Shown: piece by piece, positions 1 through 64,000 of the stretch | Numbering within the stretch: position 1 is the first letter of the stretch | Layout of the letters: the number at the start of each line of letters is the position of its first letter | IMG/VR virus record: IMGVR_UViG_3300038678_000044 | Strand: one strand, 5' to 3' | DNA from: an uncultured virus (IMG/VR IMGVR_UViG_3300038678_000044) | Lineage: Duplodnaviria; Heunggongvirae; Uroviricota; Caudoviricetes | DNA length: 64,000 bases | The notes under the pieces: generated by a model | What the model saw: the letters and a program-made list of their open reading frames with translations, nothing else | The model's database searches: none | Told to the model about the DNA's origin: nothing | Position numbers and translations under genes: made by a program

Positions 1-1
1 G

Positions 2-379
2 GTTCGTGACACGTTTTACGCTGGCTTTGTTCGCTCCGATACCGATTCAAGTGTGGCGACACCGCAGGCGAGAACCGTTTCCGAAGACAGGGTAAACGAC
101 ATCAAGGATGAAGCGGATGAGGGAGAGCTTCGCTTCACTTTCAGGGATGCACTGACGAGGGACGAGGACACGGCGCTTAATGATGCCCTGGCCGCTCACG
201 ATGCTACAGGAACCTCAGACGAGCAGGACCGGCAAGCCCAGGACGAGGCCGATCTCGATCAACTGATTACTGATTTGCCGAACGTCACGACCATGGATGA
301 TGCGACGTTCAAAGCTAACGTGGAGCGACTACAGAGAGTTGTAGTGCGCGAATTCAAGTCACCGTCTCCAGAGGTTTAA
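2..379 (+). CDS. Hypothetical virion/tail-region protein, 5'-truncated
   Basis: The frame is open from the window start (VRDTFYAGF...) through ORF 53-379. Its TAA overlaps the ATG of the next gene. Confidence 0.6.
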   Translation, partial: VRDTFYAGFVRSDTDSSVATPQARTVSEDRVNDIKDEADEGELRFTFRDALTRDEDTALNDALAAHDATGTSDEQDRQAQDEADLDQLITDLPNVTTMDDATFKANVERLQRVVVREFKSPSPEV

Positions 380-1893
380 TGGCCAATCTGCTTACAGATC
401 TCATCCTGACTACAGCCCACGTTTACACCGGGACGTTCGCTGACATCACTGGCATGTCGGACATCGTGAGCATCGAAGGTCCGGGATCCGTTGTGATCCT
501 GATGACATCGAATGTCCCAGCGGAGAATTTCGGTGGCGATCAACCGTGCATCGAGTATCGTTTCACTGTTGATGGTTCGCCGGTTGGTGGAGAACTGTGT
601 TCCCACATTGGCGCGTTTCCTTCGCTCAGCGGCATAGAATTGATGTTCGCAGTGGATGGGCTTTCGGCTGGCAATCATACGTTTGCGGTCCAGGGGCGCA
701 ATCGGAATCCAGGGATGACTGGCGAGGTTGATACGACCAAGAACAGGACGTTCCAGGTTCTGGAGCTAGATTTTGGCGCTTCAATACTGGTCGATTTGTC
801 AAGCAGTACATTGGATGCCGCGCCAGTAGCCTTTGCCGATGTCGCCAATTTGACTGTGAGCGCCACTCCGCAGGCAGGCTCCCTGCTTCTATTCTCTGCT
901 GGCCTCCCGCAATTTGATGATGATACTGGTGTGATGGGCGGCTATCAATTTGCGATCGATGGTGCGCTAGATGGGCCGGAACTCGGCAGCCACCATCGAA
1001 GGATAGATAGAGGAGACTCGCTCTCAATGTCTTGGGCGGAGATCGGCGTATCGGCTGCGTCACATACGTTCTCGCTTCAGTGGGAGATTCGTCGCAAGGC
1101 TCCTGAAACGGATGTCACACGAACCAGGTATCTCCAGGTCATTGAGATCGAGCAGTTTTTCCAACTTGAGATCGACAATGTTTCACTTACTGCGGATGCA
1201 GCGCCAGCCGCTTTTGCCGATATGGATGGCATGTCAGGCACAGCCACCATCGAAAGCACCGACAGCATTGCGTTAATCCTGGCGAACTATATCCAGGACG
1301 ACGCTGGTGCCCAAGACGATCGAGCCGACAGCAGGCTTACTGTTGGTGGCATCTTCGAGGGTGCGGAGCAGGCGAACCTCAAAAGAAACACCAATCGCGC
1401 TGGCAGCACGATGATGAACAGAGCCGCAGATAACGAATCAGGCTCGACCGCTTTCGCGTTGCAGTGGGAGCAAGGGCAGAATACTCCGAATACTGACACT
1501 GGCAGAAATCGCACCTTCCAGGTTATTGAGCTGTTACCCACTGGACAGATGGTGGCAAGTCCGGATCTCGCGATTACTGCCACAGCCGACCTGCGAGCGT
1601 TCGGAGCTTTGAGTGCGAGTCCAGCCATGATATTTGCCCTGGGTGCTGCGCTAGGCGCGACTGAACAGATTAGCGCGAGCCCGGCCATGACATTTGCTCT
1701 GGCTGCTGCGCTAGGTGCGACCGAACAGATTAGCGCGAGTCCTGACCTGGCGTTTGATGTGGCCGCAAACATCGGGGGCATAGGATCGATCAGCGCAGGC
1801 CCGGTGATGCAGTTCGCGCTTTCAGCGAAGCTGCGGAATGCGACTCCACAAACGGAGAATCTGAGTCGCCACATTGAGCGGTTTATCAATTAG
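379..1893 (+). CDS. Putative virion/tail accessory protein with three tandem beta-rich domains and C-terminal 20-aa repeats
   Basis: Three ~128-aa internal repeats end KNRTFQVLEL, RTRYLQVIEI and RNRTFQVIEL. The gene sits among tail genes. Confidence 0.6.
   Translation: MANLLTDLILTTAHVYTGTFADITGMSDIVSIEGPGSVVILMTSNVPAENFGGDQPCIEYRFTVDGSPVGGELCSHIGAFPSLSGIELMFAVDGLSAGNHTFAVQGRNRNPGMTGEVDTTKNRTFQVLELDFGASILVDLSSSTLDAAPVAFADVANLTVSATPQAGSLLLFSAGLPQFDDDTGVMGGYQFAIDGALDGPELGSHHRRIDRGDSLSMSWAEIGVSAASHTFSLQWEIRRKAPETDVTRTRYLQVIEIEQFFQLEIDNVSLTADAAPAAFADMDGMSGTATIESTDSIALILANYIQDDAGAQDDRADSRLTVGGIFEGAEQANLKRNTNRAGSTMMNRAADNESGSTAFALQWEQGQNTPNTDTGRNRTFQVIELLPTGQMVASPDLAITATADLRAFGALSASPAMIFALGAALGATEQISASPAMTFALAAALGATEQISASPDLAFDVAANIGGIGSISAGPVMQFALSAKLRNATPQTENLSRHIERFIN
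1561..1830 (+). repeat. 60-bp coding tandem repeat (ISASPAMxFALxAALGATEQ)
   Basis: 1621-1680 and 1681-1740 are near-identical, with degenerate flanking units. Confidence 0.85.
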
Positions 1894-1948
1894 ATCGGAG
1901 AAGTCTATAATGCTCGACCAAGCGGAGTAGGGGCTAACGGAGATTGCA

Positions 1949-2488
1949 ATGAAGAAAGTGAAGATCCGCAGGGCAACACCCTGGGATGTGATCAAGATCG
2001 CTCATTTACTGAAGCGAGCGGCAAAGGAGCAGGCGGAGGACATCTGGTATTCGCGTCTCAGCGTCAATGAGACCAAGCAGATCTTCCACATCCTGACTCT
2101 CATCGATAGAGGTTTTGTCGTTATCGCTGAGGTTCAGGATCAGAAACAGATCGTTGCAGCAATGGGAATGTCTGTTGCCAGGGATGACTGGAGCGACGAC
2201 TGGGTAATGCAGAACGACTGGACATACGTTCTGAAAACTTGGAGAGACACGGATGTTGCCGACCAGCTCATGACAGCGGTCGAGGTATTTGCGGATGAAA
2301 GCGGAAATCCGGCGACAGGGAAAGGGTTGCCAATCATTATCGGAATGATGACTGGCCGGGACACCGACTTGAAAGATAAGTTGATGGAACGGAGGGGCTA
2401 CCAATATGGTGGCGGCAACTTTGTGAGGGCACCTAACGATGTCCAAAAAGTCGAAAGAAACGAAGACGGAGATTCCTCCGTGGCTTAG
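1949..2488 (+). CDS. GNAT-fold acetyltransferase-like protein
   Basis: N-terminal IRRATPWD, motif-A-like WTYVLKTWRDTDVADQLM and C-terminal ERRGY. It lies directly before the ejection genes. Confidence 0.7.
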   Translation: MKKVKIRRATPWDVIKIAHLLKRAAKEQAEDIWYSRLSVNETKQIFHILTLIDRGFVVIAEVQDQKQIVAAMGMSVARDDWSDDWVMQNDWTYVLKTWRDTDVADQLMTAVEVFADESGNPATGKGLPIIIGMMTGRDTDLKDKLMERRGYQYGGGNFVRAPNDVQKVERNEDGDSSVA

Positions 2489-3299
2489 TCAGGGCAGTCA
2501 GAAAGCCGTAGGAATGGCGAGTAGCATTGCGGATCGCGAGTACACTCCATACGAGGGACAGCGATTCGCAGGGCTTGATCCGAATGAACAGAAAGCCATG
2601 GAGATGGCCAGTGGTCCTGAATCTGGGATCTGGCGCGAGGATCTAGCCCGTTCACGAGAGTTTGCCGAAACGGCAGGCCAATCATTCCTCGACGCCGACA
2701 TCCAGGCGTATATGAATCCGTACATCGAGAGCGCACTTGAGCCAGCGGCTCGTGAGCTTCGAGAGGAAGGACTACGCACCCAGCAACGACTGAAGGGTCA
2801 GGCTGGGATGGCGAGCGCCTTCGGCGGATCCAGGGCTGCGATCCTGCAAGCCGAGGCCAGCGGCAGGCACCTGGAAACCATCAACGATCTGTATGAACGT
2901 GGATACGCTTCAGCCTACGAGTCTGCGGCGAATATGTTCGATAAGGATCGTGTGGCGGCTCGTGCCGCTTCAGATCAGTTCAGGGCGATCGGCTCTGAAG
3001 GCCAGCAGATGCTCTCCAATGAGATGAACAATCTCCTGGTGACAGGTGGACTGCGACGACAACTGGAGCAGGTCGGCCTCGATTTCGATTACGGCCAGTT
3101 CATTGAAGCCAGGGACTGGGACGTGACCAACCTACAACCATTACTTCAAACACTCGCCACCGTGCCGCACGGAACGACCACTACCGAGACGACCAAAGGT
3201 GGTGCGTTCCAGGCTGTCCTGGGTGCTGCGGCTACAGTCGGCGCGGCTTACTTCAGTGGTGGTCTGAGTACGATGATTTCTAAAGGCAAGGAGGAATAG
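2439..3299 (+). CDS. Putative DNA ejection/pilot protein
   Basis: Ala/Gly/Gln-rich, with YMNPY and AFGGSR motifs and a C-terminal glycine-rich hydrophobic segment, as in podovirus ejection proteins. Confidence 0.65.
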   Translation: MSKKSKETKTEIPPWLSQGSQKAVGMASSIADREYTPYEGQRFAGLDPNEQKAMEMASGPESGIWREDLARSREFAETAGQSFLDADIQAYMNPYIESALEPAARELREEGLRTQQRLKGQAGMASAFGGSRAAILQAEASGRHLETINDLYERGYASAYESAANMFDKDRVAARAASDQFRAIGSEGQQMLSNEMNNLLVTGGLRRQLEQVGLDFDYGQFIEARDWDVTNLQPLLQTLATVPHGTTTTETTKGGAFQAVLGAAATVGAAYFSGGLSTMISKGKEE

Positions 3300-3301
3300 C
3301 C

Positions 3302-4588
3302 ATGGGTGAACTACTTCAATCATATTTGGCTGCCAATCTTCCTGCCTTGCAGGCGATCGTTGATGAGGATAAGCCGAAACCATCGATCCCGCCTGGCATT
3401 AAACAGCCGGGAGGTGCGACGACATTCCCGATGGGCCCACAACCTGGGCCGATGCAGGGCCAGCCTATTGACGCAGGCGGACAACCGATGGCTCCGATGG
3501 CTTCTATGCCAGGCCCTGGTGGGATCAATCCAGCGGCAGCAGCTACTCCGACCTTCGCTGGTGCGCCAACTCCAGGTCAGCCGCAACCAGCGATGCCTCC
3601 TGTGGCAGGTCAGCCCCAGGATGACAAGAGCGCCGAGTTTGAGGATGGCCCAGATAGCTTCGCCGCTATGGCTAAAGATGCGGACGACAAGGATGTCGAG
3701 AAAGCCGCTGATGCCATGGAACAATCTGGTGTCGATATTGATGCTGAGCATGCCAAGATCGTCGGAGACACCGGAGAAGGAAAGGGCAAGGGATTAAGCA
3801 GGAACGAGAAGGCGCTGATCTTAATGGAGTTCGGCCTGAATCTGATGGCCTCCTCCGGCACAGGTGAGGGCACGTTCGCCAGCGACATCGGCCAGGCTGG
3901 TGGCGCTGCACTCGCAGGTCATGTTGGTCGCAAGCAAGCGTTAAAACAGGCCGAGATCGATCGTATGGAACGCGAGCAAAAGTCGCGGCTCACCGAGGCA
4001 CAGATCAAGAAAGCCGAAACACCAACTGCAACGATCAAGACTGACAAGCAGGGCAACTACATAAACATCTCAGGAGGTGTGGCGACTCCAATCCTGACCG
4101 CAGGTGGTGAACCAGTTAGTGCGGCCAACGTGGAGAAGTTTAACTCCGAGGTCGATCGTCAGGCTTACGAAGAATTGGAGTGTGCAGATCTCTCAGGCTC
4201 TGCATTGAAGGCATGCAAGCGACGTGCGCTTGCATACGGAAAGGGAGGTGGTGCGAAGGTCGCATTTCCAGAGCTTGAGCGAGCTGATCAGACCGATAAT
4301 GTCATGAAGAATTTGGAGGATCCGGACAAGAGATCTGCCAAATATCATGTTCCAAGCATGGGTACAACGATGCGCTGGAAGGATATGACGCCTGCTCAGC
4401 AGGATGAAGTGGCTACGGGATACGTCGATCGTCGAATGAGGATCTGGGAGAACGCAGGTGAAACTGCTGGGGGCATTGAGGGATTGTCGCCAGAAGATAT
4501 TGCCAAAATGAAGCCGGGCAAGATCTACACATTGAGCGATGATCGGAAAGCGAAACTGGTGAATGGTGTCCCGACGATAATCGACTAA
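3302..4588 (+). CDS. Putative ejection (internal virion) protein
   Basis: Pro/Gln-rich N-terminus and a central hydrophobic FGLNLMA...GGAALAG segment. It lies between the pilot gene and the giant gene. Confidence 0.55.
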   Translation: MGELLQSYLAANLPALQAIVDEDKPKPSIPPGIKQPGGATTFPMGPQPGPMQGQPIDAGGQPMAPMASMPGPGGINPAAAATPTFAGAPTPGQPQPAMPPVAGQPQDDKSAEFEDGPDSFAAMAKDADDKDVEKAADAMEQSGVDIDAEHAKIVGDTGEGKGKGLSRNEKALILMEFGLNLMASSGTGEGTFASDIGQAGGAALAGHVGRKQALKQAEIDRMEREQKSRLTEAQIKKAETPTATIKTDKQGNYINISGGVATPILTAGGEPVSAANVEKFNSEVDRQAYEELECADLSGSALKACKRRALAYGKGGGAKVAFPELERADQTDNVMKNLEDPDKRSAKYHVPSMGTTMRWKDMTPAQQDEVATGYVDRRMRIWENAGETAGGIEGLSPEDIAKMKPGKIYTLSDDRKAKLVNGVPTIID

Positions 4589-7500
4589 TGGCGAAGCTAT
4601 CCATCATATCTGAGGAAGATGAGGAACAGGCTGAGCCTTTAGGTGCAAAGCTGTCGATCATCGAAGAAGCCGATGACATAGAGGCTCCGGCCCCTGTGCC
4701 GACAGGGCTGTCTATTGCCAAAGAAGAAGTAGATCCGCAATCCCCACTGACCACGATCGACGTTGGTTCACCAGAGGAACCAGGCTTCTTCACTCGTGCC
4801 CTGGATTCTTTCCAGGCATGGCGCGATGACTTCAGCACTGCGCCTGCGAACAAGTTCACTCGCGAGGAAGCTGAGGAGATCACCAAGCAGAACATCAAGA
4901 TGAATCGCGAGATGTTCAGCAACAAAGGTGGTGGCCAGTTCAGCTTCGGTGATGATAAGCCGGTGCCGCACTCTGCCCTGGTACGCGCCGGGCTGGAGGA
5001 GCCACCAGAGGATGAGGTCGAGCATGCCTTAATCGAACATATGGGAGGAACGAAGTCTCCTGATGGTCGGCTGAAGGCAGAGCGTGAGCAATGGGCCAAG
5101 TATCCGAAGGATCAGAATGGCTTTGTGATCGATCCAACCAGGCCGATCGTTCAAAATCCAGATGGCAGTTCGTCCAGTGAACTCAGCATAACGATTGAGG
5201 TAGGTGGTCGCTGGTTCAATATCCCATCTATGGTAAATGGCAAGCAGGTTTCCCAGGAGCAGGCGATCGAGAGTGCCCGTAGCTGGGCGAAGAAGGGCTG
5301 GATCCATCCGAATTTTGCTACCGTGGAAGAAGCGGAAGAAGCGGCTGGGGCCCGTTCAGATTACCTTTTGACAGCCAGGGATGAGTGGAAAAACCGCAAG
5401 CCGGATGAGCCGAAAGAACCAGAGGAAGAAAAAGAAGAAGATCCCTGGGGCGACGTGATATGGACCAACGTGAGCAATGTGCCGCATCAGTGGAGGGCAC
5501 AGTACGGTGGTGCAAAGATGTGGCTCAACGCGCCACGAGATCTGGCTTACATCCTGGAAGCAGCATCAGACCAGGGAGTTGCCCCGGAGAACAGCTTTGC
5601 CCTTGAGGTCGAGGCTTATGTCCGAGGCAAGGATCCCGCTGAATACTATGGCGAGCTGCTGAAGGAAGCCAAGGACAATGCAGACTTGCAAGAAGGGCTG
5701 CGGATCTACGAGGAAGAAAGCAAGTATCTCCAGGGCCACCAGCCGAACGTCAATGAAGACAGCATCAAGTATTACGCCGGAGCGATCGTCGGAGGTGCGC
5801 TCAATATGGCTCCGATGCTGGTTGCTTCTGCTGTTACCAGGAGCCCCACGGTCGGTGCTGCCATCATGGGAGGCCAGGTCTTCGCTGATCAGTATGCTTC
5901 GTCAATCAAGGCAGGACGATCGCATAGCCAGGCTGTCATGGATGGCACTGTCGTTGCCTCTGCCGAGATCCTGACAGAGCGCATACCGCTTGGAATCCTG
6001 ACCAAAGAAGGCGGCACTCTACTCAAGAGAATGCTGAAGGCTGGTGGTGCCGAGGCAATCCAGGAGCCGATTACGCAGGTCATCCAGGAGGCTTACCAGG
6101 TAGGAATCGTCGATGACGAGATGACCTTTGGCGAAGCTCTGTACGAGATTTTTAGCACCGAAGAAGGTCGAGCAATGATGAGGCGATCGGCCATCATCGG
6201 CTTTGGTGTCGGTGGTGTCCTGGCTGCTTCGGTGCATCCGTTCTACAAAGATATGGTCGATCAGGGAGAGGATCCGACTAAGCCTGGCTGGGTCGATTTG
6301 CCGGAGACCGGGCCTGGTGGAAAGCCCATCAAGAGACGGAAGAAGGGCATCACGCCATCAGAGACGAACGCGAAGATCACGACCGAGGAGGCCGAAGAAC
6401 TTGGCCTGGTTGAGGTTGATGTGAGCGTGGAACTGCTGGAGCGTGTCGCTGCTGGCGATCCACTGACGATCGATGAGCAGTACACCCTGACGAACAATGG
6501 CTATGGCAAATTCATCGGCGCAGATGAGCGAGTCATGCTGCTACCCAAGGGTCGCCAGGAACTGACGGAGCTGCGTGACAAGGCTGCTGGCGAAGAAATC
6601 ATCATGGAGGGTGATGAGGTCACGATCAGGAAAGCCGGTGAGGCGATCGATATTGCTGCACCAGTTGAACCTGGTGAGAAGCCCAGGCGAGCCCAGCGAG
6701 CCATGGAGGAGTTCGCGAAAATCCAGGACCAGTATCCCGCAGCTATGTCGAGGATCGATGCGAAGCTGAAGACGCAGGTTATCGACCAGTGGCAGCAGCT
6801 CAGCAGGGAGAAGATAGATCAGGTAATGGTGATCTTCGATGAGCTGGAGACGCTACCGGAAGGCGAGGACTCCACGAAGCAGCAGCAACGTCTCAAGTTC
6901 ATCCTGGAGGAAGCGCAGAAGGCAGCTCAGGAGCCGCCTGATGAGGAAGGCGATGTCGTCGATACCGAGGGCAGGAAGATCGTCGTGTGGCGTGGAGAGC
7001 ATGGTCTACGTGAGGACCAGGATGAGGAGTTCCAGTCCCTGGTTGGATCGCTGTCGTTCGGTAGCTTGAAGACAGCTCAGACCTATGCCTTGGAGCCAAA
7101 CGATCTCACCAGGCAAAGGATTGCTCAGGATCCTCGTGTCCGTGGCTACACGCTGAATATCAAGAATCCGATCGTCAATACGCCTGAAGATCCGTTCATA
7201 GATCTAGCCCAGGTGAGACGCAAACTTGGAAAGAAAGGGGTTACCCAGGTTCTGAAAGATCACAGCGAAGACATCATGAACACTGGGAAATGGCAGGACG
7301 AATTCGCTGATGAATATGACAGTCCTGCTCAGGTAGCTGAGAAAAGCCCTGAGCGGATGGATAGCCTTTATTTTGAGATTTTCCAGTTTCTGGATAATCC
7401 CAGGCTCGTCGAGATGGCAAGGAAGGCAGGTTTCGATGGCGCGATTCACATGGGCTATGGCGAGAACTTCGATGACATCGAATATCGAATCTTTAATCCT

Positions 7501-10500
7501 GAGCAAGCTACTCCGCTACCAAAGGTTCAGATCGTCATGGAGGAGGATGAGGTCTCCGATATGGAGGTCTTCAGGTCAGACGTTACCGAATCACGCAGTT
7601 CAATCAGGGCTCGTCTGGAGGCAGTACAGCGCCGTGTGAAGGAGCCCAAGAGCCCAGAGCAGGCTGAGGCTGGCAACTATCCGAAGGGACACATGCTGGT
7701 TGATTCGCTTCCGGTGACGATCGAGACCAGGAAGGGCGGCACCAGGACCGGCATCGATCGGAAGGGTAAGCCATGGTCGTTCAAGATGAAGGATCCCTAC
7801 GGCTACATCAAGGGCACCCAGAGCAGGGAGGCTGATGGTCGAGGTGGCTTTGATCAGATCGATGTCTTCATCGGCCCGTACCTGGATTCAGGCCATGCGG
7901 TGATCATCAACCAGAAGAAAGATCCGAAGAAGCCGATGTCCCTGGAGAACTTCGACGAGCATAAGATCATGCTGGGCTACCGGGATACCCTGGAAGCTGA
8001 GGCAGCCTACCGTCGCAATTACACGGACGGTGGCGCACAGATGGGCTCAGTGGTCGCGATGACGACCCAGGAGCTGCGTGAGTGGCTGGAGACTGCCAAC
8101 ACGAAGACGCCTGCCGTTATATCGGAGGTGGTGTTCGTACCTGGTAGAGGCGACGTGGACTTCCGTCCTTTCCAACCGGCCATTGACGCAGCTCTCGCTT
8201 ACACGGCAGCAAACGACATCGAGTACGAGCCAGCGAAGGAGCGAGCCCAGCTCGATACTGTCAGGGCTGCGAAGATCGCGAGAGAGTTCGATGTCATGGA
8301 GCATGCCCCGGAAGATCCAGAGGTCCAGGCGGCTTACCAGGCGATGATCGACGAGACCCTGGCTCAGTATGAATACATCCTGGAGAGCGGCCTGGAGGTC
8401 GAGTTCATTGTCGGCAAGGATCCATACACCAGCCCCAGGGATGCGATCCTGGACATCCAAGAGAACAATCACCTGTGGGTCTATCCCACACGAGAAGGCT
8501 TTGGATCCAGGGCTGAGTTCGAGGCTATCAATAATCCGCTGCTGAATGAGACTAAATACAAGATTTCCGGCAAGGTGGCCCTGGCGAACGACATATTCCG
8601 TGCGGTCCATGATTACTTCGGGCACCTGGCGAATGGCTTTGGCTTCCGTGCCAGGGGCGAGGAGAATGCCTGGCAGCACCATGCGGCCATGTATTCCCCG
8701 CTGGCCAGGCGAGCCATGACCGTGGAGACCAGGGGCCAGAATAGCTGGGTCAATTACGGACCTCATGGTGAGACCAACCGCACAGCGTCGGCGGCTGACA
8801 CCGTGTATGCTGATCAGAAGATCGGGCTCATGCCAGTCTGGGTATCCGAGGAGGGTAGATTAAGTGCCAAACGCCAAATTATTGAGAGCCGCCCAACAGA
8901 GGATGGAGAGCTTGTTGCCCCACCAGTCTCGACAGAAGGGCGCATCACGCTCACGCACTTCAGCAGCCGACCCAACATCGAGCGGATCGATCCCAGCTTC
9001 TACGGGCAAGGCATCCGGGGAGCGGAAGGGCAAAGGGCGCAAGCCAGGCCGGAAACCTGGATCGACCGCACCTACTACGGGGTCGCACCGGGCATTCCAG
9101 GTGGGTATCGGAAGGAATCGGGACTAGGTTCTGAGACCTATACGACGAGCGTCGATGCTCGTCTCATGTATGACCTCCAGGCTGATCCAGAAAGCCTGGC
9201 AGAAACTCCAGATCTTAATGAAACCGAACGGGCAATCCGTGATGCCGGTTACTCTGGCTATTGGCTGAAGCATCCAAGCCTGGGCCTGGTTGCGGCTTCT
9301 TTCGATCCACTCGAAGTCGAAGCAAAGAAGGGGCCATCAGCCAGGGCCAGGTTGAAGACCAATGGCAGGACCAGGCGCTTCACGGTTGAAGAAGTCCAGG
9401 GATTCCTGAGACCAGTCTATTCGATATTCCGCACAGTCCGACCAGTCCATGTCGTCGAGGCCATCGAAGATCTGCCACCGCACCTCCAGGCAGCCATGGA
9501 GGATGAACACTCGAAGCGCAACACCACTGGCATGTATGACCAGGGCGCTTTCAACGATGACATCTACATCATAGCCAACAACATCACCTCCATGGAGGAG
9601 GCGATCGAGACGTTGCTGCATGAAGTGGTTGGTCACTTCGGGCTCAGGCAGGTCATTCCGCCATGGCGATTCGACGAGTTCATGGACATGATCGCGAAGT
9701 CGTTCCCCAAGCAAGTCAGGGAGATAGCCAGGGAATACAGTCTGGATTGGAATGACACCGCTGAGCGCCGGATTGCTGCGGAGGAGTTCATCGCTCATAC
9801 CGCGCAACGCATCCTGGCTGGTCAAACAGTCTCGCAGAAAGCAAAGGAGATCCTGACCAAGATACTCGATGTTCTTGCCAATGTGGTTCGCTGGGCGACT
9901 GGTAAGGATCAGATGTTCACCAGCGGGCAGCTCATGTCGATCATCGCTCAGTCGAGCGACTTCGTGCAGAAACCAGGTGGATACCAGAGATCGAAGCAAC
10001 GAGGCCGACTGCGACACGTCAGCGCACCGTACTTCTTCTCAGCGGTATGGAAGGTATTCAACGAGACCGAAACCAAGTCCACTTCAGCAGAAGGCTGGAA
10101 GCAATTCATCACGTCCCAGATCAAGAAGGGCAAGATGAAACAGTCTGAGCTGGACTGGATGGGCCTGGAAACTTTCCTGGAGGATGCAACCTGGGGAGGT
10201 CTGTACGCACTCACAGGAGGCAAGTGGGCAACAGGGAAAAGAGATTTCGAGGATGTAGAAGCCATATTCCCCAAACCAATGTTCGAGATCTACAAAGAGC
10301 AGCGCGAGCTTGGTGCGGAAATCCAGTCGATCAAAGAAAAAGCTGACCGACTTCGGAAGGAGGCTTTTTACCTGGAGTTCCCGGAGACCGCAGAATTGGT
10401 GGCGAAGTGGAACAATGAAGCCATAGCGTTCAGGGACAAATGGAATGAAGAACATCCGGCAGAGCAGTCCCTTCCTGTCAATGAGCAGCGTGATCTTGCT

Positions 10501-13500
10501 TTGGATGAGGAGCGTCATGATGACCTAACCAAGGAGCTGGAAGTCTTCGCTAAAACCAAGCCGAAGAAAATTCCAGTGCAAACAATTCAATCGTTCATCG
10601 AGCGCAACGGTGTAGACATCGATGTGAGGGAGCCTGGTGGAGACAGGGATGCAGTGGAATTCGACAGTGAAGAAAATCCGGATGAGGAGTCTGAGCCGGA
10701 TGAAGATGATTGGTATGAACACTGGCAAGAAATCGAGCAGAACCAATGGGACAGCTACTATCCAGGTGCCTTGTCAGAGGTCCATGCAGAGCATGACTGG
10801 GATCCTGATCTCGAACCAGATCCAGATATTCCTGAAGAATCAGATATGGACATCACGGAGCTGAACACTGTTCTCGGTGTCTGGGATGGCACTGACGAAG
10901 AAAACATGGATGATGAAGCCAGCGATAAAGCCAGGGAGGCTATTGAAACTGATTACTACGAGGAGGCTCGTGACGAGTGGGTTCAGAAGAATACGGACAA
11001 GATGTGGTACTCAGGCGAGTATCAAATTCGCACAGACAATGAAGGCGATTTCATTGTCAGTCACGAGGGATACGAGCTTGGTGGGTATCACAGTAATTTT
11101 GATGACGCAGTGGCTCAAGCCGAAGAACATGGCCTAGAAACCACTTCTGGCTGGGCAGATTATATGCTCAAGCCTACGGGCGACGGATACGAGGTATTGT
11201 TGTTCCGTTGGGAAAATCCAGACACGGAGCTTTTCACTGAGACTTCTCACTGGGAGCATGACGATAACTTCGTCGTGCATGTCCGCTTCGACATTCGCAA
11301 AGACCCAGACGGTAACGATGCGTTCTACATCGACGAGATGCAATCTGATTGGCATCAGTCGATAGGCAAGGCAATTAAGGCTCGGTTAGACGAAATTCAT
11401 AAGGAACACGGCTTTAATCCTGACCACTGGAATGGTGATGGGACGTTCGGTGGTGGAGAGGAATACGATGGCACTGCACCAGCGGTAATGTATGAGCAGG
11501 CCAGGCTGGAAGCCCTGAAGAATCCAAAGCAGATGGTAGAGTTGGCCAGGGTTGCTAAGGAAAAATTCCAGTTTCTGAAAGAGAATAAGCAGACTCTCAT
11601 TGATGACCTGAAAGCAATGCCGATGGATCGCCACCTCGCTTCGTTTCTCAGGGACTCGAACACTGGCGATGACTCGACTTCTGGTAACAGGCTGCTGGCG
11701 AAGTATTTGTCGATGATAAAAGCCAGAGAAGCTGACGCGATTACGCTTGAGATCGATCTGGATCAATCCCTTCGGCCAGAAATGTTCGAGAAGCATGGTT
11801 ACGTCGAGTACATGAGCGAAGACCTGAACAAGCTCTTTGCAGCTTATCGAGAGATCAGGCCGCAATTCGCCACTGGTACAGAGGACGATCCGAATTTAGA
11901 GCGCATGTCTGCTTTCCCTGGTTTCCAAGACGAAGTTAATAAGCGAGCGAAACAAAAATTTGGTCTTCAACAAGTATTACGTTTGAAGCTCGGCCAGGAT
12001 CCGATACGTTTTATTGAAGACATCTGGATGACTGGAGTGCTTCCGGAAGGCTGGCAAGTCGGAGAGTTGAAGGATGCAGTAACCAGGCCGCATGAGCTAC
12101 CTCCATACGATAAAACTCCTCTCAAGAAGCTGGAGGATGAAACTGGTGCTTTTGCCAAAGAAGAATTGGGCAGGAGAGTCAAGGACGCTGAGTCAAGAGA
12201 AGCCGGACTTGATCCCACCAGCAGCATAGGGAAGTGGGCATCTATTCAGAAAGGTGAACACGAGCAAGATATGTGGCAAAGGATTTCCGGTCAGTGGGAT
12301 CGTACTCAGTTGGATTGGGAGTTGACTGATCTTCCGGATCTTTTTAGGACTTGGGGCAACATATCGCAGCAGATGGAGCAAACCGCCAGCATTACCAGAG
12401 GCATCGAGGCAAATGAAACTGAGCCGCTGCCATTCGGTGTGATTGATTATTCCTTCAGTAGGAAAAAACGCGACACCATGAGAAGACGTGTTCTGAGCTT
12501 CAATGAAGCTAAGGGCGCTCACGAGAGAGTCGCCAATGGCCATACCTTTGCGCCATTCGAGAAGGACTATCAGCTCCTGGTAATCAAGCACATGATCGCT
12601 GAGGCGCAACGACGAGGCCACAAAAGGCTCTACTTCAGCAAAGGCGAAGTTCATGGTGTGCGTTGGAGTGGTGCCCAGTCAGTTGAAGCTGTCAAGTTTG
12701 TGAAACATGCGTTGCCACCTGCAAAAGACGATCCCAATTTAGAGTTGTTCAGCGGAGAGCTGGCACCAGTTGGTAATGAGTATCCGATCACAATCGTTGC
12801 CATGCCTGGTTCCACACGCATTATAGAAACTCGTGACAGGCACGTAAGAAAGATTGTTGGCGATCGTGTCGCTAAAAAAATTATTGATTCACCGGAGGCT
12901 GAAGGCTACATCTCCGCAGAGGACGTGGGGCTTGAAGGCATCTTGTTGCCAACGGAAAGCAGTGGCAGGTATTTGACCGGATCCAGAGTGATCTATAACC
13001 AGGTCGCCGTTAATCAAATCAACAAGTTCCTGAAGAAATTCAAAGGCAAGGTAAAGGATACCTGGGTGCCTGGTACTAGCAGCCAGCCAGATCGGGAAAA
13101 GGTTGAGCAGCAGGGGCTTGCCACTTTCGGTGAGCGTTCAGATAGGGGGAAAAGGTTAGATGCTGCCAGGCTGCGTCGTCTGAGAACGTCAGAGGTAGTG
13201 GAGCATGTTGCAGGTGGGCTAAACAGCCAGCTATGGCTGCGATCACAAGAATACGATGACAAGGCGAACGCTGGTATCTGGGGCATCGACATGCCCGATA
13301 AAGATGGCCTTATGAATTTCGACACCAGTCTTGGTTTCTTCGACAGCCTGGAACGAGCGAGGGTAAAGCTGGAGGAACTGATCAAGGCCGAACACGGACG
13401 CAACTGGGGATACGAAGCGTTCGAGATTGAGATTACACCGAAGCTCCAGGAAGCAGCGAAGAATGGATTCCCGCTATTCCACAAGCGAGGCAAGCCGAAG

Positions 13501-16413
13501 ACCGGCGACAAGGGCCTGGACGATGCACTGGACTGGGCGAATGAAAACATCGGGTCATCAAAACGACGATCGCTCAAACTTCTCTGGGAGAAAATCAATC
13601 AGATCCTGCGGATAGAAAACAAACAGGAGAAGATGGAACAGGCCATGATTGATCAGTTCGCTGGTCTCAAGTGGGCCCTTCGTCAGACACATGGTTACGA
13701 TCTTCCTGCTCAGATTTCAGCGTATAAGCAGGCGCATTTCACGACCAGTGTTGATTCGCAGATGTACGTGTTCCTGACGCATGGCATTCCTGAATGGCAA
13801 ACCGTAGCGACCGCTGAGGGCACTGGAACGATCACAGGCATCAAGGAAGGAAGCAAAGGACTGCTGGAAGTCTGGGAGCCGATAGCAGACAAGATGGAAC
13901 TCTGGGGCTACTGGATGGCTGCCAGGCGAGCGGATCGGCTGTTGAAGGAGGGCAGGGAGGCTTTGTTCAGCCAGGAGCGCATAGATGAGCTGCTGAAGCT
14001 GGGCGATCTGTTCCCGCTATTCCATGATGTAGCGGCTGAATATGCGGACTGGAATAGCCAGTTCCTGGATTGGGCCTCGGAGGCTGGTGTCATCAACGAA
14101 GATACCAGGAAGCTCTGGGAGCATGCGGACTATGTGCCGTTCTTCCGCATCAAGTCCGACGAGATGGGCGGATCCTTTGCCAAGAAAGCTGGCATGGGAG
14201 GCCCAGGAATTGCCAATGTAACGCAGCCAATCAAGCGCCTCCTGGGATCGAAGCATCCGCTGGGCGACATCATGGAAAACATCCTGGTCAACTTCCAGCA
14301 CATCGCAGCTACGACGATGAAGAACAAGGCTGCCCAGCTCGCAGTAGAAAATCTCAAAGACTCTGGCCTGCTAACGCCAGCCAAAGGTATGGACTTCTTG
14401 AAGGAGGAGTTCATTCCTATGGATGAGCTGAAGCGCAAGCTGAAGCAGGCAGGTGTGGACTGGGAGGCCATGCCTGACGAAGCGTTACAGGGCATGCAGA
14501 AGATGTGGACCTTGCAGCAGCCGCCTGGCGACGACTTCATTTCGGTGCTTTACAACGGCAAGAAGAAATGGTTCCAGGTCCACGAGGAAACATTGCTGAG
14601 ATCTCTCACAGCAATCAACGAAAGGAAATTCGCAAGCGTGATTGGTCGCATGTTTATGTGGCCACTCAGAAAGTTCAAGCGCCTCGGCACCACCATGATC
14701 ACACTCGCTCCAGATTTCATGGCGGCGAACTGGTTCCGAGACATCTTTATGGCATTCGTGAACTCACGACACACTAAATTTCCTGCGGTTTGGTCGGCAG
14801 CGACTGGAGCCTGGAAAGCGTTTACGAAATCGCCTGAGATGGTGAGCATGATGGCTGCCGGTGGCGCTTTTTATTCTGGGTATATCAATGCCAACGATCC
14901 TGTCTCGACGACCAAGGCGATGAAGCGAGCCCTGCGTCAGACAGGATTCAAGAACCGTATCCTGGATGCACCATGGAAGCTGTTCCACTTGTACAACGAC
15001 ATCGGTGCAGCATCCGAGAATGCCAACAGAATTGGTGCCGGATACATTCCGGCAATCAGAGCTGGTGCTGGTAAGGCGGAGGCAATCTGGGAAAGTAAGG
15101 ATCTGATGAACTTTGCCAAGCATGGTGATCATGCCCTGGTGCAGTTCTTTGCTCAGTCAGTGATGTTCCTTAATGCCAGGGTACAGGGCATGGTTCGATA
15201 CGGTCAGCGATGGTCAGAAGCTCCAGGGCTGACGTTCACCAAGTCGATGATGTATGCCATGGTTGTGCTGGCGATCTGGTTGAAGAACAAGGATGACGAT
15301 CGATACAAGGCATTGCCTAACGACGACAAGGATATGTACGTCCACTTCTGGACTGGCGGGAAGCACTGGAGGCTGCCGAAGTCATTCGAGGTAGGCATGA
15401 TTTTCGGTGTCGGAGTCGAACGCACGTTCGAGTATTACTACTCCAATGAGGATGATGCCGGTAAGGTCGCGATCGATCGCATGTGGTGGGTGATGGGCGA
15501 GGTATTCAACTTCTTCAATCGAGAGACGCTTTTTCCGTTGCCGCAAGCTGTTGCTCCATTGTTTGAGGCGACGAACAACTGGAACGCTTTCTTCCAGTCA
15601 CCGATCGTGCCGGAGTACATGCAAGACATAGCTGAAGTGAAACCGGAGATCGTCTTTCGTCCGACCACCAGTCCGACAGCTCGTGAGCTGGCTAAGGGTA
15701 TGCCGAAATGGGCTCCAGCTACGCTCAGAAATCCAATGCTGCTTGAGCATCTGACTCGTGGTTATTTCGCGACCCTGGGCGCTTACGTGATGATGTTGTC
15801 CGATGACCTGGTGCGGAAGTCATTCGATTACCCAGCCAGGCCAGATCTCAGGTGGGACAAGATCCCGGTTGTCAGGCGCTTTTACACTGGCGAGGATCCA
15901 CCATCGAGAACCAGCTACGAGGAGATCGTCTACCAGGTACGGGGAAATGCCCGGCAGATCGAGCGAGCTGTCAACAAGATGGAAGACCTGGAAATGGACG
16001 ATGAGATTGATGCGTTCATGGAGGAGCCCTCGAAATACGATCCGACTTTCACCAATGAAGAAGTCGTCGAAGCAGCCAAAGCAATGAGGTTCAGCTACGA
16101 GGAGATGAAGGCAATCCGCAAAGAGATAGCGGAGCTGTGGGAAGACGAAAATATGAGCGGCGAGGAGAAGGGGCGAGAGCTGAACAATCTCCTACGCGAC
16201 AAGCTGGATGCTGCCAAGGAGGGTTACATGGAGCGACCGGGCGCGTCTATCCAGTTCGAGGCATTGCAAGAAACGCTGATCGATATGATTCCAGGTGATC
16301 AAGTGGATTACCTGGCAGAGCAGGGCCTTGGCCAAACTTTGGATCTGCTGGCCTCATTACCTGTGAAGCCCAGCACACGACTGCAACGAATTTTGACGGA
16401 GAACACAGCCTGA
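4588..16413 (+). CDS. Giant polyvalent ejection protein (ART-like x2, InPase-like, HExxH metallopeptidase, LPD38-like)
   Basis: 3941 aa. Motifs: VWRG..TLNIKNP..GFDG..EYRIFNPEQ (ART-like); GNYPKGH..YGYIKGT..DQIDVFIG..FDEHKIMLG (InPase-like); FRAVHDYFGH; LLHEVVGH..AEE; EMQSDWHQ; RLPKSFEVG..PIVP (LPD38-like). Confidence 0.8.
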   Translation: MAKLSIISEEDEEQAEPLGAKLSIIEEADDIEAPAPVPTGLSIAKEEVDPQSPLTTIDVGSPEEPGFFTRALDSFQAWRDDFSTAPANKFTREEAEEITKQNIKMNREMFSNKGGGQFSFGDDKPVPHSALVRAGLEEPPEDEVEHALIEHMGGTKSPDGRLKAEREQWAKYPKDQNGFVIDPTRPIVQNPDGSSSSELSITIEVGGRWFNIPSMVNGKQVSQEQAIESARSWAKKGWIHPNFATVEEAEEAAGARSDYLLTARDEWKNRKPDEPKEPEEEKEEDPWGDVIWTNVSNVPHQWRAQYGGAKMWLNAPRDLAYILEAASDQGVAPENSFALEVEAYVRGKDPAEYYGELLKEAKDNADLQEGLRIYEEESKYLQGHQPNVNEDSIKYYAGAIVGGALNMAPMLVASAVTRSPTVGAAIMGGQVFADQYASSIKAGRSHSQAVMDGTVVASAEILTERIPLGILTKEGGTLLKRMLKAGGAEAIQEPITQVIQEAYQVGIVDDEMTFGEALYEIFSTEEGRAMMRRSAIIGFGVGGVLAASVHPFYKDMVDQGEDPTKPGWVDLPETGPGGKPIKRRKKGITPSETNAKITTEEAEELGLVEVDVSVELLERVAAGDPLTIDEQYTLTNNGYGKFIGADERVMLLPKGRQELTELRDKAAGEEIIMEGDEVTIRKAGEAIDIAAPVEPGEKPRRAQRAMEEFAKIQDQYPAAMSRIDAKLKTQVIDQWQQLSREKIDQVMVIFDELETLPEGEDSTKQQQRLKFILEEAQKAAQEPPDEEGDVVDTEGRKIVVWRGEHGLREDQDEEFQSLVGSLSFGSLKTAQTYALEPNDLTRQRIAQDPRVRGYTLNIKNPIVNTPEDPFIDLAQVRRKLGKKGVTQVLKDHSEDIMNTGKWQDEFADEYDSPAQVAEKSPERMDSLYFEIFQFLDNPRLVEMARKAGFDGAIHMGYGENFDDIEYRIFNPEQATPLPKVQIVMEEDEVSDMEVFRSDVTESRSSIRARLEAVQRRVKEPKSPEQAEAGNYPKGHMLVDSLPVTIETRKGGTRTGIDRKGKPWSFKMKDPYGYIKGTQSREADGRGGFDQIDVFIGPYLDSGHAVIINQKKDPKKPMSLENFDEHKIMLGYRDTLEAEAAYRRNYTDGGAQMGSVVAMTTQELREWLETANTKTPAVISEVVFVPGRGDVDFRPFQPAIDAALAYTAANDIEYEPAKERAQLDTVRAAKIAREFDVMEHAPEDPEVQAAYQAMIDETLAQYEYILESGLEVEFIVGKDPYTSPRDAILDIQENNHLWVYPTREGFGSRAEFEAINNPLLNETKYKISGKVALANDIFRAVHDYFGHLANGFGFRARGEENAWQHHAAMYSPLARRAMTVETRGQNSWVNYGPHGETNRTASAADTVYADQKIGLMPVWVSEEGRLSAKRQIIESRPTEDGELVAPPVSTEGRITLTHFSSRPNIERIDPSFYGQGIRGAEGQRAQARPETWIDRTYYGVAPGIPGGYRKESGLGSETYTTSVDARLMYDLQADPESLAETPDLNETERAIRDAGYSGYWLKHPSLGLVAASFDPLEVEAKKGPSARARLKTNGRTRRFTVEEVQGFLRPVYSIFRTVRPVHVVEAIEDLPPHLQAAMEDEHSKRNTTGMYDQGAFNDDIYIIANNITSMEEAIETLLHEVVGHFGLRQVIPPWRFDEFMDMIAKSFPKQVREIAREYSLDWNDTAERRIAAEEFIAHTAQRILAGQTVSQKAKEILTKILDVLANVVRWATGKDQMFTSGQLMSIIAQSSDFVQKPGGYQRSKQRGRLRHVSAPYFFSAVWKVFNETETKSTSAEGWKQFITSQIKKGKMKQSELDWMGLETFLEDATWGGLYALTGGKWATGKRDFEDVEAIFPKPMFEIYKEQRELGAEIQSIKEKADRLRKEAFYLEFPETAELVAKWNNEAIAFRDKWNEEHPAEQSLPVNEQRDLALDEERHDDLTKELEVFAKTKPKKIPVQTIQSFIERNGVDIDVREPGGDRDAVEFDSEENPDEESEPDEDDWYEHWQEIEQNQWDSYYPGALSEVHAEHDWDPDLEPDPDIPEESDMDITELNTVLGVWDGTDEENMDDEASDKAREAIETDYYEEARDEWVQKNTDKMWYSGEYQIRTDNEGDFIVSHEGYELGGYHSNFDDAVAQAEEHGLETTSGWADYMLKPTGDGYEVLLFRWENPDTELFTETSHWEHDDNFVVHVRFDIRKDPDGNDAFYIDEMQSDWHQSIGKAIKARLDEIHKEHGFNPDHWNGDGTFGGGEEYDGTAPAVMYEQARLEALKNPKQMVELARVAKEKFQFLKENKQTLIDDLKAMPMDRHLASFLRDSNTGDDSTSGNRLLAKYLSMIKAREADAITLEIDLDQSLRPEMFEKHGYVEYMSEDLNKLFAAYREIRPQFATGTEDDPNLERMSAFPGFQDEVNKRAKQKFGLQQVLRLKLGQDPIRFIEDIWMTGVLPEGWQVGELKDAVTRPHELPPYDKTPLKKLEDETGAFAKEELGRRVKDAESREAGLDPTSSIGKWASIQKGEHEQDMWQRISGQWDRTQLDWELTDLPDLFRTWGNISQQMEQTASITRGIEANETEPLPFGVIDYSFSRKKRDTMRRRVLSFNEAKGAHERVANGHTFAPFEKDYQLLVIKHMIAEAQRRGHKRLYFSKGEVHGVRWSGAQSVEAVKFVKHALPPAKDDPNLELFSGELAPVGNEYPITIVAMPGSTRIIETRDRHVRKIVGDRVAKKIIDSPEAEGYISAEDVGLEGILLPTESSGRYLTGSRVIYNQVAVNQINKFLKKFKGKVKDTWVPGTSSQPDREKVEQQGLATFGERSDRGKRLDAARLRRLRTSEVVEHVAGGLNSQLWLRSQEYDDKANAGIWGIDMPDKDGLMNFDTSLGFFDSLERARVKLEELIKAEHGRNWGYEAFEIEITPKLQEAAKNGFPLFHKRGKPKTGDKGLDDALDWANENIGSSKRRSLKLLWEKINQILRIENKQEKMEQAMIDQFAGLKWALRQTHGYDLPAQISAYKQAHFTTSVDSQMYVFLTHGIPEWQTVATAEGTGTITGIKEGSKGLLEVWEPIADKMELWGYWMAARRADRLLKEGREALFSQERIDELLKLGDLFPLFHDVAAEYADWNSQFLDWASEAGVINEDTRKLWEHADYVPFFRIKSDEMGGSFAKKAGMGGPGIANVTQPIKRLLGSKHPLGDIMENILVNFQHIAATTMKNKAAQLAVENLKDSGLLTPAKGMDFLKEEFIPMDELKRKLKQAGVDWEAMPDEALQGMQKMWTLQQPPGDDFISVLYNGKKKWFQVHEETLLRSLTAINERKFASVIGRMFMWPLRKFKRLGTTMITLAPDFMAANWFRDIFMAFVNSRHTKFPAVWSAATGAWKAFTKSPEMVSMMAAGGAFYSGYINANDPVSTTKAMKRALRQTGFKNRILDAPWKLFHLYNDIGAASENANRIGAGYIPAIRAGAGKAEAIWESKDLMNFAKHGDHALVQFFAQSVMFLNARVQGMVRYGQRWSEAPGLTFTKSMMYAMVVLAIWLKNKDDDRYKALPNDDKDMYVHFWTGGKHWRLPKSFEVGMIFGVGVERTFEYYYSNEDDAGKVAIDRMWWVMGEVFNFFNRETLFPLPQAVAPLFEATNNWNAFFQSPIVPEYMQDIAEVKPEIVFRPTTSPTARELAKGMPKWAPATLRNPMLLEHLTRGYFATLGAYVMMLSDDLVRKSFDYPARPDLRWDKIPVVRRFYTGEDPPSRTSYEEIVYQVRGNARQIERAVNKMEDLEMDDEIDAFMEEPSKYDPTFTNEEVVEAAKAMRFSYEEMKAIRKEIAELWEDENMSGEEKGRELNNLLRDKLDAAKEGYMERPGASIQFEALQETLIDMIPGDQVDYLAEQGLGQTLDLLASLPVKPSTRLQRILTENTA

Positions 16414-16895
16414 TGGAACTACTTAATCGACGCATCTCGTCCGGAGATGAAGCAACGCTGGGTACATTGTTTGACGTGACCGAGGAGGAGAAACCGAAGT
16501 TCCTTTGTTACGTCCTGGAAGACCAGTTCAACGAGCCGAAGATCCCTGGCGAAACCCGGATTCCACCGGGTCGATACCAGGTCAAGCTCCGCACTGACGG
16601 TGGTATGAATAATCGGTACGGCAAGCGGTTCGACTGGCACAAGGGAATGCTGTGGCTCCAGGACGTGCCTGGCTTCACCTTCATTTACATGCACGTTGGC
16701 AACAAGGATGACGACTCCGAGGGTTGCCTGTTGCTTGGTGATGGTCAGATGCAAAATGTGACTGAGCGTGGCCAGGTGACCAGTTCGGTCTCGGCCTATC
16801 GCAGGATCTACGAGTACATCGTCGATCGCCTCGAACTCATCGAGGAGATGGCACTGGACGAGGAAGTCTGGATCACCGTGGAGGATTACGCATGA
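16413..16895 (+). CDS. Putative endolysin, DUF5675-like
   Basis: LED..TRIPPGRY..LQDVPGF..MHVGN..SEGCLL (His/Cys motif). First gene of the lysis cluster. Confidence 0.7.
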   Translation: MELLNRRISSGDEATLGTLFDVTEEEKPKFLCYVLEDQFNEPKIPGETRIPPGRYQVKLRTDGGMNNRYGKRFDWHKGMLWLQDVPGFTFIYMHVGNKDDDSEGCLLLGDGQMQNVTERGQVTSSVSAYRRIYEYIVDRLELIEEMALDEEVWITVEDYA

Positions 16896-17098
16896 ACAAA
16901 TATAGCGGCAGGCGATTCGCCAGTTTGCTACTCGCATTCGCATGCCTTGTTGGTGGATATTTTGGTGGCGAGCCGGAATCTTTCGGCGCGTTTTCAACGG
17001 CAGTGACAGTGCTGTATGGCGCTTATTTAACTGGCCAGTCAGCAACCGACTGGCAGAAAGCAAAGAACGGAGACGGACATGAAGCCGATCAAACTTGA
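16892..17098 (+). CDS. Putative holin
   Basis: 68 aa with two hydrophobic helices and a charged C-terminus, next to the endolysin. Confidence 0.55.
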   Translation: MNKYSGRRFASLLLAFACLVGGYFGGEPESFGAFSTAVTVLYGAYLTGQSATDWQKAKNGDGHEADQT

Positions 17099-17492
17099 AT
17101 CACTCAAAGAGATGAAGTTCACCGTGCCGGTGACGCTGCTCATCGGGTTGTTCGTCATTGGCTGGCAGGCCAAGGACTTCACGATTGCAGGACTGGATGA
17201 GTTCTTCATCAGTGAGGCTGAAGGCAGCGAGATGACCAAGCAGATTGAGGAGCTGAATGAAAACCTGGTCGGCTACATCTCGAAGTCCGAGATCCGCGAG
17301 ATCAATAACCTGATCCAGGAGGCGACCACACAGATCACCGAGACCCAGTTGTGGATCGCAGCCAATGGTACGAATCCGATTGCGACTGCCAGGTTGGGTG
17401 ACCTGGTGACTCGGCGTGACAACTTGCGGGAAACTAAAGTCTGCCTCCTGGATGACGACATGACCGATAAGGATCTTTGCTATGTTGACTAA
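17079..17492 (+). CDS. Membrane-anchored coiled-coil protein in the lysis cluster
   Basis: One N-terminal TM segment followed by a helical domain. Confidence 0.5.
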   Translation: MKPIKLESLKEMKFTVPVTLLIGLFVIGWQAKDFTIAGLDEFFISEAEGSEMTKQIEELNENLVGYISKSEIREINNLIQEATTQITETQLWIAANGTNPIATARLGDLVTRRDNLRETKVCLLDDDMTDKDLCYVD

Positions 17493-17934
17493 AGTCCTGG
17501 GAGGAGCCATGGCAGTGTGCCTCCTGGTCATCTGGTTCCTGTGGAATCAGAACGGCAACCTCCAGGAAGACATTGGCAAGGCGAAGGCTGCGGTCACTCA
17601 GGCCGCACAGACCAATTCAAATAACCTGGTAACGATCACCGACCTGGGCGATAGGTTAGATACGTGCGTGACCGATCGCGAGGTAGACGAAGCAGCGAAC
17701 GTCGCTGTGGTGTCGTCATTAAACGCGGACATCCTGCGTCTTGAAGAACAAGGTTTCGAGATCAGGATTGAGACAGAGGAGATCTTCCGTGACCCATCTT
17801 GCGAGGAACTTGGCAATATCGATGTTACTGCTGTTTGTCCTGCTCTCGCTGCAAGCATGCGAGACAGCGCCGACAGTCTTAACCGAAGTGGAGATCCGGG
17901 AAGTGCCGGTCCCGGTGAGGACTCCACTCCCTGA
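17482..17934 (+). CDS. i-spanin (Rz-like)
   Basis: N-terminal TM, coiled coil and Cys residues. It overlaps a lipoprotein gene. Confidence 0.7.
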   Translation: MLTKVLGGAMAVCLLVIWFLWNQNGNLQEDIGKAKAAVTQAAQTNSNNLVTITDLGDRLDTCVTDREVDEAANVAVVSSLNADILRLEEQGFEIRIETEEIFRDPSCEELGNIDVTAVCPALAASMRDSADSLNRSGDPGSAGPGEDSTP

Positions 17935-18127
17935 TGATTGCTTTGCAAGGCACAGCGTAAGCCAGTCAGCAGATCTACCTACTGAGGGCTCGATTACGAT
18001 CAAGGAGTATGTGGACTGGGCGAATGCCCTGGTCGTCGTTACTCGCCGCTATCGGGCTCAGGCTCATCGTTGTGGGGTTTTGAATCAAGGGGCTTCCGAT
18101 CCAGAAGCTCCGATCGAAGAACCTTAA
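17822..18127 (+). CDS. o-spanin lipoprotein (Rz1-like)
   Basis: [13 protein letters not shown] lipobox and Pro-rich [11 protein letters not shown]. It starts inside the i-spanin gene in another frame. Confidence 0.75.
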
Positions 18128-18245
18128 TCTGTCTCGGTGCTTCTATGCCCAGTCTCACCTGTCCGCCTCTCGTCCCTAACACTGTTATCGTGACTGCTTC
18201 CCCGATGTTTATTGATTCGCCCTGGTTCCTTGTCAGAATCAGCAT
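18039..18245 (-). CDS. csrA: CsrA/RsmA family translational regulator
   Basis: [40 protein letters not shown] matches the CsrA pattern. Start ATG at 18245. Confidence 0.9.
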
Positions 18246-18483
18246 CCCTTTTCTCCGTTTCCTGATACTCATCGATGGCGGCGATGATGGTGCGTAGTGT
18301 ATCGGCTTTTGCAGATCCGTCAATGGAGGGTTTACTGGTAGCCAGCATGACCAGGAGATCTTCCAGCTCATTCCATAGAGCGTTCAGATCTTTATGCTCA
18401 GCCTCACCGATCGGCCTGGTAAGATTTTGCAGCCGATCGATGAGGTCTTGTGCCCTGGCAACGGGGTGATCGCAGACAGTCAT
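18124..18483 (-). CDS. Hypothetical protein
   Basis: Helical ORF in the operon. Its tail overlaps the 5' part of csrA. Confidence 0.5.
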
Positions 18484-18505
18484 GGTTGAGAGAGTCCTGG
18501 TTGAA

Positions 18506-19027
18506 CTACTTCTCGGTTTCCTCTGTCTTCTCCTCGGATTCAGTCTCTGGATCCTCGAATAGATCTGTCTGCTCGATGTGGATAGCCAGGTCGAACGACT
18601 TATTCATCAGCGCATTGATGCGGATGAGTTCGTTGTCGTTGTACTGGGAGTATTGAATCAGGCCAGTCAGGACGACATGGTTGGGTGTTTGCAGTTCAGC
18701 CTTCAGTGATTTCAGATTGCAGGGTTTCAGATCCAGCGGCTCACCAAAGTCTTCCTGGTCCCAGATCTTGACGACTGCACCTTCCGGCTTTCGGTTGATG
18801 TGGATGGGGTTGATCGATGGCCGGGCGACGTGACCTTCCTGGGTAAACAATACGTTGGCCAGTGCATCGTCATCGCCATCAGTATCTTGGGTAGGGGCGA
18901 GCATGGCCAAGACCGATGTGCCCAGGGTGACTGAGAATGGCAGGTCGAAGGCATTGCCTTTGTTCTTTTCTTCTCGTGGATTGAATACGCCGAACTTTGC
19001 TGTGGTGCGCTCTAACTCGAATTGCAT
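18506..19027 (-). CDS. Hypothetical protein
   Basis: 173 aa with a GGAG ribosome-binding site and an acidic tail. Confidence 0.65.
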   Translation of the reverse strand: MQFELERTTAKFGVFNPREEKNKGNAFDLPFSVTLGTSVLAMLAPTQDTDGDDDALANVLFTQEGHVARPSINPIHINRKPEGAVVKIWDQEDFGEPLDLKPCNLKSLKAELQTPNHVVLTGLIQYSQYNDNELIRINALMNKSFDLAIHIEQTDLFEDPETESEEKTEETEK

Positions 19028-19052
19028 GACGGACTTCTCCTAGTTGTTGTTA

Positions 19053-19219
19053 TGGGGAGCGTCCCAGGAGTCGAACCTGGGCGTGGATGGGTAGTTAGCC
19101 CACTTGCCACTGGTCGCAGGGAGTATGAGGGGCTTCCTCGAACTCAAGCAATCGGTATGATCTCGATGCTTGAGCTTCTAATCTCCCTACCAGCACGGCT
19201 GCCGCTTCGTCACCGCTCC
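19053..19219 (-). ncRNA. tRNA-like RNA with a 74-nt branched insertion in place of the anticodon loop
   Basis: Acceptor GGAGCG/CGCTCC, U8, D-arm ACG-AAGCGGCAGC-CGT, stem CTGGT/ACCAG, long variable arm, CCAGG-TTCGACT-CCTGG T-arm and 3' CCA. It fills an intergenic gap. Confidence 0.75.
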
Positions 19220-19224
19220 GTTGT

Positions 19225-19479
19225 TTACTTCTTGCGCCAGATCCTGGCGAACTCAGCTTCCTTTCCATCAGGCTTCTTGAGATCGACAGGCTCCTTAACC
19301 TTGTTGACAACGAACCGCTTCTCGGTTCGCTTATTCATATTGCTGGCTGCATTACGGAGTGAAGTCCAATACTCCGGATCGACGCGAAACGAATCACCGA
19401 CTTCCATCACATCGATATGCCTTTTGAAGTTCGGTCGTTCCTTTGGGACTGGGATTCCCTTGTCGATAGTAATGTCCAT
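19225..19479 (-). CDS. Small DNA-binding-like hypothetical protein
   Basis: IDKGIPVP..MEVGDSF..ARIWR pattern, common in phages. GAGG RBS. Confidence 0.6.
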   Translation of the reverse strand: MDITIDKGIPVPKERPNFKRHIDVMEVGDSFRVDPEYWTSLRNAASNMNKRTEKRFVVNKVKEPVDLKKPDGKEAEFARIWRKK

Positions 19480-19480
19480 A

Positions 19481-19963
19481 TTATTCCTCTCCGCTCCGGA
19501 AGTAGTAGTGAACCTCATGACGGTCGTCTGCTACGTCCAGGTTATGAACGATGTGAGCGTTCGTGCCTCGTGGAAACATCTCGGCTTTGAGCAAGTCGTT
19601 GCCGTTGGCAGTCACCTCAGTCCTGGAATTATACGTGGTCTGAAGGAATTCGTTTACCCTCCAGAATGATTCGTGATCAACCTCATCGAAGATCCAGATG
19701 CCGCTGACAAGGATCTCATTCTCGAAGGCGTAGATGAGCGTGACCCTTTCTTCCAGTAGCTTGCCGTGATACGAGAGGTTCGTGCAACTGGCACTGATCA
19801 GCTCATAATTCTCTCGCTCCATGTCGGAGGAGATGAACTCGATGTCGGTGCCCCAGGCATATCCGCTGAAACCACCAAAGTCTTTGGGCGGAGCTGCTGA
19901 TTCCTGGGCGAACGCCAGATAGCCGACCAGCAGGAACGCAAATGATAGAAATAACTTTCTCAT
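19481..19963 (-). CDS. Secreted protein (Sec signal peptide), moron-like
   Basis: MRKLFLSFAFLLVGYLAFA-QE signal peptide. It has its own GGGTACAG leader motif. Confidence 0.65.
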   Translation of the reverse strand: MRKLFLSFAFLLVGYLAFAQESAAPPKDFGGFSGYAWGTDIEFISSDMERENYELISASCTNLSYHGKLLEERVTLIYAFENEILVSGIWIFDEVDHESFWRVNEFLQTTYNSRTEVTANGNDLLKAEMFPRGTNAHIVHNLDVADDRHEVHYYFRSGEE

Positions 19964-20019
19964 GACTGTACCCTTTTATGTGATTACCCAACGTCTATCT
20001 GACCACAAGATGACAGGTA

Positions 20020-20595
20020 TTACAAGGGCTTGAGTGGATTTCTGACAAAGATTCGAGAGCTGGTATTCCCTGGATCGATGATGGGCTGGTTCATGCACAT
20101 CGCCAGCAGCTTGTATTCCAGCATTATGTCTCGCAAAGCGTAGTCCACGACCGCGCCATACCGGCGTTGCTGCCACAGCTTGGGAGCCAGGGCACCGTCA
20201 CCGGACTTCTGATGGCCCAGGTTGACCAGGCAGCAGTTGTCCAGGTTGTATCCCTTGGCGTATTTGTGAGCCCCGGCAGCCTCCTTAATCTCCAAGTAGA
20301 GGTCGAAGATCTTCTCGTCCGGGACCGTGTATCCATGTGCGGCCAGTAGCTTGTTGTCGAAGTGCCTGTTGTTGAAGCCAGCGATGATGTCGGTTTTCTC
20401 CATCAGCTCGAACATCTCGTCCAGGTTGTCTTCCATGAAGATCCTGGGAAAGTCTTCCTCGAAGTCGTAGACCGAGACCACCGAGATGCCCATGCCTTTG
20501 TGATCTCCCCAGCCCTGGCAATACTCGAAGTTGGGATCATTGGTCTCGTGTTTCTGTGGGATCAGCTTGGCAATCTCGCAGTCATAGATCAGCAT
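20020..20595 (-). CDS. RNase H-like/DEDD 3'-5' exonuclease-family protein
   Basis: IYDCEI, GFNNRHFD and DYALRD motifs. Confidence 0.75.
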   Translation of the reverse strand: MLIYDCEIAKLIPQKHETNDPNFEYCQGWGDHKGMGISVVSVYDFEEDFPRIFMEDNLDEMFELMEKTDIIAGFNNRHFDNKLLAAHGYTVPDEKIFDLYLEIKEAAGAHKYAKGYNLDNCCLVNLGHQKSGDGALAPKLWQQRRYGAVVDYALRDIMLEYKLLAMCMNQPIIDPGNTSSRIFVRNPLKPL

Positions 20596-20598
20596 ATT

Positions 20599-20787
20599 TC
20601 ACTCCGCGTAGTAACCGTCGAACCAGTCACCGTGCTTGCGAGTACGGGCAAGACCGGCCTGGTTGGTACAGGTTGTCGATGATGTTTCTGGGTCATTGCA
20701 GTGCGCCTGTGCCTGGTCAAGGCTCAGGCTCGTATCTATCGTTCGCTTGCTGTTCTGGAAAAATCTCACGATCTTGTATGTGTCCAT
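20599..20787 (-). CDS. Hypothetical protein
   Basis: YKIVRFF..LSLDQAQAHC..WFDGY phage-like small protein with RBS. Confidence 0.6.
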   Translation of the reverse strand: MDTYKIVRFFQNSKRTIDTSLSLDQAQAHCNDPETSSTTCTNQAGLARTRKHGDWFDGYYAE

Positions 20788-20788
20788 T

Positions 20789-20998
20789 CTATTTTCCTCT
20801 TAGTCCCTTCAGTGTTTCCAATACCGCTTTCATCAATCGGATCTGCTGATCCGCAAATACTTCACTCATTCGTCCCTTGGAGATGCGCCTGGCATAGACT
20901 CGTTTCCGAAACGTGATCTCACGATCGACGCATTTAATCTGGGCCTCCAGAGGAATCTCGGACTCTGGAAACATATCGTCAGGGAAGTCATCAGCCAT
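20789..20998 (-). CDS. Hypothetical protein
   Basis: QIKCVDREI..RKRVY phage-like small protein in a coupled operon. Confidence 0.6.
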   Translation of the reverse strand: MADDFPDDMFPESEIPLEAQIKCVDREITFRKRVYARRISKGRMSEVFADQQIRLMKAVLETLKGLRGK

Positions 20999-21206
20999 CC
21001 TTGCGCTTTCGATCGAAGTCTTGATGTCCCTTCCACCATTCCTGCAACCCTTTCGGTAGCGTATGAATTTCCTCAGCAGGGAAGCGCATCAGAAGATCGC
21101 ATAACCAGGCCGCATATTGATCAACACGTTTTTCCAATGGCTCAACAGTATGTTTGCGGATGTAACTGGGAGAGCTTCGATGGTCATAGCATGGCATTGT
21201 CTTCAC
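20991..21206 (-). CDS. Hypothetical protein
   Basis: Overlapping start/stop coupling with its neighbours. Confidence 0.5.
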   Translation of the reverse strand: MKTMPCYDHRSSPSYIRKHTVEPLEKRVDQYAAWLCDLLMRFPAEEIHTLPKGLQEWWKGHQDFDRKRKDG

Positions 21207-21451
21207 CCATGTTTGTCGGTCCAGTGCTGGCCAGCAGCCTGTCGGCTACGGAACATCCGCTCGCACCCTACGTGCGGACAGGGCACATCTCGTGGTGGCT
21301 TGTAGTTCACCGGCTGGCTGTCGTCAGGCTCATCGCCGCAAGCAGCGCATCGTTGTGGATAGCCTGGAGGCTCGCCGCCAATGTCCATGAACTCACCGCA
21401 GCCCTCGCACATGGTTCCGTCCAGCATCATCTCTGCAATTTCACCCACCAC
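21203..21451 (-). CDS. Small zinc-finger protein
   Basis: Two CxxC motifs plus CPHVGC..H..H (C2H2-like). Confidence 0.6.
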   Translation of the reverse strand: MVGEIAEMMLDGTMCEGCGEFMDIGGEPPGYPQRCAACGDEPDDSQPVNYKPPRDVPCPHVGCERMFRSRQAAGQHWTDKHG

Positions 21452-21623
21452 TTTTCTCCATCATCTCCATCCTGGTGACAAGATCCTCGAACCGTCGAAT
21501 GAATTGATCGTTGGATTCGCTGATTATGTTGGCAGCTCGTAGCATGTCTTCGGCTGACGATCGTATGCTGCTCGCTGCTCGTGTGACATCCTCGGCTCCG
21601 AGGAGGGTGATGTAGTCACTCAT
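21441..21623 (-). CDS. Hypothetical protein
   Basis: Coupled ORF, helical. Confidence 0.5.
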   Translation of the reverse strand: MSDYITLLGAEDVTRAASSIRSSAEDMLRAANIISESNDQFIRRFEDLVTRMEMMEKSGG

Positions 21624-22572
21624 GGACTGCGTACTCCTTCTCGACTGCCCCAGTGCCAGGCTTGCCGATGATCATGTTGCGGATCCAGGTGGTTCTGCCG
21701 GAGCGTAACCGGCGAACATGGCCGCGCCGTTTGTGCATCCTGGGGCTGGCATGGGTGCCTCCCTGGTGAGGCTTGGATGCGGGAGACGCCTGGAGGATGT
21801 CGGCCACGATGTCGAGAACCTTGTACTCGTACATCGGCACTCGACCCTTCTGCGCTCGCTTCTTGTTGAGCTTCGTGGGTGCTGGCAATGTCTCGTAGCG
21901 ACCATGGTCGATCGCCAGAGCGGTCAGCAGATGGAGGCAGGAGAATGCCTCATCAGCTACGTCTCGCATGACCCTCATGGGCCGCTCTTTTTCTGGATAG
22001 ATTTCGTAAGCGGAGATTCCTAATGGCAATATCACAGTCAGGCCATGTTCCTTCAGGGCATTGAGCGATTCGTTACCTCCACGAGGAAAGAACATCGCGC
22101 ATGGTGGTGGTATCCAGAGCTTCAGGTCATCTGAGTACGAGACCGGATAGACGTAGAAGCCCTGCAAATGCCCGCTATGTTCCTCGTGCATGTGTTTGAG
22201 CAGGCTTGCATGTTCCTCCAGAGCTTCGGTCTCGACGCATAGAGCGATGCGCTTCGAGGATTGCTTTTCGTGCTTTAACATCGGCTCGCACCGAGGGTCG
22301 TCATAGGGACACGGATACTCGATCGCCACGATGGGGTATGGAAGTCGTGTCGGGATTTGAACGTCAACACACAACTCCATCTCGTGCTTTTCAAATATCG
22401 TGCCCCATGACGGTAGTATGAATTTTTCCGATTTCTCCATCAGGACCATGCACTCCATGGCTGAAGCCAGGATTGCCCTGGATACAGTCGGAGTCTGCTT
22501 GCCGATGATCACGTCATCGAGAGCCCTCATGTTCTCGCAGGCGTGGGTGCAGTAGTTGAGGGGCTGGGTCAT
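21616..22572 (-). CDS. Conserved phage hypothetical protein
   Basis: C-terminal HASPRMHKRRGHVR motif. ATGA-coupled start at 22572. Confidence 0.65.
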   Translation of the reverse strand: MTQPLNYCTHACENMRALDDVIIGKQTPTVSRAILASAMECMVLMEKSEKFILPSWGTIFEKHEMELCVDVQIPTRLPYPIVAIEYPCPYDDPRCEPMLKHEKQSSKRIALCVETEALEEHASLLKHMHEEHSGHLQGFYVYPVSYSDDLKLWIPPPCAMFFPRGGNESLNALKEHGLTVILPLGISAYEIYPEKERPMRVMRDVADEAFSCLHLLTALAIDHGRYETLPAPTKLNKKRAQKGRVPMYEYKVLDIVADILQASPASKPHQGGTHASPRMHKRRGHVRRLRSGRTTWIRNMIIGKPGTGAVEKEYAVHE

Positions 22573-22940
22573 ATCGCTATCCACAATACTTTGGGGCTCA
22601 TGTTCGAGCTTTTTGCTCGTCGCGCTCCGCATGATCGGATGAATCCATTCCGTTTTGCGAGCTGCGTTGCTGCTCCCCAGGCGCGACCATCTGGTGGGTC
22701 AGGCAGATTGAGGTTACGAGCATAAGGCAGAACATCCTCGATCAGGAATGCCTTTCCATACTCCCTTCCGAAGTCACGAATCATCCCGGCTGCATAGACC
22801 CTCCACATGCCAACATTTTTAAGGTCTGCATGTGCGCCGGATCGCTCGATGCCGATGTCACGGCGCTTCTCAGCTTTGGACTGCTCATCCTTACCAAGTG
22901 GTTTTGCGGCAAATAGATCGCCTGTGCGCTGGTCAGTCAC
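22569..22940 (-). CDS. Hypothetical protein
   Basis: PPDGRAWGA motif; coupled ORF. Confidence 0.6.
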   Translation of the reverse strand: MTDQRTGDLFAAKPLGKDEQSKAEKRRDIGIERSGAHADLKNVGMWRVYAAGMIRDFGREYGKAFLIEDVLPYARNLNLPDPPDGRAWGAATQLAKRNGFIRSCGARRAKSSNMSPKVLWIAI

Positions 22941-23148
22941 TGAGATCTTCCATCAGCACCCATCCGTCTCCGCTCTTGCGGTACACTTTGCCCAGGTTCG
23001 GTGAGCCCCAGATCCCTCCTTCAGACATCAGGCTGGTCAGGCTGGTCAGCCAGTCCAGGTTGATCTTACGTTGCCAGTCCGGTAGCCCCTCGCTGAAGCT
23101 GTCTGCTACCTCCTGAATCGACAGCACTTCTTCCGTTTTTGTGTTCAT
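22933..23148 (-). CDS. Hypothetical protein
   Basis: Coupled ORF. Confidence 0.5.
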   Translation of the reverse strand: MNTKTEEVLSIQEVADSFSEGLPDWQRKINLDWLTSLTSLMSEGGIWGSPNLGKVYRKSGDGWVLMEDLSD

Positions 23149-23543
23149 CCGTTTGCCTCAAAAAATGCTTCTTCGCTCTCGAATATCGTCTCCAATGCTT
23201 TTTTGTCGGCGCGATTCCACCATCGATCCTCAAGGTCTGGGTCGTCGTCGATCGCCCCTTCCCACGGCACACTGCTGCCACCGTTTTTGAGATACATGGC
23301 AATCACTCCCCAGCAATGCTGCGAGCTGCCATCATTGCGGAAGACGAATCCGCCTGCCTCGTACTCAGTCTCCTCGACGTGTTCGGAATGTTTATGACAT
23401 ACGAAACCCTGGCGATAGGCTAAGTTTTCAATCTCCTCCGCTCGCTCACGGCAGGCGAACGTGATCCTGTGTACCGTATTGGCGAACGGGCAGTTCTTAC
23501 ATGGTCGCTTGAGATCGAATTGCATGTCATTGCCTGCACTCAA
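23145..23543 (-). CDS. Cys/His-rich hypothetical protein
   Basis: PCKNCPF..FVCHK..QHC pattern. Start uncertain. Confidence 0.55.
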   Translation of the reverse strand: MSAGNDMQFDLKRPCKNCPFANTVHRITFACRERAEEIENLAYRQGFVCHKHSEHVEETEYEAGGFVFRNDGSSQHCWGVIAMYLKNGGSSVPWEGAIDDDPDLEDRWWNRADKKALETIFESEEAFFEANG

Positions 23544-23692
23544 AACAACGGGCTTTATAGATCGGGCATTGAGACCACTTGCGATACATCGTATGGCCGC
23601 AGCTCAGCTCAAGCTCCGCACTGCCGGATCCTTGCGGCGAATACTTCGATTGACAGAATCGAGCCCTTACGATCCTGCGGAGTGGGCCCTGC

Positions 23693-24154
23693 CTAAAAAG
23701 GAATGTCATCGTCGAAGTCATCAGGTGGTGGCTTGGCGTCATCAGCATCCGTGCGTGATTGAGGTGGCAGGCCATCCTTGTCTGTCGGTGGCGCTTCTCC
23801 TCGGTCAGCAGGATGCGGTGGTCGGTCTCCTTCGCGCTTCTCAACGAACTCGAATCTATCGATCACGATGTCTGCGGTGTACCTGGTGACACCATCCTTC
23901 TCATAGGATCCATATTTCAGTCGTCCCTCGATCAGGATCTTGCGTCCCTTGGTGAAGTGTTCAGCGATGATCTCGGCTGTCTTACCGTAGGCTACGCATC
24001 GATGCCAGGAGGTCTCGTCTTTCTGCTCGCCTGAGTCTTTATCCTTCCAGCTACGGTTGGTGGCCACACTGATCTGCGTCACCGCAGAGCCGGATGGCAT
24101 GTAGCGGGTGTCCGGATCCTGGCCCAGATTTCCCATGATGATTACTTTGTTCAT
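23693..24154 (-). CDS. ssb: Single-stranded DNA-binding protein
   Basis: MNKVIIMGNLGQDP..W..IEGRL and C-terminal DDDIPF. Confidence 0.95.
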   Translation of the reverse strand: MNKVIIMGNLGQDPDTRYMPSGSAVTQISVATNRSWKDKDSGEQKDETSWHRCVAYGKTAEIIAEHFTKGRKILIEGRLKYGSYEKDGVTRYTADIVIDRFEFVEKREGDRPPHPADRGEAPPTDKDGLPPQSRTDADDAKPPPDDFDDDIPF

Positions 24155-24220
24155 CTGCTATCCTTTATCATAATGGTGGTGGTGGTGGCAGTCGCAGGTG
24201 CCATGCCCATTCTGAATAAT

Positions 24221-24949
24221 TCATCTCACTGACAGCCCGACATCGCGCTTCACGGTCATGCCGTGATGCTTGCCTTCGTCCTGGTCTTCCGGCCAGTCAG
24301 CGCCGATCTGTTTAGCGATGCCGTTCATCACGGTCTTGTTCCATTCCTTGATGATGTTGGTCGGTAACTTCCCATCGAGGATGCCCTGACAGACATCCAA
24401 GATGTCGTCGTACTTGACTTCGCCTTTCCAGTTGGTCCTGGTGCTTCCGGTAGCGCCTGTCAGCGTACCTCTGCCGACAGGAGCCCTTGCCACTGGAGCT
24501 GGCGTTTCTGCGGCGACCTCCAGGATGGCATCAGCTCGCTCATCGTCACCGGCTTCTGCTGCGGCCTCAGCGTCTTTGATGGCTTGCTCATCTGCCAGGC
24601 GCTGCTCCTCTGCTGCTTTCTCGCGTACACGCTTATCCTCGGCTCGCTGCCAGGTGGCAGCCTTCGCTGACACTTTGTCTTTGGCAGATTTCAGAGCAGT
24701 GGTAATCGGTCGGAACTGATCATTGATCCAGCCTACGTGATCGTTCAGTGGCTGGACGATCGCCTTCCTGGCGTCTTCCGCCATGTTGAATTGTCCCTGG
24801 CAGATTCGCACGAAGTCAGTTGCTATGGCGAACTCCTCAGTGGTCGAGACCACCGCTTTTTCAGCCTGGTCAGTCAGGTTGTTGGCGTTGTCGATGAGCG
24901 GCTGTGACTGCGTGAGCAGCGTAGCTGGAGTCTGGATCTGTGGTCTCAT
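24221..24949 (-). CDS. Coiled-coil hypothetical protein of the recombination module
   Basis: Ala/Glu-rich helices. It lies between ssb and the exonuclease. Confidence 0.6.
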   Translation of the reverse strand: MRPQIQTPATLLTQSQPLIDNANNLTDQAEKAVVSTTEEFAIATDFVRICQGQFNMAEDARKAIVQPLNDHVGWINDQFRPITTALKSAKDKVSAKAATWQRAEDKRVREKAAEEQRLADEQAIKDAEAAAEAGDDERADAILEVAAETPAPVARAPVGRGTLTGATGSTRTNWKGEVKYDDILDVCQGILDGKLPTNIIKEWNKTVMNGIAKQIGADWPEDQDEGKHHGMTVKRDVGLSVR

Positions 24950-25302
24950 GTTTGTTGCTCCTGGTATGCGGAGGCGGCAGTACGAATCATCTCGATCGCT
25001 TCAATGCAGCGGTCGTCAGGGATCGAGTCGTCGCCTTTGTTATGGCTGATGTGGTTAAAAATTTTCTCGGCATCGCTGGTGCTTGGCAGGTTGCTGTTCC
25101 AGTCTTCTTCCTGTTGGAAGCCGATACCGACCTGCATGAATTTTGGAAAGCCGACGATCGCCTGGTTGTCGGAGACCATGACCTTGAACAGCCAGTAGTC
25201 TTCGTCGCCAACTGGTGGCGTGATCATTACGTTTGTTTCCCCGACCTGGAACAGTCCAGGATCTTGGATGTCGTCACTGTTTACCTGTAGTTGTAGATCC
25301 AT
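24946..25302 (-). CDS. Hypothetical protein
   Basis: 118 aa with RBS; coupled. Confidence 0.6.
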   Translation of the reverse strand: MDLQLQVNSDDIQDPGLFQVGETNVMITPPVGDEDYWLFKVMVSDNQAIVGFPKFMQVGIGFQQEEDWNSNLPSTSDAEKIFNHISHNKGDDSIPDDRCIEAIEMIRTAASAYQEQQT

Positions 25303-25439
25303 CTGATAATGCTCCTATCAATTCTTGGTGCGTTGTCCAGAGTTTTCGCCATGTTTTGAGATTGCATTCATTCCTGAAACCGTGATCAATTTTGTATTTC
25401 GCCATAGCCTGTTCTTGCTCGACTGTCATCGGCTTCATC

Positions 25440-26135
25440 TTAGAACATAGAGGGGATTCCATCCGTGGCCTTGGCAACGGCATGCTCGTAAAAAGTCCCA
25501 TGTCTGAAGTGGTCATCGAATATCTCCATCTTCTCGCGGAACAACTTCTGCCAGGCAAGATCACGTTCGATTACCTGGACGTAGATCTGCTGCTCTGCAA
25601 TAGGGTGTCGCGGATCGTAGCTCACGAACTTGCCAAGGTCCAAGTCGTGTACTTCCATGTGCCCCTGAGTCTGGTTGTGATGCCAGCCCTGCATTCCGAA
25701 TCGCAGGGACTTCTTGTGGTTCTCTGGCTTGTACGGGCACTTCACCTCGCAGGCGAACTTCGGGACACCCTCCAGGGTGCCATCATCCGTCTCGATGAAG
25801 TCGGTTGAATCTCCTACCAGGTCAGGCCACATTGGATGGACCATGAACTCAGCACGGATAACCTCGATATTCCTGGTCATCTCGTAGTGACAGATCCCAG
25901 GTTCTTCCAGGCGCTTGCCGTGGGACATGGCCGGGCTCGCGTCACCGATCCTGGTCTCAGCCTCGAAGGCTTCACGGATCTGATCCGGCACGGCATCGAA
26001 CTGCTCCCACTTCAGGGTCTTCAGCAGATTGTTCAGATCGTGGACGTGGTTGCCCAGGAGAGTATCGATGCGCCTGGACATGGTGATCTTGCCCCAGCGA
26101 TCAGTGAACCATCCTAATGTTCGTTGCTCAGCCAT
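25440..26135 (-). CDS. YqaJ/lambda-exonuclease-like nuclease
   Basis: EQRT..W..R.GKIT.S, MSHG..LE, DSTD, EVKCP, Q.QG.M and FVSYDPR motifs. Confidence 0.85.
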   Translation of the reverse strand: MAEQRTLGWFTDRWGKITMSRRIDTLLGNHVHDLNNLLKTLKWEQFDAVPDQIREAFEAETRIGDASPAMSHGKRLEEPGICHYEMTRNIEVIRAEFMVHPMWPDLVGDSTDFIETDDGTLEGVPKFACEVKCPYKPENHKKSLRFGMQGWHHNQTQGHMEVHDLDLGKFVSYDPRHPIAEQQIYVQVIERDLAWQKLFREKMEIFDDHFRHGTFYEHAVAKATDGIPSMF

Positions 26136-26319
26136 CGTATTCTATTGCCTGTATTGCGTCTAAGCGGATTTTTACAGTTTTGCCTTCTGTGTGAAGATAC
26201 AAATAACCTTCATCTGTCGAGCCAGCGCAATCTTCATCGTAGAAGCCATGGATGATTGCTATATTTAGATAAACGATCACCATTGAACGGACTTCAATGT
26301 CTTTGGGGTTGATATTCAT
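26128..26319 (-). CDS. Hypothetical protein
   Basis: ATGA-coupled start MNINPK. Confidence 0.45.
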   Translation of the reverse strand: MNINPKDIEVRSMVIVYLNIAIIHGFYDEDCAGSTDEGYLYLHTEGKTVKIRLDAIQAIEYDG

Positions 26320-26513
26320 ACTGCTTCTCCAGCGTCTCGTCTCTTGCATTCCAGCACTATCTGGCAGACGCCGCACAGGTGCAGGTCGTCCGTGTAAATC
26401 GTTTGCGGCCCGCGCATGCTTGGATACCGGCGACCGCACAGCGTTCGTCTCGGCATCTCGTCAATCAAGTGAGCTACCTTTGGCCGGAACCTGTTGTAAA
26501 TTACCAGCCTCAA
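26316..26513 (-). CDS. Small Cys/His protein
   Basis: AH..TLCG..CGVC pattern; coupled. Confidence 0.45.
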   Translation of the reverse strand: MRLVIYNRFRPKVAHLIDEMPRRTLCGRRYPSMRGPQTIYTDDLHLCGVCQIVLECKRRDAGEAV

Positions 26514-26812
26514 GCAGCCTCACCCAACACGTAGTCCAGGTATTCGATGAGGTAGCGACCGTAGGTCACCAGGTACGTGTTGCCCTCGAAGGTGAAGTCC
26601 AGTATTCCGGCCTCATCGGCTTTCTCCCAGTCTTTCTTGAACTCATCCCGCTTCTCAACGGTCCAGCTTACTGTCGTGCTTTTGTCATTGGCCATGCGTT
26701 GGATCTCCCTATGGACCAGGGCCAGCTTCAGCTCCTGGTACTTCGTTCCAGCGGCCAGGAATTTCTCACCCAGCTCTCCGATTAAATCCCATTCCTCGAA
26801 TTCTTTACTCAC
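26510..26812 (-). CDS. Hypothetical protein
   Basis: GTG start overlaps the recT stop. Confidence 0.5.
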   Translation of the reverse strand: MSKEFEEWDLIGELGEKFLAAGTKYQELKLALVHREIQRMANDKSTTVSWTVEKRDEFKKDWEKADEAGILDFTFEGNTYLVTYGRYLIEYLDYVLGEAA

Positions 26813-27860
26813 TGATCGTCGCCTTTGTTTCAAATTCCGCACCCAGGGCTTCCATATCAGAATAGGTCATGCCCCAGTCTTTCGCTGACACGGTAACCTT
26901 GGGCTCGTCTTCTGCGGACTTCAGGATGTACTTCAGTCCAGCCTGGTTGATGCGCTTACGGCACAGGTCAAGATCCTTCTTCGGCAGCTCCTCCATCTTG
27001 TCGATGTTGAATGCCTTGTAGATTCTCTCGACACGGAGATGAGCTTTCCTGGCTGCGGTTCGCAGCTCCTTGGCTTCATCCTCGCTGATCAGCTCGATCG
27101 ATTCAGCTTCGATCGGTTCATCCATACCGGCATAACCTTCAGCGATGTTCGCCATCTGCACGGCTTTCTCCAGGCGACCAGTGCCCTTCGGCCAGGTCTT
27201 CTGCGCTCGCTTGATGACGGTCTTCTTCGCCATCTCCTGGAACCAGTCAGCCCATGGGCCCTTCTTGTGTTTCTTCCACATCTCCGATTTGTCACGGACG
27301 TTCTCGATCTCCTCGATCGACATGAACGTGATGTGCGGATGTTTGGATCCTGCAATTTCAGCGATGGCATACGCGCCGATCACTTCGCCTCGATCCTTCT
27401 CTTTCATGAATGGATCTGGTTCGTGATGAAGGTGCGGATCGCTTCCTGATCGATACCAGAAGCGTCGGTCTTCTCGATCCATCTCGCGAACAATATCAGC
27501 TCGAATGCTAATCACAGCTCCGCCATCGGTCGCGATAGCGATCAGGCCCTGGTACATCGGATCACAGTGGCACTCGTAGAGCTTGAGCGAGTTGTTGTAA
27601 CGGGGAATCAGGGCGCAATGCTTGAGCGCCGGATTGAGAGAGAGTCCGATCGATGCGATGTTGATCACGGCATCACGGATGGTGTGCGGTTCGCATTTCT
27701 GGAGCAACGTATTCCTCGCCAGTATTTGCATGGCGAACATAGACTCTTTCTCCCAGGTAACCAGGTGGCCACCTTGCCCAGAGATCTTCTCGAACGGACG
27801 ACGAGCGCCAGTGAGAGCAGTCTGCACAACTGCTGGTAGACGAGGCTTGTCGTTTGACAT
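26805..27860 (-). CDS. recT: RecT-family ssDNA annealing recombinase
   Basis: GLSLNP..LIPR..YQGL, VIGAYA and PW..WFQEMAKKTVIKR motifs. Start at 27860 follows GGAG. Confidence 0.88.
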   Translation of the reverse strand: MSNDKPRLPAVVQTALTGARRPFEKISGQGGHLVTWEKESMFAMQILARNTLLQKCEPHTIRDAVINIASIGLSLNPALKHCALIPRYNNSLKLYECHCDPMYQGLIAIATDGGAVISIRADIVREMDREDRRFWYRSGSDPHLHHEPDPFMKEKDRGEVIGAYAIAEIAGSKHPHITFMSIEEIENVRDKSEMWKKHKKGPWADWFQEMAKKTVIKRAQKTWPKGTGRLEKAVQMANIAEGYAGMDEPIEAESIELISEDEAKELRTAARKAHLRVERIYKAFNIDKMEELPKKDLDLCRKRINQAGLKYILKSAEDEPKVTVSAKDWGMTYSDMEALGAEFETKATISE

Positions 27861-27880
27861 ATGTGGCTCCAATTTCGACC

Positions 27881-27923
27881 GTACCCAGGCCCACATTCTG
27901 ACTGCTTGACTACCAGATTGCAA
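27881..27923 (-). promoter_or_regulatory. Leftward sigma70-type promoter (recT operon)
   Basis: TTGCAA-17 bp-CAGAAT, followed by CCTGGGTAC. Confidence 0.65.
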
Positions 27924-27928
27924 GGTAT

Positions 27929-27974
27929 TTGACCACATAATCAAGGCCATATACCATGTGTCTCCAGGGTACAG
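27929..27974 (+). promoter_or_regulatory. Rightward sigma70-type promoter (replication operon)
   Basis: TTGACC-17 bp-TACCAT, followed by CCAGGGTACAG. Confidence 0.7.
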
Positions 27975-27995
27975 TTAAATCGGAGAAGGGGGCGC

Positions 27996-28772
27996 ATGAG
28001 CGAGAAACCATTGGCTGGAGCTGGGAAGCCCAGGATGCCATGGTATCCGTTATTCGAGCGAGACTTCACCGCAGATACCGCATCCTGGCCTCCAGAGGCT
28101 GTCGGTGCGCTGATCAGGTTGATGAACTACCAGTGGCACAACGGAGGCATTCCGTATGATCAGAGGCATGCCGCCAGGATAGCTGGCTTTCAGAATGCAG
28201 AGCAGTGGAAGGACATCTGGAAAACCTACCTGGATGATAAGTTCGAGCAGCTCAACTCCCACACCCTGATCAACAGAAGACTGTATCGAGAGTATGTTCG
28301 CATCGAGAAGAAGGGTGCCCAGGCGAAAAAGGCTGCGGAAAAACGCTGGAAAAACCAGACGTTAGATGCTGACGCAGATGCGGACGCATGTGCATCCGCA
28401 ATGCAAACCAAGAACCAAGAACCAAGAACCAAGAACAAACCTACTACCTCTCCTACGGAGAGGGTGCCCCACCAGGCGATCGTCGATCTCTATCACGAAC
28501 ACTGCCCTGCCCTACCCAGGGTCAAAGTCATCAACAACAAAAGACAGGCAGCCATGCGAGCTAGGTGGAAGACATTCAGTGTCGAGGTGCAGGGTAAGGA
28601 GAGGTATTTCAACGATCTCGAAACCTGGGAACGCTACTTCAAATTCATCACCAACAACTGCCCGTTCCTCCTCGGCCAGAACGACAGAAGCTGGGTAGCC
28701 AACTTCGATTTCTGTATCAGAGAGACTGCTATGGTCGGAGTCTTCGAGAACAAATACGTGGAGAGGAAATGA
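27996..28772 (+). CDS. Replication initiator (DUF1376/YdaU-like N-terminus)
   Basis: MPWYPLFERDFTADT..GALIRLM..W; C-terminal W.ANFDF. It lies upstream of dnaB and has internal repeats. Confidence 0.8.
   Translation: MSEKPLAGAGKPRMPWYPLFERDFTADTASWPPEAVGALIRLMNYQWHNGGIPYDQRHAARIAGFQNAEQWKDIWKTYLDDKFEQLNSHTLINRRLYREYVRIEKKGAQAKKAAEKRWKNQTLDADADADACASAMQTKNQEPRTKNKPTTSPTERVPHQAIVDLYHEHCPALPRVKVINNKRQAAMRARWKTFSVEVQGKERYFNDLETWERYFKFITNNCPFLLGQNDRSWVANFDFCIRETAMVGVFENKYVERK
28379..28436. repeat. Candidate replication origin: imperfect palindrome plus four AACCAAG repeats
   Basis: TGCGGACGCA-TG-TGCATCCGCA (28379-28400), then AACCAAG x4 (28406-28433), inside the initiator gene. Confidence 0.6.
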
Positions 28773-30163
28773 ACCAGGTAATGAAACCACCACCAATGTC
28801 GATTGATTCAGAGCAGGCTGTCCTGGGGGGCATCATCCACTCAGGCGGCAAGGCGCTGATGGATGTGCAGGACATTATCGGGCGCAACGATTTCTATCGA
28901 GCCGATCATCGCATTATCTGGGATGCCATGGTGAAGCTCGACGAGCTGGACGCACCGATGGACATCGTGACGGTGCAGGACCATCTCAATAAAATGGATC
29001 TCATGGCTGATGCCGGAGGTATTGGCTACCTGGCGACCTTGTACCAGGAGACACCAGGCTCTGCGAACGTCCGTGCTTACGCCAAGATCGTGAAGGAGCG
29101 ATCGGTGAGGCGTGACATGATCGCTGCTTCCAACCAGGTGCGCGAGTTAGCCGACGACAGCAGGGAGATAGACGAGGTACTGTCAGAGGCTCAGGCCAAG
29201 GTCATGGATATAGGACGCGACCATTCGCAGTCAGGCCCGGTCGAGATCAAGGCGCTGATGCCTGGCTGGATGGAGAATCTGGATACGATGTTCCACATGG
29301 AACAATCGATCCCTGGATTATCGACTGGCTACCGTGACCTGGATAAGAAGATCAACGGACTCCAGCGACAGAACCTGGTGATCATTGCTGGCAGGCCATC
29401 GATGGGTAAGACAGCCCTGGCAATCAACATCGCCAACCACGTAGGACAGACCAGCCCTGTGCTGGTGTTCTCGATGGAGATGTCGTCGATGGAGATTGTC
29501 ACCAGGTCGGTGGCTCAGCACTCGAAGGTGCCGCTCGATCGATTACTCTCTGGCAACATTACCGATGAGCAGTGGGAGAGTGTGGGAAAAGGTGTGGGCC
29601 AGATCAACTACTCGAAGATGATCCTGGATGAGTCTCCGGCCATGCTGATGCAGCAGATCAGGGCCAGGGCCCGGCGCGTCAAACAGCAGCAGCCGGATCT
29701 CGCGGTGATCATCGTGGATTACCTCCAGCTCATGAGTGGCGACAACCAGATCCACCGGGCCCAGCAGATCTCGGACATTACCAGGGGCCTGAAGTCGCTG
29801 GCCAAGGAGCTGGACATCCCGGTGGTAGCACTCAGCCAGCTCAACCGAGACGTGGACAAACGAGACAACAAGCATCCCAGGCTCTCGGATCTCAGAGAGT
29901 CAGGATCAATCGAGCAGGACGCAGACGTGATCCTGTTCATCTATCGCGATGTGGTGTACGACGAGCAGACCAAGTGGAAGAAGGTCGCTGAGATCATCGT
30001 CGGCAAGCAACGCAACGGGCCCACTGGCACCGTGCTGATGTACTACTTCGGTGAGTACACCCTGTTCGGCCAGATGGAAGGTGACGCACAACAGGAGTTC
30101 TGGCATGACCGACACTCAGGTCGCAGGTCAAGAAGTCGAGACAGCTTCGACGATAGCTTCTAA
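28769..30163 (+). CDS. dnaB: Replicative DNA helicase
   Basis: GRPSMGKT Walker A, IIVDYLQLM, LSQLNR, SDLRESGSIEQDAD and KQRNGP. Confidence 0.97.
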   Translation: MNQVMKPPPMSIDSEQAVLGGIIHSGGKALMDVQDIIGRNDFYRADHRIIWDAMVKLDELDAPMDIVTVQDHLNKMDLMADAGGIGYLATLYQETPGSANVRAYAKIVKERSVRRDMIAASNQVRELADDSREIDEVLSEAQAKVMDIGRDHSQSGPVEIKALMPGWMENLDTMFHMEQSIPGLSTGYRDLDKKINGLQRQNLVIIAGRPSMGKTALAINIANHVGQTSPVLVFSMEMSSMEIVTRSVAQHSKVPLDRLLSGNITDEQWESVGKGVGQINYSKMILDESPAMLMQQIRARARRVKQQQPDLAVIIVDYLQLMSGDNQIHRAQQISDITRGLKSLAKELDIPVVALSQLNRDVDKRDNKHPRLSDLRESGSIEQDADVILFIYRDVVYDEQTKWKKVAEIIVGKQRNGPTGTVLMYYFGEYTLFGQMEGDAQQEFWHDRHSGRRSRSRDSFDDSF

Positions 30164-30872
30164 AACGCTACCGATCATTGCCCACAAGGGCGGCTTGGAA
30201 TTGATCGACGCAGAGTGGAAGCTGAACTCAGGCAGGACGGTGAAGTTCCGCCTGGTGAATGACAACGGGCCGATCCTGATCCATCCATTCATGCAGTTCG
30301 TCAGGCGGCGAGGCAATCGTGTCGGCACCAGGTTCATGGTAGCCATTACCAGGGTCGGTGATGAGGAGGTGTTCTTCCAGGGAGAGGTGATGCTGGCAGG
30401 TGGCGGCAATCCACTGGGCCAGGGAATGTGGGTGCGGTTCTGGATGGATGATGAGGCCGACAGCCATCCGTTCTCCGGGTGTGCTGGAAGGCATGGCAAC
30501 GAACCAGGCGATCTGTTCGAGGCTGCATTCGTCGAGCTGGACGACGACGACTTTCCGATCAACCAGGAGAAGCGAGCGCGAATTGAGCGGTCAGTCACGC
30601 AGACGCATCCGCTGACAAAATGGACAGCCACCAGAGACAACGATCGACTGTTTCATCAGTGGCTGTCGGAGACCGCAAAGTTTCCAGACAATGAATACAG
30701 AAGTCCGGAGTGGTGGCGCACTCCAGGTAGGGATTACGTGGCCAGGTGGATTCGATGGGTGTGCAACATAGGATCCAGGGCCGATTTCAAGCACGACCAG
30801 AGAGCATGCGAGGTGTGCCATGACCGAATCAGGAGACCTTATAGCGAGTGGCGATCCACCGAAGAAGATTAG
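30105..30872 (+). CDS. Hypothetical protein (nin-region-like)
   Basis: Long ORF after dnaB with C-terminal C..SRA motif. Start inferred. Confidence 0.6.
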   Translation: MTDTQVAGQEVETASTIASKTLPIIAHKGGLELIDAEWKLNSGRTVKFRLVNDNGPILIHPFMQFVRRRGNRVGTRFMVAITRVGDEEVFFQGEVMLAGGGNPLGQGMWVRFWMDDEADSHPFSGCAGRHGNEPGDLFEAAFVELDDDDFPINQEKRARIERSVTQTHPLTKWTATRDNDRLFHQWLSETAKFPDNEYRSPEWWRTPGRDYVARWIRWVCNIGSRADFKHDQRACEVCHDRIRRPYSEWRSTEED

Positions 30873-31236
30873 CGTCAGTCGCCACGAGAAGAACCTGCGT
30901 CAGTTGCGTTGCATGGTGAGCATGTTGTATCCGGTGACGCTGCATCACTGCCATGGTGGATCCATGTTGAGTCTCGGCCCTGCGTTTCAGAATCCAGGCA
31001 TGGGTGAACGCAACAATCCGTTCTTCCAGATCCCGATCATTCTGAAGTATCACGTTGGACCTATGGGCATCGATGGATCTTCTGGAGTGGTTGAGTGGGA
31101 AAGGACATTCGGAAGCCAGGTCGGCTTCCTGCATGAAGTAAATGAACAGCTCGAATACGACATATGGGAGCAAGCAAAGCTATGGAGCAACGAGAACTGG
31201 AAGTCAGCGACACCAGTGCAAAGCCACCTGGGCTGA
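30820..31236 (+). CDS. Ref/DUF968-like HNH-type nuclease-like protein
   Basis: L.C.V..LHH..GMG..IPI..H..FGSQ pattern. Confidence 0.6.
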   Translation: MTESGDLIASGDPPKKISVSRHEKNLRQLRCMVSMLYPVTLHHCHGGSMLSLGPAFQNPGMGERNNPFFQIPIILKYHVGPMGIDGSSGVVEWERTFGSQVGFLHEVNEQLEYDIWEQAKLWSNENWKSATPVQSHLG

Positions 31237-31619
31237 GACTGGAGTTACCCTGGCCACCAAGCGCCAATCATTATAACGGTCACCGTGTTGCTGGTCCGTT
31301 CATCAAGGGCAAGCAATTTGTTCAGGTGTATCCGACATTCCAGGCGAAGGAGTTCCATCGCAACGTGCAGTCCATTGTGATGCGCGACCGGGCAGCCAGG
31401 AACTGGAGCTGTCCATTGAAGATGTCGTTCTGGACTTATCCGCCTGATCGGAGGAAACGGGATACCTCTAATCTATTCAAGATGCTGGAGGATGCCCTTC
31501 AAAAATCTGGAGTTTTTATGGATGACTACCAGATCGTAGAGCATCATGCCTATCGCACGAGCAATATCGTAGATGGTGGAATGGTGGTTGTTGAACTGGA
31601 ACCGACTGTGCTATTGTGA
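31164..31619 (+). CDS. rusA: RusA-family Holliday junction resolvase
   Basis: LPWPPSAN, PPDRRKRDTSNLFKMLEDAL and DDYQI. Confidence 0.9.
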   Translation: MGASKAMEQRELEVSDTSAKPPGLRLELPWPPSANHYNGHRVAGPFIKGKQFVQVYPTFQAKEFHRNVQSIVMRDRAARNWSCPLKMSFWTYPPDRRKRDTSNLFKMLEDALQKSGVFMDDYQIVEHHAYRTSNIVDGGMVVVELEPTVLL

Positions 31620-31776
31620 CCTCACCGAATTGCAAGCCCCGCTGGACCACTGATGATGAAATAAAGTAGCACCGACCCCTGGCGACCCGGCGTAACCTAC
31701 GCTTTCTGGCTCCGCGACTGTACCCACTTTCACGATAGCCAATTCTGGCAAAGATGCTCCGGTCGCCTTTATTCGA

Positions 31777-31807
31777 GAAGGGCCCTCAATCGAGGGCCCT
31801 TTTCTTT
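31777..31807. terminator. Intrinsic terminator between convergent operons
   Basis: AAGGGCCCTC-AATC-GAGGGCCCTT followed by a T-tract. Confidence 0.8.
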
Positions 31808-32123
31808 AGTCGATCTCGGTGGCTGTGGTATCGAACCTGTACAGCTTGGAGCCAGCCCTTCGGTAGTGTTCCAGGATCCACTGGAATCCCTGGTACTCCC
31901 AGGCATCCTCGATCTGCCCATCTGATGCTTCGTCGATCAGGACTTGGAAACTTTTCTTGTCTCGCATCGCCTGTGTCATCGAACTGCCAAGGCAGGAGTA
32001 CATGGCTGCGGTCGCCATGCCTCCCAAGTAGATGGTGTTCATCTGACCAGGACCGTCACGATAGCGGACTGCTCGCTTCATCTCAGCTCGCAGCTTGTCT
32101 ACTTCTGCTCTGGATCTGCTCAT
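31806..32123 (-). CDS. Hypothetical protein
   Basis: 105 aa with a GGAG RBS. Confidence 0.55.
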   Translation of the reverse strand: MSRSRAEVDKLRAEMKRAVRYRDGPGQMNTIYLGGMATAAMYSCLGSSMTQAMRDKKSFQVLIDEASDGQIEDAWEYQGFQWILEHYRRAGSKLYRFDTTATEID

Positions 32124-32140
32124 GCTATTTCTCCTGTCAC

Positions 32141-32374
32141 TCAGCTATGCGTGTGACCGTCTTTCTCGATGCCCAGCCACATGCCACACCATGGAACCAG
32201 TGCGGCACCGTATCCGCCAAGCTCAGGTATCACGGTCCTGCGAAATTCGCGATAGGTCATGGGCCTGTCTCCCTGGTGCCAGATGAGAGCAGCGCCACTC
32301 CCACCACGATACAGGGGCTTGCGATCAAACACGGCTTTGAGTGCTGTGCGCTGATCTTTGGTTAAGTGCTTCAT
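32141..32374 (-). CDS. Hypothetical protein
   Basis: LTKDQR.AL..YREFRR..WCGMWLGIEKDGHTHS phage-like family. Confidence 0.6.
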   Translation of the reverse strand: MKHLTKDQRTALKAVFDRKPLYRGGSGAALIWHQGDRPMTYREFRRTVIPELGGYGAALVPWCGMWLGIEKDGHTHS

Positions 32375-32706
32375 GCTGCTTCTCCGTGATACTTCGGATG
32401 GCAGTACAGATTGCTCCTGCCATCACGTTGCCAGTTAGAAAACCGGATCCTGACAATGCAGTGATCGAGCATTGCTGGACCTCCCAGGGATCGAGCGTTA
32501 TGGATGAGCAGAGGAACCTTGACCGGGCCCATTGAGCGACCGATTCTGCCGGTCACATCGTACTCATCATTCCAGTCTTGACCGACGAGCGTATTGCCGT
32601 AGTGGACACGGATGCGCCACTGCTTGGCACGAGCCTCCTCCAGGACATCGATGACATCCTGGGGAGTCTTCTCGTGGTAGTGGGTGCCGTTGATGACTGG
32701 CATCAC
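32371..32706 (-). CDS. Hypothetical protein
   Basis: GRIGRSMG.VKVPLL..GGPAMLDHCIV; coupled. Confidence 0.6.
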   Translation of the reverse strand: MMPVINGTHYHEKTPQDVIDVLEEARAKQWRIRVHYGNTLVGQDWNDEYDVTGRIGRSMGPVKVPLLIHNARSLGGPAMLDHCIVRIRFSNWQRDGRSNLYCHPKYHGEAA

Positions 32707-33044
32707 GACACCCGCTTGAAGGGCTGGATGTACGCTTGGAACTGACCCTGCTGGGTGAAGGCATAGCCGACACCTGGCTCGATCTTCTCCAGGAGCTGTG
32801 GCATCGTCAGGGAGGGCTCATCGGATCCGCCGAAACCGGAGGTATCCACGAACAGAGCCTCGCCATACGGAGTCCATCCTGGCGGCTGGTAGTCGCCCAG
32901 CATCGGGAACGGGATCGGGAATCCACGACCATTCTCCCAGGCGCTGAGATCCCGGCGTCGTACCAGGTACGGGATTCGTTTCTGTTCTGCTGCCTCCTTC
33001 GCAGCCTTGCGTTGTACAAAGTCAATCGTTTCTAGTGACATCAT
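32703..33044 (-). CDS. Hypothetical protein
   Basis: FVDTSGFG..EP.LT..GQFQ.Y. Confidence 0.6.
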   Translation of the reverse strand: MMSLETIDFVQRKAAKEAAEQKRIPYLVRRRDLSAWENGRGFPIPFPMLGDYQPPGWTPYGEALFVDTSGFGGSDEPSLTMPQLLEKIEPGVGYAFTQQGQFQAYIQPFKRVS

Positions 33045-33050
33045 GTCGTC

Positions 33051-33938
33051 TTACTCCTGTGGTATATCGTCGATTATTTCCTGGAGCTGGTCCGTATGCT
33101 CAGCCCGCTCCTGGACTTTCGCTTCCCAGAGATCTGGGTCACGGTGTTCTTCTACATGCTTGCGGATCAGGTCGGTCATGACGCTGGGCTCCAGAGCATC
33201 CAACTCCCAGCTCTTATCTCCGTACTGCTCAGCGTATTTGGCGAACCGGCTATCTCTTATCTTGGCCGGGTTGGGCGGAGGATTGAACTCCTCGATCTGA
33301 TCCCAGTTCAATGCCAGGCGCTTGACCTTCACTGCTTCCCAGCCCATGAAGATATTGAGCCTGTCCTGGTTGTCCCTGGTCATGTCAATGCCGGATGGGT
33401 CATGGTCTCCGAAGTGCAGGATCACTGTGGTCTGGTTCCGACCAAGCTCGTAGTGCCTGGCACGTTGATAGGCTCGCCACTGCTCCGACTGAGAGACGTA
33501 ACCGATGCAGGCAAAGTACGGCACATCCATCTCACGGCAGACACCATCAATGATGCCGACCAATGCGTTCTTCTCGATCCACACCTCGACACGCTGAGCC
33601 TGGTTCTCCCACATATCAATCTCGTAGGTGTCGAGTGCATCCTGGATAGCTTGCCGTGGATTCTCGTAGTGGTAGTTCGACTTGAGGTTCCTGGTGCGAT
33701 CCTCGATCGACTGCCAGTCCACCAGGCCAGCCAGCCGGGCGTCGTTGATGATCGAGCCCAGGCGCTTGTAGGACCGCTGTGTGTTCGGTAGCAAGTCCCT
33801 GGCGACGAACTGATAGTAGAGCTGGCGCAACGTCAGGATGAATCCCTGGGTGCGATACTCCTCGATGATCAGATTGGCATCGTAGATGATGTCTATCGAT
33901 GCCTGCTTGAAGTTTTTCTCTACGAAAAGTTGTTTCAT
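33051..33938 (-). CDS. Topoisomerase VI-A/Spo11/JetD-like TOPRIM protein
   Basis: TLRQLYY winged-helix Tyr, VEVWIEK, HFGDHDPSG (DxD) and WELDAL. Confidence 0.75.
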   Translation of the reverse strand: MKQLFVEKNFKQASIDIIYDANLIIEEYRTQGFILTLRQLYYQFVARDLLPNTQRSYKRLGSIINDARLAGLVDWQSIEDRTRNLKSNYHYENPRQAIQDALDTYEIDMWENQAQRVEVWIEKNALVGIIDGVCREMDVPYFACIGYVSQSEQWRAYQRARHYELGRNQTTVILHFGDHDPSGIDMTRDNQDRLNIFMGWEAVKVKRLALNWDQIEEFNPPPNPAKIRDSRFAKYAEQYGDKSWELDALEPSVMTDLIRKHVEEHRDPDLWEAKVQERAEHTDQLQEIIDDIPQE

Positions 33939-34204
33939 TACCAGCCCTCCTTGCGGGCGTCTTCGAGGGCCTTCCGGCCAGCGTCGTTGATGCGGTCATC
34001 CCTGCATCCGGGATATTCCTTACAGTCACCTGCGGCATTGACCGCAAGCCCTCTGAGGAAAAGTGCTGCACGACTGGATGGCGCACCATAGCCGATGCCA
34101 GGATATAAACTTCCATCCTCGCGATTGGCTGCTGCGGCCAGTTGCTTCAGCATGCTCTCGGTGAGGTTGTGTTCGGTCCAGACTCCACTCATCTTCGGTC
34201 TCAT
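33938..34204 (-). CDS. Hypothetical protein (winged-helix-like)
   Basis: ALFLRGLA..INDAGRKAL pattern; coupled. Confidence 0.5.
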   Translation of the reverse strand: MRPKMSGVWTEHNLTESMLKQLAAAANREDGSLYPGIGYGAPSSRAALFLRGLAVNAAGDCKEYPGCRDDRINDAGRKALEDARKEGW

Positions 34205-34410
34205 AACACCTCCGTATCTGAATACTCATTGCCGCGCCTGGTGAATGCTGCGATGGCTTCATCTATTTGTCGCAGCTCCGGTGTCGGTGGGCTCGCGTCT
34301 CTCACGATCAGCCTTAACGTGGTCTCCAGACCAAGCCAATCGATCTTCTGATCGGAAGCTCTCCAGGCGCGATTGATGCGCTTGGTAATTTCTTGCTTAC
34401 GTTCACTCAT
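34201..34410 (-). CDS. Hypothetical protein
   Basis: Coupled ORF. Confidence 0.5.
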   Translation of the reverse strand: MSERKQEITKRINRAWRASDQKIDWLGLETTLRLIVRDASPPTPELRQIDEAIAAFTRRGNEYSDTEVL

Positions 34411-34655
34411 GAGTGTTCTCCGGAAGCTGTGAAAATGGTGAAGAACTGCGGACTCGTGCCGTATTCTTTTGTGTCTGTGACCTCATCCAAGTAGCTGAAG
34501 CAGACCGGAGTCTTTGCCCACGTTTTCCTGGTCTTGATGAAGCGAACCAGTTCAACGCCGGTCTGCCCAGTGTGGATCACTTTGAAACCTACGACTTTGT
34601 AGAGCCCATCCCATCCGGTCCATTCACTGTTGATTGCTGGCTTATTCATGCTCAT
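34407..34655 (-). CDS. Hypothetical protein
   Basis: ATGA-coupled start with a GGAGG RBS. Confidence 0.5.
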   Translation of the reverse strand: MSMNKPAINSEWTGWDGLYKVVGFKVIHTGQTGVELVRFIKTRKTWAKTPVCFSYLDEVTDTKEYGTSPQFFTIFTASGEHS

Positions 34656-34918
34656 GAGATTGCCTCCCTGGCTTTGGCCAGCCATGTCCTGGCAGCCTTG
34701 GTGGATCCAGTCCGCCTGGCGATGCCGCCGAACTTCGACAGCCCTTTCTTCAGGTCCATCGCAGGCTTCATGAATTGCTCCTCGATGAGCGGTCTTGTCC
34801 GCTCTACCAGGCCACGAGAAGTGATCATGATGACGTGGAGACTGCGAGCAGTCGGAACGACCAGGCAGGTCTTCACGTCCTGATCGATGGTGTGGTAGTA
34901 GTAAATTCCCGGTTCCAT
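34652..34918 (-). CDS. Hypothetical protein, first gene of cassette
   Basis: MEPGIYYY start after GGAG and a promoter. Confidence 0.55.
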   Translation of the reverse strand: MEPGIYYYHTIDQDVKTCLVVPTARSLHVIMITSRGLVERTRPLIEEQFMKPAMDLKKGLSKFGGIARRTGSTKAARTWLAKAREAIS

Positions 34919-34932
34919 AATGACTCCAATTA

Positions 34933-34977
34933 CTGTACCCGAATGATCATTATACAGGAAAGACAACCACATGACAT
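34933..34977 (-). promoter_or_regulatory. sigma70-type promoter
   Basis: ATGTCA-17 bp-TATAAT, followed by GGGTACAG. Confidence 0.65.
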
Positions 34978-35084
34978 CTCGACAAGATCACAAAACGGCA
35001 AAACTGGTGCTGGAGCCCTTTGGTGGCGTAGCCGGATTGGCCTGAAACTTTTTTTTCGAGATGATTTTGGCAGCGATGCTGATT

Positions 35085-35121
35085 GACCGCAGTTGCGGTC
35101 GTTGCCACCGCAGTTGCGGTG
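35085..35121. repeat. Two tandem 16-bp palindromes, 21 bp apart
   Basis: GACCGCAGTTGCGGTC (35085-35100) and CACCGCAGTTGCGGTG (35106-35121). Confidence 0.85.
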
Positions 35122-35142
35122 AAATTTGCATTCAGATCTGCT

Positions 35143-35168
35143 AATAAAAAAGGGGCCCGAAGGCCCCT
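35143..35168 (-). terminator. Intrinsic terminator (UUCG loop), copy 1
   Basis: AGGGGCC-TTCG-GGCCCCT-TTTTT on the minus strand. Confidence 0.88.
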
Positions 35169-35190
35169 TCCGGTGCGGGTACACCTGGAG

Positions 35191-36318
35191 TCAGGCGGCA
35201 ATCTTCTCCGCCTGTACGAACCTGTTCCATTGAATCTGGTTCAGGTCGATGACGTTGGCACCGACATTTTCCAGCTCGCAGGACCGCTCATACGTGGTCG
35301 CTTCTTTGTTCGCAACCTGGGTGATGGCAGATGCCAGGCCCCATTGCGAGTAGTCGCGATCTTCGATGAACGTAGTGAGGATGGATTCTTTCTCATCCTC
35401 ACGCAGATCCAGCTCTTTCACTGCCAAGTCAACTGCACCGATCGGGCTTTGGACATCGCCAGTCTCGGTCGTGGCACGAAGGCGAGTGACCATCTTCTGA
35501 GCGAACTCAGGATTGGCCAGCGCGGTCATGACATCGGATACCTGGCTGATGATTGCCTTGTCTTCCAGCTCACGAGACTGGTCAGACAGTACCTCGAAGT
35601 CCACGCCTTCGATCAGTCGGCCACCAAGATGGGTGCGCTTGAAGCTGAACGCTTCGATCTGGCCGAAGACGCAGCCGTTCAAGCAGTAACCATCGTAGAA
35701 GAAGCCTTCGATCGCCAAGGTGCCCTGACCAGTTTCCGAATTGGACATGCGGAATCCTGGGCGGATGATCCTGGTGGATCCATCCTTGGTGCGCGAAGTA
35801 ACTTCGTGGGCCAGCTCATCGCCAGTGAACAAGACCTTCATGTGCATCTTATTCTCACCGACATTGGTGCTGAGCAGTTGAGTTTCCAACTCGCCCTTGA
35901 CGATCGCCGGAAGCGTTTGCTCCAGGACATCGTTGTTGTCCAGGCGCAGGTAGCGATCAGACAAAAAGGCGCGAAGGGTGCCATCCAGGGTGCGGAACAG
36001 GCGAGATGCCGGTTCCCGCTCGAACAGAGCGTTTACCTGGTGGACGACGAGATCCCGGTGATCAGCCAACAGCCGCAAGTAGTAGCGACTGGGGATGTTC
36101 AGGCGAGCTGCGATCTGCTTGTGTGCTTGCTCCGATACAGCGAAACGCTCAAGCTCAGCAGCACCATCCTTCAACATCACAACGGCAACTTTGTTCGGGA
36201 GATCTTCAGCTTCGACCATGCGTACATTGTCTTCGGTCGAAGTCGTGAAGTCTCTCTTGACAGAGTTTTGCCGCTGGACTTCCGAGAGTAATGCTTCAAG
36301 TGACATTCCAGCTTTCAT
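35191..36318 (-). CDS. DUF932-family protein
   Basis: RAFLSDRY..LDN, NSETGQG, CLNG, HLGG and SQWGLASAIT motifs. Confidence 0.8.
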   Translation of the reverse strand: MKAGMSLEALLSEVQRQNSVKRDFTTSTEDNVRMVEAEDLPNKVAVVMLKDGAAELERFAVSEQAHKQIAARLNIPSRYYLRLLADHRDLVVHQVNALFEREPASRLFRTLDGTLRAFLSDRYLRLDNNDVLEQTLPAIVKGELETQLLSTNVGENKMHMKVLFTGDELAHEVTSRTKDGSTRIIRPGFRMSNSETGQGTLAIEGFFYDGYCLNGCVFGQIEAFSFKRTHLGGRLIEGVDFEVLSDQSRELEDKAIISQVSDVMTALANPEFAQKMVTRLRATTETGDVQSPIGAVDLAVKELDLREDEKESILTTFIEDRDYSQWGLASAITQVANKEATTYERSCELENVGANVIDLNQIQWNRFVQAEKIAA

Positions 36319-36398
36319 AATTCAATCCTCCTATATGGATTGAGCAGTGCGATATTGCACTCAGAGGGGCACTGGCGAGAGTGCCCTACTGGCTGCAT

Positions 36399-36842
36399 TT
36401 ACCAGGATGCGACGTAGGTGAATCCACCAACGGTGGTCTGATGCCGCCAGGCACCGACGATGCCGGAGTTCGGCATTTCGTACTCGATGCGGCACCTGGT
36501 TGGTGTGGTCTTGACGACCATGCACTCGCGCACTGCCTGGTTGATAAACTGATCGAACTCGTTGCTGCATTCGTCGGTGCGGCTGCCATCGAAGAAAGCG
36601 GCGATCGTGTTGACGACCCTCTCGCGAGGCACGTTGTAGAGCGTGTCGCCTTCGGTGGTGCGAAGATCGACCTTGCTGTCAGAGAACGAGAGATTGAAAG
36701 TGCCAGGCTTGTGCCGTGGTCCGGAATTTTGACGGATGGCGACGATGCGGCCAACCTTCGGGCCGATCGCGATCCTGGGACTGACATGAACTGGCCCACC
36801 TGGGCTGGCTGCTGCGAGTGCTTCTACGATGTTGTGGAACAT
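36399..36842 (-). CDS. Hypothetical protein
   Basis: MFHNIV start after GGAG and a promoter. Confidence 0.6.
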   Translation of the reverse strand: MFHNIVEALAAASPGGPVHVSPRIAIGPKVGRIVAIRQNSGPRHKPGTFNLSFSDSKVDLRTTEGDTLYNVPRERVVNTIAAFFDGSRTDECSNEFDQFINQAVRECMVVKTTPTRCRIEYEMPNSGIVGAWRHQTTVGGFTYVASW

Positions 36843-36861
36843 ATTTGACTCCATTGATTGA

Positions 36862-36905
36862 CTGTACCCAGGATCGATTAGGCCACAGTGACCACAGGAT
36901 TGCAA
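36862..36905 (-). promoter_or_regulatory. sigma70-type promoter
   Basis: TTGCAA-17 bp-CCTAAT, followed by CCTGGGTACAG. Confidence 0.6.
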
Positions 36906-36917
36906 GGGGAATTTGAC

Positions 36918-36943
36918 AATAAAAAAGGGGCCCGAAGGCCCCT
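36918..36943 (-). terminator. Intrinsic terminator (UUCG loop), copy 2
   Basis: 26 bp identical to 35143-35168. Confidence 0.88.
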
Positions 36944-36961
36944 GGAGAGAAATGGCGCTAT

Positions 36962-37102
36962 TTAGTAGCGCAGAAATTTGAAGGGTTTGCCGTTTTTGTA
37001 GATCGTGACGCTACGGCCCAGATCAACGCTTAACTGCTTGGCAACACCCAGGATGACCCAGAAATCTGGGTATTGGTCTCCCTCACCATCGATCGTGAAC
37101 AT
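36962..37102 (-). CDS. Small hypothetical protein (46 aa)
   Basis: MFTIDGEGDQYPDFW..., read by hand; ends just before the terminator. Confidence 0.45.
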   Translation of the reverse strand: MFTIDGEGDQYPDFWVILGVAKQLSVDLGRSVTIYKNGKPFKFLRY

Positions 37103-37253
37103 CGTCTTCTTCCTCTGTATCCCTTACGAGGCCAAGGTTCTGGCGTATGTCAGCGATGGTGGCTTTGAAGCCGCCGCGCTTTATAACAACATACGCGGAG
37201 GCGGCGAGGTCGAGCGTGACGTAAATCACAGCGATTGCACAAAAGATTTCCAT
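37083..37253 (-). CDS. Small membrane protein (56 aa)
   Basis: MEIFCAIAVIYVTLDLAASAYVVIKR; AAGGAG RBS and its own promoter. Confidence 0.55.
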   Translation of the reverse strand: MEIFCAIAVIYVTLDLAASAYVVIKRGGFKATIADIRQNLGLVRDTEEEDDVHDRW

Positions 37254-37272
37254 GTCTTACTCCTTGACTGAA

Positions 37273-37315
37273 TGTACCCAGGTGAGACAATAGAGCATTG
37301 ACTACAGGATTGCAA
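37273..37315 (-). promoter_or_regulatory. sigma70-type promoter
   Basis: TTGCAA-17 bp-TATTGT, followed by CCTGGGTACA. Confidence 0.7.
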
Positions 37316-37635
37316 GGACCAGGGTCATTAAAGTAATTAGAGGAATTGTGATTGCAGACAGGATGTCATTCAGAGTGGCAACTGAGGAGTTCAGGAAGCG
37401 TGACTTCGGAATGACCAGGCTGGACACAGCCAGGAAGCTCCTCGATGAATATCTACATCTAAAAGTGGAGGGCATGGCGACCATGCAAGTGATCCCATTG
37501 GGTGATGTGTGCGAGGTCCGATTGCGTTCGGAATGAGACAGGTGAAAGTGTACCGACCATGCAGGTATCATAAGAGCCATCCGACACATCCTCGGTGGGC
37601 CGATTGCGGCTGCCGGGAGACAATGGAGTATGTGC

Positions 37636-38319
37636 GTGAGCGCCCCAGCGGAAGCAATCGAAGTAATCCCAGGCAACACCAGAGGCTGGCCACGAACTAA
37701 ACTGCAACTGGACTTTGCTCTGAACGTAGTTCAAGAGGCAATGAATCCACATGCGGCAATGATCGCTGCTGGCTACGCCAAGAACAGCTCGAAGGTTAGA
37801 TCTCACGAGCTGGCTGCCAATCTTCGACCGTTCATGGCATTTCTCCAGGAGAAAAAGAATGAGGTGGCGGCGATCCACTACGATGCGACGACGACCAGGA
37901 TCCTGCATGAGATGTCAGCGATCGGTCTTCAGAACATCAAGGATTACATCCGAGTCGTGAAGGTGGATAAAGTGCTGCATCTTATCGGTAGGCCGGTAAA
38001 CGAGCTGACTGATTCCCAGGCTTTGGCTGTTGCATCCTGGGAGAGCCATCTGATCCAGACGGATGATGGCCCTGATTTCGATTTCAAATATGTGCTGCAT
38101 GACAAGGCCAGTGCCCTGGTAAACCTGGGTCGGCACCTGGGCATGTTCTCAGAGAAGCTGATGCTGGATCTCAATATGCGTCAGAGCCAGGCGAGATCCC
38201 TGGACTTCAGCGCCTTGCCGCAAGACGAATTGGAGCTTGTCATCAAGACCCTGGAAGGTATTCAGCAGAAAGCCTCGAAGGCCAGAGCAATCGAAGGGGA
38301 ATCGCACCGAGTCGATTGA
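37636..38319 (+). CDS. terS: Terminase small subunit
   Basis: AMIAAGY, ILHEMSAIG and LHDKASALVNLGRHLGMF. GTG start 7 nt after GGAG. Confidence 0.85.
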   Translation: MSAPAEAIEVIPGNTRGWPRTKLQLDFALNVVQEAMNPHAAMIAAGYAKNSSKVRSHELAANLRPFMAFLQEKKNEVAAIHYDATTTRILHEMSAIGLQNIKDYIRVVKVDKVLHLIGRPVNELTDSQALAVASWESHLIQTDDGPDFDFKYVLHDKASALVNLGRHLGMFSEKLMLDLNMRQSQARSLDFSALPQDELELVIKTLEGIQQKASKARAIEGESHRVD

Positions 38320-38376
38320 GATTTCTGCCTTTTTATCGTAGTCTTTCGCTGAGGGTATAGTCATCAAGGAGCAGCC

Positions 38377-38739
38377 GTGAACAGGATGTCACAATGGTTA
38401 GCGATAGCATTTTCAACCTGGTACACCTGGTTGATCTACGTGTCGAATACACCTGCCGGAACTGAGGCGCAGGCTGATCTGGTTCCCTGGATCACCTGGG
38501 GCTTGTTTGCTATCTCGCTTAATTCTATTCGCATGGACGATGAGTTCCTGGTGCATCTTCCGGCCAAGACTCATTGGATCAAGGCTGGTGCAGACATCAA
38601 TATCGTTGCCCAGGTTTTCCTGTTGGTGGTGACAGGCCATTGGATCCTGGCTCTCGTTCGAGGATTCTCTGAAACATTGATTCGATTTCAAGTTGATAAG
38701 GCAAGTGGATGGCTGGGCGTAGGGCTTCCGCGAAGGTAA
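38377..38739 (+). CDS. Membrane protein
   Basis: Three hydrophobic segments. Confidence 0.55.
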   Translation: MNRMSQWLAIAFSTWYTWLIYVSNTPAGTEAQADLVPWITWGLFAISLNSIRMDDEFLVHLPAKTHWIKAGADINIVAQVFLLVVTGHWILALVRGFSETLIRFQVDKASGWLGVGLPRR

Positions 38740-38943
38740 AGTATGAGCGGTGGTTGGCCTGGCGCAAGAAGACAGTCGAGGAGAATTTTCGCGATGTTTG
38801 TACGTGCTACATTGGCAAGCCGTTCGTCTATGGCTCATGCAAAAACTGTGAAATGTGTCCTGGGTGCAAGCAGCGAATTAAAGTCACATACTGGCCAGCT
38901 CACGAGAAATCGTGCCTGGCGTTGAAAGACCTGGAGGGGAAAC

Positions 38944-39246
38944 ATGCCACTCAAAATTGACTGCGGTGACGTAGAGCTTACGCTGAATCTCGTGTTCGGC
39001 GTGAGATACAAGCTGGCCGCGAAGGATGAAGACGAGCAAGCTGAGCGAGCCGCCATGATCGACAAAGCGATGGACATCAAGTCTAACCTGGAGAAGTCAG
39101 TGCTGATTCAGCTTGCTGATCACATTGGTTACGACGAGGAGACGATCGAAGCGAAGATCAATGCCAGGGACGAGAAGAATGCTGGCGAGCAAGCAGCAGA
39201 GAAGCAGGGTAGCGAAGACATGAGGCGTCGTCGGACTGGTCGATGA
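38944..39246 (+). CDS. Hypothetical protein
   Basis: RBS present; coupled. Confidence 0.55.
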   Translation: MPLKIDCGDVELTLNLVFGVRYKLAAKDEDEQAERAAMIDKAMDIKSNLEKSVLIQLADHIGYDEETIEAKINARDEKNAGEQAAEKQGSEDMRRRRTGR

Positions 39247-39611
39247 ACGACAAGAAGGATCGAAGCAACCGAATTATTTTGCCTAACCAGGATGGCGTTG
39301 CCAGCCTGGATATTCGGCGCGTAAAAAAAGAACTCGCAGGGAAGTCAAAGCCTTCTGAGATGAGCGGTTACATGCCTGATGATGTGATTCCAGAAATTGT
39401 GAAGCAACTGAAAGAGATCATCAGCGACGTACAGAAGGGTGAAGTCTCGACCATTTCCGTACTTACCATCATGCCGCAAGTCTATGGCATGGACACTGGT
39501 AAGGCTTTGATGTCAGGGCCTAACAATGAGATGGATAAACTCCATGAGCTGTTTCACATTACATGGAATGAACGATTAGAGGGGGTGCCACCTGATGACG
39601 AAGCTGGCTAA
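39243..39611 (+). CDS. Hypothetical protein
   Basis: Coupled ORF. Confidence 0.55.
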   Translation: MNDKKDRSNRIILPNQDGVASLDIRRVKKELAGKSKPSEMSGYMPDDVIPEIVKQLKEIISDVQKGEVSTISVLTIMPQVYGMDTGKALMSGPNNEMDKLHELFHITWNERLEGVPPDDEAG

Positions 39612-39900
39612 GGTTTTGCTGGCAACAGATCTCCTGGAAGCGATTATGACTGCCAGGAATAATGACTTTGTGAATACCGATTGTCCGAAAGACTTGAAGG
39701 TCGTGAAGGTATTGCAAGGCTTTGATGACCAGGCCAATCATCAAGTGGTCCTGGTTGTGCAAAGCGACGAAGCAGACTGGCCTGACATCAAGTTTAATGG
39801 GCCCGAGGTCGATATACCTTTCGTTGGGCCTTTCCAGTACACTGTCGTCGATCCCGATGAGGATGAGTCGCCGCCAGTGACTGAGGAGATAGCGCCATGA
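39595..39900 (+). CDS. Hypothetical protein
   Basis: Coupled ORF. Confidence 0.55.
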   Translation: MTKLAKVLLATDLLEAIMTARNNDFVNTDCPKDLKVVKVLQGFDDQANHQVVLVVQSDEADWPDIKFNGPEVDIPFVGPFQYTVVDPDEDESPPVTEEIAP

Positions 39901-40091
39901 GTGACGACAGGGGCAAGGGCTTCCAAACGCCAGCGGTTGAGAATCCTCCCTACGAGCCATGCACAGATTTCGAGCCACCGGAGAAAGATCCGGACAGGCT
40001 GCGGAGTAAACTGCCCAGGAAAACCGGGGCACATCCGGCACCGTCGCAAAAGGTTCGCAACTTTCCATCGCAAACGTGAAGCCGGGAGTTA

Positions 40092-40514
40092 ATGATGGCG
40101 AGCAGACAGAACAAAGAAGCAAGGGAGGTTTTATCGTATGGCGCACCATTGGGTCCGCCGACTCCCAGTCCAGATCGTGAAGCGCAACGCAAAAAGAAAT
40201 TGGAGACCAAGCCAACCGATGTAGAGCGGACAAAGCGCATTGCAGAACAAGAAGAAGGTGGCATCGAGGAATCAGCGAGGCGTCGTCGAGAACGACAAAA
40301 TCGTCGCACTGAAGATCCAAAGCCATCTCCATATACGCGAGTCGGTGAAACGACAGGCAAGTCTCCAACTCAGATCTTAGCTGAGCGTCCAGAAGACGTA
40401 GGCAGGGCGATCGATATAGCTGAAGGTGTTGAACCGGCAGAGGAGCCAGTGGTGGTGGCAACCCCAGCAGTGAAGCGTCGTCCACTGAGAGAACGAGACC
40501 AACCAAGACAGTAA
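40092..40514 (+). CDS. Charged low-complexity protein
   Basis: GGGAG RBS; Arg/Glu/Pro-rich. Confidence 0.5.
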   Translation: MMASRQNKEAREVLSYGAPLGPPTPSPDREAQRKKKLETKPTDVERTKRIAEQEEGGIEESARRRRERQNRRTEDPKPSPYTRVGETTGKSPTQILAERPEDVGRAIDIAEGVEPAEEPVVVATPAVKRRPLRERDQPRQ

Positions 40515-40517
40515 GAT

Positions 40518-41219
40518 ATGAAGCTCACCAGGAGAGCGTTTTTTGAGGGATTGGCATGCGCCATGGCCACAGTCGCCATCGCTACGCGCCTGGCTCCCAA
40601 GTTCCTGCCAGATACCCTTCGAGGTGGCACCTGGAGGTACGAACAGGCCACCGAAAAATACTTCTACGGCATCGATACTGCCAAGCCCTGGGATGTTCAA
40701 CTGTTTGAACAAACTGATTTCCATGATCCTGAATCGTGGAAGCTGATGGATCCCAGTGAGCTGATGCAGCGAGCATTCGGTGAGCTGGTCGAGACCGAGA
40801 AACAAATTCAGGTTGGTCCGCGCATTGGTCCGCGCATTGGTCCGCGCATTGGTCCGCGCCTATCTCAGATGAAGAACACAGAGCGGTTATTCGTATGCGC
40901 CGAAGACGAGCGATGGCCCTGGAATAATACCAAGGAGGTCTCGCACCAGACCATTGTTGAAGTCGGCGTCGTTGAAGATAACGATGAAGCGATGCAGGCT
41001 TGCTCAGTTATTGCGATGAGCCAGGGTTTCGCTGCACTTCAAGTCGAAGGTGGCCCTCACATCATCAATGGCGATTATGGCTTTGGGATAAAAGATGCCA
41101 GGCTCGATGATCGTGTACGTACCTACGATCCGATCTTTGAGACTGAGGAGATGGACGTGGACGTTTTTGCTGTGCCGATGATTCACTCGACCAAGGAGGA
41201 ATTGTTCCGGCATGGTTGA
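40518..41219 (+). CDS. Tat-leader protein with weak capsid-like segments
   Basis: LTRRAFF plus h-region. GTWRYEQATEKYFYG resembles capsid GNLRYKARERYSFG. Confidence 0.6.
   Translation: MKLTRRAFFEGLACAMATVAIATRLAPKFLPDTLRGGTWRYEQATEKYFYGIDTAKPWDVQLFEQTDFHDPESWKLMDPSELMQRAFGELVETEKQIQVGPRIGPRIGPRIGPRLSQMKNTERLFVCAEDERWPWNNTKEVSHQTIVEVGVVEDNDEAMQACSVIAMSQGFAALQVEGGPHIINGDYGFGIKDARLDDRVRTYDPIFETEEMDVDVFAVPMIHSTKEELFRHG
40813..40859 (+). repeat. 12-bp tandem repeat, ~4 copies (GPRI)
   Basis: TTGGTCCGCGCA repeated. Confidence 0.95.
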
Positions 41220-41384
41220 ACAGAGGTGGGAGCGTAACGGACGACGCATCCTCGATCTGGAAACTGGAGACGCTGAGGTTTACGACACATTCAATGGGGC
41301 CAAACGGACAAGCCGTGCCCTTCAGATGAAGAACACGAAGGCCCTTGGGCGCGGCGACATGAAATTGAAACGAAGGAGATGGAT

Positions 41385-41975
41385 ATGAAACGATTTATAC
41401 CACTGATTTTGCTAGTATTATCAGCCACTAGCGGGGCTGCTATCGTCAACCTGGAATGGACGAACGCAACGCAAAATGTTGATGGGACACCGATCGTGGC
41501 AGCAGGTCCAGGATCTTTAGCGACGACGAAAATTAACTGGGGCGCTTGCAATCCTGATGACACACCAGCGGAACCGTTGCTCGAAAAATTTGTGCCGACG
41601 ACAGTGCCAGGTGCGAGTGAAACGACAGACATCACGATCTGGACACCTGGTCGATGGTGCTTTCTTGGTTACCATATAAACGTAGGTGATCCTGCCAACA
41701 GCATTGATCCGCAAACATCTGACGCATCGAATCCAGTATTCAAGATGATCATCATGGTGCCGCAGCCACCAGATAACCTGGTGACAGTTGCGATGGTGGC
41801 TTACCAGGTGATCGCTCAGAATAATAAATTTGTGCTACTGCCAGTCGGTGAAGTGCCAGGCGGAACAGCATGCACGGAGACCGAGATGGTCAAGGATCAT
41901 TTCGTTGTGCCGAGAGAAGCGGTTAGCTGGTACGGCGATGTTGAGCCATTAGCAGTCGTAGCGAAATGTGGCTGA
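41385..41975 (+). CDS. Secreted fibronectin-III/Ig-like protein
   Basis: MKRFIPLILLVLSATSGA signal peptide; LEWT..NVDG, PGRWCF and PQPPDNL motifs. Confidence 0.6.
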   Translation: MKRFIPLILLVLSATSGAAIVNLEWTNATQNVDGTPIVAAGPGSLATTKINWGACNPDDTPAEPLLEKFVPTTVPGASETTDITIWTPGRWCFLGYHINVGDPANSIDPQTSDASNPVFKMIIMVPQPPDNLVTVAMVAYQVIAQNNKFVLLPVGEVPGGTACTETEMVKDHFVVPREAVSWYGDVEPLAVVAKCG

Positions 41976-42081
41976 AGTGCATCAAGAAATGGTGGAATCG
42001 CTGGAGAAAAAAGCCACCTGATACCAGGCAGAATCCGAAACCAGCGACTGGCCTGACTGTGGAATTAACGAGGAGCGAACA

Positions 42082-42393
42082 ATGACAATGAGCGCAACGC
42101 TGGGATGGATACTTCCCACAGAGCGAGAAAGCAATAATCCTTTGCCAGAGACTGCGATTAAAGAAAGTATCATATCGCTCAAGGTCACTGGCGCTCCGGA
42201 TTTTACCGAGATGGATCGAGTTCCGTCACCAGGTAATTCGCATCTGCTTCCAGACCTGGCGGATGGGACTTACGCCTGGCAAGTGGAAATTGTCGATCAA
42301 GCAGGGAGGAAGTCCGGACCAGCGGAGCAGACCTTTGTAATCGATGATAGTCCACCGAAACCAGCGACAGGGTTGACCGTCGATCTAAGTTGA
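42082..42393 (+). CDS. Fibronectin-III/Ig-like single-domain protein
   Basis: TLGWILPT..LADGTYAWQV..D.AG..S..PKPATGL. Confidence 0.6.
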   Translation: MTMSATLGWILPTERESNNPLPETAIKESIISLKVTGAPDFTEMDRVPSPGNSHLLPDLADGTYAWQVEIVDQAGRKSGPAEQTFVIDDSPPKPATGLTVDLS

Positions 42394-42620
42394 TGAACAG
42401 ACGGAGGTTTATCAGAGCTTTTGCTGGCGCGGTTGCGACGGTAGCGATCGGCATGCGGATGGCCAGCCCGATGCCGCGCCTGGATTTTAATGAGGAAAAC
42501 GTCGAAGCTATTGCGATCAAGTACAAGGCGACCATGCGAGTCTCTGGCTGGAACAACTATGACTGGCGAGCGGTGTACGGAACGCCGAGTGGGCTGGATG
42601 GTGTCTATGAACAGGCGTGA
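42393..42620 (+). CDS. Tat-leader protein carrying the capsid C-terminal fragment
   Basis: MNRRRFI plus h-region. YKATMRVS..DWRAVYGTPSG resembles capsid YKARERYS..DWRGAYGSPGG. Confidence 0.75.
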   Translation: MNRRRFIRAFAGAVATVAIGMRMASPMPRLDFNEENVEAIAIKYKATMRVSGWNNYDWRAVYGTPSGLDGVYEQA

Positions 42621-42930
42621 TTTCATAGTCAGTGCGCTGGGTGCTGCAACGATGGCAGCCCTGCCTGCGAAGAAAGAAGCAACACTGCTTCACGATGCAG
42701 CGCATCACGAACTCAGCGGTGGATTCGGTCTTGCTACAGTCAAACAGGAAGGCGCGTCCATTGCTTACGATCAGGTGGGTCAGCGGTATGCAAGGGCTCT
42801 TGCCGTGTCGATGAGGCAGACCAGGGAGATTGTCGCCAGGAATGTTTTGGGGAGAGCGTTCGATGACGAAGACGAGACAGAAGACGGATACACGTACCGT
42901 ACATTCAAAGTCAGAAAGATCATCATCTGA
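42607..42930 (+). CDS. Tat-leader protein carrying capsid N-proximal fragments
   Basis: MNRRDFI plus h-region. GFGLATVKQEGASIAYDQ and YARALAVSMRQTRE match capsid aa 52-69 and 102-131. Confidence 0.8.
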   Translation: MNRRDFIVSALGAATMAALPAKKEATLLHDAAHHELSGGFGLATVKQEGASIAYDQVGQRYARALAVSMRQTREIVARNVLGRAFDDEDETEDGYTYRTFKVRKIII

Positions 42931-43129
42931 TGAAATTGAATCCCTTCGAGAGTGTAGTATTTGTGGAGGCCCATTCGATCTCGAAAGGGAAGGTGGGAGC
43001 GAGGGCAATATAGGAATCTTGCCGGTGGCTTTTTGCCCCACTTGCAGGGTAGGGATCCTGGAGTACGCTGAATTTCAGCAGCCAGGATTCGACTGTCCGC
43101 ACTGCGGGGAGTACATCGGAGAGGAGTAG
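42830..43129 (+). CDS. Small zinc-ribbon protein
   Basis: Three CxxC motifs. Start uncertain. Confidence 0.5.
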   Translation: MSPGMFWGERSMTKTRQKTDTRTVHSKSERSSSDEIESLRECSICGGPFDLEREGGSEGNIGILPVAFCPTCRVGILEYAEFQQPGFDCPHCGEYIGEE

Positions 43130-43134
43130 GAGGC

Positions 43135-43329
43135 ATGAAGACCTTCGTTAAAGAAGTGGAGAAGATGGCTGAGCATGAGCTTCGCCGTGAGTTGATAGCC
43201 ACCAGACGAATCATCGATGACATCTATTTGCTGACCAAAGATAGTGAAGCCGGTAGAGCGGAGAGCGCGGAAGGGAAGCAGAACATCATTCATCAGATCG
43301 CGCACTACTGCCACAGGCATATGCCATGA
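43135..43329 (+). CDS. Hypothetical protein
   Basis: GGAGG RBS. Confidence 0.5.
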   Translation: MKTFVKEVEKMAEHELRRELIATRRIIDDIYLLTKDSEAGRAESAEGKQNIIHQIAHYCHRHMP

Positions 43330-43335
43330 AGCACT

Positions 43336-43623
43336 ATGAGTAGGCCAGAGATCGGCAAGATCGTCGAGCTTTCCACACCGTCAGACATCGCTGAGGTGTC
43401 GATCGAAGAAGCCTGTGAGCTTGTCCAGGCTGAAGGCACCGTACCCAGGATCCTCGCGTACAACATCGATGACTACACCAGGTACGGCACTCAGATCGAT
43501 CACCTGGGCTTCAAGTATGGCATCACACCAATGCTGGATTCGTCTTATCAGGATGGCGAGTGGGCTATCCACAATCTGAAGGAAGGCGATGAGCGTGTCA
43601 CCTGCTGGAATCCAGCACCATGA
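43336..43623 (+). CDS. Protein with a capsid-like internal segment, no Tat leader
   Basis: LSTPSDIAEVSIEEA resembles capsid aa 159-173 LATAADLAEASLEQA. Confidence 0.6.
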   Translation: MSRPEIGKIVELSTPSDIAEVSIEEACELVQAEGTVPRILAYNIDDYTRYGTQIDHLGFKYGITPMLDSSYQDGEWAIHNLKEGDERVTCWNPAP

Positions 43624-44060
43624 AGCTGCCATACAGCAGCGCCACGAGTGGCACCAAAGCCCTGGCTGACATCCAGAGGATTCTGCGGCATTTTGGCTGC
43701 AACAAATTCGGCTCGATGGTTGACGATGGGAATGGAGAGCTGATCATTCAGTTTGAGTGGCAGGGACGCATGGTCACCATCAAGTGTTCCTTTCGTGGAT
43801 ATGCTGCTGCCTGGTTGGACGAAAATCCCTGGTCGTCTCGTAGGCTATCAACTGAAATCGAATGGGAGCGCAAGGCCATGGAGATAGGATCGGTCGCGAT
43901 CTATTCAGTAGCCAGAGACTGGATCAAGGGCCAGGTCACAGCAATCGAGACCGGCATCCTGACATTCGATGGCGCATTCCTGGGACAGATCATGCTGCCC
44001 AGTGGGAAGACAGTTTTGGAACACATCCAGAGTGACAAATTATTGGAGGCACCTAAATGA
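43620..44060 (+). CDS. Conserved phage hypothetical protein
   Basis: DWIKGQVTAIETGILTF..AFLGQIMLPSGKTV. Confidence 0.65.
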   Translation: MKLPYSSATSGTKALADIQRILRHFGCNKFGSMVDDGNGELIIQFEWQGRMVTIKCSFRGYAAAWLDENPWSSRRLSTEIEWERKAMEIGSVAIYSVARDWIKGQVTAIETGILTFDGAFLGQIMLPSGKTVLEHIQSDKLLEAPK

Positions 44061-44431
44061 AGAAGCATTTCGTCACGTTCTACAGCCCAGGGACGATGCT
44101 CGCTGAGCAGACCAGGAAGGAGATTAAATCCTGGAACATCGACCTTGCTCTTGAAATGATGAAGGAGATAAAGGAACGGCACGGTGCGACCCCGTTTGGC
44201 TTCCGTTTCTTCACCATGAGACGAGGCTTGCTTGCCTGGGAACCGAAGGAGATCGATGCCAGTGTCATGCACTACGTCAACTGCAAGGTGCAGACATTGG
44301 AGGAGATATGCGCGCATGGCCCAGACATCCTCTGCCAGAATATGAAGACGAACGGCTGGGATAAAGTCGTGACTACTACGCAAGGATGGGAGTGGTCGCA
44401 GCCACTCAGAGAAGGAGATATTGTCCTGTGA
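44057..44431 (+). CDS. Hypothetical protein
   Basis: FVTFYSPG..ERHGATPFGFRF; coupled. Confidence 0.6.
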   Translation: MKKHFVTFYSPGTMLAEQTRKEIKSWNIDLALEMMKEIKERHGATPFGFRFFTMRRGLLAWEPKEIDASVMHYVNCKVQTLEEICAHGPDILCQNMKTNGWDKVVTTTQGWEWSQPLREGDIVL

Positions 44432-44746
44432 GTAGATGGAATCACTTGATGTGCGCGTCCTGCTGGAACGAGCGTCGTGTCACAAAAGCGGTCGAGGGCA
44501 ACGCCGAGTCAGAGTCGTGCTGTTGGTGCGGTAGCGATACGACTTCTGGGATCTGGGTACGCAATGATCCTGAAAAGCTGTCGTGTCATCACTGCGAGTT
44601 CGAGCGGGATGATAAGTACGAGCGGTGTGATGATCTGGCCCCAGTAAAGATTCAGGAAGTCTGGGTCTGTACTCGACACATCCAGTGGGCCATGGATCTG
44701 GCGTTCAAGCCAGTGAAGGATGCAATGAAGATATAGGAGTAAGACC

Positions 44747-44974
44747 ATGAGAAGATTGAAAAGATGTAGCCTGTGCCCCCGCACAGAGAAAACTCATAAG
44801 ATCTCAAACGAGGGAGTTTGTGCGACCTGTGATGTAGCTTTGATCTACTGGAATAAGAAGACCACGACCCAGAAGATGAGGCGAGCCAGGGCCCTCGATA
44901 GCTTCCAGGCCAGAATGTCGATCAGTCTTGGTAGCATGCGAACCATCCAGGTCAAGAAGCGACGACGCGCATGA
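44747..44974 (+). CDS. Small Cys-rich basic protein
   Basis: Two CxxC motifs; RBS. Confidence 0.5.
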   Translation: MRRLKRCSLCPRTEKTHKISNEGVCATCDVALIYWNKKTTTQKMRRARALDSFQARMSISLGSMRTIQVKKRRRA

Positions 44975-46667
44975 GGAGATCCTGATGTTTGCTAAAGAGA
45001 TACCGGACTTCATTGTAGACGTGATGGAGCATATTGAGATCGGCATTGATCGAGTGGCGGACAAGAAGCTCACCATAGTCGAGCCGCCTGCCGGTGTGGA
45101 TCCACCGATGGTGAAGGTCAAATACCCTGAGCATGTGGAGCTGCTGCTGAACGTCGATGCCAAGATCGAGGATGGCACTGACGATGGTGCATGGGAGAGC
45201 CAGAGTCTCTGGGTCAAGATTCCCTGGCCAACGAGAGTGGCGTGACGGTAGATCTGAAGAAGCGCCACGAGGAGCTGCACCAGGCCCTCGATGAGCTGCT
45301 GGCCTGTTATTTCGTGGAGACCAAGCGACTGATTTCAAATACAACGCTGATGGATTTCCTGAAGTGGTCGCACCTGATGACTGAGAAGCCAACTTGTGAA
45401 GCGCATGGAGGTGAGGATTCGGGAGTCGCGCCCCGGAGTACCGATGGCTAGTTTCCTGGAGTGGCTACGATCGATGTTCTGTTGTCCGCACGATTGGAAG
45501 ACAGTATTTCGCGGGACAGTCACACGAGGAGTTCGATGCACCATCTGTGGAGAGGCAGAGCTGCGGAACGAATGGAACGATGGATCTGAACCGCTTGGCT
45601 GGAGAGAGTGAGACCAGGGCTGATGGAGTGCTGTCGTTGTCATCAAAAATGGTACGACCGGCCAGGGATGTATCGAGAGCGTGATCAGTGCCCCAGGTGC
45701 CTGAGCGTGTACTGGATCTGGGTGACCTGGAAGGGAAGGAAGTGAATCCATTACCACCGCTGATGTACCAGGGCTTGACAGTCTTTTTGACTGACGGTGG
45801 ATCATTGCGTCCGACACGAGTTCACAGCAGGAATGCCAACCAGGGCAAGCACAGCTACCACCATCGCATACAGAAGAAATGGCTCAAACGCTTTGGCCAG
45901 CACTGGGTCGAGATCCAGGCGAGAGGGCAGGTTTTCCAGCTAGGCAGGCACTCGATCATCGTGCGACGTGATGACTGGGATGCGTTTCAACGTGGGTGAG
46001 CTAGAACAGGAGTGGGACTCTGGTCCATTTTGCAGACACTGGTCTGATCCTGGCATGTGCGAGGAGATGTGCGTTAATTGCGGTCATGGTTGTGCCCAGC
46101 ACTCTTACGGAGATGGCGAAACAGACTGTCTCGAAGGCGACTGTGACTGTAAGGAATGGGTCGAATCAAGTTAGAAGGATGTTAGAACATTATGGCTGAG
46201 AAGGTTGATCGTATGCTGACAGCAAACCAGAAGACCATCCTGGCGCTGTCGGAGCTGAAGCCATCGACGACCTACAACCTTGAGTTTCGAGACAGCCTCG
46301 TAGCTCAATTCAATCGAAGGGGCGAGCTGACGCCGAAACAGTGGCACAGCGCCCGACAACTGGTGAGAGATGATGGCTGAGAATCCTGATCGAGAATGTG
46401 CGGTGCATGGCAAGTTCGCGCCTAGCCAGGGAGACCTGAGATTCGTCAATCGATTGGACGACAAGCTGGGACTGCTACGCATCCTGCAACGCTGGGAGTG
46501 GTCCTACACTGAGGCGAAGTTCGAGTGGTACGATGTGCAATGGGTGAAGGATGAAATTGAAGAAGAAGCTGGTTGAAGCCCTGGAGATCATTTGCTTCCT
46601 GGGTGCTGTTGGCCTGCTATTCTATGTGGGATACTTCCTGACCAGCGGATAGCTGGAGGAGCGAACG

Positions 46668-46937
46668 ATGAGTACGATTTACTACTGCGATGCACCTGGC
46701 TGCGTAAAGAAAGCAGCAGGCAGGCCAACACCTGATGGATGGACTGGTCCGGAGGATTGGATGTTTCATAATGGTCCGGAGAAAGTCCTTGATGCGTGTA
46801 GCGAGGAGCATCTGGACGAGGCTCTTACGGTCGCCTATCCTCCGGATCCGGAAGCCGAAGAAGCTGAATCCGAGGAGCAGGACATCACCGAAGATGACGT
46901 AGGCACTATCCCGGTAATCGACGACACCGAATCGTAA
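46668..46937 (+). CDS. Small Cys-containing protein with acidic tail
   Basis: [20 protein letters not shown]. Confidence 0.5.
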
Positions 46938-46966
46938 ACTTCCTTCGCCGCCTGGAGGATGCAAGC

Positions 46967-47182
46967 ATGCCACTCAAAAAGGGTAGCAGTAACAAGGCTG
47001 TAAGCTCGAATATCAGTGAGCTGGTGCAAACGGGCAGACCGCAGAAACAGGCTGTCGCAATCGCGATGAGCAAGGCAGGCAGGTCCAAGCACAAGCCAGG
47101 CAATCCCCATGGCAAGAAGCCAGGAAACCCTCATATGTCGAAGGAGCGCCCAGCGCATCATCGCAACAAGCACAATATGTGA
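46967..47182 (+). CDS. Small basic phage protein
   Basis: [24 protein letters not shown], common near packaging genes. Confidence 0.65.
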
Positions 47183-47559
47183 TGAGCGGCGAGGCCCGAA
47201 AGATTGCCAACGATGCCAGGGTGAAGCTCATGCTTCGCCGCATCATCGCTGGAGGGAATCCGAAAGTCATACATCGGCTTATGCGTCCGCATATGCGTCC
47301 GCATACCTGGGTGTTCCTACGACAGCAAGGCATCGCTGATGATCCAGTCACTTGCCTGGGTATCGTGTTCCACGAATGGCCCAGGAACAAATACAACATG
47401 GTGAGGTTCACCAGCCACACCCATACCGGCGAAGAACTCAAGACATCAGGGCGGCTCGCCCCGCTCGACAATGGTCAGACTGGCCTGATTCTCCAGGTGC
47501 GCTGGCCCTGGGGAGCAATGCTGAAGCAGTACAAGGGCCTCAGCGACGGAAATCTATGA
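47179..47559 (+). CDS. Hypothetical protein
   Basis: Coupled ORF before terL; contains a 12-bp duplication (MRPHMRPH). Confidence 0.5.
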
Positions 47560-47560
47560 G

Positions 47561-49153
47561 GTGGTCGCAGACCCTTTATCAGTCCAGGAAGCAGTAGCCG
47601 AGTACAAAACTCAAGCCCAAGCTGAGTTCTATCGGAGAGATCTGAGAGAATTTGTAGCGGCTGCTTGGTCGATCGTTGAACCTAAACCGTTCAAGACCAA
47701 CTGGCACTTAGACGCCATCTGCGACCACCTCGCCTATGTCACGTTCGGTGACATTCGCAATCTCATGATCAACATCCCGCCCAGGCAGACCAAGAGCCTG
47801 ACTGCGAGTGTGCTGTGGCCGGTATGGGAGTGGCTGCTGGATCCTGGGGTGCAATTCTTGTTTGCTTCCTATGCTCAGGAACTTGCTATCCGAGATGCAG
47901 TAAAGTCTCGTCGGCTGATCGAGTCAGCCTGGTTCAAGCAGCGGTATTCAGGTGCCTTCTACCTGGATCCAGCGGACAACAGGAAGAATCGCTACGTCAA
48001 CAACCATGGTGGTCATCGCATCTCCGGCTCGATCCTGGGTAAGGCGACAGGTGAAGGTGGCGACAAGATCTGCATCGACGACCCGCACAACATGAAAGAC
48101 GTGTACTCGGACACGATCCGGTACAACACCCTTTCGACCTGGGACAATAGCCTGAGATCACGCCTTAACGACCCAACCACAGGCCAGAAGGTGCTGATCG
48201 GCCAGCGGTCGCACGACGCTGATCTGTTCGGTCACATCCTGGCCAGCGAAGACGAGCGATGGGAAGTGCTGATGCTGCCGATGGAGTTCGATCCAGCCAG
48301 GAAGTGCATCACGTTCTTCAACAAGGGCAGGGGCCATCAGACCAAGAAGGGCCCGTTGTTCGAGGATCCCAGGGAGAAGAAAGGCGAGCTGCTGAATCCG
48401 CAACGCTTTGGTGAGGAGGAGAGGAAGGCCGAGACCAAGGCAATGTCCGTGAGGGACTACAGCGCCCAGTTCAACCAGGATCCGACATCCGGTGGTGGCC
48501 TGATCCTGAAGAAGAAGTGGTGGCAGCAGTGGTGCTTCCCAGAGGATCATCCGGAAGCTGGCAAGCCGATGCCACACCCAGAGTTTATCGAGGTCATCTC
48601 GTTCTATGACACGGCATTCGAGGAGGATGAGGAGAACGACTGCTCTGCCAGGATCACTGCTGGGCTGTTCGAGTATTCACCGTCAGGCCGGGAGATCGAT
48701 ACCGAGGTTCATGCGTTGCTGCTGGAGCGGTTCAACGATCGAGTGGAGTTCCCTGATCTCAAGACCGAGGCGATAGCCCACAATGTTCAGTGGAGCCCTG
48801 ACCGAACGCTGATCGAGAGGAAGGCCAGCGGTCACTCACTGATCCAGGAGCTGCGTCGAGCTGGCGTTTCTATCTGGGGAGTGAATCCAGGCACCAAGGA
48901 CAAAGTATTCAGAGCGCACATGGTTGCCCAGGTGCTGAAGGAAGGTCGGCTGTGGTACATCCCCAGGAACTGGGCCTACGAGGTGATCAATCAGTGCGCG
49001 ACCTTCCCGGTCGGTGAGAATGATGACTTGGTGGATTGCATCGTGATGTTGCTTGGATACATCCGTCGCCTGGGCCTGATGGAACTCGACGACGACGAGA
49101 AGATGGACGAGATGAAACTGTTCAGCCAACCGAGGAAGTTCTATGGAGCGTAG
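47561..49153 (+). CDS. terL: Terminase large subunit
   Basis: NIPPRQTKS Walker A, GEGGD..IDDPH, YDTAF, IERKASG and FPVGENDDLVD. Confidence 0.95.
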   Translation: MVADPLSVQEAVAEYKTQAQAEFYRRDLREFVAAAWSIVEPKPFKTNWHLDAICDHLAYVTFGDIRNLMINIPPRQTKSLTASVLWPVWEWLLDPGVQFLFASYAQELAIRDAVKSRRLIESAWFKQRYSGAFYLDPADNRKNRYVNNHGGHRISGSILGKATGEGGDKICIDDPHNMKDVYSDTIRYNTLSTWDNSLRSRLNDPTTGQKVLIGQRSHDADLFGHILASEDERWEVLMLPMEFDPARKCITFFNKGRGHQTKKGPLFEDPREKKGELLNPQRFGEEERKAETKAMSVRDYSAQFNQDPTSGGGLILKKKWWQQWCFPEDHPEAGKPMPHPEFIEVISFYDTAFEEDEENDCSARITAGLFEYSPSGREIDTEVHALLLERFNDRVEFPDLKTEAIAHNVQWSPDRTLIERKASGHSLIQELRRAGVSIWGVNPGTKDKVFRAHMVAQVLKEGRLWYIPRNWAYEVINQCATFPVGENDDLVDCIVMLLGYIRRLGLMELDDDEKMDEMKLFSQPRKFYGA

Positions 49154-49415
49154 CGTCAAGAATGTCCACGAGCTGGAGGCTGGCAAGTTCGATGCAGTGC
49201 GAATACTGCGGGACTGCTTGGCAGATGCAGAGCGCGGCAAGATCAAGCATGTGATCGTGGTCTGTGCTGATGCAATGGACGAAGACGATGCCCAGAATGG
49301 TCAGTATCTGTGGGCAACCTGGTCAGACATGACGAGGCAGCAGGTTTTGTGGTTGCAACGGTGGTCGAGCAGCTTCATCAATCACCGCTACTTTGGGCAG
49401 TATCACGACGATTGA
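49143..49415 (+). CDS. Hypothetical protein
   Basis: Overlaps the end of terL. Confidence 0.55.
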   Translation: MERSVKNVHELEAGKFDAVRILRDCLADAERGKIKHVIVVCADAMDEDDAQNGQYLWATWSDMTRQQVLWLQRWSSSFINHRYFGQYHDD

Positions 49416-49793
49416 GGTAGACTTCGCTCGCCGCCCAAGGAGGAACCATGGAGATTCTTATTTTCATTCTGGGCTTTGTCTTCGCCCTGGTGCTGGTGCA
49501 TTTCTACCCAGGGTTGGCCACGGTCGGAGCAGCGGTTGTGAAATCTTGCAAGGCCGGTATTGCCTGGATCCGGAGTAAGCGCAGTGGCTAAGCAGGGCAG
49601 TAACAAGTCACGCAACCAGCTCAGATCTGGTGGCAGCATCAATGCCAAGTGGCTTGAGAACAATAAGAGCCAGCGTCGTCGTCGAGGCAAGGTGGCGAAG
49701 CAATCACGTCGAGCGAACAGGAAGAAGTGACAGCACGATAGGGACCGGATAGAATCCAGCAACTTCGCCGCCAACGAAGCATAGGGCACAGCT

Positions 49794-50720
49794 ATGGGAT
49801 TAGGTGGCGGAGGTCTCGAAGGACTAACCAGTCAATCTGGTGGTGGTGCCGGTGGCTCCGCAGTCAGTGGTCTGGGCATCTGGCGCTTCAGAACTGAGAC
49901 ATCAGCACCTCCAGCGAGCGGCCAGCTCAGGTTTAACAACTCCGATATAGAATCAGCCACCGTGCTATTCCTGCATGAGACCAATGCAGATGGCACCGAC
50001 ATGGCGAACTTCCTGGAGCAGTTGGGTGTCGGTTCATTCCTGTACATCCAGGATCGATCGGCCTCAGAGAACTTCATCCTGGTCCAGATCTCCTCGAACA
50101 CTGACAACGGTGTCTATCGCAGTTTCGGAATCGATATTGTCGAGCAGCAGGGAGACAAGCCTTCTCAGAACAGTGAAGTTGGTATCGTCGCGACTGGTGA
50201 TCCATCACCGACTCCATCAATTTCATTCCCATCGTTCCAGTTCGAGCCATTGCAGTTGGATGATCCGAATAATGCTGACTGGGCTGTTAATGCCGTGGCT
50301 CCTGCGGTTGGCGATGTCATCAATGCCGCACTCACGGTTCGACGATTCGATAGCGCCAGCGAGGAAGGTGTTGGGTTTATGCTGGAAGTTCCGGCAGGCG
50401 CGACGAACATCGTCTTTGGTTTTTTGTCGAGGGCTATTTCGCCGCAACCGACTCCAAATAACGTAGGGGTAAATATCTATAATCGTGGCATTCCGGACGG
50501 TTCGCCGGTTCAATCGTGGTCTGCCGGGGATCAGTTGACGGATATTGCATTACCGAACAACACCAACTTTGTGAAGGATTCGGAGTCAGTTACGTTAGCG
50601 AGTCTTGGTATTACAGCGGGGGAAACTACTCAATTTGAGTTGACTCGTGTTGCTCCAACAGGCGGGAATAACCAATTCGGTGACTGGGCATTGCTGCAAC
50701 TTACGATTGGATTCAGCTAA
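49794..50720 (+). CDS. Putative virion accessory protein (beta-rich)
   Basis: Gly-rich N-terminus, PPASGQLRFN motif and beta-strand composition. Confidence 0.55.
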   Translation: MGLGGGGLEGLTSQSGGGAGGSAVSGLGIWRFRTETSAPPASGQLRFNNSDIESATVLFLHETNADGTDMANFLEQLGVGSFLYIQDRSASENFILVQISSNTDNGVYRSFGIDIVEQQGDKPSQNSEVGIVATGDPSPTPSISFPSFQFEPLQLDDPNNADWAVNAVAPAVGDVINAALTVRRFDSASEEGVGFMLEVPAGATNIVFGFLSRAISPQPTPNNVGVNIYNRGIPDGSPVQSWSAGDQLTDIALPNNTNFVKDSESVTLASLGITAGETTQFELTRVAPTGGNNQFGDWALLQLTIGFS

Positions 50721-51694
50721 TGGGCCTGGCACTTCCTTTTGGACTTGGGCAAAGCGGCCTGGTTGAAGCTGGTGTCGGTCTCGGTGCCGCTGGATTAGCA
50801 GCGGGGGCTGTGGCTGCGCCAGCCGGAGACCCGGATATTGACGCTTACAGTCTCACATCAGCCGCTGTACCTTTTACGATTGTTGCCAACAACCACTTGA
50901 GTCCGACCTTCAGTCTCTCTGGAGACAGGGTGTATTGGGCACGAGCATCATCCTTTCAGTCATTCCAATATGAACTGCCTACGCCAGGTGATCTCTCGAC
51001 GCTGACAGGGAATTTTGAAGGAGCCCAGAACTGGGCTATTAACACTCAAAACATGCGGAGCATTGCATTAAATCCGGCTCGTACTAAGGCTTACAAGATG
51101 CGGAGGGCTAGTGGTTCAGGCGACTCTTTTGTATCTGCTGATCCGTTCTCTGCTGTGGCTCTCGGTGACCCTGCTCTAAATCCATACGCACTAACAAATA
51201 CAGTGCTTGGGACCGGCCTCGTGAGTCCTCTCACTCCTCGTGATTTCGTTGCGGCAGCTAACGATCTGGACCTCTACGTGGCGTCTTACGACATTGCCGA
51301 TCGGAGGATTTACCATTTTCAGATGAGCGTAGCGGGAGATGCCAGTACAGCCGTGGCTCAAGGTGCAGTATTAGATTTGACCAGCAAGTTTGCGACCTTC
51401 ATGTACGGGATCGCCTACACACCTGATGGAAGTAAACTGTTTGTTCTGGGTGATAATCTCGGCACCCTGAGCATTGCCCAGTTCGATTTGAGTGTCGCAT
51501 ACGATGTGACGACTGCTGTTGACAGCGGAAAATCACTGACGGTCACTCCAGCATTTTTCTCACAGGTATCATCGAATCTCTCGCTTGCCGTATGGGAGAA
51601 CCCGGTAGGCGGATTTAAGCTGTACCTCACATGGCACGACCTTGATAACTTCAACTCTGCTTTTATGGAGTTCGATCTGTATGAAGCGCCCTAA
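50720..51694 (+). CDS. Beta-propeller-like virion/receptor-binding protein
   Basis: FSLSGDRVY, YTPDGSKLFV and FDLSVAYDV repeats resemble those in the gene at 61828. Confidence 0.55.
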   Translation: MGLALPFGLGQSGLVEAGVGLGAAGLAAGAVAAPAGDPDIDAYSLTSAAVPFTIVANNHLSPTFSLSGDRVYWARASSFQSFQYELPTPGDLSTLTGNFEGAQNWAINTQNMRSIALNPARTKAYKMRRASGSGDSFVSADPFSAVALGDPALNPYALTNTVLGTGLVSPLTPRDFVAAANDLDLYVASYDIADRRIYHFQMSVAGDASTAVAQGAVLDLTSKFATFMYGIAYTPDGSKLFVLGDNLGTLSIAQFDLSVAYDVTTAVDSGKSLTVTPAFFSQVSSNLSLAVWENPVGGFKLYLTWHDLDNFNSAFMEFDLYEAP

Positions 51695-51721
51695 AGCAAT
51701 ACACAACTTGAGTAATTAACC

Positions 51722-54223
51722 ATGGCAGCCAGAGCGGATCTTTTATCGACCATGAAGCCGATGCCGACCTTCACGGAGACTGAGCAGGTCACCGCGAAGA
51801 ACATCATCACGCATAACGAAGATGGCACGATCTCGATTGTTCCGAAGGGTGAGATCGCTGAGTACGCTGACGTTGATCACGATGAGGAGACACCGGAGGG
51901 TTGGAACGACAACCTGGCAGAGGAGCTGTCTCCCCAGGAACGAATCGCAATCGCGGACGAGCTGATCGAATACTACGAGATCGATGAGCAGGTTCGCGAG
52001 GAGCATTTCGAGCGGCTGACCGATGGGCTCAGGCTGATGGGCTTGACCGACGAGCCAGCCTCAGATGTACCGTTCAAGGGTGCGGCCACCGTGCAGCATC
52101 CACTCATCGCTGAAGCTGTGACGCAGTTCCAGGCACGAGCGATTGAGGAATTCTTCCCGCCCCAGGGCCCGGTCAAGGCTTACATCATGGGTGAGGCGAC
52201 CGACGAAAAGGTGGCGCAGGGGAAACGTCTCGAAGACTACATGAACTATCAGCTCACTGAAGCCGACGAGGAATACTTCTGGTCCACGGATCAGATGCTG
52301 TTTTATCTCCCCCTTTCAGGATCTGCATTCAAGAAGGTCTACATCGATCCCATTACCGGCATGACTACGAGCAGATTTGTTACTGCTGAGGATTTCATCG
52401 TTCCGTATCATGCGCGAACTTTGGCGAACGCACCTCGGTACTGTCACAAATATGAGATGCCGGAGAATGATGTATTCAGGGCCCAGGAGGCGGGATCTTT
52501 CATTGCAGATGCCAGGCTGTTGCCGACACCGCAGATCCTGGTAGACAAGAACACCAGCTTCTCCAGGTACGACCTGGAGGACGTGGCCGACGATCGCAGT
52601 CCTCAGCAGCATTACGACGACACGATCTACACGATGCTGGAGTACCACATCGATTACCACATGCCCTGGGACGAAGACTCAGACATAGCGCCTCCGTATG
52701 TCGTCACGGTCGAGGCCGAGTCTCGCGAGGTCATGGCAGTCAGGCGGAACTGGAAGCACGACGATCCGCTGATGAAGAAGCGAATCTGGTTCACGCATTA
52801 CAAGTATCTCCCTGGCCTTGGTTTCTATGGCTTTGGCCTGCTACACATAATTGGCTCACTAGCGAAAGCTGTCAGTGGCGGCATCCGTGCCCTACTCGAC
52901 AGTGCAGCAGTGGCAAACCTTCAAGGTGGCTTCAAGAGCAAAGAAGCCAAGATTGCTGGGGAGATACGTTTTACACCGGGCGAGTGGATCGATGTCGATA
53001 TGTCCGCCGACGAGCTGGAGAAGGCATTCTTCAACCTGCCGGTCAAGGAGCCATCGACTGCACTCGCTAACCTGGTACAGACGCTCGTCGATGAGGGCAG
53101 GCGATTCGCCACCACCACTGAGAACATGGTTGGTGATGCCAAGAACACTGGACCAGTGGGCACGACCCTGGCGCTGATCGAGCAGGGCTCGAAGGTATTC
53201 AGCGGCATCCACAAGCGCATGCACGTCTCTGCCAGGCAAGAGTTCAAGATGATGTCCCAGTTGAACTACGAGTTCATGGACGTGGAGGAGTATCCCTACG
53301 AGGTCCAGGGTGAGGAACGCACGATCCTGAAGTCGGACTTCGATGGTCGCGTAGACATCATCCCGGTCTCGGATCCGAACATCTGGTCAGCGACTCAACG
53401 CATTGCACAGAACCAGGCAGTGCTGGAGTTGATCACCGCAGATCCGGAGCTGTATCCGAAGAAGCAGCGCAAGATCGCGCATCGACGAATGTTCGAGGCC
53501 ATGCGGATACCGGACATCGATCAGATCCTGCCGGAAGACACGGATGCACCACTGGATCCGGTGAGCGAGAACATGGGCTTCCTGGTCGGATCGGCTGCGA
53601 CCGTGTATCCACTCCAGGATCACGAGGCGCATATCGCGGTCCACATGAATTTTGCAGAGCAGCAAGCAGCGGAGAATCCTGACCTGGTAGCCAACCTGGA
53701 GCCAGTGATCCAGGCGCATGTGATGGAACACAAAGCCTACGTTTATCGGCAACAGGTCGAGGCCGAACTGGGTACGCAGTTGCCATACATCAACCTGGAT
53801 GATCCGAGTGACAACGAAGACTTGCCACCGGAGCTGGAGAAGCTGATCAGCCAGGCTGTTGCTAAGAAGCTCAAGCCTCCGCCTCCGCCTGCACCGACAC
53901 CTGAAGAACAGGCGGAGCAGGATCAGCGTCAGCGCGAGGAAGATGAAGCCGACCTGGAAGTCATCGGCAAGATCGAGCGCGGTAGAGCAGAGAGCGCAGC
54001 CGGGATTGATCGCAAGGACGAGGAGTCCGAAGCAGAGCAGGAGCGCAAGGACAAAGAATCAACCGCTGAGGGCAAGCGCAAAGACACAGAATCGAGAGCC
54101 GAAGTTCGTCGCCAGGACAAGTTAGCTCGCGCCAAGGCCACGTTTGGAAAGGGGCCTGTAAGCGTACCAAGGGGAAAGACCAGCAAGAAACGGAAGACGA
54201 AACGTGGCAGTAGCAAGTCCTAA
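51722..54223 (+). CDS. Portal protein (P22-like)
   Basis: HPLIAEAVTQFQA, LPLSGSAFKKVY, PGLGFYGFGL, PVGTTLAL and DIIPVSDPN. Confidence 0.9.
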   Translation: MAARADLLSTMKPMPTFTETEQVTAKNIITHNEDGTISIVPKGEIAEYADVDHDEETPEGWNDNLAEELSPQERIAIADELIEYYEIDEQVREEHFERLTDGLRLMGLTDEPASDVPFKGAATVQHPLIAEAVTQFQARAIEEFFPPQGPVKAYIMGEATDEKVAQGKRLEDYMNYQLTEADEEYFWSTDQMLFYLPLSGSAFKKVYIDPITGMTTSRFVTAEDFIVPYHARTLANAPRYCHKYEMPENDVFRAQEAGSFIADARLLPTPQILVDKNTSFSRYDLEDVADDRSPQQHYDDTIYTMLEYHIDYHMPWDEDSDIAPPYVVTVEAESREVMAVRRNWKHDDPLMKKRIWFTHYKYLPGLGFYGFGLLHIIGSLAKAVSGGIRALLDSAAVANLQGGFKSKEAKIAGEIRFTPGEWIDVDMSADELEKAFFNLPVKEPSTALANLVQTLVDEGRRFATTTENMVGDAKNTGPVGTTLALIEQGSKVFSGIHKRMHVSARQEFKMMSQLNYEFMDVEEYPYEVQGEERTILKSDFDGRVDIIPVSDPNIWSATQRIAQNQAVLELITADPELYPKKQRKIAHRRMFEAMRIPDIDQILPEDTDAPLDPVSENMGFLVGSAATVYPLQDHEAHIAVHMNFAEQQAAENPDLVANLEPVIQAHVMEHKAYVYRQQVEAELGTQLPYINLDDPSDNEDLPPELEKLISQAVAKKLKPPPPPAPTPEEQAEQDQRQREEDEADLEVIGKIERGRAESAAGIDRKDEESEAEQERKDKESTAEGKRKDTESRAEVRRQDKLARAKATFGKGPVSVPRGKTSKKRKTKRGSSKS

Positions 54224-54434
54224 AGAAGTTCGAGCGGCCAGGGCATTCCTGCGGAACCAGGGTGCGCGATCGTCGGACATTCCGCCACGTAAGTTCGCCA
54301 ACTCAGCGAGAGAACTCAACATGGGATTTCGACAGTTGCTACGGCTGATTGCCAGGCTATACTCCGGTGGTCAAAACCAGCAGCAGTTCCGTATGAGTGC
54401 GATAGCTGCGGCGGCTGAAACAGAAAAAGGTTAA
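54204..54434 (+). CDS. Hypothetical protein
   Basis: Overlaps the portal end. Confidence 0.5.
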   Translation: MAVASPKEVRAARAFLRNQGARSSDIPPRKFANSARELNMGFRQLLRLIARLYSGGQNQQQFRMSAIAAAAETEKG

Positions 54435-54488
54435 GCGTCGAGACCATAAGATCGATGCGAGCTGAGGAGATCAGTCATGACTGATTAC

Positions 54489-54650
54489 ATGAAATATCCA
54501 AAGCCGAGTGCTGACAAGACTGCGGGACGCAGTGCCAAGCAAACTGGCACGGCTTCTCTTGGTGGTCAGCACCACATTTCCGGGACGATGGGTAAGCACC
54601 AACGTACTGGAACTGGTAAAGAAGGCGGCGGAAACAAAGGTAGCTACTAA
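54489..54650 (+). CDS. Small basic Gly/Lys-rich protein (53 aa)
   Basis: Read by hand; contains GTMGKHQRTGTGK. Confidence 0.5.
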   Translation: MKYPKPSADKTAGRSAKQTGTASLGGQHHISGTMGKHQRTGTGKEGGGNKGSY

Positions 54651-54823
54651 TGAAAAACGGTAGCCACTCACAGAAGCCACCTAACCAGGGGCACACCAAT
54701 GCCACGAAACCGAAGGCCAAGAAGTCTATGGCCAAAAACACGATGGGCATGGGCAAGGTGACACCCAAAGCGAAAGGAACGATGGGTAAGCACCAGTCAA
54801 CTGGAGACGGTAAAGCCTTTTAA
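54650..54823 (+). CDS. Small basic Gly/Lys-rich protein (57 aa)
   Basis: Read by hand; TAATG-coupled; contains GTMGKHQSTGDGK. Confidence 0.5.
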   Translation: MKNGSHSQKPPNQGHTNATKPKAKKSMAKNTMGMGKVTPKAKGTMGKHQSTGDGKAF

Positions 54824-54840
54824 CCAGCCAGGAGGATGAT

Positions 54841-55044
54841 ATGTCTGCACTTCGGATAGCAGAACTCATCCTCGTTCGAGCCAGGGAGCGCCTGGAGGAA
54901 AATCATGCCCAGATGGATAAGGGCGGAAGCCACGACCAGTACATGAAGCTCGTCGGTAAGAATAGCGAGCTTCGCTGGATCCAGGACATCACCAGGGAGT
55001 TCCTTGCGAAAGTCGAGGGAGAGGAAGAATTGGATGAACTCTGA
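54841..55044 (+). CDS. Hypothetical head-module protein
   Basis: G..DQYMKLVG motif; GGAGG RBS. Confidence 0.6.
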   Translation: MSALRIAELILVRARERLEENHAQMDKGGSHDQYMKLVGKNSELRWIQDITREFLAKVEGEEELDEL

Positions 55045-55450
55045 AGCGGAAGTACCAGAGCAGCAAGAAGCGACATTATTGGACACGTTTGAACCGAAGG
55101 AATATCCAGGGCAGATGGATCTGTGGCGCTTAGTAGTGCAGATTGCTGAGCCACCTGAGTTAAGTGCAGGTGGAATTGTGATCCCGGATGAATACAAGGA
55201 TGACCAAGAGTTCGCGAGTTACGTGGGCCAGGTTCGATCGATGGGCCCGTTGTGTTACACGGCAATCACCAGGTCGCAGATGGATCTCAAGGACGCGCAC
55301 GGATGCAAGATTGGTGACTGGGTAGAATTTGGAGCGCACGATGGCGAGCGTCGTCGGACGCAGGATGGCACCCTCTGGGTGATTCTTTCTGATACGCAGA
55401 TCATGGGCGTGACGAAACATCCTGAGCTGTACGATTGCATGTCCCTTTGA
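55034..55450 (+). CDS. groES: GroES-like co-chaperonin
   Basis: SAGGIVIP, GQVRSMGP, KIGDWV.F and ILSDTQIMGV. Confidence 0.8.
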   Translation: MNSEAEVPEQQEATLLDTFEPKEYPGQMDLWRLVVQIAEPPELSAGGIVIPDEYKDDQEFASYVGQVRSMGPLCYTAITRSQMDLKDAHGCKIGDWVEFGAHDGERRRTQDGTLWVILSDTQIMGVTKHPELYDCMSL

Positions 55451-55511
55451 CAGGAGAAGCGCACGGAGTATTATCAGCGACACTAAGTCGTTGCGGACTA
55501 GGAGAGCGAGG

Positions 55512-56576
55512 ATGGCTAACACGCAACGGGACAAGATCGAGTACGAATTTGAGGATCTGCGAAGGAACACGGATTCGATACCAGATAACGTACTTAATCA
55601 GCTTGGACTCGAAGACGAGGATTTGACTGAGACTGAGCGTCAAGAAGACACAAAAGCCAAGGATGACGATAACGACGAGGAGTTGGAGGAGGCAGGAGGC
55701 CAAGACGACGACGACGAGCTGGGTGAAGATGGAGAATACAGTCCAGCGAAGATGACCAAGGCGATGCGTAAGCGCCTGGTCGGAATCAAGCGCGATGCGA
55801 GCCGACAGATAGCAGCCGCCAAAACAGAAGCTGGCGAGGAAATATCAAAGCTAACTAAGCGGATCAACGAGCTTGAGAAGTCAGGGAAGACTGATGAACT
55901 CGACAACGAGTTCAGCGGCAAGATCGACGCTCTGGAAGCGAAGATTGAAGCTGCGATGGAAAAAGGCGACAGCAAAGAAGTCGCCTCACTCACCCGACAG
56001 ATGGGTGAGCTGACTGCGGATGTACGTGATCGGAAACGGGAGCTGGAAGCCCAACACGACGAACCTGACGACCTGGACGAGACAGAGGAGCCCAAGGTCA
56101 TCCCCAGAGCCATGGAATGGATCGAGGAGCAGGTGTGGTGGGACGACGAAGATCTCGGACACGTTCGAGCATTCGTTCGTAAGGCGGACCTCGCCTTGCA
56201 GAAGAAAGGTTATTTACCCACCGAGGATGATTTCTACGAGCAGCTTGAGGAGCTGGTCGAGAATAAGTATCCAGGCGTCGTTGTGCATACAGCGGACGAG
56301 GAGGAGGAAGAAGATCTCGATCTTGACCTCGATGAGGAGGAGGAAGACGACTTCGGCTCGATTCCCTCGAAAGGCCGGAAGGCGAAGAAGAAGCGAGCCA
56401 GGCGAAGGGGCCCGGTCTCTGAAGGCGATCGTGGTGGCATTGCCAAAACGAAGAAGCGTCGTCAGAAGAAAAAGGGTAAGACATTGAGCCGTGCCAGGGT
56501 TGCGAACATGAGAGCGTTCGGCCTGGATCCGGAAGATCCGGCAGCGGTTGAAAACTACCTGGAGGGCTGTGACTAA
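55512..56576 (+). CDS. Putative scaffolding protein
   Basis: Acidic coiled coil with a basic C-terminus, upstream of the capsid genes. Confidence 0.65.
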   Translation: MANTQRDKIEYEFEDLRRNTDSIPDNVLNQLGLEDEDLTETERQEDTKAKDDDNDEELEEAGGQDDDDELGEDGEYSPAKMTKAMRKRLVGIKRDASRQIAAAKTEAGEEISKLTKRINELEKSGKTDELDNEFSGKIDALEAKIEAAMEKGDSKEVASLTRQMGELTADVRDRKRELEAQHDEPDDLDETEEPKVIPRAMEWIEEQVWWDDEDLGHVRAFVRKADLALQKKGYLPTEDDFYEQLEELVENKYPGVVVHTADEEEEEDLDLDLDEEEEDDFGSIPSKGRKAKKKRARRRGPVSEGDRGGIAKTKKRRQKKKGKTLSRARVANMRAFGLDPEDPAAVENYLEGCD

Positions 56577-57199
56577 TGGGTAACGCAAAAGCAGAAGCGC
56601 GAAAGACATCGGAGAAGCGGAGAGCTGAATCGGCTCAGGGAAAGAAACCATCCGGCGAGAAAAGGAATGCGCCGGAGCAGATTACGCACGGAGACGATAA
56701 GGTCCATGAATCGGAGAACATGGACAGGGAGATGGATGAGCTTTACGACACGGAGTCAGACAATGAAGTCACGGAATGGCGCAGACATTCAGATTTGGAT
56801 GCGCCACCAGCAAGGAAAGGCTATGTGAATCGTTTCATTCGGATACGTCTTGGAACAGTTCGCGATACCGCCCGACTGAGAAATGCAATACGAGAGGGGT
56901 GGAGACCTATCAAGGCGTCAACCTTGTCAGATCGTTCACTGCCGACCACCAATCTCGACCAGTACGGGGATGTCATCGGCGTAGAGGATTTAATCCTATG
57001 CGAGATGCCTGTGAAGGTTCATGCCCAGCGCAAGAAGCACTTTAAGGACAAGCAGCGCAGGCAAAACCAGGCAATCGAGCGCCAACTAAAGGGTGTGTCC
57101 AAGGAGGACGTATCGGGCTTTGGTCCGATCGAATCCACCAGTCGCACCAGGGTTTCGGCGGCTCCCGCTCGACGAGTGGAGGTTGCCGATGATGATTAA
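56576..57199 (+). CDS. Conserved head-module protein
   Basis: LDAPPARKGY..RFIR..REGW..LILCEMP. Confidence 0.65.
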   Translation: MGNAKAEARKTSEKRRAESAQGKKPSGEKRNAPEQITHGDDKVHESENMDREMDELYDTESDNEVTEWRRHSDLDAPPARKGYVNRFIRIRLGTVRDTARLRNAIREGWRPIKASTLSDRSLPTTNLDQYGDVIGVEDLILCEMPVKVHAQRKKHFKDKQRRQNQAIERQLKGVSKEDVSGFGPIESTSRTRVSAAPARRVEVADDD

Positions 57200-57213
57200 C
57201 CGGAGGTATCCGA

Positions 57214-57810
57214 ATGACAAACGTGGATCGACCGTTTGGCTTTACAGCCACTCGCCACGGTGCAGGCGGCACTCCCCAAAGGCTAGGCTCGTATGAGATT
57301 GCGAATGGTTTAGCGGCTGACATCTTTTCAGGCGACCCAGTTGTCCTGTTAGGTTCTGGCCGAACCATTACTCTCGCGACTGCCGGTAATGCAAACCTGA
57401 TCACAGGTATCTTTGCCGGTGTTCGTTATACCGATGCCAATGGGGATGTTCAGTTCAGACCGAACTGGCTAAGCGGCACCGTTGGTACTGGATTGCAGCG
57501 TGGTGAAGACAATCCAGAAGCCCTTGTTTACGATGATCCAAGGAGTGAATTCATCGTACAGGTCAGCGCATCTGCTGGTCTGGTAGTAGCGGATGTTGGC
57601 CTGTTGGCCAATTTCGTTGCTGGAGCAGGGAACGCATTTACTGGCCGATCAGCGGCTCTCCTTGACCAAACGACACTGAATGCTTCGGCACGTCAGTTGC
57701 GTATCCTTGGTCTGTCGAGAATCCCTGAGAATGACTATGGTGAGTTCGCGAAGGCTCGCGTTCTAATCAACAACCATAGTTACGGCCAACTAGCAGCAGC
57801 GGGAGTCTAA
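57214..57810 (+). CDS. Putative capsid decoration/cement protein
   Basis: N.DRPFGF..IFSGDPV..VYDDP..F.VQ; directly before the major capsid gene. Confidence 0.65.
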   Translation: MTNVDRPFGFTATRHGAGGTPQRLGSYEIANGLAADIFSGDPVVLLGSGRTITLATAGNANLITGIFAGVRYTDANGDVQFRPNWLSGTVGTGLQRGEDNPEALVYDDPRSEFIVQVSASAGLVVADVGLLANFVAGAGNAFTGRSAALLDQTTLNASARQLRILGLSRIPENDYGEFAKARVLINNHSYGQLAAAGV

Positions 57811-57812
57811 TC

Positions 57813-58724
57813 ATGGCTATGAATCGAAGCGACTTTCGCAAACAGTTGCAGGAAGGCTTGAACGCAGTCTTCGGAATGGAGTACAAGCGGTATCCAGAGG
57901 AGTGGCGCGACATCTTCGACATCGAGCGATCGATGAAAGCATTCGAGGAAGACGTGTTGCTCGCAGGATTCGCTGGTGCGCCAGTTAAACCTGAAGGCGA
58001 AGGCGTGGCATACGACCAGGGCGCAGAGAGTTACGTTGCCCGATACACGCATGAGACGATTGCGTTGGCATTTGCAATCACCGAGGAAGCTGAAGAAGAT
58101 GGCTTGTACGGAAGTCTTGGCAACAAGTATGCGAGAGCCCTTGCACGATCTCTCCAGCACACCAAGGAAGTCAAAGGTGCTGACATCATCAATAACGGTT
58201 TCGACGCAGGTTTCCTTGGCGGCGACGGAGTTCCGTTGTTTTCACTGCTCCATCCGCAATTCGGTGGCGGTAACCAGGCTAATACCCTGGCCACGGCAGC
58301 CGATCTCGCGGAAGCGTCTCTTGAGCAGGCGGCGATCGACATCTCAGAGTTCGACGACGACCGTGGCATCCCGATTGCAGCGCAGATCACAAAGCTGATT
58401 GTTCCGACAGAACTTCAGTTCGTGGCTACGCGGATCCTGATGTCACCGTATCGCACGAACACTGGCGATAACGACATCTCTGCCATCTACACTCTCGGCA
58501 CAGTCGGTGACGGTTTCTGCGTAAACCACCGCTTGACTGATCCAGATCAGTGGACACTCAAGACAGACTGCCCTGATGGCCTAAAACACATGCTGCGTAA
58601 GAAGGTTTCTCGTGGAATCGAAGGCGACTTCGAGACCGGCAACCTTCGTTACAAAGCTCGCGAACGGTACAGCTTCGGCTGGTCCGATTGGCGTGGTGCA
58701 TACGGCTCGCCAGGTGGCGCGTAA
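57813..58724 (+). CDS. Major capsid protein (HK97 fold, Mu gpT-like family)
   Basis: GLNAVFG, EG..VAYD, AFAITEEA.ED, DGVPLFS..HP and YKARERYSFGWSDWRG. Confidence 0.9.
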   Translation: MAMNRSDFRKQLQEGLNAVFGMEYKRYPEEWRDIFDIERSMKAFEEDVLLAGFAGAPVKPEGEGVAYDQGAESYVARYTHETIALAFAITEEAEEDGLYGSLGNKYARALARSLQHTKEVKGADIINNGFDAGFLGGDGVPLFSLLHPQFGGGNQANTLATAADLAEASLEQAAIDISEFDDDRGIPIAAQITKLIVPTELQFVATRILMSPYRTNTGDNDISAIYTLGTVGDGFCVNHRLTDPDQWTLKTDCPDGLKHMLRKKVSRGIEGDFETGNLRYKARERYSFGWSDWRGAYGSPGGA

Positions 58725-58762
58725 GAGGTAAGGTCACGGTCCTTAGACCGGCGTGACTGAAC

Positions 58763-58810
58763 GGGAAGCCTGGCTGCCTCCCCCAACGAGGTAGCTGGGC
58801 TCTCCCTTTT
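58763..58810 (+). terminator. Terminator-like hairpin after the capsid gene
   Basis: GGGA-AGCCTGGCTGCCTC/GAGGTAGCTGGGCT-CTCCC followed by TTTT. Confidence 0.65.
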
Positions 58811-58854
58811 GTTCGATTAACGAGCAACGGACTGCTCTGCCCTGGAGGGCTGTT

Positions 58855-59571
58855 ATGAGTAGGCACACAATTACACATTCCGACGAAATCTTTGTCGGTG
58901 CCCCGCAAGCAGGTGGATTCAACGGTGCGAAAAGAGGCGTGGAGACAGCGCCACTGCATCAGCAGAAGATTCTCAATCCGATAGCTGGTGACGTTGATGG
59001 CCTGGTTACCGCAGCAGGATCCGGCGCGACAGCGGCTGCCGGTGATGTTCCGATCGATGGCGCATTCTTGAATGCAGTCACCGGATTTGGTGACATCGAT
59101 GGACCGAGAAACATTGAGATCGACTCCACGAATGCTGGCGATACGACCCAGGTGATCACGATCACTGGTCGTGACATCGTAGGTAATCCGCAGGTCGAGA
59201 ACATTTCGGCTAATGGTCTTACGGCTGTTCGTGGCCTGAAAGCGTTCTCGGTGGTCGAGTCAATCAGCAACTCAGGCGCATTCGCCGGTAATCTCACGGT
59301 GGGCACCAGCGTTACTTTGGGCAACATCGAGTTGGGCCTGGATGCTGGTCTCGAAGCAGCTTACGACGCTGTGCATGCGCTGACAGGTGCAGGTGCGGCT
59401 GATGGTGGTAGCTTCACGGTGGCAGATGCCACCAGTCCAGCAACTGCTGTGACCGGCGACACGAAGGGAACTTACAATCCTGGCAATGCCCCGGATGGCA
59501 GTGCTGACTTTGTTCTGTGGTATCACCCAATCCTGACGAAGGACGGATACGGACAGAACTTCGCTGGCTAA
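58855..59571 (+). CDS. Virion structural protein
   Basis: Gly/Ala/Thr-rich; PRNI..ITGRD..G.KAF; paralogous to the next gene. Confidence 0.6.
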   Translation: MSRHTITHSDEIFVGAPQAGGFNGAKRGVETAPLHQQKILNPIAGDVDGLVTAAGSGATAAAGDVPIDGAFLNAVTGFGDIDGPRNIEIDSTNAGDTTQVITITGRDIVGNPQVENISANGLTAVRGLKAFSVVESISNSGAFAGNLTVGTSVTLGNIELGLDAGLEAAYDAVHALTGAGAADGGSFTVADATSPATAVTGDTKGTYNPGNAPDGSADFVLWYHPILTKDGYGQNFAG

Positions 59572-59584
59572 CTAGGGGAGTGAC

Positions 59585-60289
59585 ATGAGACAAAATGTCT
59601 TACAAATTGACCCCTACGCAACCACTGATGTCGATTCGATAGCGACCTCACAGACTCCGGCAGCCGGAGGTGAGCAAGCCCTGACGATCAATGGAGCGTT
59701 TGCTTCAGGTGGTGTAGCCACATTGGATACACCGAGGCAGGTGGTCTTCACGTTCGCAGCCGATGAGACCGGGAAGTCATTCCTGGTCACTGGTACGCGA
59801 CGTGATGGCAAGCAGCTTGTGGAAGCGGTCGCTGGTACAGCGGCATTAGCAACCACGGTGCAGGCTTTTGCCACCGTCACTGAGATCCTGATCGATCAGG
59901 ATTCGGCTGGTGCCATCTCGGTCGGTACGACCTTGATTGTATCGACGAGCTGGTTCCCGATGGATTACATCAGGAATCCGGTGAATGTCGGCATGGTCAT
60001 CACGATCGGTGGTGCAACAAATGTCACCGTCGAACTGACGCTCTCGAACCTCATGTCCAGACGTGGCAACGATCCGCTTCCAACGGTCGGCCATCATGTG
60101 GGCTCGAAGTTCAAGCTGATCTATCCGGTGGTGAATGCGATCGACCACGATACCTTGGTGAATGTCGCGGCGGACACGTCAGGCAATATCGCTTTCCCGG
60201 TGACAGGCTTGCGCCTGACATCGAATGCGGTAGTGGTGACGACGCCAGTGATCCTGGAGGTTGTGCAGGCTGGCCATAGGGGAGCCTAA
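59585..60289 (+). CDS. Virion structural protein
   Basis: PRQV..VTGT..QAFATVT. Confidence 0.6.
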   Translation: MRQNVLQIDPYATTDVDSIATSQTPAAGGEQALTINGAFASGGVATLDTPRQVVFTFAADETGKSFLVTGTRRDGKQLVEAVAGTAALATTVQAFATVTEILIDQDSAGAISVGTTLIVSTSWFPMDYIRNPVNVGMVITIGGATNVTVELTLSNLMSRRGNDPLPTVGHHVGSKFKLIYPVVNAIDHDTLVNVAADTSGNIAFPVTGLRLTSNAVVVTTPVILEVVQAGHRGA

Positions 60290-60291
60290 TC

Positions 60292-61011
60292 ATGTCAGTT
60301 ACGGGCACGTACATAACTGACCCGATTCTGGCTGAGTACACCGACGAAGCGGTTGAGAGAGCTGGCCTGGATCTCCAGGAGATTACAGGTCAGCATCTCA
60401 TCTCGATCCGTCGATCAGTTGGCTTTGTGTTGGCACGATGGGCAAACAAAGGTGGTCGCCAGTGGACGTTCGAGCAAGTCGATCATCTGGTGTCTGTCGG
60501 TGAGATCGAGTTCGATCTGCCGGTAGGAACGATCCAGGTGCAGACTGCTGTACTGCGTCGTGGTACGGGGCAGGGGGCTATCGTCGTCACCGATACGGAG
60601 ATGTATCCCATCTCCAGGTCAGACTATCTGATCATTCATGACAAGAACCTGGTCGGCAGACCGGATCGATACTTCGTGGATCGTCGTCGAGACACACCCA
60701 GCGGTGCGAATCCAGTGCGAGTTTTGTACTGGCTGGCCGCAGAGAACAACACCGATCGGATCATCATGAATGTCTGGAAGCAGATCCAGGATCCAGGCAG
60801 GGCTCAGAACACGATTGATATTCCATTCCGTTACCAGGAAGCGTTCGTTGCAGCCTTGGCTGCGAAGGTCGCGCAGAAGTGGAAGCCTGAGCGGTTCGTG
60901 GCCCTGGTGACTGAATCGGAGGTGTTGTTCAAGGAAGCCGACGATGAGGATGCAGACACCGCACCAATGGTGATTTCTGTCAATTACGATCGTTTCTACG
61001 GGAGACGCTAA
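60292..61011 (+). CDS. Head-tail adaptor (tail tubular A-like)
   Basis: EAVERAG..WANKG..ISRSDY..GRP.RY..P.RYQEA...LA. Confidence 0.7.
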   Translation: MSVTGTYITDPILAEYTDEAVERAGLDLQEITGQHLISIRRSVGFVLARWANKGGRQWTFEQVDHLVSVGEIEFDLPVGTIQVQTAVLRRGTGQGAIVVTDTEMYPISRSDYLIIHDKNLVGRPDRYFVDRRRDTPSGANPVRVLYWLAAENNTDRIIMNVWKQIQDPGRAQNTIDIPFRYQEAFVAALAAKVAQKWKPERFVALVTESEVLFKEADDEDADTAPMVISVNYDRFYGRR

Positions 61012-61436
61012 TGGCAAGTAGAGCAAATTTATCAGGACGACCTGGACCAACTGGCATCCTGGATCGAGTAATGAATCCACCGCAGCAGAGATCTGGACCC
61101 AAGATCTCCCTGCCCGCCACTACGCCACAGGCGACTGCGCCAAATGTTGGCGGAGTGGCTGATCCAGCCCTGGCTCAAGCAGCATCCGGAGCCAGGCGAC
61201 AGTCAATGGCCCCACGAGCTGGCCTGTCACAGGTCGGCGCGAGCCAGGCAGAACTCGCTGGTCAAACCAAGCCGTTGAATCGTAGGGCATCATTGTCAGA
61301 TCGCATGGCAAGGGCTCAGGGAACGATGGCTGACCAGGAGATGGCTGCTGAGGTCGGTGGTGGCAGGACTGAGGTTGATGTCGTTGGGCCATCGCTGAAT
61401 CGAGCCAGGAGACCTGGCCGCACCTATCGGCGTTAG
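61011..61436 (+). CDS. Low-complexity hypothetical protein
   Basis: Ala/Arg/Pro-rich; coupled. Confidence 0.5.
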   Translation: MASRANLSGRPGPTGILDRVMNPPQQRSGPKISLPATTPQATAPNVGGVADPALAQAASGARRQSMAPRAGLSQVGASQAELAGQTKPLNRRASLSDRMARAQGTMADQEMAAEVGGGRTEVDVVGPSLNRARRPGRTYRR

Positions 61437-61438
61437 CC

Positions 61439-61825
61439 ATGGCGCTTGGATCCGCATACGCCAAAGGGAAGTGGGCACTGGGCGAATGTCGTCGCTCAGG
61501 CCGCAAGATGTTGCTGCGGAACATGGTGGCGGATGGCTACTATCCGAACCTGATTGTCGATCCTGAGTGGTACGAGCCCAAGCATCCACAGGAATCTCTG
61601 CCCAAAGTCAGAGATCCGGTTTCGTTGTTTCGACCAGCTCCTGATCAAGATCGGGTTAGCGCGACAATTCGATTTCGATCTGATCAATCCGTGGCGAGTG
61701 GTTATGCCCTTGGCAATGTCACCTTGGACGCTCCAGTGTTTGTGCCGCCTGTTCTACCTCCTCCAGTTCATGCTTACGATATGGATGCTATTGCCTCGCC
61801 AGAGCCGGATACCGGGACAGGATAA
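61439..61825 (+). CDS. Conserved head-completion-region protein
   Basis: YAKGKWALGEC..EPKHPQ..DP..L.RP.PD. Confidence 0.6.
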   Translation: MALGSAYAKGKWALGECRRSGRKMLLRNMVADGYYPNLIVDPEWYEPKHPQESLPKVRDPVSLFRPAPDQDRVSATIRFRSDQSVASGYALGNVTLDAPVFVPPVLPPPVHAYDMDAIASPEPDTGTG

Positions 61826-61827
61826 CG

Positions 61828-64000
61828 ATGGCATTATTCGATCTTGCATTTACCGGCTCTCCAGCACCCAGGATTGGACGTACATCGTTGCGAGACGACT
61901 GTACTGGCAAAGCGATGGAGTTGACTGGTTTTGGCAGGCTGACTAATGGTGATGCGCCGATACTTTACGACCAGGGCTTCACGATCGAGATGGCAATCAA
62001 GCCGACTACCGAAGGTGTGCGAGCAGTGGGTGGCGGCACCTCAAGAATTGTTCCTGGGGTCCAGTCGCATGCGAATGCTAACGATCAGTCTGTCTTCCAA
62101 CTGGGCTTTGATAACTGGGCATCGGGAGGGGCGTCTCTATTTCCGACCTTCACGATCTTGTCCGACAACAACACGTACCAGTCTCTTTTAGACCATGCGG
62201 TTATCCTGGGGGAGGCTCGTGGCACCACACTGATGATCCTGGGCAACACCTATCACCTCCTCGGTACGCTGGATGCGAATGGTCTATGCCAGCTTTACGT
62301 CAATGGAGTGCTGGAAGCAACGGCTTCTCCGAACATCAACATGGTGGACTTCATCTCTGCTGGAAATCTCGACCTGGGCAACTCAGCGCGAACTCTGCGA
62401 GATGTCTTTGACATCGGTACGCGATTCCTCGATGGGGCATATCGCGGTGAGTCGGATGCAGGGCAAGCGGTCATCGACAATGTTCGGTTTTATGACAATC
62501 ACTTCAGCGCGGCTGATGCGGCTGCGGCGGCTGCGGAAGTTGCATTCACAGTAGATACGGTCGGTGTCAATGCGACTACTTACATTGAAGATGAGATTTC
62601 CGCAGGCAATCCAGGCGGAGGTGCCTTTCGCTTGGATATATTCTGGAAGCCTGATGGTACGAAATTGTGGGCTGGCAGGCAGGATCTTGACGTAAGTGAA
62701 TACGATGTAGATCCGCCATGGGGCATTCAACCGGGGGATTGGTCGCTTGTTATTACGGTAGGAGGCTTCACAAATTTCAGAAGCGTGTGGTGGTCGCCTG
62801 ATGGCAGGTATTTCGGATGGGGGCGAAGGCTGTCATCAGTCTTCCGGATTCACATCAATGATCAAATAGCGAACCCTTGGAGCATTGCAGCTTTTGGCCC
62901 TCAGACATCTAAGACGATAAGTGTACCTCCTTCAGGTGGCTCAATGCTTGATCATATCTGGAGTGCAGATGGGAAGACGGTATGGATACATACCGCAGTT
63001 GGAGTCACAGCAAGGTTCCTGGAGTTCACCGTTCCAGTAGCTTGGGATCCAGCGAGCATTGTCGGCAATACGCCTTCCGCCGAACTCGATCTCGTTCCGG
63101 ATGCTGGCACTGCGACAAGGACTGAAGCCTTCTCAGCAGATGGTTCTAAGTTGTATGCGATGGTTAGCCAGGATTTGTCCTCCTGGGATCTCAGCACACC
63201 ATTCGATATTACGACCCAATCTAATTTCCAGACTGGCCCAAGTGTCAACATCGTTGTGGGGATTCCTAGAGGACTCAATTACCGTGATGACAACGGAGAC
63301 ATATTTGTTGAGGGAGACCAGAATGCGCTACGGGCGGCATGGTTCAGAATTCCCCTGGCTGGTGTAGATGCGAGCGAGTATTGCGAAAGCGATTTCCAGA
63401 ATAACCCTGAGACCATTGGTGGTGGGCTCAGGATGTCTCAGTGGTGGAAGGATGACGGTACTCGCGTGTGGACGACGCGAGACTCGTCCAATCGATGTGA
63501 CCAGCATGACGTATCTCCGGCCTGGAGTATCGAGGGCCCAGGAGTTTGGACCAACAGGATCGATAACAATGTGGACTTCATCGACGTTCGTAAAGTACAG
63601 ATTTCCCCGGACGGTACGGTGTTGCTGTTCATCGGTGGTCCATCGAATGCGTTTATTAAGTCTGCTCCGCTATCCACTCCGTTTGATCTGTCCACCTTGG
63701 GAGCGTTCGTCAGCACGTTTATCTCAGGTGGAAGGCTTGATATGTACTGGTCTTCGGATGGCTTCACCGTTTGGACCTATGCGTCGGTATCGAACGACAT
63801 CGAAGAACATGATGTCTCGGTAGCCTTCGATGCAAGCACGTTCAACACGACGCCAGCGAAGACCTTCGATCTGACACCAGACACAGGAGGCATCAACACT
63901 TTCACGTTCTCGCCGGATGGGAATTTCATCTATGCAGTGCTTGGGTCGAGTCAGAGAGTTTTGGTCTCGTGGCGGCTCAGTACACCGTTCGACATCGATA
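61828..64000 (+). CDS. LamG-like plus beta-propeller receptor-binding/tail protein, 3'-truncated
   Basis: Read by hand; open to the window end. FTIEMAIKP, LYVNGVL and IDNVRFY (LamG-like), then W.PDG/FS.DG and LSTPFD repeats. Confidence 0.75.
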   Translation, partial: MALFDLAFTGSPAPRIGRTSLRDDCTGKAMELTGFGRLTNGDAPILYDQGFTIEMAIKPTTEGVRAVGGGTSRIVPGVQSHANANDQSVFQLGFDNWASGGASLFPTFTILSDNNTYQSLLDHAVILGEARGTTLMILGNTYHLLGTLDANGLCQLYVNGVLEATASPNINMVDFISAGNLDLGNSARTLRDVFDIGTRFLDGAYRGESDAGQAVIDNVRFYDNHFSAADAAAAAAEVAFTVDTVGVNATTYIEDEISAGNPGGGAFRLDIFWKPDGTKLWAGRQDLDVSEYDVDPPWGIQPGDWSLVITVGGFTNFRSVWWSPDGRYFGWGRRLSSVFRIHINDQIANPWSIAAFGPQTSKTISVPPSGGSMLDHIWSADGKTVWIHTAVGVTARFLEFTVPVAWDPASIVGNTPSAELDLVPDAGTATRTEAFSADGSKLYAMVSQDLSSWDLSTPFDITTQSNFQTGPSVNIVVGIPRGLNYRDDNGDIFVEGDQNALRAAWFRIPLAGVDASEYCESDFQNNPETIGGGLRMSQWWKDDGTRVWTTRDSSNRCDQHDVSPAWSIEGPGVWTNRIDNNVDFIDVRKVQISPDGTVLLFIGGPSNAFIKSAPLSTPFDLSTLGAFVSTFISGGRLDMYWSSDGFTVWTYASVSNDIEEHDVSVAFDASTFNTTPAKTFDLTPDTGGINTFTFSPDGNFIYAVLGSSQRVLVSWRLSTPFDID

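Follow-up and report, generated by a model that had tools for sequence, protein, structure and literature searches.

A marine-sediment phage gene for a tRNA-shaped RNA that has a folded domain instead of an anticodon loop

Introduction

The annotations of phages T4 and T5 include stable tRNA-like RNAs whose function is unknown, and no paper that we found explains them. Our literature search, outside of which lay the older subscription-journal papers on the T4 and T5 RNAs, likewise returned no paper on T5 RNA1 or on the RNA described here. For T5 RNA1 (AY543070, positions 30501-30644) the annotation reads 'tRNA-like stable RNA with unknown functions'; the RNA folds into a class II tRNA body whose acceptor, D arm, 5-6-bp anticodon stem and T arm are accompanied by a long hairpin as extra arm, and a structured domain of about 47 nt takes the place of the anticodon loop. 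Its body is of the leucine type, with a 5' part that aligns with T5 tRNA-Leu, and its gene lies in a large tRNA cluster. The species 1 and species 2 RNAs of T4 (rnaC and rnaD; AF158101, positions 70908-71171) are also small, annotated as stable and of unknown function, and both lie in the T4 tRNA cluster. In rnaC the ends pair, the T arm is canonical and long hairpins stand at the place of the anticodon arm, with no recognisable D arm or anticodon stem; the fold of rnaD shows little likeness to a tRNA (z = -0.83).

Further points of comparison come from tRNAs with a long extra arm and from RNAs built around a tRNA shape. Bacterial tRNA-Ser and tRNA-Sec are class II tRNAs with a long extra arm and a G as discriminator base, and the D stem of tRNA-Sec has 6 bp. 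In engineered tRNA scaffolds the tRNA body gives processing and stability to a structured cargo that replaces the anticodon loop, while in the eukaryotic tRNA-miRNA chimeras of the herpesvirus MHV68 a tRNA body processes and stabilises attached RNA in the form of hairpins 3' of the tRNA. In tmRNA an acceptor and T-arm module is combined with a long helix at the place of the anticodon arm. The YrlA RNA ends at its anticodon side and has its acceptor end closed by a loop. YrlA (Rfam RF02553) is presented in PMC4201824 as a tRNA-like Y RNA bound by Ro60/Rsr, a non-decoding tRNA mimic found in bacteria and some phages.

Here we describe a tRNA-shaped RNA gene of a marine-sediment phage, located in a window of 64 kb (the whole stretch of DNA that was analysed). 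The RNA follows the same plan as T5 RNA1 and is thus not a new kind of RNA; with a looser version of that plan present in the species 1 RNA of T4, the novelty implied by a first-pass annotation of this DNA was too high. What sets this case apart from those known from single genomes is that its relatives have diverged enough to reveal which parts are under selection.

Structure of the RNA gene

The gene occupies positions 19053-19219 on the minus strand and has a class II tRNA fold, its extent being given by the sequence, by a covariance model and by eight full-length homologues. We number the element from G1 at 19219, reading on the minus strand. The covariance model (R1) matches 19050-19219 with 141.9 bits, which is its sole match in the window. 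The minimum free energy fold has -72.5 kcal/mol (z = -4.26), and none of 200 shuffled sequences folded as well.

Direct reading together with the alignment of the variants gives a nearly complete tRNA body. The acceptor 5' strand GGAGCGG (19213-19219) pairs through G1-G6 with 19056-19061, that is with the CGCTCC of the 3' strand (19056-19062 including A66), forming a helix of 6 bp that is invariant in 8/8 variants and is followed by a G7/A66 mismatch. The first-pass annotation had reported that a G3-U70 pair is lacking, and the pair at this place is indeed A3-T70. T8 and G9 (19212-19211) precede the D arm (19195-19210), which has an ACG/CGT stem and a 10-nt loop, AAGCGGCAGC, that includes GG, and G26 (19194) follows it. 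The 5' strand of the anticodon stem, CTGGT (19189-19193), forms five pairs with ACCAG (19110-19114), four of them invariant among the variants and one replaced by an A-C mismatch in a single variant (L016). The long extra arm (19082-19109) has 28 nt here and 25-46 nt among the relatives, with a helix in 8/8 variants. The T arm, CCCAGG-TTCGACT-CCTGGG with 6 bp (19063-19081), has TTCAACT as its loop in one variant (L026), and 13 nt instead of the usual 12 lead from the T loop to C72 (19056). Every body element that the first-pass annotation had listed is present on the minus strand. Its 'CCA end' holds in part: the letters are there (19055-19053), but they adjoin CGCTCC directly and read C73-C74-A75, with no separate discriminator base, and CCA is encoded in only 3/9 variants, while a C right after CGCTCC is found in 9/9.

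In place of the anticodon loop, a 74-nt domain (19115-19188) lies between the two strands of the anticodon stem and folds into a three-way arrangement. Its helix P1, AGGGAG/CTCCCT (19183-19188 with 19118-19123), is followed by the single strand ATTAGA (19177-19182), which leads to hairpin P2 (19141-19176) with its 10-bp stem AGCTCAAGCA/TGCTTGAGTT, a stem that RNAfold extends with a bulge. Hairpin P3, GAGG-AAGCC-CCTC (19127-19139), comes next, and its GAGG/CCTC stem becomes GGGG/CCCC in L026. An unpaired GCG (19115-19117) closes the 3' side of the insert immediately 5' of ACCAG. The branched domain with its three helices had been proposed from the letters alone, and both direct reading and the computed fold bear it out.

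Conservation among related phages

Variants of the element were collected from related phage and metagenome contigs, eight of them full length and one partial, and covariance-model searches found one gene copy per genome. The 62-nt tRNA body agrees at 59-62 of its 62 positions among the full-length variants, and the DNA of the upstream gene (255 nt) is 70-92% identical among them. The acceptor stem, the D arm with its GG, the T arm with a TTCRANY loop, U8 and G26 are invariant or nearly so in 8/8. In the insert, which has 28-74 nt, and in the extra arm, of 25-46 nt, the sequences differ entirely between variants but the helices remain. The variants range in length from 125 to 178 nt with differences that are not multiples of three, which indicates that the stretch is not coding.

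The pairing scheme is supported by the way in which the variants differ. On the proposed structure 96.5% of 258 cells are paired, and this falls to 35-46% once the 3' partners are displaced by 1-3 columns. Compensatory changes occur in nine pairs, three in P1 and six in the extra arm (6/8 of its basal pairs), a result matched by none of 500 shuffles; covariation among homologues had been suggested as a check on the first-pass reading, and the reading passes it. RNAalifold, applied to the eight variants, independently gives the acceptor, the anticodon stem, P1, the base of the extra arm and the T arm, and differs in the D region, where it prefers an alternative small GCGG/CCGT hairpin. The anticodon loop is in every case replaced by P1 as a closed helix, which has 3-4 unpaired bases on its 3' side and bears a structured cap that varies; P1 has 5-6 bp in 7/8 variants.

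The arms come in discrete types that assort independently among the variants. The element of the window and L004 have an extra arm in common and differ in the insert; the variants L002, L021 and L016 have an insert in common and differ in the extra arm. Within an arm type single strands are kept as well, for example ATTAGA and the AAGCC/CAGCC loop.

Comparison with described RNAs

The likeness to T5 RNA1 lies in the plan, and the two phage-encoded RNAs have no sequence similarity. Where T5 RNA1 has an insert of about 47 nt, those of the present family have 28-74 nt; its leucine-type body contrasts with a Ser/Sec-like body here, and the present gene, unlike that of T5 RNA1, is flanked by protein genes and has no tRNA-like companion in its phage. 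The rnaC RNA of T4 resembles it in the T arm, the paired ends and the hairpins replacing the anticodon arm, but lacks the recognisable D arm and anticodon stem that are found here, and the location of rnaC and rnaD within a tRNA cluster is again unlike that of the present gene.

The Ser/Sec assignment comes from just six class II tRNA genes of E. coli, with which the body was aligned: serU is closest to its 5' 19 nt (15/19) and selC to its 3' 31 nt (23/31, ungapped), the latter with the same TTCGACT loop and the same 13-nt strand that connects this loop with position 72. The long extra arm is as in tRNA-Ser and tRNA-Sec. Unlike these tRNAs the RNA has no anticodon loop, an extra arm of up to 46 nt and a C instead of a G after the acceptor, and its D stem has 3 bp against the 6 bp of tRNA-Sec. 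Compared with tmRNA, with which it shares the acceptor and T-arm module and a long helix at the place of the anticodon arm, it has no G3-U70 pair and no tag reading frame, has a real D stem and extra arm, and is negative in the tmRNA mode of ARAGORN. The topology of YrlA is the reverse of that seen here; we found no Rfam match to RF02553 and no Ro60 (TROVE) gene in 114 scans of window ORFs, most of which have no family. Engineered scaffolds carry their cargo at the same place but are man-made, and the MHV68 chimeras differ in being eukaryotic and in having their hairpins 3' of the tRNA.

Searches for known tRNA and RNA families

A 7-nt anticodon loop is found in none of the eight full-length variants, all of which have 28-74 nt between the stem strands, and no 7-nt loop that can be obtained from any of them by deletion from the insert contains U33. 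The first-pass annotation had named splicing to a normal tRNA as a result that would speak against it, and these loops offer no such route. ARAGORN reported 0 tRNA genes with default settings, 0 with introns allowed at the default threshold and 0 in tmRNA mode. Only when its score threshold was lowered to 70-80% did it give a 'tRNA-Gly(acc)' with a 74-nt intron, which we consider implausible, as this would place the intron inside the stem. Rfam had no match at the gathering score over the whole window; in the surroundings of the element, chance lncRNA and miRNA rows were all that appeared at E <= 10, with no tRNA (RF00005) match. Five homologue loci gave two chance rows at E <= 1, both away from the element, and a complete relative genome of 72.8 kb gave no matches. 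ARAGORN and Rfam, two of the tools that the first reading had proposed, thus agree in making no call. There are no other tRNA genes in the 64-kb window or in the complete 72.8-kb relative, and BLAST against cultured phages found no match for the element or for the 1.5 kb around it.

Other kinds of RNA were considered and set aside. The phage RNAs P1 C4 and P4 CI are antisense or immunity RNAs. A role of this kind with a nearby target was rejected here, since the duplex energies of the arms with their own flanks are no better than with the flanks of other variants, and no repeat of the element longer than 12 nt occurs elsewhere in the window. A sponge for CsrA is regarded as weak: GGA is enriched about twofold, yet mostly inside stems. 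The VIPR guide RNAs (10.64898/2026.10.15.759431) consist of tandem GGYNN units and are unrelated to this RNA.

Genomic context and expression

The RNA is part of an early operon on the minus strand, with a CsrA gene at its end, and its two neighbouring genes are always the same ones. The upstream gene (19225..19518) is an ORF of 97 aa, called as 84 aa from M14 (19479) in most relatives; it ends with a stop codon 5 nt ahead of G1, and it is linked to the RNA in every locus. Its protein has no Pfam or PHROG match, and nothing consistent appeared at Pfam E <= 10 across 16 family members. In an AlphaFold model (pLDDT 69) its fold bears a weak likeness to Alba/IF3-C (Z 5.5, rmsd 2.9, 72 residues), a match that falls within the range of common arrangements, and an Atlas search gave a DUF7303 look-alike with a score of 0.88 as a weak lead. 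The downstream gene (18506..19027) encodes 173 aa with an acidic tail and always follows 3' of the RNA after a spacer of 25-150 nt; its protein has no family match, no match in BLAST against cultured phages and, in an AlphaFold model (pLDDT 77), no fold match at E <= 0.001. The CsrA homologue (18039..18248; Pfam PF02599, E = 1.1e-22) is the last gene of the operon and is also present in relatives. No promoter or terminator was found on the minus strand near the RNA gene, and among the window ORFs, most of which have no family, there was no tRNA-targeting counter-defence partner and no tRNA enzyme. The phage genes DnaB, RecT and RusA are of bacterial type.

The locus occurs in one RNA library, the metatranscriptome X19, whose contigs cover the 5' body and both flanking genes and include a variant in which 232 other letters replace 141. 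These are assembled contigs with no ends, no spliced joint and no enrichment over DNA, and their depth pattern is the same as that of a DNA run, so that X19 speaks neither for nor against transcription and processing.

Discussion

Our analysis supports the structural part of the first-pass interpretation well: the RNA is a non-decoding tRNA mimic, with no Rfam match, no route to a normal tRNA and homologues that covary. As to what it does, the reading that we favour, tentatively and from comparison of sequences, is that of a working gene for a non-decoding class II tRNA look-alike of the Ser/Sec type, which would be processed and may bait a host tRNA-binding protein; serving as bait for a host tRNA-binding enzyme appears to be its most likely job. 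Host tRNA-processing enzymes would excise the RNA from the polycistronic transcript, with RNase P acting at G1, trimming at the 3' side and addition of CCA. The excised RNA would fold into a stable L shape, would never enter the ribosome and would instead occupy a host protein that reads the tRNA body and the long extra arm and not the anticodon. The target that we prefer would be a tRNA-directed defence or toxin enzyme, such as the nucleotidyltransferases of the AbiEii/MenT family, and the closed rod that replaces the anticodon loop would make the mimic uncuttable for anticodon-loop nucleases. MenT3 is reported to prefer tRNA-Ser via the long variable loop (PMC11162799). However, the extra arm that MenT3 reads is the most variable part of the present RNA. 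Nor would a pure decoy account for arms of discrete types that assort independently.

Those arm types, and the single strands kept within them, would fit a natural tRNA scaffold, whose body would serve for processing and stability only and whose two variable arms would attach to another RNA or to a protein of phage or host. Two candidates for such a partner are the 84-aa upstream protein, whose gene accompanies the RNA in every locus and whose fold weakly resembles Alba/IF3-C, and the CsrA encoded in the same operon, given that the variable parts contain 20 GGA motifs against 10.7 expected. We regard a scaffold as possible, if rather unlikely. The GGA motifs lie mostly in stems and not in hairpin loops, the fold match of the upstream protein is within what common arrangements give, there is no complementary target within 1.4 kb, duplexes of a variant with its own flanks being no better than with the flanks of other variants, and no match longer than 12 nt occurs elsewhere in the window. 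A function of the arms only would also not need the near-total invariance of the body stems in sequence. The tRNA shape might also act as punctuation that recruits RNase P and the 3' enzymes to split the early operon transcript, so that expression or decay of the two flanking genes would be uncoupled, with no further role for the RNA that is cut out. The intercistronic position, with a stop codon 5 nt ahead of the RNA and the next start 25-150 nt after it, would suit this, as would the lack of an own promoter or terminator, and no anticodon would be necessary. But RNase P needs little beyond the acceptor and T stack, and the invariant D arm and anticodon stem, together with the maintained helices of both long arms, exceed what such a signal requires, so that we consider punctuation unlikely.

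The remaining explanations are less probable. An RNA charged by seryl-tRNA synthetase, an enzyme that ignores the anticodon, might donate its amino acid to a non-ribosomal reaction or tie up the synthetase; the Ser/Sec-like body with its long extra arm and the presence of G1-C72, G2-C71, A3-U70 and C11-G24, which are identity elements of E. coli tRNA-Ser, agree with this. The C found instead of G after the acceptor stem in 9/9 variants weakens models of SerRS-like recognition, an extra arm of 25-46 nt is a further difficulty, and with no aminoacyl-tRNA-dependent transferase found in the window such a carrier seems improbable. Even less can be said for a true tRNA gene with a short intron whose splicing would yield a decoding tRNA. 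It is true that the insert sits at the exact site of tRNA introns, that ARAGORN can be made to call one by lowering its threshold, and that the shortest variant (L013) has a 4-bp helix beside a 3-nt bulge, which resembles one half of the splice motif of archaea. The full bulge-helix-bulge has two 3-nt bulges with a 4-bp helix between them, while P1 has 5-6 bp in 7/8 variants against this 4-bp ruler and there is no second bulge; the loops that the bulge rule would leave (AGGGAGG, AGAGGGG and AGGAACG) lack U33 and would place differing anticodons on one identical body. The catalytic core of a group I intron takes about 200 nt or more, and at 28-74 nt, with no Rfam match to an intron or ribozyme, the inserts are far too short for group I or group II, as the first-pass annotation had pointed out for group I. 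The bacterial type of the phage genes and the lack of a spliced joint in the X19 contigs, assembled and with the depth pattern of DNA though they are, add to making this very improbable. Least probable of all is a decaying tRNA pseudogene or a site that acts at the level of DNA, for example an attachment site copied from a host tRNA gene. The lost anticodon would fit the former, and fragments of tRNA genes are frequent at phage attachment sites. Decay is hard to reconcile with two body halves that stay conserved and complementary across diverged phages and with arms that show compensatory change. For an attachment site, no tyrosine integrase was found in 5/5 related records, the complete genome included, and a 22-nt pattern of the T arm and acceptor 3' strand (with one degenerate position) had no genuine match in the genomes of 185,579 species, its single hit being a chance match within an archaeal coding region.

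Our preferred reading as bait could be part of something wider. Anticodon-less class II look-alikes, this RNA and T5 RNA1 among them, might form a widespread and coherent class of phage counter-defence RNAs, in which an invariant body would bait enzymes that attack or modify tRNAs via the body and the long arm. For the Ser/Sec type the target would then be AbiEii/MenT-like, and an arms race would tune the exchangeable arms, or these would bear a second cargo. We consider this extension doubtful.

What has been held fixed across these phages is the sequence of the tRNA body and the loss of the anticodon loop, while the arms are kept merely as helices and are swapped as modules. With a small, defined RNA whose arms provide natural swap controls, the question of what an anticodon-less tRNA does for a phage can be tested directly. 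If the RNA is a bait for tRNA-directed defence enzymes, it would add a class of RNA to the counter-defences of phages, and the engineered tRNA scaffold would have a precedent in nature.

Structure of the element

The first-pass annotation had claimed a tRNA-like RNA whose anticodon loop is replaced by a structured domain of 74 nt, and both the reading of the sequence and its fold confirm this. Read directly, the minus strand at window positions 19219-19053 gives a class II tRNA cloverleaf. It has the acceptor GGAGCG/CGCTCC followed by a G/A mismatch, T8 and G9 after the 5' acceptor strand, a D arm with a 3-bp stem and a 10-nt loop containing GG, G26 before the anticodon stem, a 5-bp anticodon stem (CTGGT/ACCAG), a 28-nt extra arm and a T arm with a 6-bp stem and the loop TTCGACT. 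The strands of the anticodon stem are 74 nt apart, compared to 7 in a tRNA. This insert consists of a 6-bp basal helix, P1 (AGGGAG/CTCCCT), two hairpins and an unpaired GCG on its 3' side. The predicted folding energy of the whole element is -72.5 kcal/mol (z = -4.26). ARAGORN reports no tRNA or tmRNA anywhere in the window, even with introns allowed at the default threshold, and Rfam gives zero matches there at gathering score and only chance rows around the element at E <= 10.

Relatives and selection

Exact and degenerate pattern searches of IMG/VR place the element on 6 contigs, a further match (L012) being a chance one in coding sequence. Nine loci came from a metagenome scan, 3 of them duplicating IMG/VR contigs and 6 additional, while the genomes of 185,579 species gave a single match, by chance, inside an archaeal gene. 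Once identical copies are removed, 8 full-length variants and 1 partial one are left. According to a covariance model of the element (R1), the window and five related records contain exactly one copy apiece. The homologue loci yield no calls from ARAGORN and none from Rfam, and a complete 72.8-kb relative lacks tRNA, tmRNA and Rfam RNA altogether. A known Rfam family, one of the outcomes that could have undone the claim, is thus matched neither by the window nor by the homologue loci. A contig from the metatranscriptome run X19 carries 232 different letters in place of 141 of the window (19040-19182 region). The element therefore has at least one additional variant of greater length.

The tRNA body is identical to that of the window at 59-62 of its 62 nt in all variants, whereas over its last 255 nt the upstream gene reaches just 70-92% identity. 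The insert (74, 61, 72, 51, 50, 50, 40 and 28 nt in the 8 variants) and the extra arm (28, 46, 44, 45, 25, 34, 28 and 35 nt) cannot be aligned between types. Nevertheless, fold prediction gives every extra arm a long helix and every insert a P1 helix with one or two hairpins; on the 3' side of P1, three to four bases, the last two of them CG, stay unpaired. Insert and extra arm behave as modules: the window and the relative L004 have an extra arm in common and unrelated inserts, and the relatives L002, L021 and L016 have one insert and three different extra arms. Total length ranges from 125 to 178 nt in differences that are not multiples of three, thus the element is not protein-coding.

The covariation that the first-pass annotation had proposed to look for among homologues is present. 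In the alignment of 8 sequences, 96.5% of 258 pair cells hold standard pairs, and sliding the 3' partners by 1-3 columns lowers this to 35-46%. Nine pairs have changed on both sides, which none of 500 shuffles matched; three are among the 6 pairs of P1, six among the 8 of the extra arm and none elsewhere. The body helices are invariant in sequence and are therefore uninformative in either direction. RNAalifold independently predicts the same helices except in the D region, where it draws another small hairpin.

Genomic setting

The window belongs to a tailed phage, with recognizable genes for terminase, portal, major head protein, RecT, exonucleases, SSB, DnaB helicase and RusA. A 3941-aa ORF (4588-16413, plus strand) matches PHROGs of large virion or ejection proteins, and an internal domain (residues ~1000-1180) is common to endolysin-like, minor-head and DarB-like antirestriction families. 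The DNA is present in marine-sediment and marine metagenomes. By large terminase the nearest cultured relatives are Roseobacter phages (42% identity), which may serve as a hint to the host. Among the window ORFs, most of which have no family, we recognized no tRNA-processing, ligase, synthetase or integrase gene.

Two minus-strand genes flank the element, which starts 5 nt past the upstream stop codon and ends 25 nt before the downstream start, and no promoter-like or terminator-like site was found near it on that strand. Every locus with enough flank has the same order: 84-aa gene, RNA, a spacer of 25-150 nt, 173-aa gene, ~110-aa gene and CsrA homologue. The 84-aa and 173-aa proteins form 33 and 52 clusters, respectively, both confined to this phage group. 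In four variants an additional 110-125 nt of partly conserved sequence separates the RNA from the 173-aa gene (L026:2977-3112, L027:2891-3028, L021:1523-1672 and, on the minus strand, L018:32-185). This sequence is of two types among its carriers, is absent from the window, L002, L013 and L016, and might represent a leader, a small ORF or another RNA.

The upstream protein (84 aa, or 97 aa as an ORF; 19225-19518, minus strand) is small and basic; its WTSLRNAASNMNKRT helix is invariant and its end reads RIWRK. Its model weakly resembles a small nucleic-acid-binding fold of the Alba/IF3-C type (Z 5.5), and a language-model search points to DUF7303 (score 0.88), an assignment that Pfam does not confirm. 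We consider it a candidate RNA-binding partner of the element. The model of the downstream 173-aa protein (18506-19027, minus strand) has zero fold matches. The CsrA homologue (18039-18248, minus strand; PF02599, E = 1.1e-22) closes the operon, also in relatives. A 119-aa ORF upstream of it (18124-18483, minus strand) overlaps it by ~125 nt in another frame; as the homologues of this ORF have 87-115 aa, the end given for it here is provisional.

tRNA ancestry

For comparison, six class II tRNA genes of E. coli were aligned with the element. The closest to its 5' 19 nt is the tRNA-Ser gene serU (15/19), and to its 3' 31 nt the tRNA-Sec gene selC (23/31, ungapped), which has the T loop and an unusual 13-nt strand from the T loop to position 72 in common with it. 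With 3 bp, the element's D arm belongs to the Ser/Leu type. In E. coli K-12 the tRNA-Ser gene serV lies directly downstream of csrA. The pairing of a phage csrA with a Ser-type body may stem from capture of a host locus of this kind or be a coincidence.

Possible functions

The element defines a non-decoding tRNA mimic, predicted to be L-shaped, with a fixed body, an anticodon loop that is always lost, arms kept as helices only and an operon-internal gene without signals of its own. The claim of a non-decoding mimic is thereby borne out: a 7-nt loop occurs in none of the 8 full-length variants, and the insert always begins with AG and ends with CG, so any 7-nt loop left by deletion would be without U33. 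A spliced tRNA is accordingly very improbable. The rule for an archaeal bulge-helix-bulge intron yields AGGGAGG, AGAGGGG or AGGAACG, that is, differing "anticodons" on one identical body, and P1 has 5-6 bp in 7 of 8 variants as opposed to the required 4. The inserts fall far short of the length of a self-splicing intron, and among ribozyme families they have no match. Splicing to a normal tRNA was also sought in contigs from one RNA library, and none shows a joint removing the insert. A pseudogene or attachment site is the least probable reading of all, given arms that change by compensation.

Host tRNA enzymes would excise and finish the RNA, which might then act by occupying a protein that recognizes the tRNA body. 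We rank first, tentatively, a bait for a tRNA-directed host enzyme, since the element is in the early region, is the phage's sole tRNA-type gene and is built on a tRNA class recognized through body and long arm. A member of the AbiEii family of abortive-infection proteins, MenT3, is reported to select tRNA-Ser through its long variable loop (PMC11162799), which also favors the bait. Against it stand the variable loop, which is less conserved than any other part of the element, and the modular arms, for which a bait gives no explanation. A scaffold presenting those arms to a partner is possible but somewhat less likely. The gene's position inside the operon could also suit a bare processing signal, which we think unlikely. 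More doubtful still is a charged carrier. Seryl-tRNA synthetase reads the long arm and not the anticodon, and a G at the discriminator position contributes to its recognition; a C directly follows the acceptor stem in 9/9 variants, and CCA is encoded in 3/9. The interpretation as a non-decoding mimic is right in structure, and the functions proposed for it are putative.

Comparison with known phage RNAs

For phage T5 RNA1 the annotation reads "tRNA-like stable RNA with unknown functions". An alignment matches the 5' part of this RNA to T5 tRNA-Leu. In its fold an anticodon stem surrounds a structured domain of ~47 nt, and both a T arm and a long extra arm are present, a plan that it has in common with the element. 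The T4 species 1 RNA folds with a T arm and long hairpins, and its ends are paired. In the T5 record (L057:785-1001 and 2309-2480), RNAIII, RNAI and RNA2H are also annotated as "stable RNAs with unknown functions" within the tRNA cluster. We found no paper on the present RNA or on T5 RNA1 in the literature covered, to which older subscription journals do not belong. By the plan that it has in common with T5 RNA1, the element is a sequence-unrelated addition to a known but unexplained kind of RNA. It differs from the known members in its Ser/Sec-type body, in being the phage's only gene of tRNA type, in its place between protein genes and in having relatives that reveal the pattern of selection.

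Follow-up and report, generated by a model that had tools for sequence, protein, structure and literature searches.

The analysed window, a stretch of 64,000 nucleotides, is a tailed-phage genome, the phage source being marine sediment. The interval from terS to terL in this window is a variable region, which houses a cluster of genes with leaders of the twin-arginine translocation (Tat) type. The genes and features considered here, including the major capsid protein (MCP), are as follows.

37630–38319, + strand: terS
37630–49153, + strand: terS-to-terL interval, about 9.2 kb with about 25 small same-strand genes
40518–41219, + strand: gene A, 233 aa; Tat-like leader of gene B's type (motif TRRAFF), body not capsid-like
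40815–40859, + strand: perfect 12-nt tandem repeat in gene A (GPRI x4)
41379–41975, + strand: neighbour gene, 198 aa; Sec-like N-terminus (judged by eye only) and FN3-like body
42082–42393, + strand: neighbour gene, 103 aa, Ig-like
42393–42620, + strand: gene B, 75 aa, true ATG at 42393; Tat-type leader and MCP C-terminal strands
42393–42470, + strand: gene B Tat-type leader, aa 1–26, motif NRRRFI
42489–42593, + strand: gene B copy of the MCP C-terminal strands, aa 33–67
42607–42930, + strand: gene C, 107 aa; Tat-type leader and two MCP-like segments
42607–42672, + strand: gene C Tat-type leader, aa 1–22, motif NRRDFI
42715–42789, + strand: gene C MCP E-loop-like segment, aa 37–61
42766–42891, + strand: gene C MCP spine-helix-like segment, aa 54–95
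43336–43623, + strand: gene D, 95 aa, no leader; aa 11–45 (43366–43470) possibly from MCP residues 158–206
47561–49153, + strand: terL
51722–54223: portal
55491–56576, + strand: acidic scaffold-like head protein, 361 aa
57813–58724, + strand: MCP, 303 aa, HK97 fold; PF10124 and phrog_371 matches, Mu-gpT-like

The cluster genes lie on the late-operon strand without a promoter signal of their own, and when positions 37000–48000 were scanned for promoters and terminators, no excess over shuffles was obtained. No tRNA was found within the window. The AF2 model of the MCP (pLDDT 83.2, pTM 0.80) matched the HK97, D3, T5 and GTA capsids and encapsulins in Foldseek, and model and matches together assign it a complete HK97 fold, with N-arm, E-loop, P domain with spine helix and A domain in the range of about 280–400 aa. 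A sequence search of solved structures with the MCP gave no significant match. The dN/dS of the MCP gene is 0.03–0.12, lower than that of gene C (0.17–0.38).

The sequence-only reading had aligned genes A–D by eye with pieces of this MCP, crediting three of them with leaders, and profile comparison with MCPs had been named beforehand as one test. Two genes that combine a leader with capsid sequence, B and C, emerged from this comparison with significant similarity, while D obtained moderate support and A none. In detail, BLASTP aligned C with MCP residues 49–131 with a 32-aa gap (E=1e-8), an MCP-HMM built from 22 full-length MCPs matched C over residues 50–74 and 99–140 (E=3e-18), and hhalign of the C family against the MCP family (30 MCPs) gave prob 99.3 and E=2e-20, bearing out the matches that had been seen at residues 52–69 and 102–131. 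Gene B was homologous to about residues 269–302 (BLASTP E=9e-7; MCP-HMM E=7e-4; family hhalign prob 97, E=1e-10), in agreement with the match claimed at 279–302, while a second one claimed at 164–175 was not recovered. A chance similarity of B and C to the MCP is rejected by the BLASTP and hhalign E-values. Only pieces of the MCP are present in B and C, not a complete HK97 fold; the AF2 model of C comprised two helices only (pLDDT 50), and an ESM Atlas search with C returned no usable match.

For gene D, hhalign of the families placed D residues 11–45 on MCP 158–206 (prob 89.6, E=1.9e-6) and BLASTP gave E 0.002 over 16 aa, while the MCP-HMM was not significant (E=0.17), leaving the match suggested at residues 159–173 with moderate support. 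D is conserved in relatives L003, L005/L006, L008, L017 and L019 with a dN/dS of 0.25–0.36, and may be a leaderless capsid-derived relative. The weak matches of gene A to residues 276–289 and 241–249, by contrast, were unsupported (best BLASTP E 0.91, no MCP-HMM match, hhalign prob 0.25), and the A family profile matched none of the 26 larger proteins of the window. When 25 small cluster ORFs were compared with these larger proteins by BLASTP, the MCP was the sole match. The A family is itself conserved (32 clusters, dN/dS 0.14–0.30). Judged by its sequence, gene A is a neighbour that bears a leader in front of a different body, and its resemblance to the MCP is a chance one. The MCP family is the source of the segments in B and C, and perhaps of that in D.

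The twin-arginine leaders proposed for A, B and C proved real. By the rule RRxF[FLIVM] within 9 codons of the start codon followed by at least 12 uncharged residues, their N-termini represent three Tat-type leaders in the window, compared with a mean of 0.18 (maximum 2) in 100 order-2 Markov randomisations, and the A and B leaders indeed share ATVAI..R.A. All three display the twin-arginine motif and uncharged h-region of Tat signal peptides. On the curated Tat models, B scored 16.6 against a cut-off of 16.7 (TIGR01409) and 16.9 against 22.7 (PF10518), C scored 19.7 bits against 22.7 (PF10518), and A matched neither. The B and C leaders have no Cys, that is, no lipobox, and conservation of the Cys in the A leader does not extend to L017 or L019. 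In the B family, leader residues 9–20 are invariant, and the body is less conserved than the leader's hydrophobic core; a cleaved signal would not usually show such core conservation, which suggests that the leader may have a role in its own right. The leader contributes no independent significance to the C-family/MCP comparison, as the hhalign local alignment starts at column 40. An origin of the leader from the MCP N-arm was considered, since MNRSDF of the MCP resembles MNRRDF of C and family members P0013 and P0018 are collinear with MCP 3–131, and was set aside as speculation.

A broad search for Tat-leader proteins with MCP similarity uncovered a family. With the C-family profile, 248 clusters (50% identity) were retrieved at E≤1e-3 from 1.84 billion representative proteins; they include MCPs of about 300 aa, matched at residues ~50–76 and ~96–140 (E 1e-8 to 1e-5), and the count concerns a single capsid type. 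A leader of the form RRx[FLIVMAG][FLIVMA] within 25 aa of the start was carried by 88 of the 104 small matches listed, a prevalence that is partly by construction, the matches having been gathered with a leader-containing profile. The leader consensus is M-[NKD]-R-R-x-F-[IL]-[KQR]-G followed by an Ala/Gly/Val-rich stretch; in the family logo, F occupies its position in 85/90, I/L in 85/90 and K/Q/R in 74/90, and none of the KR, RK and KK variants of the twin-arginine pair occurs. The h-region has a median of 16 residues and a mean Kyte-Doolittle value of 1.78. At E≤0.01, 39 of the 88 leader-bearing members matched Pfam TAT_signal (PF10518) and 26 matched TIGR01409 (best E ~1e-6), and no family other than these Tat families recurred among them.

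The bodies of the family are mosaics of MCP segments. These segments correspond to the most conserved MCP motifs, namely the N-arm, E-loop, spine helix, A-domain helix and C-terminal strands; their combination varies, and their order is permuted between members. In one member, P0026, on another contig, the last 29 residues (aa 332–360) of the scaffold-like head protein recur with 65.5% identity (E 2e-9). Copy number also varies between relatives.

Could such genes be functionless, either left over from an MCP duplicate in decay or similar to the MCP by chance? C followed by D is collinear with MCP 50–140 followed by 158–206, which fits an old partial duplication as their origin. A lack of function is nevertheless highly improbable, given the 248 representative clusters, the hhalign E-values of the B and C families (1e-10 to 2e-20), a dN/dS well below 1 (0.17–0.38 for C) and ORFs that are intact rather than pseudogene-like in 23 C clusters (~105 aa; start, leader and length conserved) and 13 B clusters (66–88 aa; start and length conserved). 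The check for homologue decay returned purifying selection and no frameshifts, which, together with the conserved lengths, upholds the earlier view of intact ORFs that are not a decaying duplicate. B and C overlap by 14 nt, and the ATG of B in turn overlaps the upstream stop as TGATG. That B and C are a single frameshifted gene was rejected, since C starts with a separate leader, and L003, L005, L017 and others carry C in the absence of B. No signal of recent copying from, or co-evolution with, the phage's own MCP was obtained, the scores being about equal against six MCPs of 37–98% mutual identity; C itself is 55–68% identical between phages with 97%-identical MCPs.

Neither related prophages nor deposited phages sharing the MCP family carried members of this family. 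Among 50,697 deposited phage records, the protein queries C, P0042 and P0096 found only MCP genes or nothing, and a DNA search gave no match to deposited phages. In Roseobacter phage CRP-901, bases 1–50,000 of the 53,013 contained the MCP only, a scan of genome contigs gave 15 loci, all ordinary MCPs, and five genomes with this MCP family showed the MCP only, plus weak leader-only matches on host proteins.

These results indicate that B and C are, very probably, functional accessory genes belonging to a large and undescribed phage family of mini-proteins of 70–135 aa, in which a near-invariant Tat-type leader is joined to one to three MCP-homologous segments. The earlier designation as undescribed stood, as no published description of such leader-plus-capsid genes was found. 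In the accessible portions of the literature, no phage-encoded capsid-fragment decoy was found described, with or without a Tat leader, and no description was found of Tat pathway use by phage accessory proteins. Even without the decoy function discussed below, a widespread, selected class of Tat-leader phage mini-proteins made from virion pieces demands explanation.

The residues retained in the bodies bear on what the proteins might do. In C, the near-invariant A43, K46, E48, G49, D55, L65, S68, T72, E74 and F85 align with the invariant or near-invariant MCP residues A56, K59, E61, G62, D68, L110, S113, T117, E119 and F130. Together with the permuted segments, the low-pLDDT model of C and the scaffold end in P0026, this points to behaviour as linear motifs, and the variable copy number, the variable interval and the absence from related prophages and deposited phages point to accessory, arms-race-like behaviour. 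Both features speak for our tentative reading, possible though short of probable, that B- and C-type proteins are Tat-targeted mimics or decoys (a sink) of conserved capsid motifs. The body would be a linear mimic of invariant capsid-assembly motifs and would bind a factor that recognises them, in the most plausible case a host protein that senses capsid protein. With this factor bound, the mini-protein would be directed by its leader to the inner membrane, where the TatBC receptor lies, or across that membrane, and the factor would thereby be kept from the real capsid protein. The premise is that MCPs are direct immune triggers: in the accessible text of the respective reports, MCPs directly trigger the bacterial immune sensors Avs7 and Dsr1 (bioRxiv 10.64898/2026.01.04.697583), and an MCP directly triggers CapRel (PMC9712102). 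If the proteins are mimics, they mark the capsid motifs that matter to a binding partner, in host immunity or a rival phage, and would show phages using the folded-protein pathway of Tat.

Several observations count against the decoy reading. A cytoplasmic decoy would need no export leader, and tethering or export of a sensor explains the near-invariant leader only loosely. The B and C of this window fall just under the curated Tat cut-offs, the leader core is more conserved than the body, and the genes sit on the late-operon strand without their own promoter signal. The small proteins are also no closer to their own MCP than to others, which gives no sign of co-evolution with a cognate partner. 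A broader version, in which phages have repeatedly built Tat-leader mosaics of their own virion motifs ('export-tagged epitope arrays') that capture host sensors or rival assembly proteins and tether or expel them through Tat, is decidedly more doubtful; if true, such arrays would establish a novel principle of anti-defence and extend Tat hitchhiking to a new use.

The same retained residues, being MCP invariants in the E-loop, spine helix and N-arm, would also be expected if the motifs bind the MCP itself, either poisoning the capsid assembly of a co-infecting relative, comparably to prophage tail-assembly blockers, or docking free MCP or the phage's own procapsids at the membrane through the Tat receptor, for example coupling assembly to lysis or packaging. 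The scaffold piece in P0026 would be the coat-binding end, by analogy with the scaffold of P22, and the cluster genes are co-oriented with the head genes. We consider this rather unlikely, as the genes are accessory and variable rather than core, no matching signal to the own MCP was present, and a poison made of motifs common to the own MCP would strike the phage itself.

The surroundings of B and C suggest another role, in the envelope. Gene A with its Tat-like leader and the 198-aa protein with its Sec-like N-terminus add further export-type proteins to the cluster. Homologues of both neighbour genes between A and B (41379–42393; a Big_13 match in Pfam below threshold) adjoin Tat-leader capsid-mosaic genes in relatives, even at 57% terL identity, and the triad to which A and the 198-aa protein belong travels together in distant relatives. 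The same interval in L017 (7422–7763) and L019 (6670–7026) holds Tat-leader ORFs without capsid content, and the Gly/Ala-rich, highly conserved leader resembles a membrane segment that has its own role. Capsid sequence would then be raw material, and the exported or anchored peptides would act in the periplasm with the FN3-like and Ig-like neighbours, in superinfection exclusion, sensing of a second phage's ejected internal proteins, or lysis timing. Such a role seems doubtful, because it leaves unexplained why selection acts on exactly the MCP-invariant residues in a family with a mean column identity of 14%, and because capsids do not enter the periplasm. A hijack of Tat would suit the invariant Tat motif and the largely unstructured body predicted by AF2: unable to be exported themselves, the proteins would sit in or jam TatBC, or time lysis by leaking proton-motive force. 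This is improbable, since a plug needs neither conserved MCP motifs nor purifying selection on them, and small unstructured hydrophilic chains tend toward export rather than blocking the translocon.

Compared with known systems, the leaders are similar to Tat signal peptides (PF10518, TIGR01409) in the N-terminal Z-R-R-x-F-L-K, the moderately hydrophobic Ala/Gly-rich core of ~16 residues and the basic residues after it, although the core is unusually conserved here and export is predicted from sequence. Some Tat substrates are exported as heterodimers in which one partner carries the signal, according to the available part of one report (PMC10924467). In contrast to Tat substrates, the proteins described here are encoded by phages, include no cofactor enzyme and have very small bodies composed of virion-protein pieces. 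Individual segments are clearly homologous to HK97-fold MCPs (PF10124, phrog_371), but they are pieces of 25–60 aa, often permuted, which lack both the A and the P domain as well as any predicted compact fold, and to which a leader is added. The T4 vertex protein gp24 and satellite capsid-size proteins are MCP paralogues. In capsid-triggered immunity (CapRel, Avs7/Dsr1), as far as the accessible reports go, conserved MCP features are recognised by host sensors, on which the decoy reading builds. Lit reads a short internal peptide of T4 gp23, Gol.

The terms prophage tail assembly blocker and inhibitor appear in the accessible part of a further report (bioRxiv 10.1101/2025.02.27.640495). Prophage assembly blockers are similar in that they, too, are accessory genes of phages; they act against the morphogenesis of another phage. 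To our knowledge, they are not built from fragments of the target protein and have no export leader. The SAR domains of phage endolysins and pinholins similarly form a weakly hydrophobic N-terminal segment rich in Gly, Ala, Ser and Thr; they act through Sec and are followed by the body of a lysozyme or holin, whereas here RR-x-F-L-K is invariant and the body is capsid-derived.

Gene C (42607-42930), one of the four small genes (A, B, C and D) between terS and terL that the sequence-only reading had all described as capsid fragments, was aligned by BLASTP to residues 49-131 of the window's major capsid protein (MCP), with one 32-residue gap (E=1e-8). An HMM built from 22 full-length MCPs alone matched C in two pieces, MCP 50-74 and 99-140, at E=3e-18, and profile-profile comparison of the C family with the MCP family gave a probability of 99.3% (E=2e-20) and 45% identity across 58 columns, confirming that C is MCP-like. 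The leader and both MCP-like motifs were near-invariant across the C homologues, and the near-invariant C residues line up with invariant or near-invariant MCP residues. AF2 produced no compact fold for C, just a leader helix and a spine-helix segment at low confidence (mean pLDDT 50.3), weak evidence that would fit a linear-motif role. In a different frame, the 3′ end of C is overlapped by the annotated start of a zinc-ribbon-like small ORF (42830-43129); in relatives this ORF is conserved only downstream of the C stop, which makes a later true start probable.

The window makes up most of a tailed-phage genome, in which the following genes were located with Pfam and PHROGs:

37630-38319, terS
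47561-49153, terL
51722-54223, portal
55004-55450, GroES-like protein
57813-58724, MCP, Mu-gpT-like, 303 aa

RecT, SSB, DnaB and RusA were found elsewhere in the window, and related viral records reached via the fetched loci were 68.6 and 72.8 kb at 99-100% completeness. A 3941-aa ORF (4588-16413, + strand) carries InPase (PF18823) and LPD38 (PF18857) domains and is a 'polyvalent protein' of the kind found on mobile elements. The terS-terL gap of ~9.2 kb holds roughly 25 small genes on one strand, and a promoter/terminator scan of this region gave no excess vs. shuffles. Several small ORFs rich in Cys (CxxC type) follow one another between the gene cluster and terL (44386-46174); weak phrog matches were their only family matches.

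Gene B starts with an ATG at 42393, overlapping the upstream stop as TGATG. It matched the last 30 MCP residues at E=9e-7 (BLASTP) and E=7e-4 (MCP HMM), and profile-profile comparison gave a probability of 97% and E=1e-10, so that its claimed match to the MCP C-terminus stood, while the one to MCP 164-175 did not appear. For gene D (43336-43623), which has no leader, the picture was mixed: 16 residues were aligned to the MCP by BLASTP (E=0.002) and the D-family profile placed D 11-45 onto MCP 158-206 (probability 89.6%, E=1.9e-6), but the MCP HMM reached only E=0.17. The order of C then D is collinear with the MCP, making an ancient partial duplication a plausible origin. Gene A (40518-41219) had no detectable similarity to the MCP, nor to the 26 larger window proteins compared, and the weak MCP match ascribed to it was not recovered; its own family comprises 32 clusters. 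A perfect 12-nt tandem repeat in A (3.75 copies, 40815-40859, encoding GPRI four times) is missing from all six aligned A homologues.

In A (TRRAFF), B (NRRRFI) and C (NRRDFI) alike, the N-terminal motif leads into an uncharged stretch rich in Ala, Gly and Val. Across the 64 kb, a leader rule matched these three N-termini and no others, all of them inside 2.4 kb, compared with a mean of 0.18 and a maximum of 2 in 100 order-2 Markov randomisations, in agreement with the twin-arginine (Tat) leaders proposed earlier for these genes. In the window's own copies, TIGR01409 scored 16.6 bits on B (cut-off 16.7), and Pfam TAT_signal scored 16.9 on B and 19.7 on C (cut-off 22.7); the Tat evidence appeared clearer at the family level. 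Among 1.84 billion representative proteins, the C-family profile yielded 248 matches at E<=1e-3. Small proteins (<=160 aa) accounted for 104 of the 148 newly listed matches, and 88 of these 104 carried RRx[FLIVMAG][FLIVMA] within the first 25 residues, a prevalence that is partly by construction as the query profile contained the leader. The other 16, inspected by eye, had the leader further in (n=2), a truncated leader (n=3), or were a 42-aa piece (n=1) or apparently truncated N-terminal portions of ordinary MCPs (n=10). Pfam TAT_signal matched 39 and TIGR01409 matched 26 of the 88 leader proteins (E<=0.01), among which no other family recurs. The leader logo of the C family was M-[NKD]-R-R-x-F (85/90)-[IL] (85/90)-[KQR] (74/90)-G, and no KR, RK or KK variant was seen in this set (n=90).

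The larger matches were mostly MCPs of 302-308 aa, hit at residues ~50-76 and ~96-140 with E values of 1e-8 to 1e-5; the retrieval of full-size MCPs by this profile establishes the homology at database scale. Of 109 leader-bearing proteins, 108 matched the MCP HMM at E<1e-3, and HMM mapping revealed that the subsets and orders of MCP segments differ among members:

Segment arrangements in the small proteins (MCP residues)
[50-74][99-140], C type
[269-300], B type
[76-131]
[50-70][2-38]
[270-300][52-74][99-135]
[129-149][51-70][102-133]
[144-179][102-157]
[43-69][164-179][2-28]

AF2 modelled the MCP confidently (pLDDT 83.2, pTM 0.80), with the HK97, D3, T5 and GTA capsids and encapsulins as best structural matches. 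Placed on this model, the donor segments correspond to a helix of the N-arm (5-19), the E-loop in its extended form (~52-70) with strands 71-89, the spine helix (99-127), a helix of the A domain (167-178) and the P-domain hairpin at the C-terminus. One member from another contig, P0026, carries behind its Tat leader, along with an MCP E-loop segment, 29 residues that are 65.5% identical (E=2e-9) to the last 29 (aa 332-360) of the acidic, 361-aa scaffold-like protein of the window (55491-56576).

Pairwise Nei-Gojobori dN/dS values came from 4-6 sequences per gene, and some pairs approached saturation at synonymous sites. The ranges for the small genes were 0.17-0.38 (C), 0.14-0.30 (A) and 0.25-0.36 (D), compared with 0.03-0.12 in the MCP and 0.08-0.15 in terL. 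By sequence criteria, A, B and C are real, selected genes. These purifying values, together with 23 homologue clusters of C (93-119 aa, identity 43-100%) and 13 of B (66-88 aa, leader residues 9-20 invariant, many members stopping at the MCP's own end point), uphold the view that the genes are not a decaying duplicate, and a functionless relic is hardly credible. Alignments and codon comparisons demonstrate Tat-type leaders, capsid-derived motifs under purifying selection and a permuted architecture. The small proteins showed no greater similarity to the MCP of the phage that encodes them than to other MCPs, which indicates an old family keeping family-wide invariant motifs rather than recent copies.

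C is 55-68% identical between phages with 97% identical MCPs, which shows that the small genes evolve fast. Among 29 loci fetched via terL, many of which do not cover the interval, C-type genes lie between terS and terL in L001, L002, L003, L005, L006, L008 (two), L012 (two) and L017, with a C-type remnant in L007; B beyond its leader was found only in L001 and L002. Upstream of terL, 2-3 such genes occur again in L068-L074 (57% terL identity) and in L066 and L067 (~28%). Accessory, fast-evolving and multi-copy behaviour is evident at the level of gene content and divergence. In L068-L074 the Tat-leader capsid-mosaic genes adjoin homologues of the first, and in most of these loci also of the second, of two window proteins:

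41379-41975, 198-aa protein with Sec-like N-terminus and FN3-like body
42082-42393, Ig-like 103-aa protein (Big_13 below threshold)

An envelope function, for which capsid sequence would merely be raw material, is rather unlikely. ORFs with canonical Tat-type N-termini but lacking capsid content were also seen in relatives (L017 7422-7763, L019 6670-7026 and L007 10232-11164), those of L017 and L019 in the same terS-terL interval.

The body keeps exactly the invariant residues of the MCP, which argues for binding of something that reads those residues; jamming of the Tat pathway is highly improbable. The partner might be a neighbouring MCP or scaffold, or alternatively a host sensor locked onto conserved capsid features. 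MCPs directly trigger the immune sensors Avs7 and Dsr1 (bioRxiv 10.64898/2026.01.04.697583), and CapRel is likewise triggered directly by the MCP (PMC9712102). The accessory, variable and mosaic character suits an arms race better than a core assembly role, and a Tat-targeted decoy or sink, drawing off a capsid-reading factor, is therefore ranked first as a possible function. The weak point of the decoy would be the leader, since a decoy in the cytoplasm needs none, and the leader's hydrophobic core is more conserved than usual for a cleaved signal, which also counts against it. Interference with capsid assembly, or its tethering to the membrane, has a low probability.

The small genes were absent from prophage regions with the same MCP family in five bacterial genomes and from Roseobacter phage CRP-901 within the first 50,000 of its 53,013 bases, and three protein queries against 50,697 records of deposited phages matched only MCP genes or nothing. 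Full-text literature searches gave no title- or abstract-level description of such phage Tat/capsid-fragment genes, and the phage mentions in the accessible part of a 2026 Tat review were all unrelated. The cultured phages nearest by MCP (38-56% identity) have Roseobacter, Pelagibacter, cyanobacteria, Alcaligenes and Caulobacter as hosts. Compared with two related loci (L087 and L088), identity is 85% for the MCP but just ~57% for terL, which means that the head gene is either far more conserved than the packaging gene or exchanged independently of it.

Follow-up and report, generated by a model that had tools for sequence, protein, structure and literature searches.

A short phage gene that probably joins a twin-arginine-type leader to a copy of the capsid protein C-terminus

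The window analysed here, the whole 64,000-nucleotide stretch of an uncultured virus of the Caudoviricetes (IMG/VR record IMGVR_UViG_3300038678_000044), carries on its plus strand a short open reading frame, ORF76, which the first-pass annotation had placed at 42393-42620; the frame is present there, starts with ATG and encodes 75 aa. The gene, its parts and its upstream neighbour are as follows.

42082..42393, plus strand: upstream neighbour, an Ig-like (Big_13-like) protein whose stop overlaps the ORF76 start; left border of the slot
42393..42620, plus strand: ORF76, a 75-aa mini-protein with a Tat-type leader and a putative copy of the C-terminus of the major capsid protein (MCP) (BLASTP, hhalign, shuffles, homologue alignment)
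42393..42455, plus strand: ORF76 leader, residues 1-21 (MNRRRFIRAFAGAVATVAIGM) (TIGR01409, PF10518, invariance among homologues)
42492..42593, plus strand: MCP-like segment of ORF76, residues 34-67, matching MCP 270-302, the last beta strands and tail (BLASTP, hhalign, HMM, shuffles)
42594..42617, plus strand: ORF76 tail, an 8-residue extension beyond the MCP-like end (homologue alignment)

The ATG of ORF76 shares a TGATG with the stop of the preceding gene. Because its dN/dS is 0.31 (in one pair, the window versus its homologue at locus L003), its frame is intact in 13/13 homologues, and its leader DNA differs from that of L003 by synonymous changes with the leader residues kept, the view that ORF76 is a genuine small phage gene under selection is well supported at the sequence level. 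The 8-residue extension overlaps the start of the next gene, ORF107, and is missing from 9/13 homologues; translational coupling of ORF76 to ORF107 is also well supported. Promoter and terminator scans over 37-48 kb of the window yielded nothing above shuffled sequence. A scan with the ORF76 family alignment confirmed the same three loci only, 73 other IMG/VR stretches with the ORF76-type leader pattern not being confirmed as relatives, and the 105 word-sharing candidates for longer fused forms of ORF76 included none at E<=10, which is weak evidence.

The leader, described as a Tat leader in the first-pass annotation, proved to be Tat-like. It is composed of a twin arginine at residues 3-4, a 13-residue Ala/Gly/Val h-region and a basic c-region. 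Residues 2-8 (N-R-R-R-F-I-R) fit the twin-arginine consensus (S/T)-R-R-x-F-L-K, and the h-region AFAGAVATVAIGM, followed by RMASP, has the features expected of a Tat signal, namely a moderately hydrophobic h-region of ~12-20 residues and then a polar or basic c-region. Its score lies just below the cut-off of TIGR01409 (16.6 versus 16.7 bits) and below that of the Pfam model TAT_signal PF10518 (15.1 versus 22.7 bits), as does the score of the ORF107 leader against PF10518 (19.7 versus 22.7 bits). Among 23 relatives of ORF107, 13 match PF10518 at E<=0.1 and six match the model of the uncleaved Rieske-type Tat anchor (PF10399), and an uncleaved Tat anchor in place of a cleaved signal is possible. 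Candidate signal peptidase sites, for which small residues are expected at -3 and -1, are A-I-G|M or R-M-A|S in ORF76 and L-P-A|K in ORF107, with V-P-D at this place in many relatives. Leader residues 9-20 are invariant across the 13 ORF76 homologues. By language-model features, the closest clusters of the protein atlas consist of Tat-signal proteins, with scores under 0.9 that serve as a lead only.

Like Tat signal peptides and anchors (PF10518, TIGR01409, PF10399), the mini-proteins carry M-[NKD]-R-R-x-F-[IL]-[KRQ] and a 12-14 residue Ala/Gly/Val h-region, often with Pro and a basic residue after it. Unlike them, they score slightly under the curated cut-offs, their leader is much more conserved than ordinary signal peptides, and their passenger consists of 30-80 residues of virus shell fragments in place of a cofactor enzyme.

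The remainder of ORF76 resembles the end of the MCP encoded in the same window.

57813..58724, plus strand: MCP of 303 aa with an HK97 fold, Mu gpT-like, the protein from which the pieces derive (Pfam PF10124, Mu-like_gpT; PHROG 371, major head protein)
58620..58718, plus strand: MCP residues 270-302, the segment copied in ORF76 (BLASTP, hhalign)

The match to the capsid C-terminus had been described as some 12 identities with one gap, and it is real: BLASTP aligns ORF76 34-67 with MCP 270-302 with 16/35 identities (pairwise E 1e-6), and the Smith-Waterman score of 71 was reached by 0/2000 shuffles (27.5 +/- 4.5, maximum 50). In a blind six-frame scan of the window with an HMM built from 82 MCP sequences, ORF76 ranked third (E 0.028; best reversed-sequence control, E 0.49) behind the MCP itself and ORF107 (E 1.2e-11). 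Comparison of profiles by hhalign, a check of the kind that the first-pass annotation had proposed, aligned the ORF76 family with MCP columns 277-302 of 303, that is, 26 columns, with a probability of 96.5% and an E-value of 8.8e-10. In the homologue survey preset there as a refutation test, K45, D57-W58-R59 and Y62-G63 were invariant in 13/13 homologues; these residues map to MCP K281, D292, R294 and G298, which are invariant or nearly so in the MCP. Furthermore, 9/13 homologues stop directly after YG[ST]Px, as the MCP does. No MCP match was found for ORF76 in Pfam, and of the complete HK97 fold (N-arm, E-loop, P domain and A domain) ORF76 has only the counterpart of MCP 270-302.

The first-pass annotation had also proposed a second copied segment, separated from the first by about 100 skipped MCP residues, for a total of about 45 aa. 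The alignment of DFNEENVEAIAI with MCP 164-175 does contain 5/12 identities, but this is chance level: scored for any 5/12 match anywhere in the MCP, 532/2000 shuffled 12-mers equalled it. HMM alignments of family members place the stretch, with the pattern [DN][FV]E[AT]xx[IL][KR]YKA, contiguously on MCP 256/269-278, and no skip of ~100 residues is therefore required. We thus rejected the two-segment architecture on the 12-mer shuffles and the contiguous HMM placement; the copied length is ~34 aa, in a single contiguous match. Taken together with the leader, these comparisons make it very probable that ORF76 combines a Tat-type leader with a copy of the very C-terminal end of the capsid protein.

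The AF2 model of the MCP has Foldseek matches to encapsulins, GTA, JBD30, T5 and HK97; at the sequence level, the MCP profile matched no PDB chain. The model has a mean pLDDT of 51 and places strands, at low confidence, at 277-290 and 296-300; because the monomer models are of low confidence (pLDDT 50-51), the positions that we assign to the copied pieces within the fold rest partly on what is generally known of HK97-fold proteins. Set beside Mu gpT-like MCPs (PF10124; e.g., those of Pelagibacter phage HTVC023P and Roseobacter phage CRP-901), ORF76 carries a cargo homologous to MCP 270-302 and keeps the invariant residues and end point of these proteins. It differs from them in having ~11% of the fold, with which it is unable to form a shell subunit, in its export-type leader, and in the location of its gene, 15 kb from the real MCP gene. 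Phages with related MCPs have been isolated on Roseobacter, Pelagibacter and Caulobacter.

The gene that follows ORF76 encodes a second protein of this kind, which the first-pass annotation lacked and whose match to capsid pieces is the stronger of the two.

42607..42930, plus strand: ORF107, 107 aa, second Tat-leader mini-protein (BLASTP, MCP HMM, hhalign, tblastn, dN/dS)

ORF107 is laid out as a leader (1-21), the MCP E-loop strand (36-55), the spine helix (58-86) and a tail, GYTYRTFKV, that resembles E-loop strand 2 in a displaced position. BLASTP aligns it with MCP 49-131 (E 1e-8) with a 32-aa deletion, hhalign matches its family to the MCP (E 2.2e-16), and tblastn against 50,697 phage records returned MCP genes only (12/12 records). 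Its frame is intact in 23/23 homologues, and its dN/dS of 0.15-0.36 (6 pairs) resembles, as does that of ORF76, the 0.11-0.35 of the flanking genes. The model of ORF107 has a mean pLDDT of 50 and predicts the leader helix and a helix at 57-84 only; a complex prediction of mature ORF107 with mature ORF76 scored 0.00, which is no evidence either way. A contig scan with the ORF107 family gave 15 loci, all matching the MCP-like core only and never the leader, with no prophage copy or host assignment among them. The one locus of the 15 that was opened, L123, is a full-length MCP, to which ORF107 residues 54-86 are 73% identical.

A single profile search with the relatives of ORF107 recovered 248 clusters (defined at 50% identity) at E<=1e-3 among 1.84 billion representatives. 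Among the 150 matches listed of these 248, 24 are MCPs of ~300 aa and 106 are proteins of <=160 aa, 91 of which have RRxF/L in the first 30 residues. The typical member has 70-135 aa, with a leader of the form M-[NKD]-RR-x-F-[IL] and shuffled MCP modules. An RR occurs within the first 30 residues of 123/140 small family proteins, and in these 123 it is followed by F at +2 (118), I/L at +3 (117), K/R/Q at +4 (90) and Pro at +17 (63), with a median uncharged stretch of 14 residues and a mean Kyte-Doolittle value of 1.85. The modules found in the 140 small proteins are the spine (86), E-loop1 (78), E-loop2 (26), N-arm (14), C-terminus (12) and A-helix (7), with seven proteins having none; the family thus draws on the N-arm, E-loop strands, spine helix and C-terminal strands and only rarely on the A-domain helix, and its modules are permuted beyond simple truncation of the MCP.

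We define the family as proteins of 70-135 aa with an N-terminal RR leader and at least one MCP-derived module, encoded in phage accessory slots; ORF76, with its RR leader and the C-terminal module found in 12/140 small proteins, falls within it. One member, P0057, combines leader, C-terminal piece, E-loop and spine in a single chain and bridges the ORF76 and ORF107 types, and the ORF76 leader subtype also occurs on spine-helix cargo (P0055, P0056 and P0075). Searched in IMG/VR, P0057 gave 21 loci; in all of them the match is confined to the C-terminal-type module (residues 30-69), and they are taken as putative MCP C-termini. The assignment of both ORF76 and ORF107 to a large modular phage family of RR leaders with shuffled MCP pieces is well supported by these alignments. 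We found no paper on Tat-leader capsid-fragment proteins in the literature outside subscription journals, and the family is apparently undescribed so far.

Both mini-protein genes sit on the late-gene strand in the terS-terL block, in a slot bordered on the left by the Ig-like gene and followed by a zinc-ribbon gene, with an envelope-targeted protein nearby.

41379-41975: neighbouring Sec-signal FN3-like protein, envelope-targeted
42830..43129, plus strand: downstream neighbour, a Cys-rich zinc-ribbon-like protein, right border of the slot (sequence and locus comparison)

Between the two borders, related loci carry no leader/MCP-piece gene (L016), one (L006) or two (the window, L017 and L021), and in L007 and L009 one such gene is accompanied by unrelated small membrane ORFs. 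L003 has three leader/MCP-piece genes and lacks both border motifs, its placement resting on other neighbours; one of its ORFs joins MCP residues 3-20 to a C-terminal WSDWRSVYG motif. The MCPs of slot carriers are identical at 278-295 of 303 positions (92-97%) and their mini-proteins are 41-70% identical; by this comparison we consider the cassettes to be accessory and fast-changing. The pieces in ORF76 and ORF107 are 29-46% identical to the carrier's own MCP, and they are judged not to be recent copies of it because it ranks 92nd of 116 MCPs by likeness to ORF107 and 28th of 89 by likeness to ORF76, in a set biased by the choice of some MCPs for their likeness to the mini-proteins.

In the HK97 fold, the pieces copied here are those that make subunit-subunit contacts and line the shell. 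Because the pieces form such contacts and the invariant residues of the mini-protein are those of the MCP, we read the peptide as a decoy, and our best guess is that ORF76 and ORF107 may be Tat-targeted mimics or decoys of the capsid interface that act in phage-host or phage-phage conflict. The mini-protein would be a competitive look-alike of a conserved capsid surface and would bind a protein by which this surface is normally recognised. Guided by its Tat leader, the peptide would then move to the inner membrane or through it, possibly taking the bound partner along by Tat 'hitchhiking', and the partner would thereby be removed from the site where capsids are built or sensed. For this partner we favour an immune sensor of the host that responds to the MCP, with the capsid or packaging proteins of a competing phage as runner-up. 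Bacterial immunity is often triggered by MCPs: the HK97 fold is wrapped by Avs7/8/10, and short motifs of the MCP are read by Lit and CapRel (PMC13581612). A decoy role has also been proposed for fusions in Bodo saltans virus that contain fragments of essential viral genes (PMC5871332).

We assign this overall explanation a probability of roughly 0.45, which blends an anatomy that we hold very likely with a decoy-and-relocation mechanism that, taken as a whole, we consider doubtful; the 'eviction' of a bound partner through Tat is speculation. Several points weigh against this explanation. For ORF76, both curated Tat models score slightly below their cut-offs. An exported peptide could reach a cytoplasmic sensor only before or during export, and a fragment of the MCP might activate sensors of the Lit/CapRel type instead of blocking them, since short MCP motifs are their known activators. 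Furthermore, the envelope-targeted neighbours fit action in the periplasm at least as well as they fit a decoy.

One alternative places the action in that compartment: an exported peptide, or one anchored on the periplasmic face, would mimic the capsid wall against which internal or ejection proteins rest in the virion; when a related phage arrives, it would bind the ejection proteins of that phage and block DNA entry or signal superinfection. The almost invariant Tat-type leader, the envelope neighbours (the Sec-signal FN3-like protein and the membrane proteins in the L007/L009 slot) and the matches of 6/23 ORF107 relatives to the uncleaved anchor model all speak for it, as does the hypervariability of the cassette, expected in phage-phage conflict. 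The phage also has virion proteins of the ejection type.

2439-3299: PHROG 'DNA ejection protein'

A 3941-aa virion protein with lysozyme-like matches is present as well. We nevertheless regard this alternative as unlikely, given that E-loop pieces are found on the outer and not the inner face of HK97 shells, and that the genes belong to the terS-terL block of the late-gene strand, where the promoter signal does not exceed chance. Hypervariability of accessory cassettes would also suit a weapon against rivals, in which the interface peptides cap the capsid subunits of co-infecting relatives in a dominant-negative manner, the Tat leader sequesters or exports these subunits, and the carrier's own diverged MCP is spared. 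The pieces used are the interface-forming ones and are closer to other MCP lineages than to their own (up to 50 versus 37 bits for ORF107 and 42 versus 31 bits for ORF76, in a biased comparison set), the near match of ORF107 54-86 to the L123 MCP being a case in point. Yet such fragments could poison the carrier's own assembly too, and a folded MCP already holds its own C-terminal strand, making this reading quite improbable.

The position of the gene on the late-gene strand between terS and terL, and the coincidence of the copied residues with conserved MCP positions, would also agree with a helper of head assembly, which might, for example, tether procapsids to the membrane, nucleate them, or act as a timer that holds the MCP until late. 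A helper of this kind is very unlikely when L016 lacks the cassette altogether, the number and content of the genes vary among phages with 92-97% identical MCPs, and the pieces diverge so far from the carrier's MCP. Finally, the genes could be functionless, decaying relics left by capsid gene duplication, in which one MCP copy ended where the next began and the leader arose by chance. Such an origin would account for the order of the genes, in which ORF76 (the MCP end) directly precedes ORF107, whose pieces run collinear with MCP 49-131, and for the ORF of L003 that combines both ends of the MCP. Neutral evolution and broken frames are not seen in relatives: dN/dS is 0.15-0.36, frames are intact in all homologues of both genes, with the leader of ORF76 invariant, more than 100 clusters share the same leader design, and the modules are permuted and not merely truncated. 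The relic or pseudogene reading is thus largely refuted, and we give it only a slight chance.

Returning to the Tat-targeted decoy, its extension to tailed phages at large, as widespread 'bind-and-evict' peptides in which a Tat leader is joined to short copies of the surfaces by which core virion proteins self-associate, appears improbable. Under this extension, the peptides would latch onto host capsid sensors or rival capsid subunits, Tat co-transport would pull the bound proteins from the cytoplasm or pin them at the membrane, and ORF76 and ORF107 would be two cartridges aimed at the contact between C-terminal strand and E-loop in HK97-fold shells.

Several known systems share parts of this design. 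The superinfection exclusion proteins T4 Imm/Sp, T5 Llp, HK97 gp15 and Streptococcus Ltp are small accessory proteins located in the envelope that vary between relatives, and some of them bind proteins of incoming virions; we know of none that is built from capsid fragments and of none with a Tat leader. The mini-proteins are likewise small, accessory and variable, with envelope targeting predicted from the leader. Satellite proteins that redirect capsids (P4 Sid, SaPI CpmB and PICI Ccm, the last an MCP homologue) mimic or bind capsid or scaffold surfaces, and are cytoplasmic, satellite-encoded full domains without an export leader. The ankyrin-repeat proteins of Bodo saltans virus (eLife 2018, PMC5871332) are also accessory fusions carrying pieces of the virus's own essential proteins, and their decoy role is a proposal, as it is here; they differ in belonging to a eukaryotic giant virus, in having an ankyrin-repeat handle where the mini-proteins have a Tat leader, and in using fragments of catalytic domains. 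The Gol peptide/Lit, CapRel and Avs7/8/10 systems involve host proteins that recognise conserved MCP features, including short linear motifs, and illustrate the kind of partner for which an MCP mimic could compete; the available part of that source deals with host sensors and the phage's real MCP and describes no phage antagonist made from an MCP fragment (Nature 2026, PMC13581612).

If the peptides act as their anatomy suggests, they would represent a new kind of phage accessory function, made by attaching a bacterial export signal to short pieces copied from the best-conserved structural protein of the phage itself, and a new conflict mechanism combining a decoy with relocation through Tat. 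They would also reveal the linear stretches of HK97-fold capsid proteins that other proteins can functionally 'see', and would constitute a natural library of capsid-binding or sensor-binding peptides. As the family is large and no paper on it was found, locating the peptides and their partners would in itself open a new topic.

When the small ORFs of the 38-47 kb block were compared with the structural proteins, significant matches were obtained only for ORF76 and ORF107; two further candidates, o43336 against MCP 158-174 (E 0.07-0.73) and o38944 against the N-arm (E 0.38), were no better than controls and were rejected. A third protein of the block has a leader homologous to those of the mini-proteins.

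40518..41219, plus strand: ORF233, third protein with a homologous RR leader

None of the 24 large proteins encoded in the window matched the cargo of ORF233, whether by BLASTP, HMM or hhalign. The ORF233 leader is 50% identical to that of ORF76 over 24 aa, and its cargo contains a (GPRI)x4 tandem repeat.

ORF76, whose ATG overlaps the stop codon of an upstream Ig-like gene (TGATG), belongs to a 10-kb cluster of small ORFs on the plus strand of an uncultured tailed phage, with the small terminase gene on one side and the large terminase gene on the other. The terminase, portal and head genes were assigned by PHROG matches, which also identified a 'DNA ejection protein', RecT, a DnaB-like helicase, SSB and RusA. 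The major capsid protein (MCP) is Mu gpT-like (Pfam PF10124) and is 54-56% identical to those of its closest isolates (Roseobacter phages CRP-901/902, phage DSL-LC04 and Pelagibacter phage HTVC023P). The sequencing runs containing the window DNA are labelled as marine sediment or marine metagenomes.

Features of the window used in the analysis
37630-38319, small terminase (terS)
40518-41219, plus strand, ORF233, a third protein with an RR leader
41379-41975, FN3-like protein with a Sec signal
42393-42620, plus strand, ORF76, 75 aa
42607-42930, plus strand, ORF107, 107 aa
47561-49153, large terminase (terL)
51722-54223, portal
57813-58724, plus strand, major head protein (MCP), 303 aa

Residues 34-67 of ORF76 align with residues 270-302 of the window MCP with 16/35 identical positions (BLASTP, pairwise E 1e-6), and the Smith-Waterman score of 71 was reached by 0 of 2000 composition-preserving shuffles (27.5 +/- 4.5). 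When all six-frame segments of the window (1490) were scanned with an HMM trained on 82 MCPs (80 relatives from IMG/VR, that of L010 and that of the window), MCP ranked first, ORF107 second (E 1.2e-11, HMM positions 51-70 and 99-140) and ORF76 third (E 0.028); the best E in the reversed-sequence control was 0.49. The first-pass annotation had read the capsid sequence in ORF76 as two segments with about 100 MCP residues skipped between them. The additional segment (5/12 identities with MCP 164-175) was not meaningful, since 532 of 2000 shuffled 12-mers equalled it, and MCP HMM alignments of family members place the same stretch contiguously on MCP 256/269-278. Because the additional segment is at chance level and the family aligns contiguously, the copied piece is a single stretch of about 34 residues from the extreme end of MCP.

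A search of 5.8 billion proteins yielded an ORF76 family of 13 members of 66-88 aa, the query included. In their alignment, leader residues 9-20 (AFAGAVATVAIG) are invariant, and conservation is at least 90% at M1, N2, R3, R4 and F6. The cargo positions K45, D57, W58, R59, Y62 and G63 do not vary and P65 hardly does; they correspond to MCP K281, D292, W293, R294, Y297, G298 and P300. An alignment of 24 MCP sequences shows no variation at D292 and G298 and almost none at K281 and R294. The conservation of YKA/DWR/YG anticipated by the first-pass annotation is hence borne out for K, DWR and YG. Nine of the 13 homologues stop directly past YG[ST]Px, the same end as in MCP (...YGSPGGA), and the window ORF76 extends 8 residues beyond this point because it overlaps the next gene. 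Furthermore, the family profile matched columns 277-302 of the 303 in the MCP profile (probability 96.5%, E 8.8e-10).

ORF107 begins 14 nt ahead of the ORF76 end and carries its own RR leader (MNRRDFIVSALGAATMAALPA). Its match to MCP is stronger than that of ORF76: BLASTP aligned it with MCP 49-131 at E 1e-8, with an intervening 32 MCP residues deleted, tblastn against 50,697 phage records returned capsid genes only (12/12 records), and its 23-member family matched the MCP profile at E 2.2e-16. ORF107 is a second mini-protein with a Tat-type leader, derived from the E-loop strand and spine helix of MCP. The module names (N-arm, E-loop, spine helix, P-domain strands) are those we take to apply to this MCP from the HK97 fold in general. 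A low-confidence MCP model, which matches encapsulin, GTA, JBD30, T5 and HK97 shells in Foldseek, has a long helix at 99-115, an N-terminal helix at 5-21 and the last strands at 257-272, 277-290 and 296-300.

The ORF233 leader is homologous to that of ORF76 (50% identity over 24 aa), and comparison with the large proteins of the window detected no virion-derived cargo in ORF233. A perfect 12-nt tandem repeat inside this gene (40813-40859) encodes (GPRI)x4, and relatives lack the repeat or differ there. A conserved 95-aa ORF at 43336-43623 faintly resembles the A-domain helix of MCP (residues 158-174; BLASTP E 0.07, HMM E 0.73), at a level not above controls; elsewhere, this module is carried by 7 of 140 small family proteins.

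Estimates of dN/dS were 0.15-0.36 for ORF107 (6 pairs), 0.31 for ORF76 (1 pair, dS near saturation), 0.21-0.25 for ORF233 (3 pairs) and 0.11-0.35 for the flanking Ig-like and zinc-ribbon genes (9 pairs). Between ORF76 and its copy in the related locus L003 the leader protein is kept across synonymous substitutions, so that constraint acts on the protein. By these estimates, the mini-protein ORFs are real genes under purifying selection rather than debris.

Related loci with different module combinations sit upstream of near-identical terminase genes. L017 encodes a leader with MCP 58-125 (880-1131) and a leader with E-loop strand and N-arm (1124-1486), the latter build recurring in L028 (5813-6187), and L021 joins a leader to the spine helix and a displaced E-loop strand 2 (3970-4257). 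A 74-aa ORF without RR leader in L003 (5780-6004), in which MCP ~3-20 is fused to the C-terminal WSDWRSVYG and then to a hydrophobic tail, is a capsid mini-protein of different build in the same locus. Against 1.84 billion representative proteins, the ORF107-family profile matched 248 clusters at E<=1e-3, the best 150 of which comprise 106 of at most 160 aa, 20 intermediate and 24 of at least 280 aa (MCP length). Among the matches listed, 91 of the 106 small proteins carry RRxF/L within the first 30 residues, and a few (e.g. P0084, P0121, P0122) resemble true MCPs cut short by contig breaks. The leader consensus, from the 123 of 140 small proteins with RR in the first 30 residues, is M-[NKD]-R-R-x-F-[IL]-[KRQ], and after it come about 14 residues without charge that are rich in Ala, Gly and Val, with a Pro often next.

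MCP modules in the 140 small proteins (MCP HMM matches above 5.0 bits, the best reversed-sequence score)
Spine helix, 86/140
E-loop strand 1, 78/140
E-loop strand 2, 26/140
N-arm, 14/140
C-terminal strands, 12/140
A-domain helix, 7/140
No module, 7/140

P0057 carries a leader, the C-terminal piece, the E-loop and the spine helix in a single chain and thereby links the ORF76 and ORF107 types, and the ORF76-type leader also precedes spine-helix cargo in P0055, P0056 and P0075. Patterns of this leader occur in 76 IMG/VR viral stretches, 3 of them confirmed as ORF76 relatives; in the remainder it may precede other cargos. No cargo family was found in PHROGs, Pfam or NCBIfam, nor any description of Tat-leader capsid-fragment proteins in the full-text literature searched: the parts are familiar, their combination, modularity and abundance are not.

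The motif, h-region and c-region of the family leader agree with the textbook Tat description. ORF76 scored narrowly below the TIGR01409 cut-off (16.6 versus 16.7), and ORF76 (15.1) and ORF107 (19.7) both fell below that of PF10518 (22.7); among 23 ORF107 relatives, 13 matched PF10518 at E<=0.1 and 6 an uncleaved Rieske-type Tat anchor model. A language-model look-up placed ORF76 nearest to Tat-signal proteins with scores under 0.9, a lead only. Since the motif fits, curated models are narrowly missed and relatives of ORF76 and ORF107 do not consistently show a signal-peptidase site, we call the leader Tat-type; it may act as a cleaved signal or as an anchor.

The cassettes occupy a slot flanked by the Ig-like and zinc-ribbon genes, with content that varies among loci. 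L016 has none, a natural empty site (6011-6627) at which the Ig-like gene leads directly to the zinc-ribbon gene; L006 has one, the window, L017 and L021 have two each, and L007 and L009 have one together with unrelated small membrane-protein genes. L003 has three such ORFs but neither of the two border motifs, its slot being placed from other neighbours. At the position of ORF76, L007 (5397-6004) and L009 (5681-6004) encode small proteins that begin with a membrane helix, and one of them has a C-terminal domain containing Cys. Proteins directed to the envelope seem to accumulate in this slot.

MCP in these phages shares 278-295 of 303 residues with the window MCP, and the mini-proteins are just 41-70% identical. 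The mature part of ORF107 scored 43-50 bits against other MCP lineages versus 37 against its own MCP (rank 92 of 116), and ORF76 42 versus 31 (rank 28 of 89); with a comparison set partly chosen by, and biased toward, likeness to the mini-proteins, these scores do no more than suggest that the pieces were not recently copied from the carrier's MCP. A scan of 185,579 representative prokaryote genomes detected no mini-protein copy; its 15 matches cover the MCP-like core only, and the one inspected is a complete MCP.

The capsid pieces are short, are predicted to have little structure by themselves, and retain the invariant residues of MCP. They probably act as linear look-alikes of capsid surfaces, competing for whatever binds those surfaces, and because the leader is invariant, engagement of the Tat route would be part of their function. 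The neighbourhood is itself envelope-targeted, with the Sec-signal FN3-like protein and, in other loci, membrane proteins in the same slot. A passage of PMC13581612 describes MCPs as major triggers of immunity in bacteria (Avs7/8/10, Lit, CapRel), and a passage of PMC5871332 proposes a decoy role for giant-virus fusions with fragments of essential genes. Given this evidence, including the immunity triggers and the giant-virus precedent, we rank highest, at a probability of about 0.3, a Tat-targeted decoy that would titrate or relocate a protein recognising MCP, with a host sensor as the preferred candidate.

The same evidence ranks the alternatives below the decoy. A periplasmic trap for incoming virion proteins comes next and is doubtful, and a dominant-negative weapon against the capsid proteins of rival phages is less probable again. 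The cassettes have an accessory, fast-changing distribution; a role as helper of the phage's own assembly is quite unlikely. Least probable by this ranking is a relic, a reading to be set beside the purifying selection on these genes, and we consider it very improbable.

Further features of the window were observed. A 34-nt direct repeat (42035-42068 and 42355-42388, 79% identity), encoding PKPATGLTV(E/D)L, brackets the Ig-like ORF; the motif also closes a small conserved ORF (41966-42085), which overlaps the start of the Ig-like gene (ATGA). The motif and the start of the Ig-like ORF resemble one FN3/Ig domain divided between two ORFs, which may reflect duplication of a domain or a product linked by a frameshift. 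A 3941-aa ORF at 4588-16413 matches lysozyme-like, minor head protein and DarB-like families and probably encodes a giant virion protein of the internal or ejection kind, and a GroES-like co-chaperonin is encoded at 55004-55450, just upstream of the head genes.

Follow-up and report, generated by a model that had tools for sequence, protein, structure and literature searches.

Twin-arginine-type leaders joined to rearranged capsid-protein pieces at a fast-changing phage locus

Two capsid mosaics between terS and terL

The window, i.e., the whole 64,000-nt stretch of DNA analysed here, covers most of one tailed phage genome. It carries terS (37630-38319), terL (47561-49153) and the portal gene (51722-54223), and also codes for DnaB, RecT, a YqaJ-like nuclease and SSB. 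The phage DnaB has its nearest counterparts in beta- and gammaproteobacteria, with no more than 43-45% identity, which assigns no host. A 3941-aa protein (4588-16413) with InPase and LPD38 domains is probably an injected internal virion protein.

This phage's major capsid protein (MCP; 57813-58724, + strand) is a 303-aa Mu gpT-like protein with an HK97 fold, according to PF10124 (E 3e-6), phrog_371 and its structural model. The nearest cultured MCPs, from Roseobacter phages CRP-901/902, phage DSL-LC04 and Pelagibacter phage HTVC023P, share 54-56% identity with it. The model (pLDDT 84) matches 1ohg by Foldseek (E 7.6e-12) and 9gb0 by VIA-align (Z 16.2, rmsd 4.2, 244 aligned); PDB sequence searches with the MCP, and with the family of gene 43336-43623 (see below), gave no significant match. 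Predicted strands 44-51 and 71-79 flank residues 52-70 in the model, and a long predicted helix (99-127) comes next. By HK97 topology, the first region would be the E-loop tip and the helix the spine helix, and hairpin 257-290 would lie in the P-domain, its turn forming the P-loop. This mapping agrees with that of the preliminary description of the locus, which had also credited both elements with subunit contacts. The E-loop is an inter-subunit arm; for the spine helix, subunit contacts are doubtful as the main role, since it serves largely for core packing.

The mosaic genes, with other small genes around them, occupy the interval from terS to terL and share the strand of the head genes; a promoter/terminator scan gave counts at chance level (10 vs. 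7.6 and 10 vs. 9.1). The first mosaic protein, P0002 (42393..42620, +; 75 aa), consists of a Tat-like leader followed by a copy of the C-terminal MCP piece 269-302 (score 71, with 0 of 2000 shuffles as high; profile probability 97.3). Its gene overlaps by 14 nt that of P0001 (42607..42930, +; 107 aa), which we dissected further. P0001 begins with a twin-arginine-type leader (aa 1-21, 42607..42669) with an RR-x-F-I motif, an uncharged h-region and a modelled helix at aa 3-17. A variable linker without MCP match (aa 22-38, 42670..42720), His-rich in most members of the family, leads to a copy of the E-loop tip, MCP 52-69 (aa 39-56, 42721..42774), and then to a copy of the spine helix, MCP 102-131 (aa 57-86, 42775..42864; modelled helix 57-84). 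The two pieces are identical to our phage's MCP at 11/18 and 12/30 positions, and to the MCP of another locus, L012, at 13/18 and 23/30. A relocated, degenerate copy of MCP strand 77-89 (42886..42924) closes the protein, in a region overlapping the start of the next gene (ATG 42863).

The local alignment of P0001 with the MCP of its own phage scores 85 (shuffle mean 30.5, maximum 63; 0 of 2000 shuffles as high), and the profile-profile alignment (hhalign) reaches a probability of 99.3. Judged from its sequence, P0001 is thus a descendant of an MCP, and the two segments reported by the preliminary description withstand the shuffling check. Their direct junction had been described as a clean internal deletion: the junction stands, its cleanness does not. 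The family's C-terminal 13-mer, taken from the 19 aligned proteins out of 23 that have the motif, scores best at MCP 77-89 among all offsets (mean 5.1 bits, runner-up -4.5), a score reached by 0 of 200 column shuffles, though the best shuffle also rounds to 5.1; most of the signal comes from relatives (P0008, 21 bits; P0014, 22 bits), P0001 itself scoring 0.0. The fit of this tail to MCP 77-89 therefore suggests that part of the "deleted" stretch was relocated rather than lost.

The image of a "mini-capsid" had to be abandoned. Only the E-loop tip, the spine helix and a degenerate strand are present in P0001, the complete HK97 fold (N-arm, E-loop, P-domain, A-domain) being absent, and the P0001 model (23-sequence alignment) contains two helices and no confident fold (pLDDT 50, pTM 0.21), which therefore makes it the wrong picture. 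The protein also carries a Tat-like leader, which the preliminary description omitted, and the family shuffles its capsid motifs freely (see below). P0001 matches no family at curated level in Pfam, PHROG or NCBIfam, libraries of described families only.

By a TatFind-like rule, both leaders have a twin-arginine motif followed by a hydrophobic h-region. For P0001, PF10518 gives E 8e-4 and 19.7 bits, against a cut-off of 22.7, and TIGR01409 gives no match; the P0002 leader scores 16.6 bits with TIGR01409, against a cut-off of 16.7. A third RR leader in the window belongs to P0003 (40518..41219, +; 233 aa). We rejected this protein as an MCP derivative, as 896 of 2000 shuffles score as high. P0003 is conserved in siblings (dN/dS 0.19-0.40), and a four-residue unit is briefly repeated in tandem in it, a feature missing in relatives; the ESM Atlas gave no usable match for P0001 or P0003.

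Downstream of the mosaics, a leaderless 95-aa ORF (43336..43623, +), found in seven sibling loci, window included, reproduces MCP 158-174 (22 aligned columns; hhalign probability 58, E 1e-4). By eye, the whole product may resemble a mini A-domain; beyond the first motif, this likeness has no statistical support, 44 of 150 shuffles scoring as high. Just upstream of the mosaics lie two Ig/fibronectin-like genes (41379-41975 and 42082-42393), the first with an apparent Sec-type signal in its product; their position and their conservation in siblings suggest an envelope-directed gene cluster. In several siblings, the start of a Cys-rich zinc-ribbon gene (42863-43129) is overprinted on the sequence coding for the mosaic's acidic tail.

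Family breadth, cassette turnover and selection

P0001 has 22 homologues (23 matches including itself, among 32 candidates) and P0002 has 12 (13 matches among 13 candidates, counting itself). When 1.84 billion representatives were searched with the profile, 248 matched at E<=0.001. The best 150 of these 248 comprise 92 proteins of 64-221 aa with an RR leader, 90 of which carry at least one MCP motif and 49 at least two; in 37 of these 49 multi-motif proteins, the motifs are out of MCP order. Most of the remaining 58 of the best 150 are MCPs, full or partial; a few are mosaics with a truncated leader or chance matches. When 136 candidates were scanned for nine MCP motifs, 129 carried at least one, in 25 arrangements, and 0 of 680 shuffles passed for any motif. 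The E-loop (79) and the spine (68) are the commonest, a dominance that arises by construction because both are in the search profile; motifs from the N-arm, the G-loop region, the A-domain helix and the C-terminus were also recovered, though they lie outside the query core. The spacing from E-loop to spine varies from 14 to 38 residues, or the order is reversed, and dozens of clusters below 50% identity share the design of a leader followed by MCP pieces. Such freely shuffled modules fit linear epitopes better than a fold, as far as their sequences indicate.

The leaders of the family show an N/K/D-R-R-x-F-I/L motif and an uncharged h-region with a median of 14 residues. The TatFind-like rule selects 132 of the 136 candidates, partly by construction because they were prefiltered on RR-x-F/L/V; with TIGR01409, 41 of 66 scanned proteins match and 19 pass the cut-off. 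Six mosaics (P0038, P0043, P0055, P0075, P0083 and P0095) have in common a conserved C-terminal 18-residue motif.

In the cultured phage collection, 13 records match P0001 (including Caulobacter phages GB2A/RW, Roseobacter CRP-901 and Alcaligenes QDWS535), all of them inside MCP genes and none through a mosaic. Using a degenerate DNA pattern, we retrieved 3 stretches from viral contigs, all real, and 120 from metagenomes, mostly chance matches, with six more distinct mosaic loci; none of the 103 stretches from prokaryotic genomes passed the ORF and profile filter.

The locus changes fast. We compared eight loci (the window, L003, L004, L006, L194, L215, L398 and L420): in the corresponding interval, siblings have from one to three mosaics, differently combined, and the cassettes differ among phages whose MCPs are 97% identical, which is the behaviour of fast-turnover accessory loci. 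In L398, a leaderless ORF (G007; 1946-2170, -) combines an N-arm piece, a C-terminal motif and a predicted hydrophobic/transmembrane C-terminal helix. Its N-arm piece is identical at 33 of 36 nt to the MCP gene of the same phage; by this sequence match, capture of MCP DNA is ongoing. A C-terminal hydrophobic helix in place of the leader suggests that membrane targeting is the common aim and would be a second route to it. At locus L099, MCP pieces of the own clade type occur in one RR-leader ORF, and another RR-leader ORF includes part of the protein whose gene follows that of the MCP (E 0.0076). The ORFs observed there (1610-1882 and 2639-2941) include this association of an RR leader with a post-MCP piece and a leaderless ORF beginning with N-arm and C-terminal MCP motifs. 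Another ORF, at L004 (6825-7166), joins an RR leader to a beta-rich-looking passenger, maybe from a tail protein, without match among the fetched loci.

The location in the packaging and head region, on the strand of the head genes, and the self-type pieces of siblings would suit a part played by the mosaics in building the phage's own heads, as helpers or minor components that, for example, tether proheads to the membrane or tune assembly. We hold this to be quite improbable: cassettes vary between phages with 97% identical MCPs, the P0001 pieces are not of own type, and of five related records examined by profile search, two have mosaics and three the MCP only (two of these three being less than half complete).

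Both P0001 and P0002 are under purifying selection, with dN/dS of about 0.2-0.4. For six genes of the P0001 family, dN/dS is 0.17-0.38 in 15 of 15 pairs, and the single pair available for P0002 gives 0.27; MCPs of the same lineage, 97% identical, give 0.03-0.04. Outside overlaps, pN/pS is 0.43 (95% interval 0.32-0.56), the interval for the leader extending to 0.96. Open frames have been maintained over dS 0.4-1.8. These values, the 22 homologues and the dozens of clusters below 50% identity with the same design already largely refute the notion of non-functional recombination debris. It would draw on the RecT and YqaJ-like nuclease of the phage, on the fresh capture of MCP DNA and on the lack of a fold in P0001, and we give it very little credence.

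Constraint is spread along the P0001 family: dN/dS is 0.20 in the leader, 0.50 in the linker, 0.18 in the E-loop piece, 0.21 in the spine piece and 0.39 in the tail. The E-loop tip and spine-helix pieces retain the invariant MCP residues. Among 20 close members, the better a column is conserved in the MCP, the better it tends to be conserved in the mosaics (rho 0.60, 47 columns), so that MCP-likeness itself appears to be maintained. These results weigh against another explanation, in which the leader does the work, by occupying TatBC, disturbing the inner membrane or causing superinfection exclusion, and the capsid pieces are filler from nearby, highly expressed DNA. In its favour, the leader is the best-conserved region (column conservation 0.87 vs. 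0.80), P0003 and the L004 ORF have a leader without recognised capsid passenger, and adjacent genes appear exported or Ig-like. However, MCP pieces as constrained as the leader, with their invariant residues kept, and mosaics that have no leader make this explanation unlikely.

Origin of the capsid pieces

The preliminary description proposed a different phage's MCP as donor or target. We found that the 48 MCP-derived residues of P0001 match at 36 positions the MCP of L012, from a group that we call clade B, and at 23 the MCP of the same phage, which ranks 134 out of 149 as a match; matches range from 21 to 27 in the own clade and from 27 to 36 in clade B, a comparison biased because clade B was collected with P0001-family patterns. 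The P0002 motif, which lies outside the selection of clade B, fails to discriminate (21 vs. 19 bits; 7 vs. 8 of 13).

Phylogenetic tests gave a mixed picture. With free trees, AU tests do not reject a group made up of the own clade and the mosaics (p 0.57, 0.39 and 0.34; search noise of about 5 log units). When the mosaics are placed on a fixed backbone, for which identity thinning reduced the 149 MCPs to 50, a position within the own crown clade is rejected (delta lnL 20-30 and p 0.0002-0.04 over the displayed edges; p-AU 0.006-0.007 for P0001 and about 0.01-0.04 for six members), and placement on the stem of this clade is not (p 0.43-0.52). An origin before the crown would be unlikely, because the mosaic changes about 10 times faster than the MCP and would hardly keep 75% identity to any MCP. 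Our reading is that the P0001 cassette probably came from another or unsampled MCP lineage. None of 108 longer candidate proteins matched P0001 aa 36-100 at E<=10; this search did not reveal the true donor MCP.

A foreign donor lineage, as proposed, is thus favoured by identity and by fixed-backbone placement, with one non-rejecting test and a biased comparison set; the foreign target is another matter, as it does not follow from a foreign donor. Such a target is invoked if the mosaics are weapons against competitors, their pieces binding the folding or assembling MCP of co-infecting phages of other clades and poisoning the shell or dragging subunits to the membrane, while the diverged MCP of their own phage is spared. 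The closeness of P0001 to the L012 MCP, the rejection of the own crown clade and the function of the E-loop as an inter-subunit arm are consistent with this. Against it, the self-type pieces of siblings, i.e., the G007 N-arm piece and the own-clade-like pieces of L099, should poison the capsids of the phages that encode them, clade B was gathered with P0001-family patterns, and neither the own-clade stem nor the free-tree grouping is rejected. We judge it rather unlikely; if rival capsids were poisoned, the mosaics would be a new phage-versus-phage weapon.

Candidate decoys for capsid-sensing immunity

From the observed anatomy, selection, family breadth and cassette turnover, we favour, with a probability of roughly 0.45, the interpretation that P0001 and P0002 are membrane-routed capsid-epitope decoys against MCP-sensing immunity. 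Decoys fit best with copies of the most conserved capsid motifs that are selected, unfolded and shuffled, and with predicted membrane routing and a fast-changing locus. Recombination would capture short conserved MCP motifs behind a twin-arginine leader, and the two proteins, whose genes share the terS-terL interval and the strand of the head genes, would be made together with head proteins. Their partners in the host would be proteins, in all likelihood immune sensors, by which nascent MCP monomers are recognised. A sensor bound in this way would stay inactive, since a second activating surface is missing, and the leader may carry the decoy, possibly together with the sensor, across the inner membrane by the Tat channel or as far as that membrane.

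Several precedents bear on these steps. In Thoeris (PMC12578639), ThsB1 binding requires the MCP E-loop and ThsB2 activation requires the P-loop of the same monomer; in the window, the E-loop piece (P0001) and the P-domain hairpin piece (P0002) are on separate polypeptides. DSAD1 is described as inhibiting DSR2 by occupying its tail-tube site (PMC11087589). By analogy, it may share with the decoys the logic of occupying the sensor site of a virion protein without activation. The mosaics differ as copies of trigger sequences in interchangeable combinations; DSAD1 is not known to have trigger pieces or an export leader. Partner proteins without a signal can be exported via Tat (PMC10924467). Besides Thoeris ThsB1/B2, plausible targets are the MCP-sensing systems Avs7/8/10 and Dsr1 (10.64898/2026.01.04.697583) and CapRel SJ46 (PMC13728456).

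Other observations speak against decoys. Avs7, 8 and 10 are reported to bind the folded A-domain via extended shape-complementary surfaces (10.64898/2026.01.04.697583), rather than the pieces present in P0001. The P0001 pieces are closer to a foreign clade than to the MCP that needs shielding, and the P0001 leader falls below curated cut-offs. Moreover, export would leave a cytoplasmic sensor behind unless the decoy is retained or the sensor is carried along. Finally, the Thoeris precedent comes from Staphylococcus, an unrelated host.

The mosaics differ from the known proteins that they recall. Mu gpT-like HK97 MCPs (PF10124, phrog_371) are their source of motifs, with invariant E-loop tip and spine residues in common, but the mosaics hold only about 60 of 303 residues, rearranged, without A-domain, P-domain sheet or fold, and with an export-type leader added. 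Satellite capsid-interference proteins (P4 Sid, PICI size-redirection proteins, PLE TcaP) are small folded satellite scaffolds acting on another phage's capsid, whereas the mosaics belong to an autonomous phage, consist of fragments of MCP origin and begin with Tat leaders; this class was set aside, the window encoding terminases, portal, MCP, helicase and the 3941-aa protein. The mosaics share motif and h-region with Tat signal peptides (PF10518, TIGR01409; PMC10924467). Known Tat substrates are folded host proteins, whereas the passenger here is short, viral and apparently unfolded, its export being predicted. Our literature search, which covered few subscription papers and beyond which supplementary gene tables could list some, returned no description of Tat-leader capsid-fragment proteins. 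The capsid mosaics with Tat-like leaders are real, under selection and absent from the papers searched.

A broader version of the decoy interpretation, which we regard as doubtful, would make the locus a renewable combinatorial library of virion-protein epitopes, from the phage itself and from others, behind Tat leaders, with the sensor or rival subunit removed from the cytoplasm by hitchhiker export. This would be a natural counterpart of the engineered Tat co-export trap FLI-TRAP.

If the mosaics are decoys, the captured fragments map the capsid surfaces that the immunity of uncultured hosts reads, and can serve as baits for fishing out undiscovered sensors. They would also reveal a counter-defence design, trigger fragments with host export routing, that is absent from the literature searched, and a means by which rearranged parts of structural genes become new phage genes. 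The family also suggests a possible role for small phage proteins annotated solely by a Tat signal. In a different genomic setting (L183, 136-1041, -), motifs of the E-loop or the A-helix occur in a cluster of several small ORFs, of which some are leaderless.
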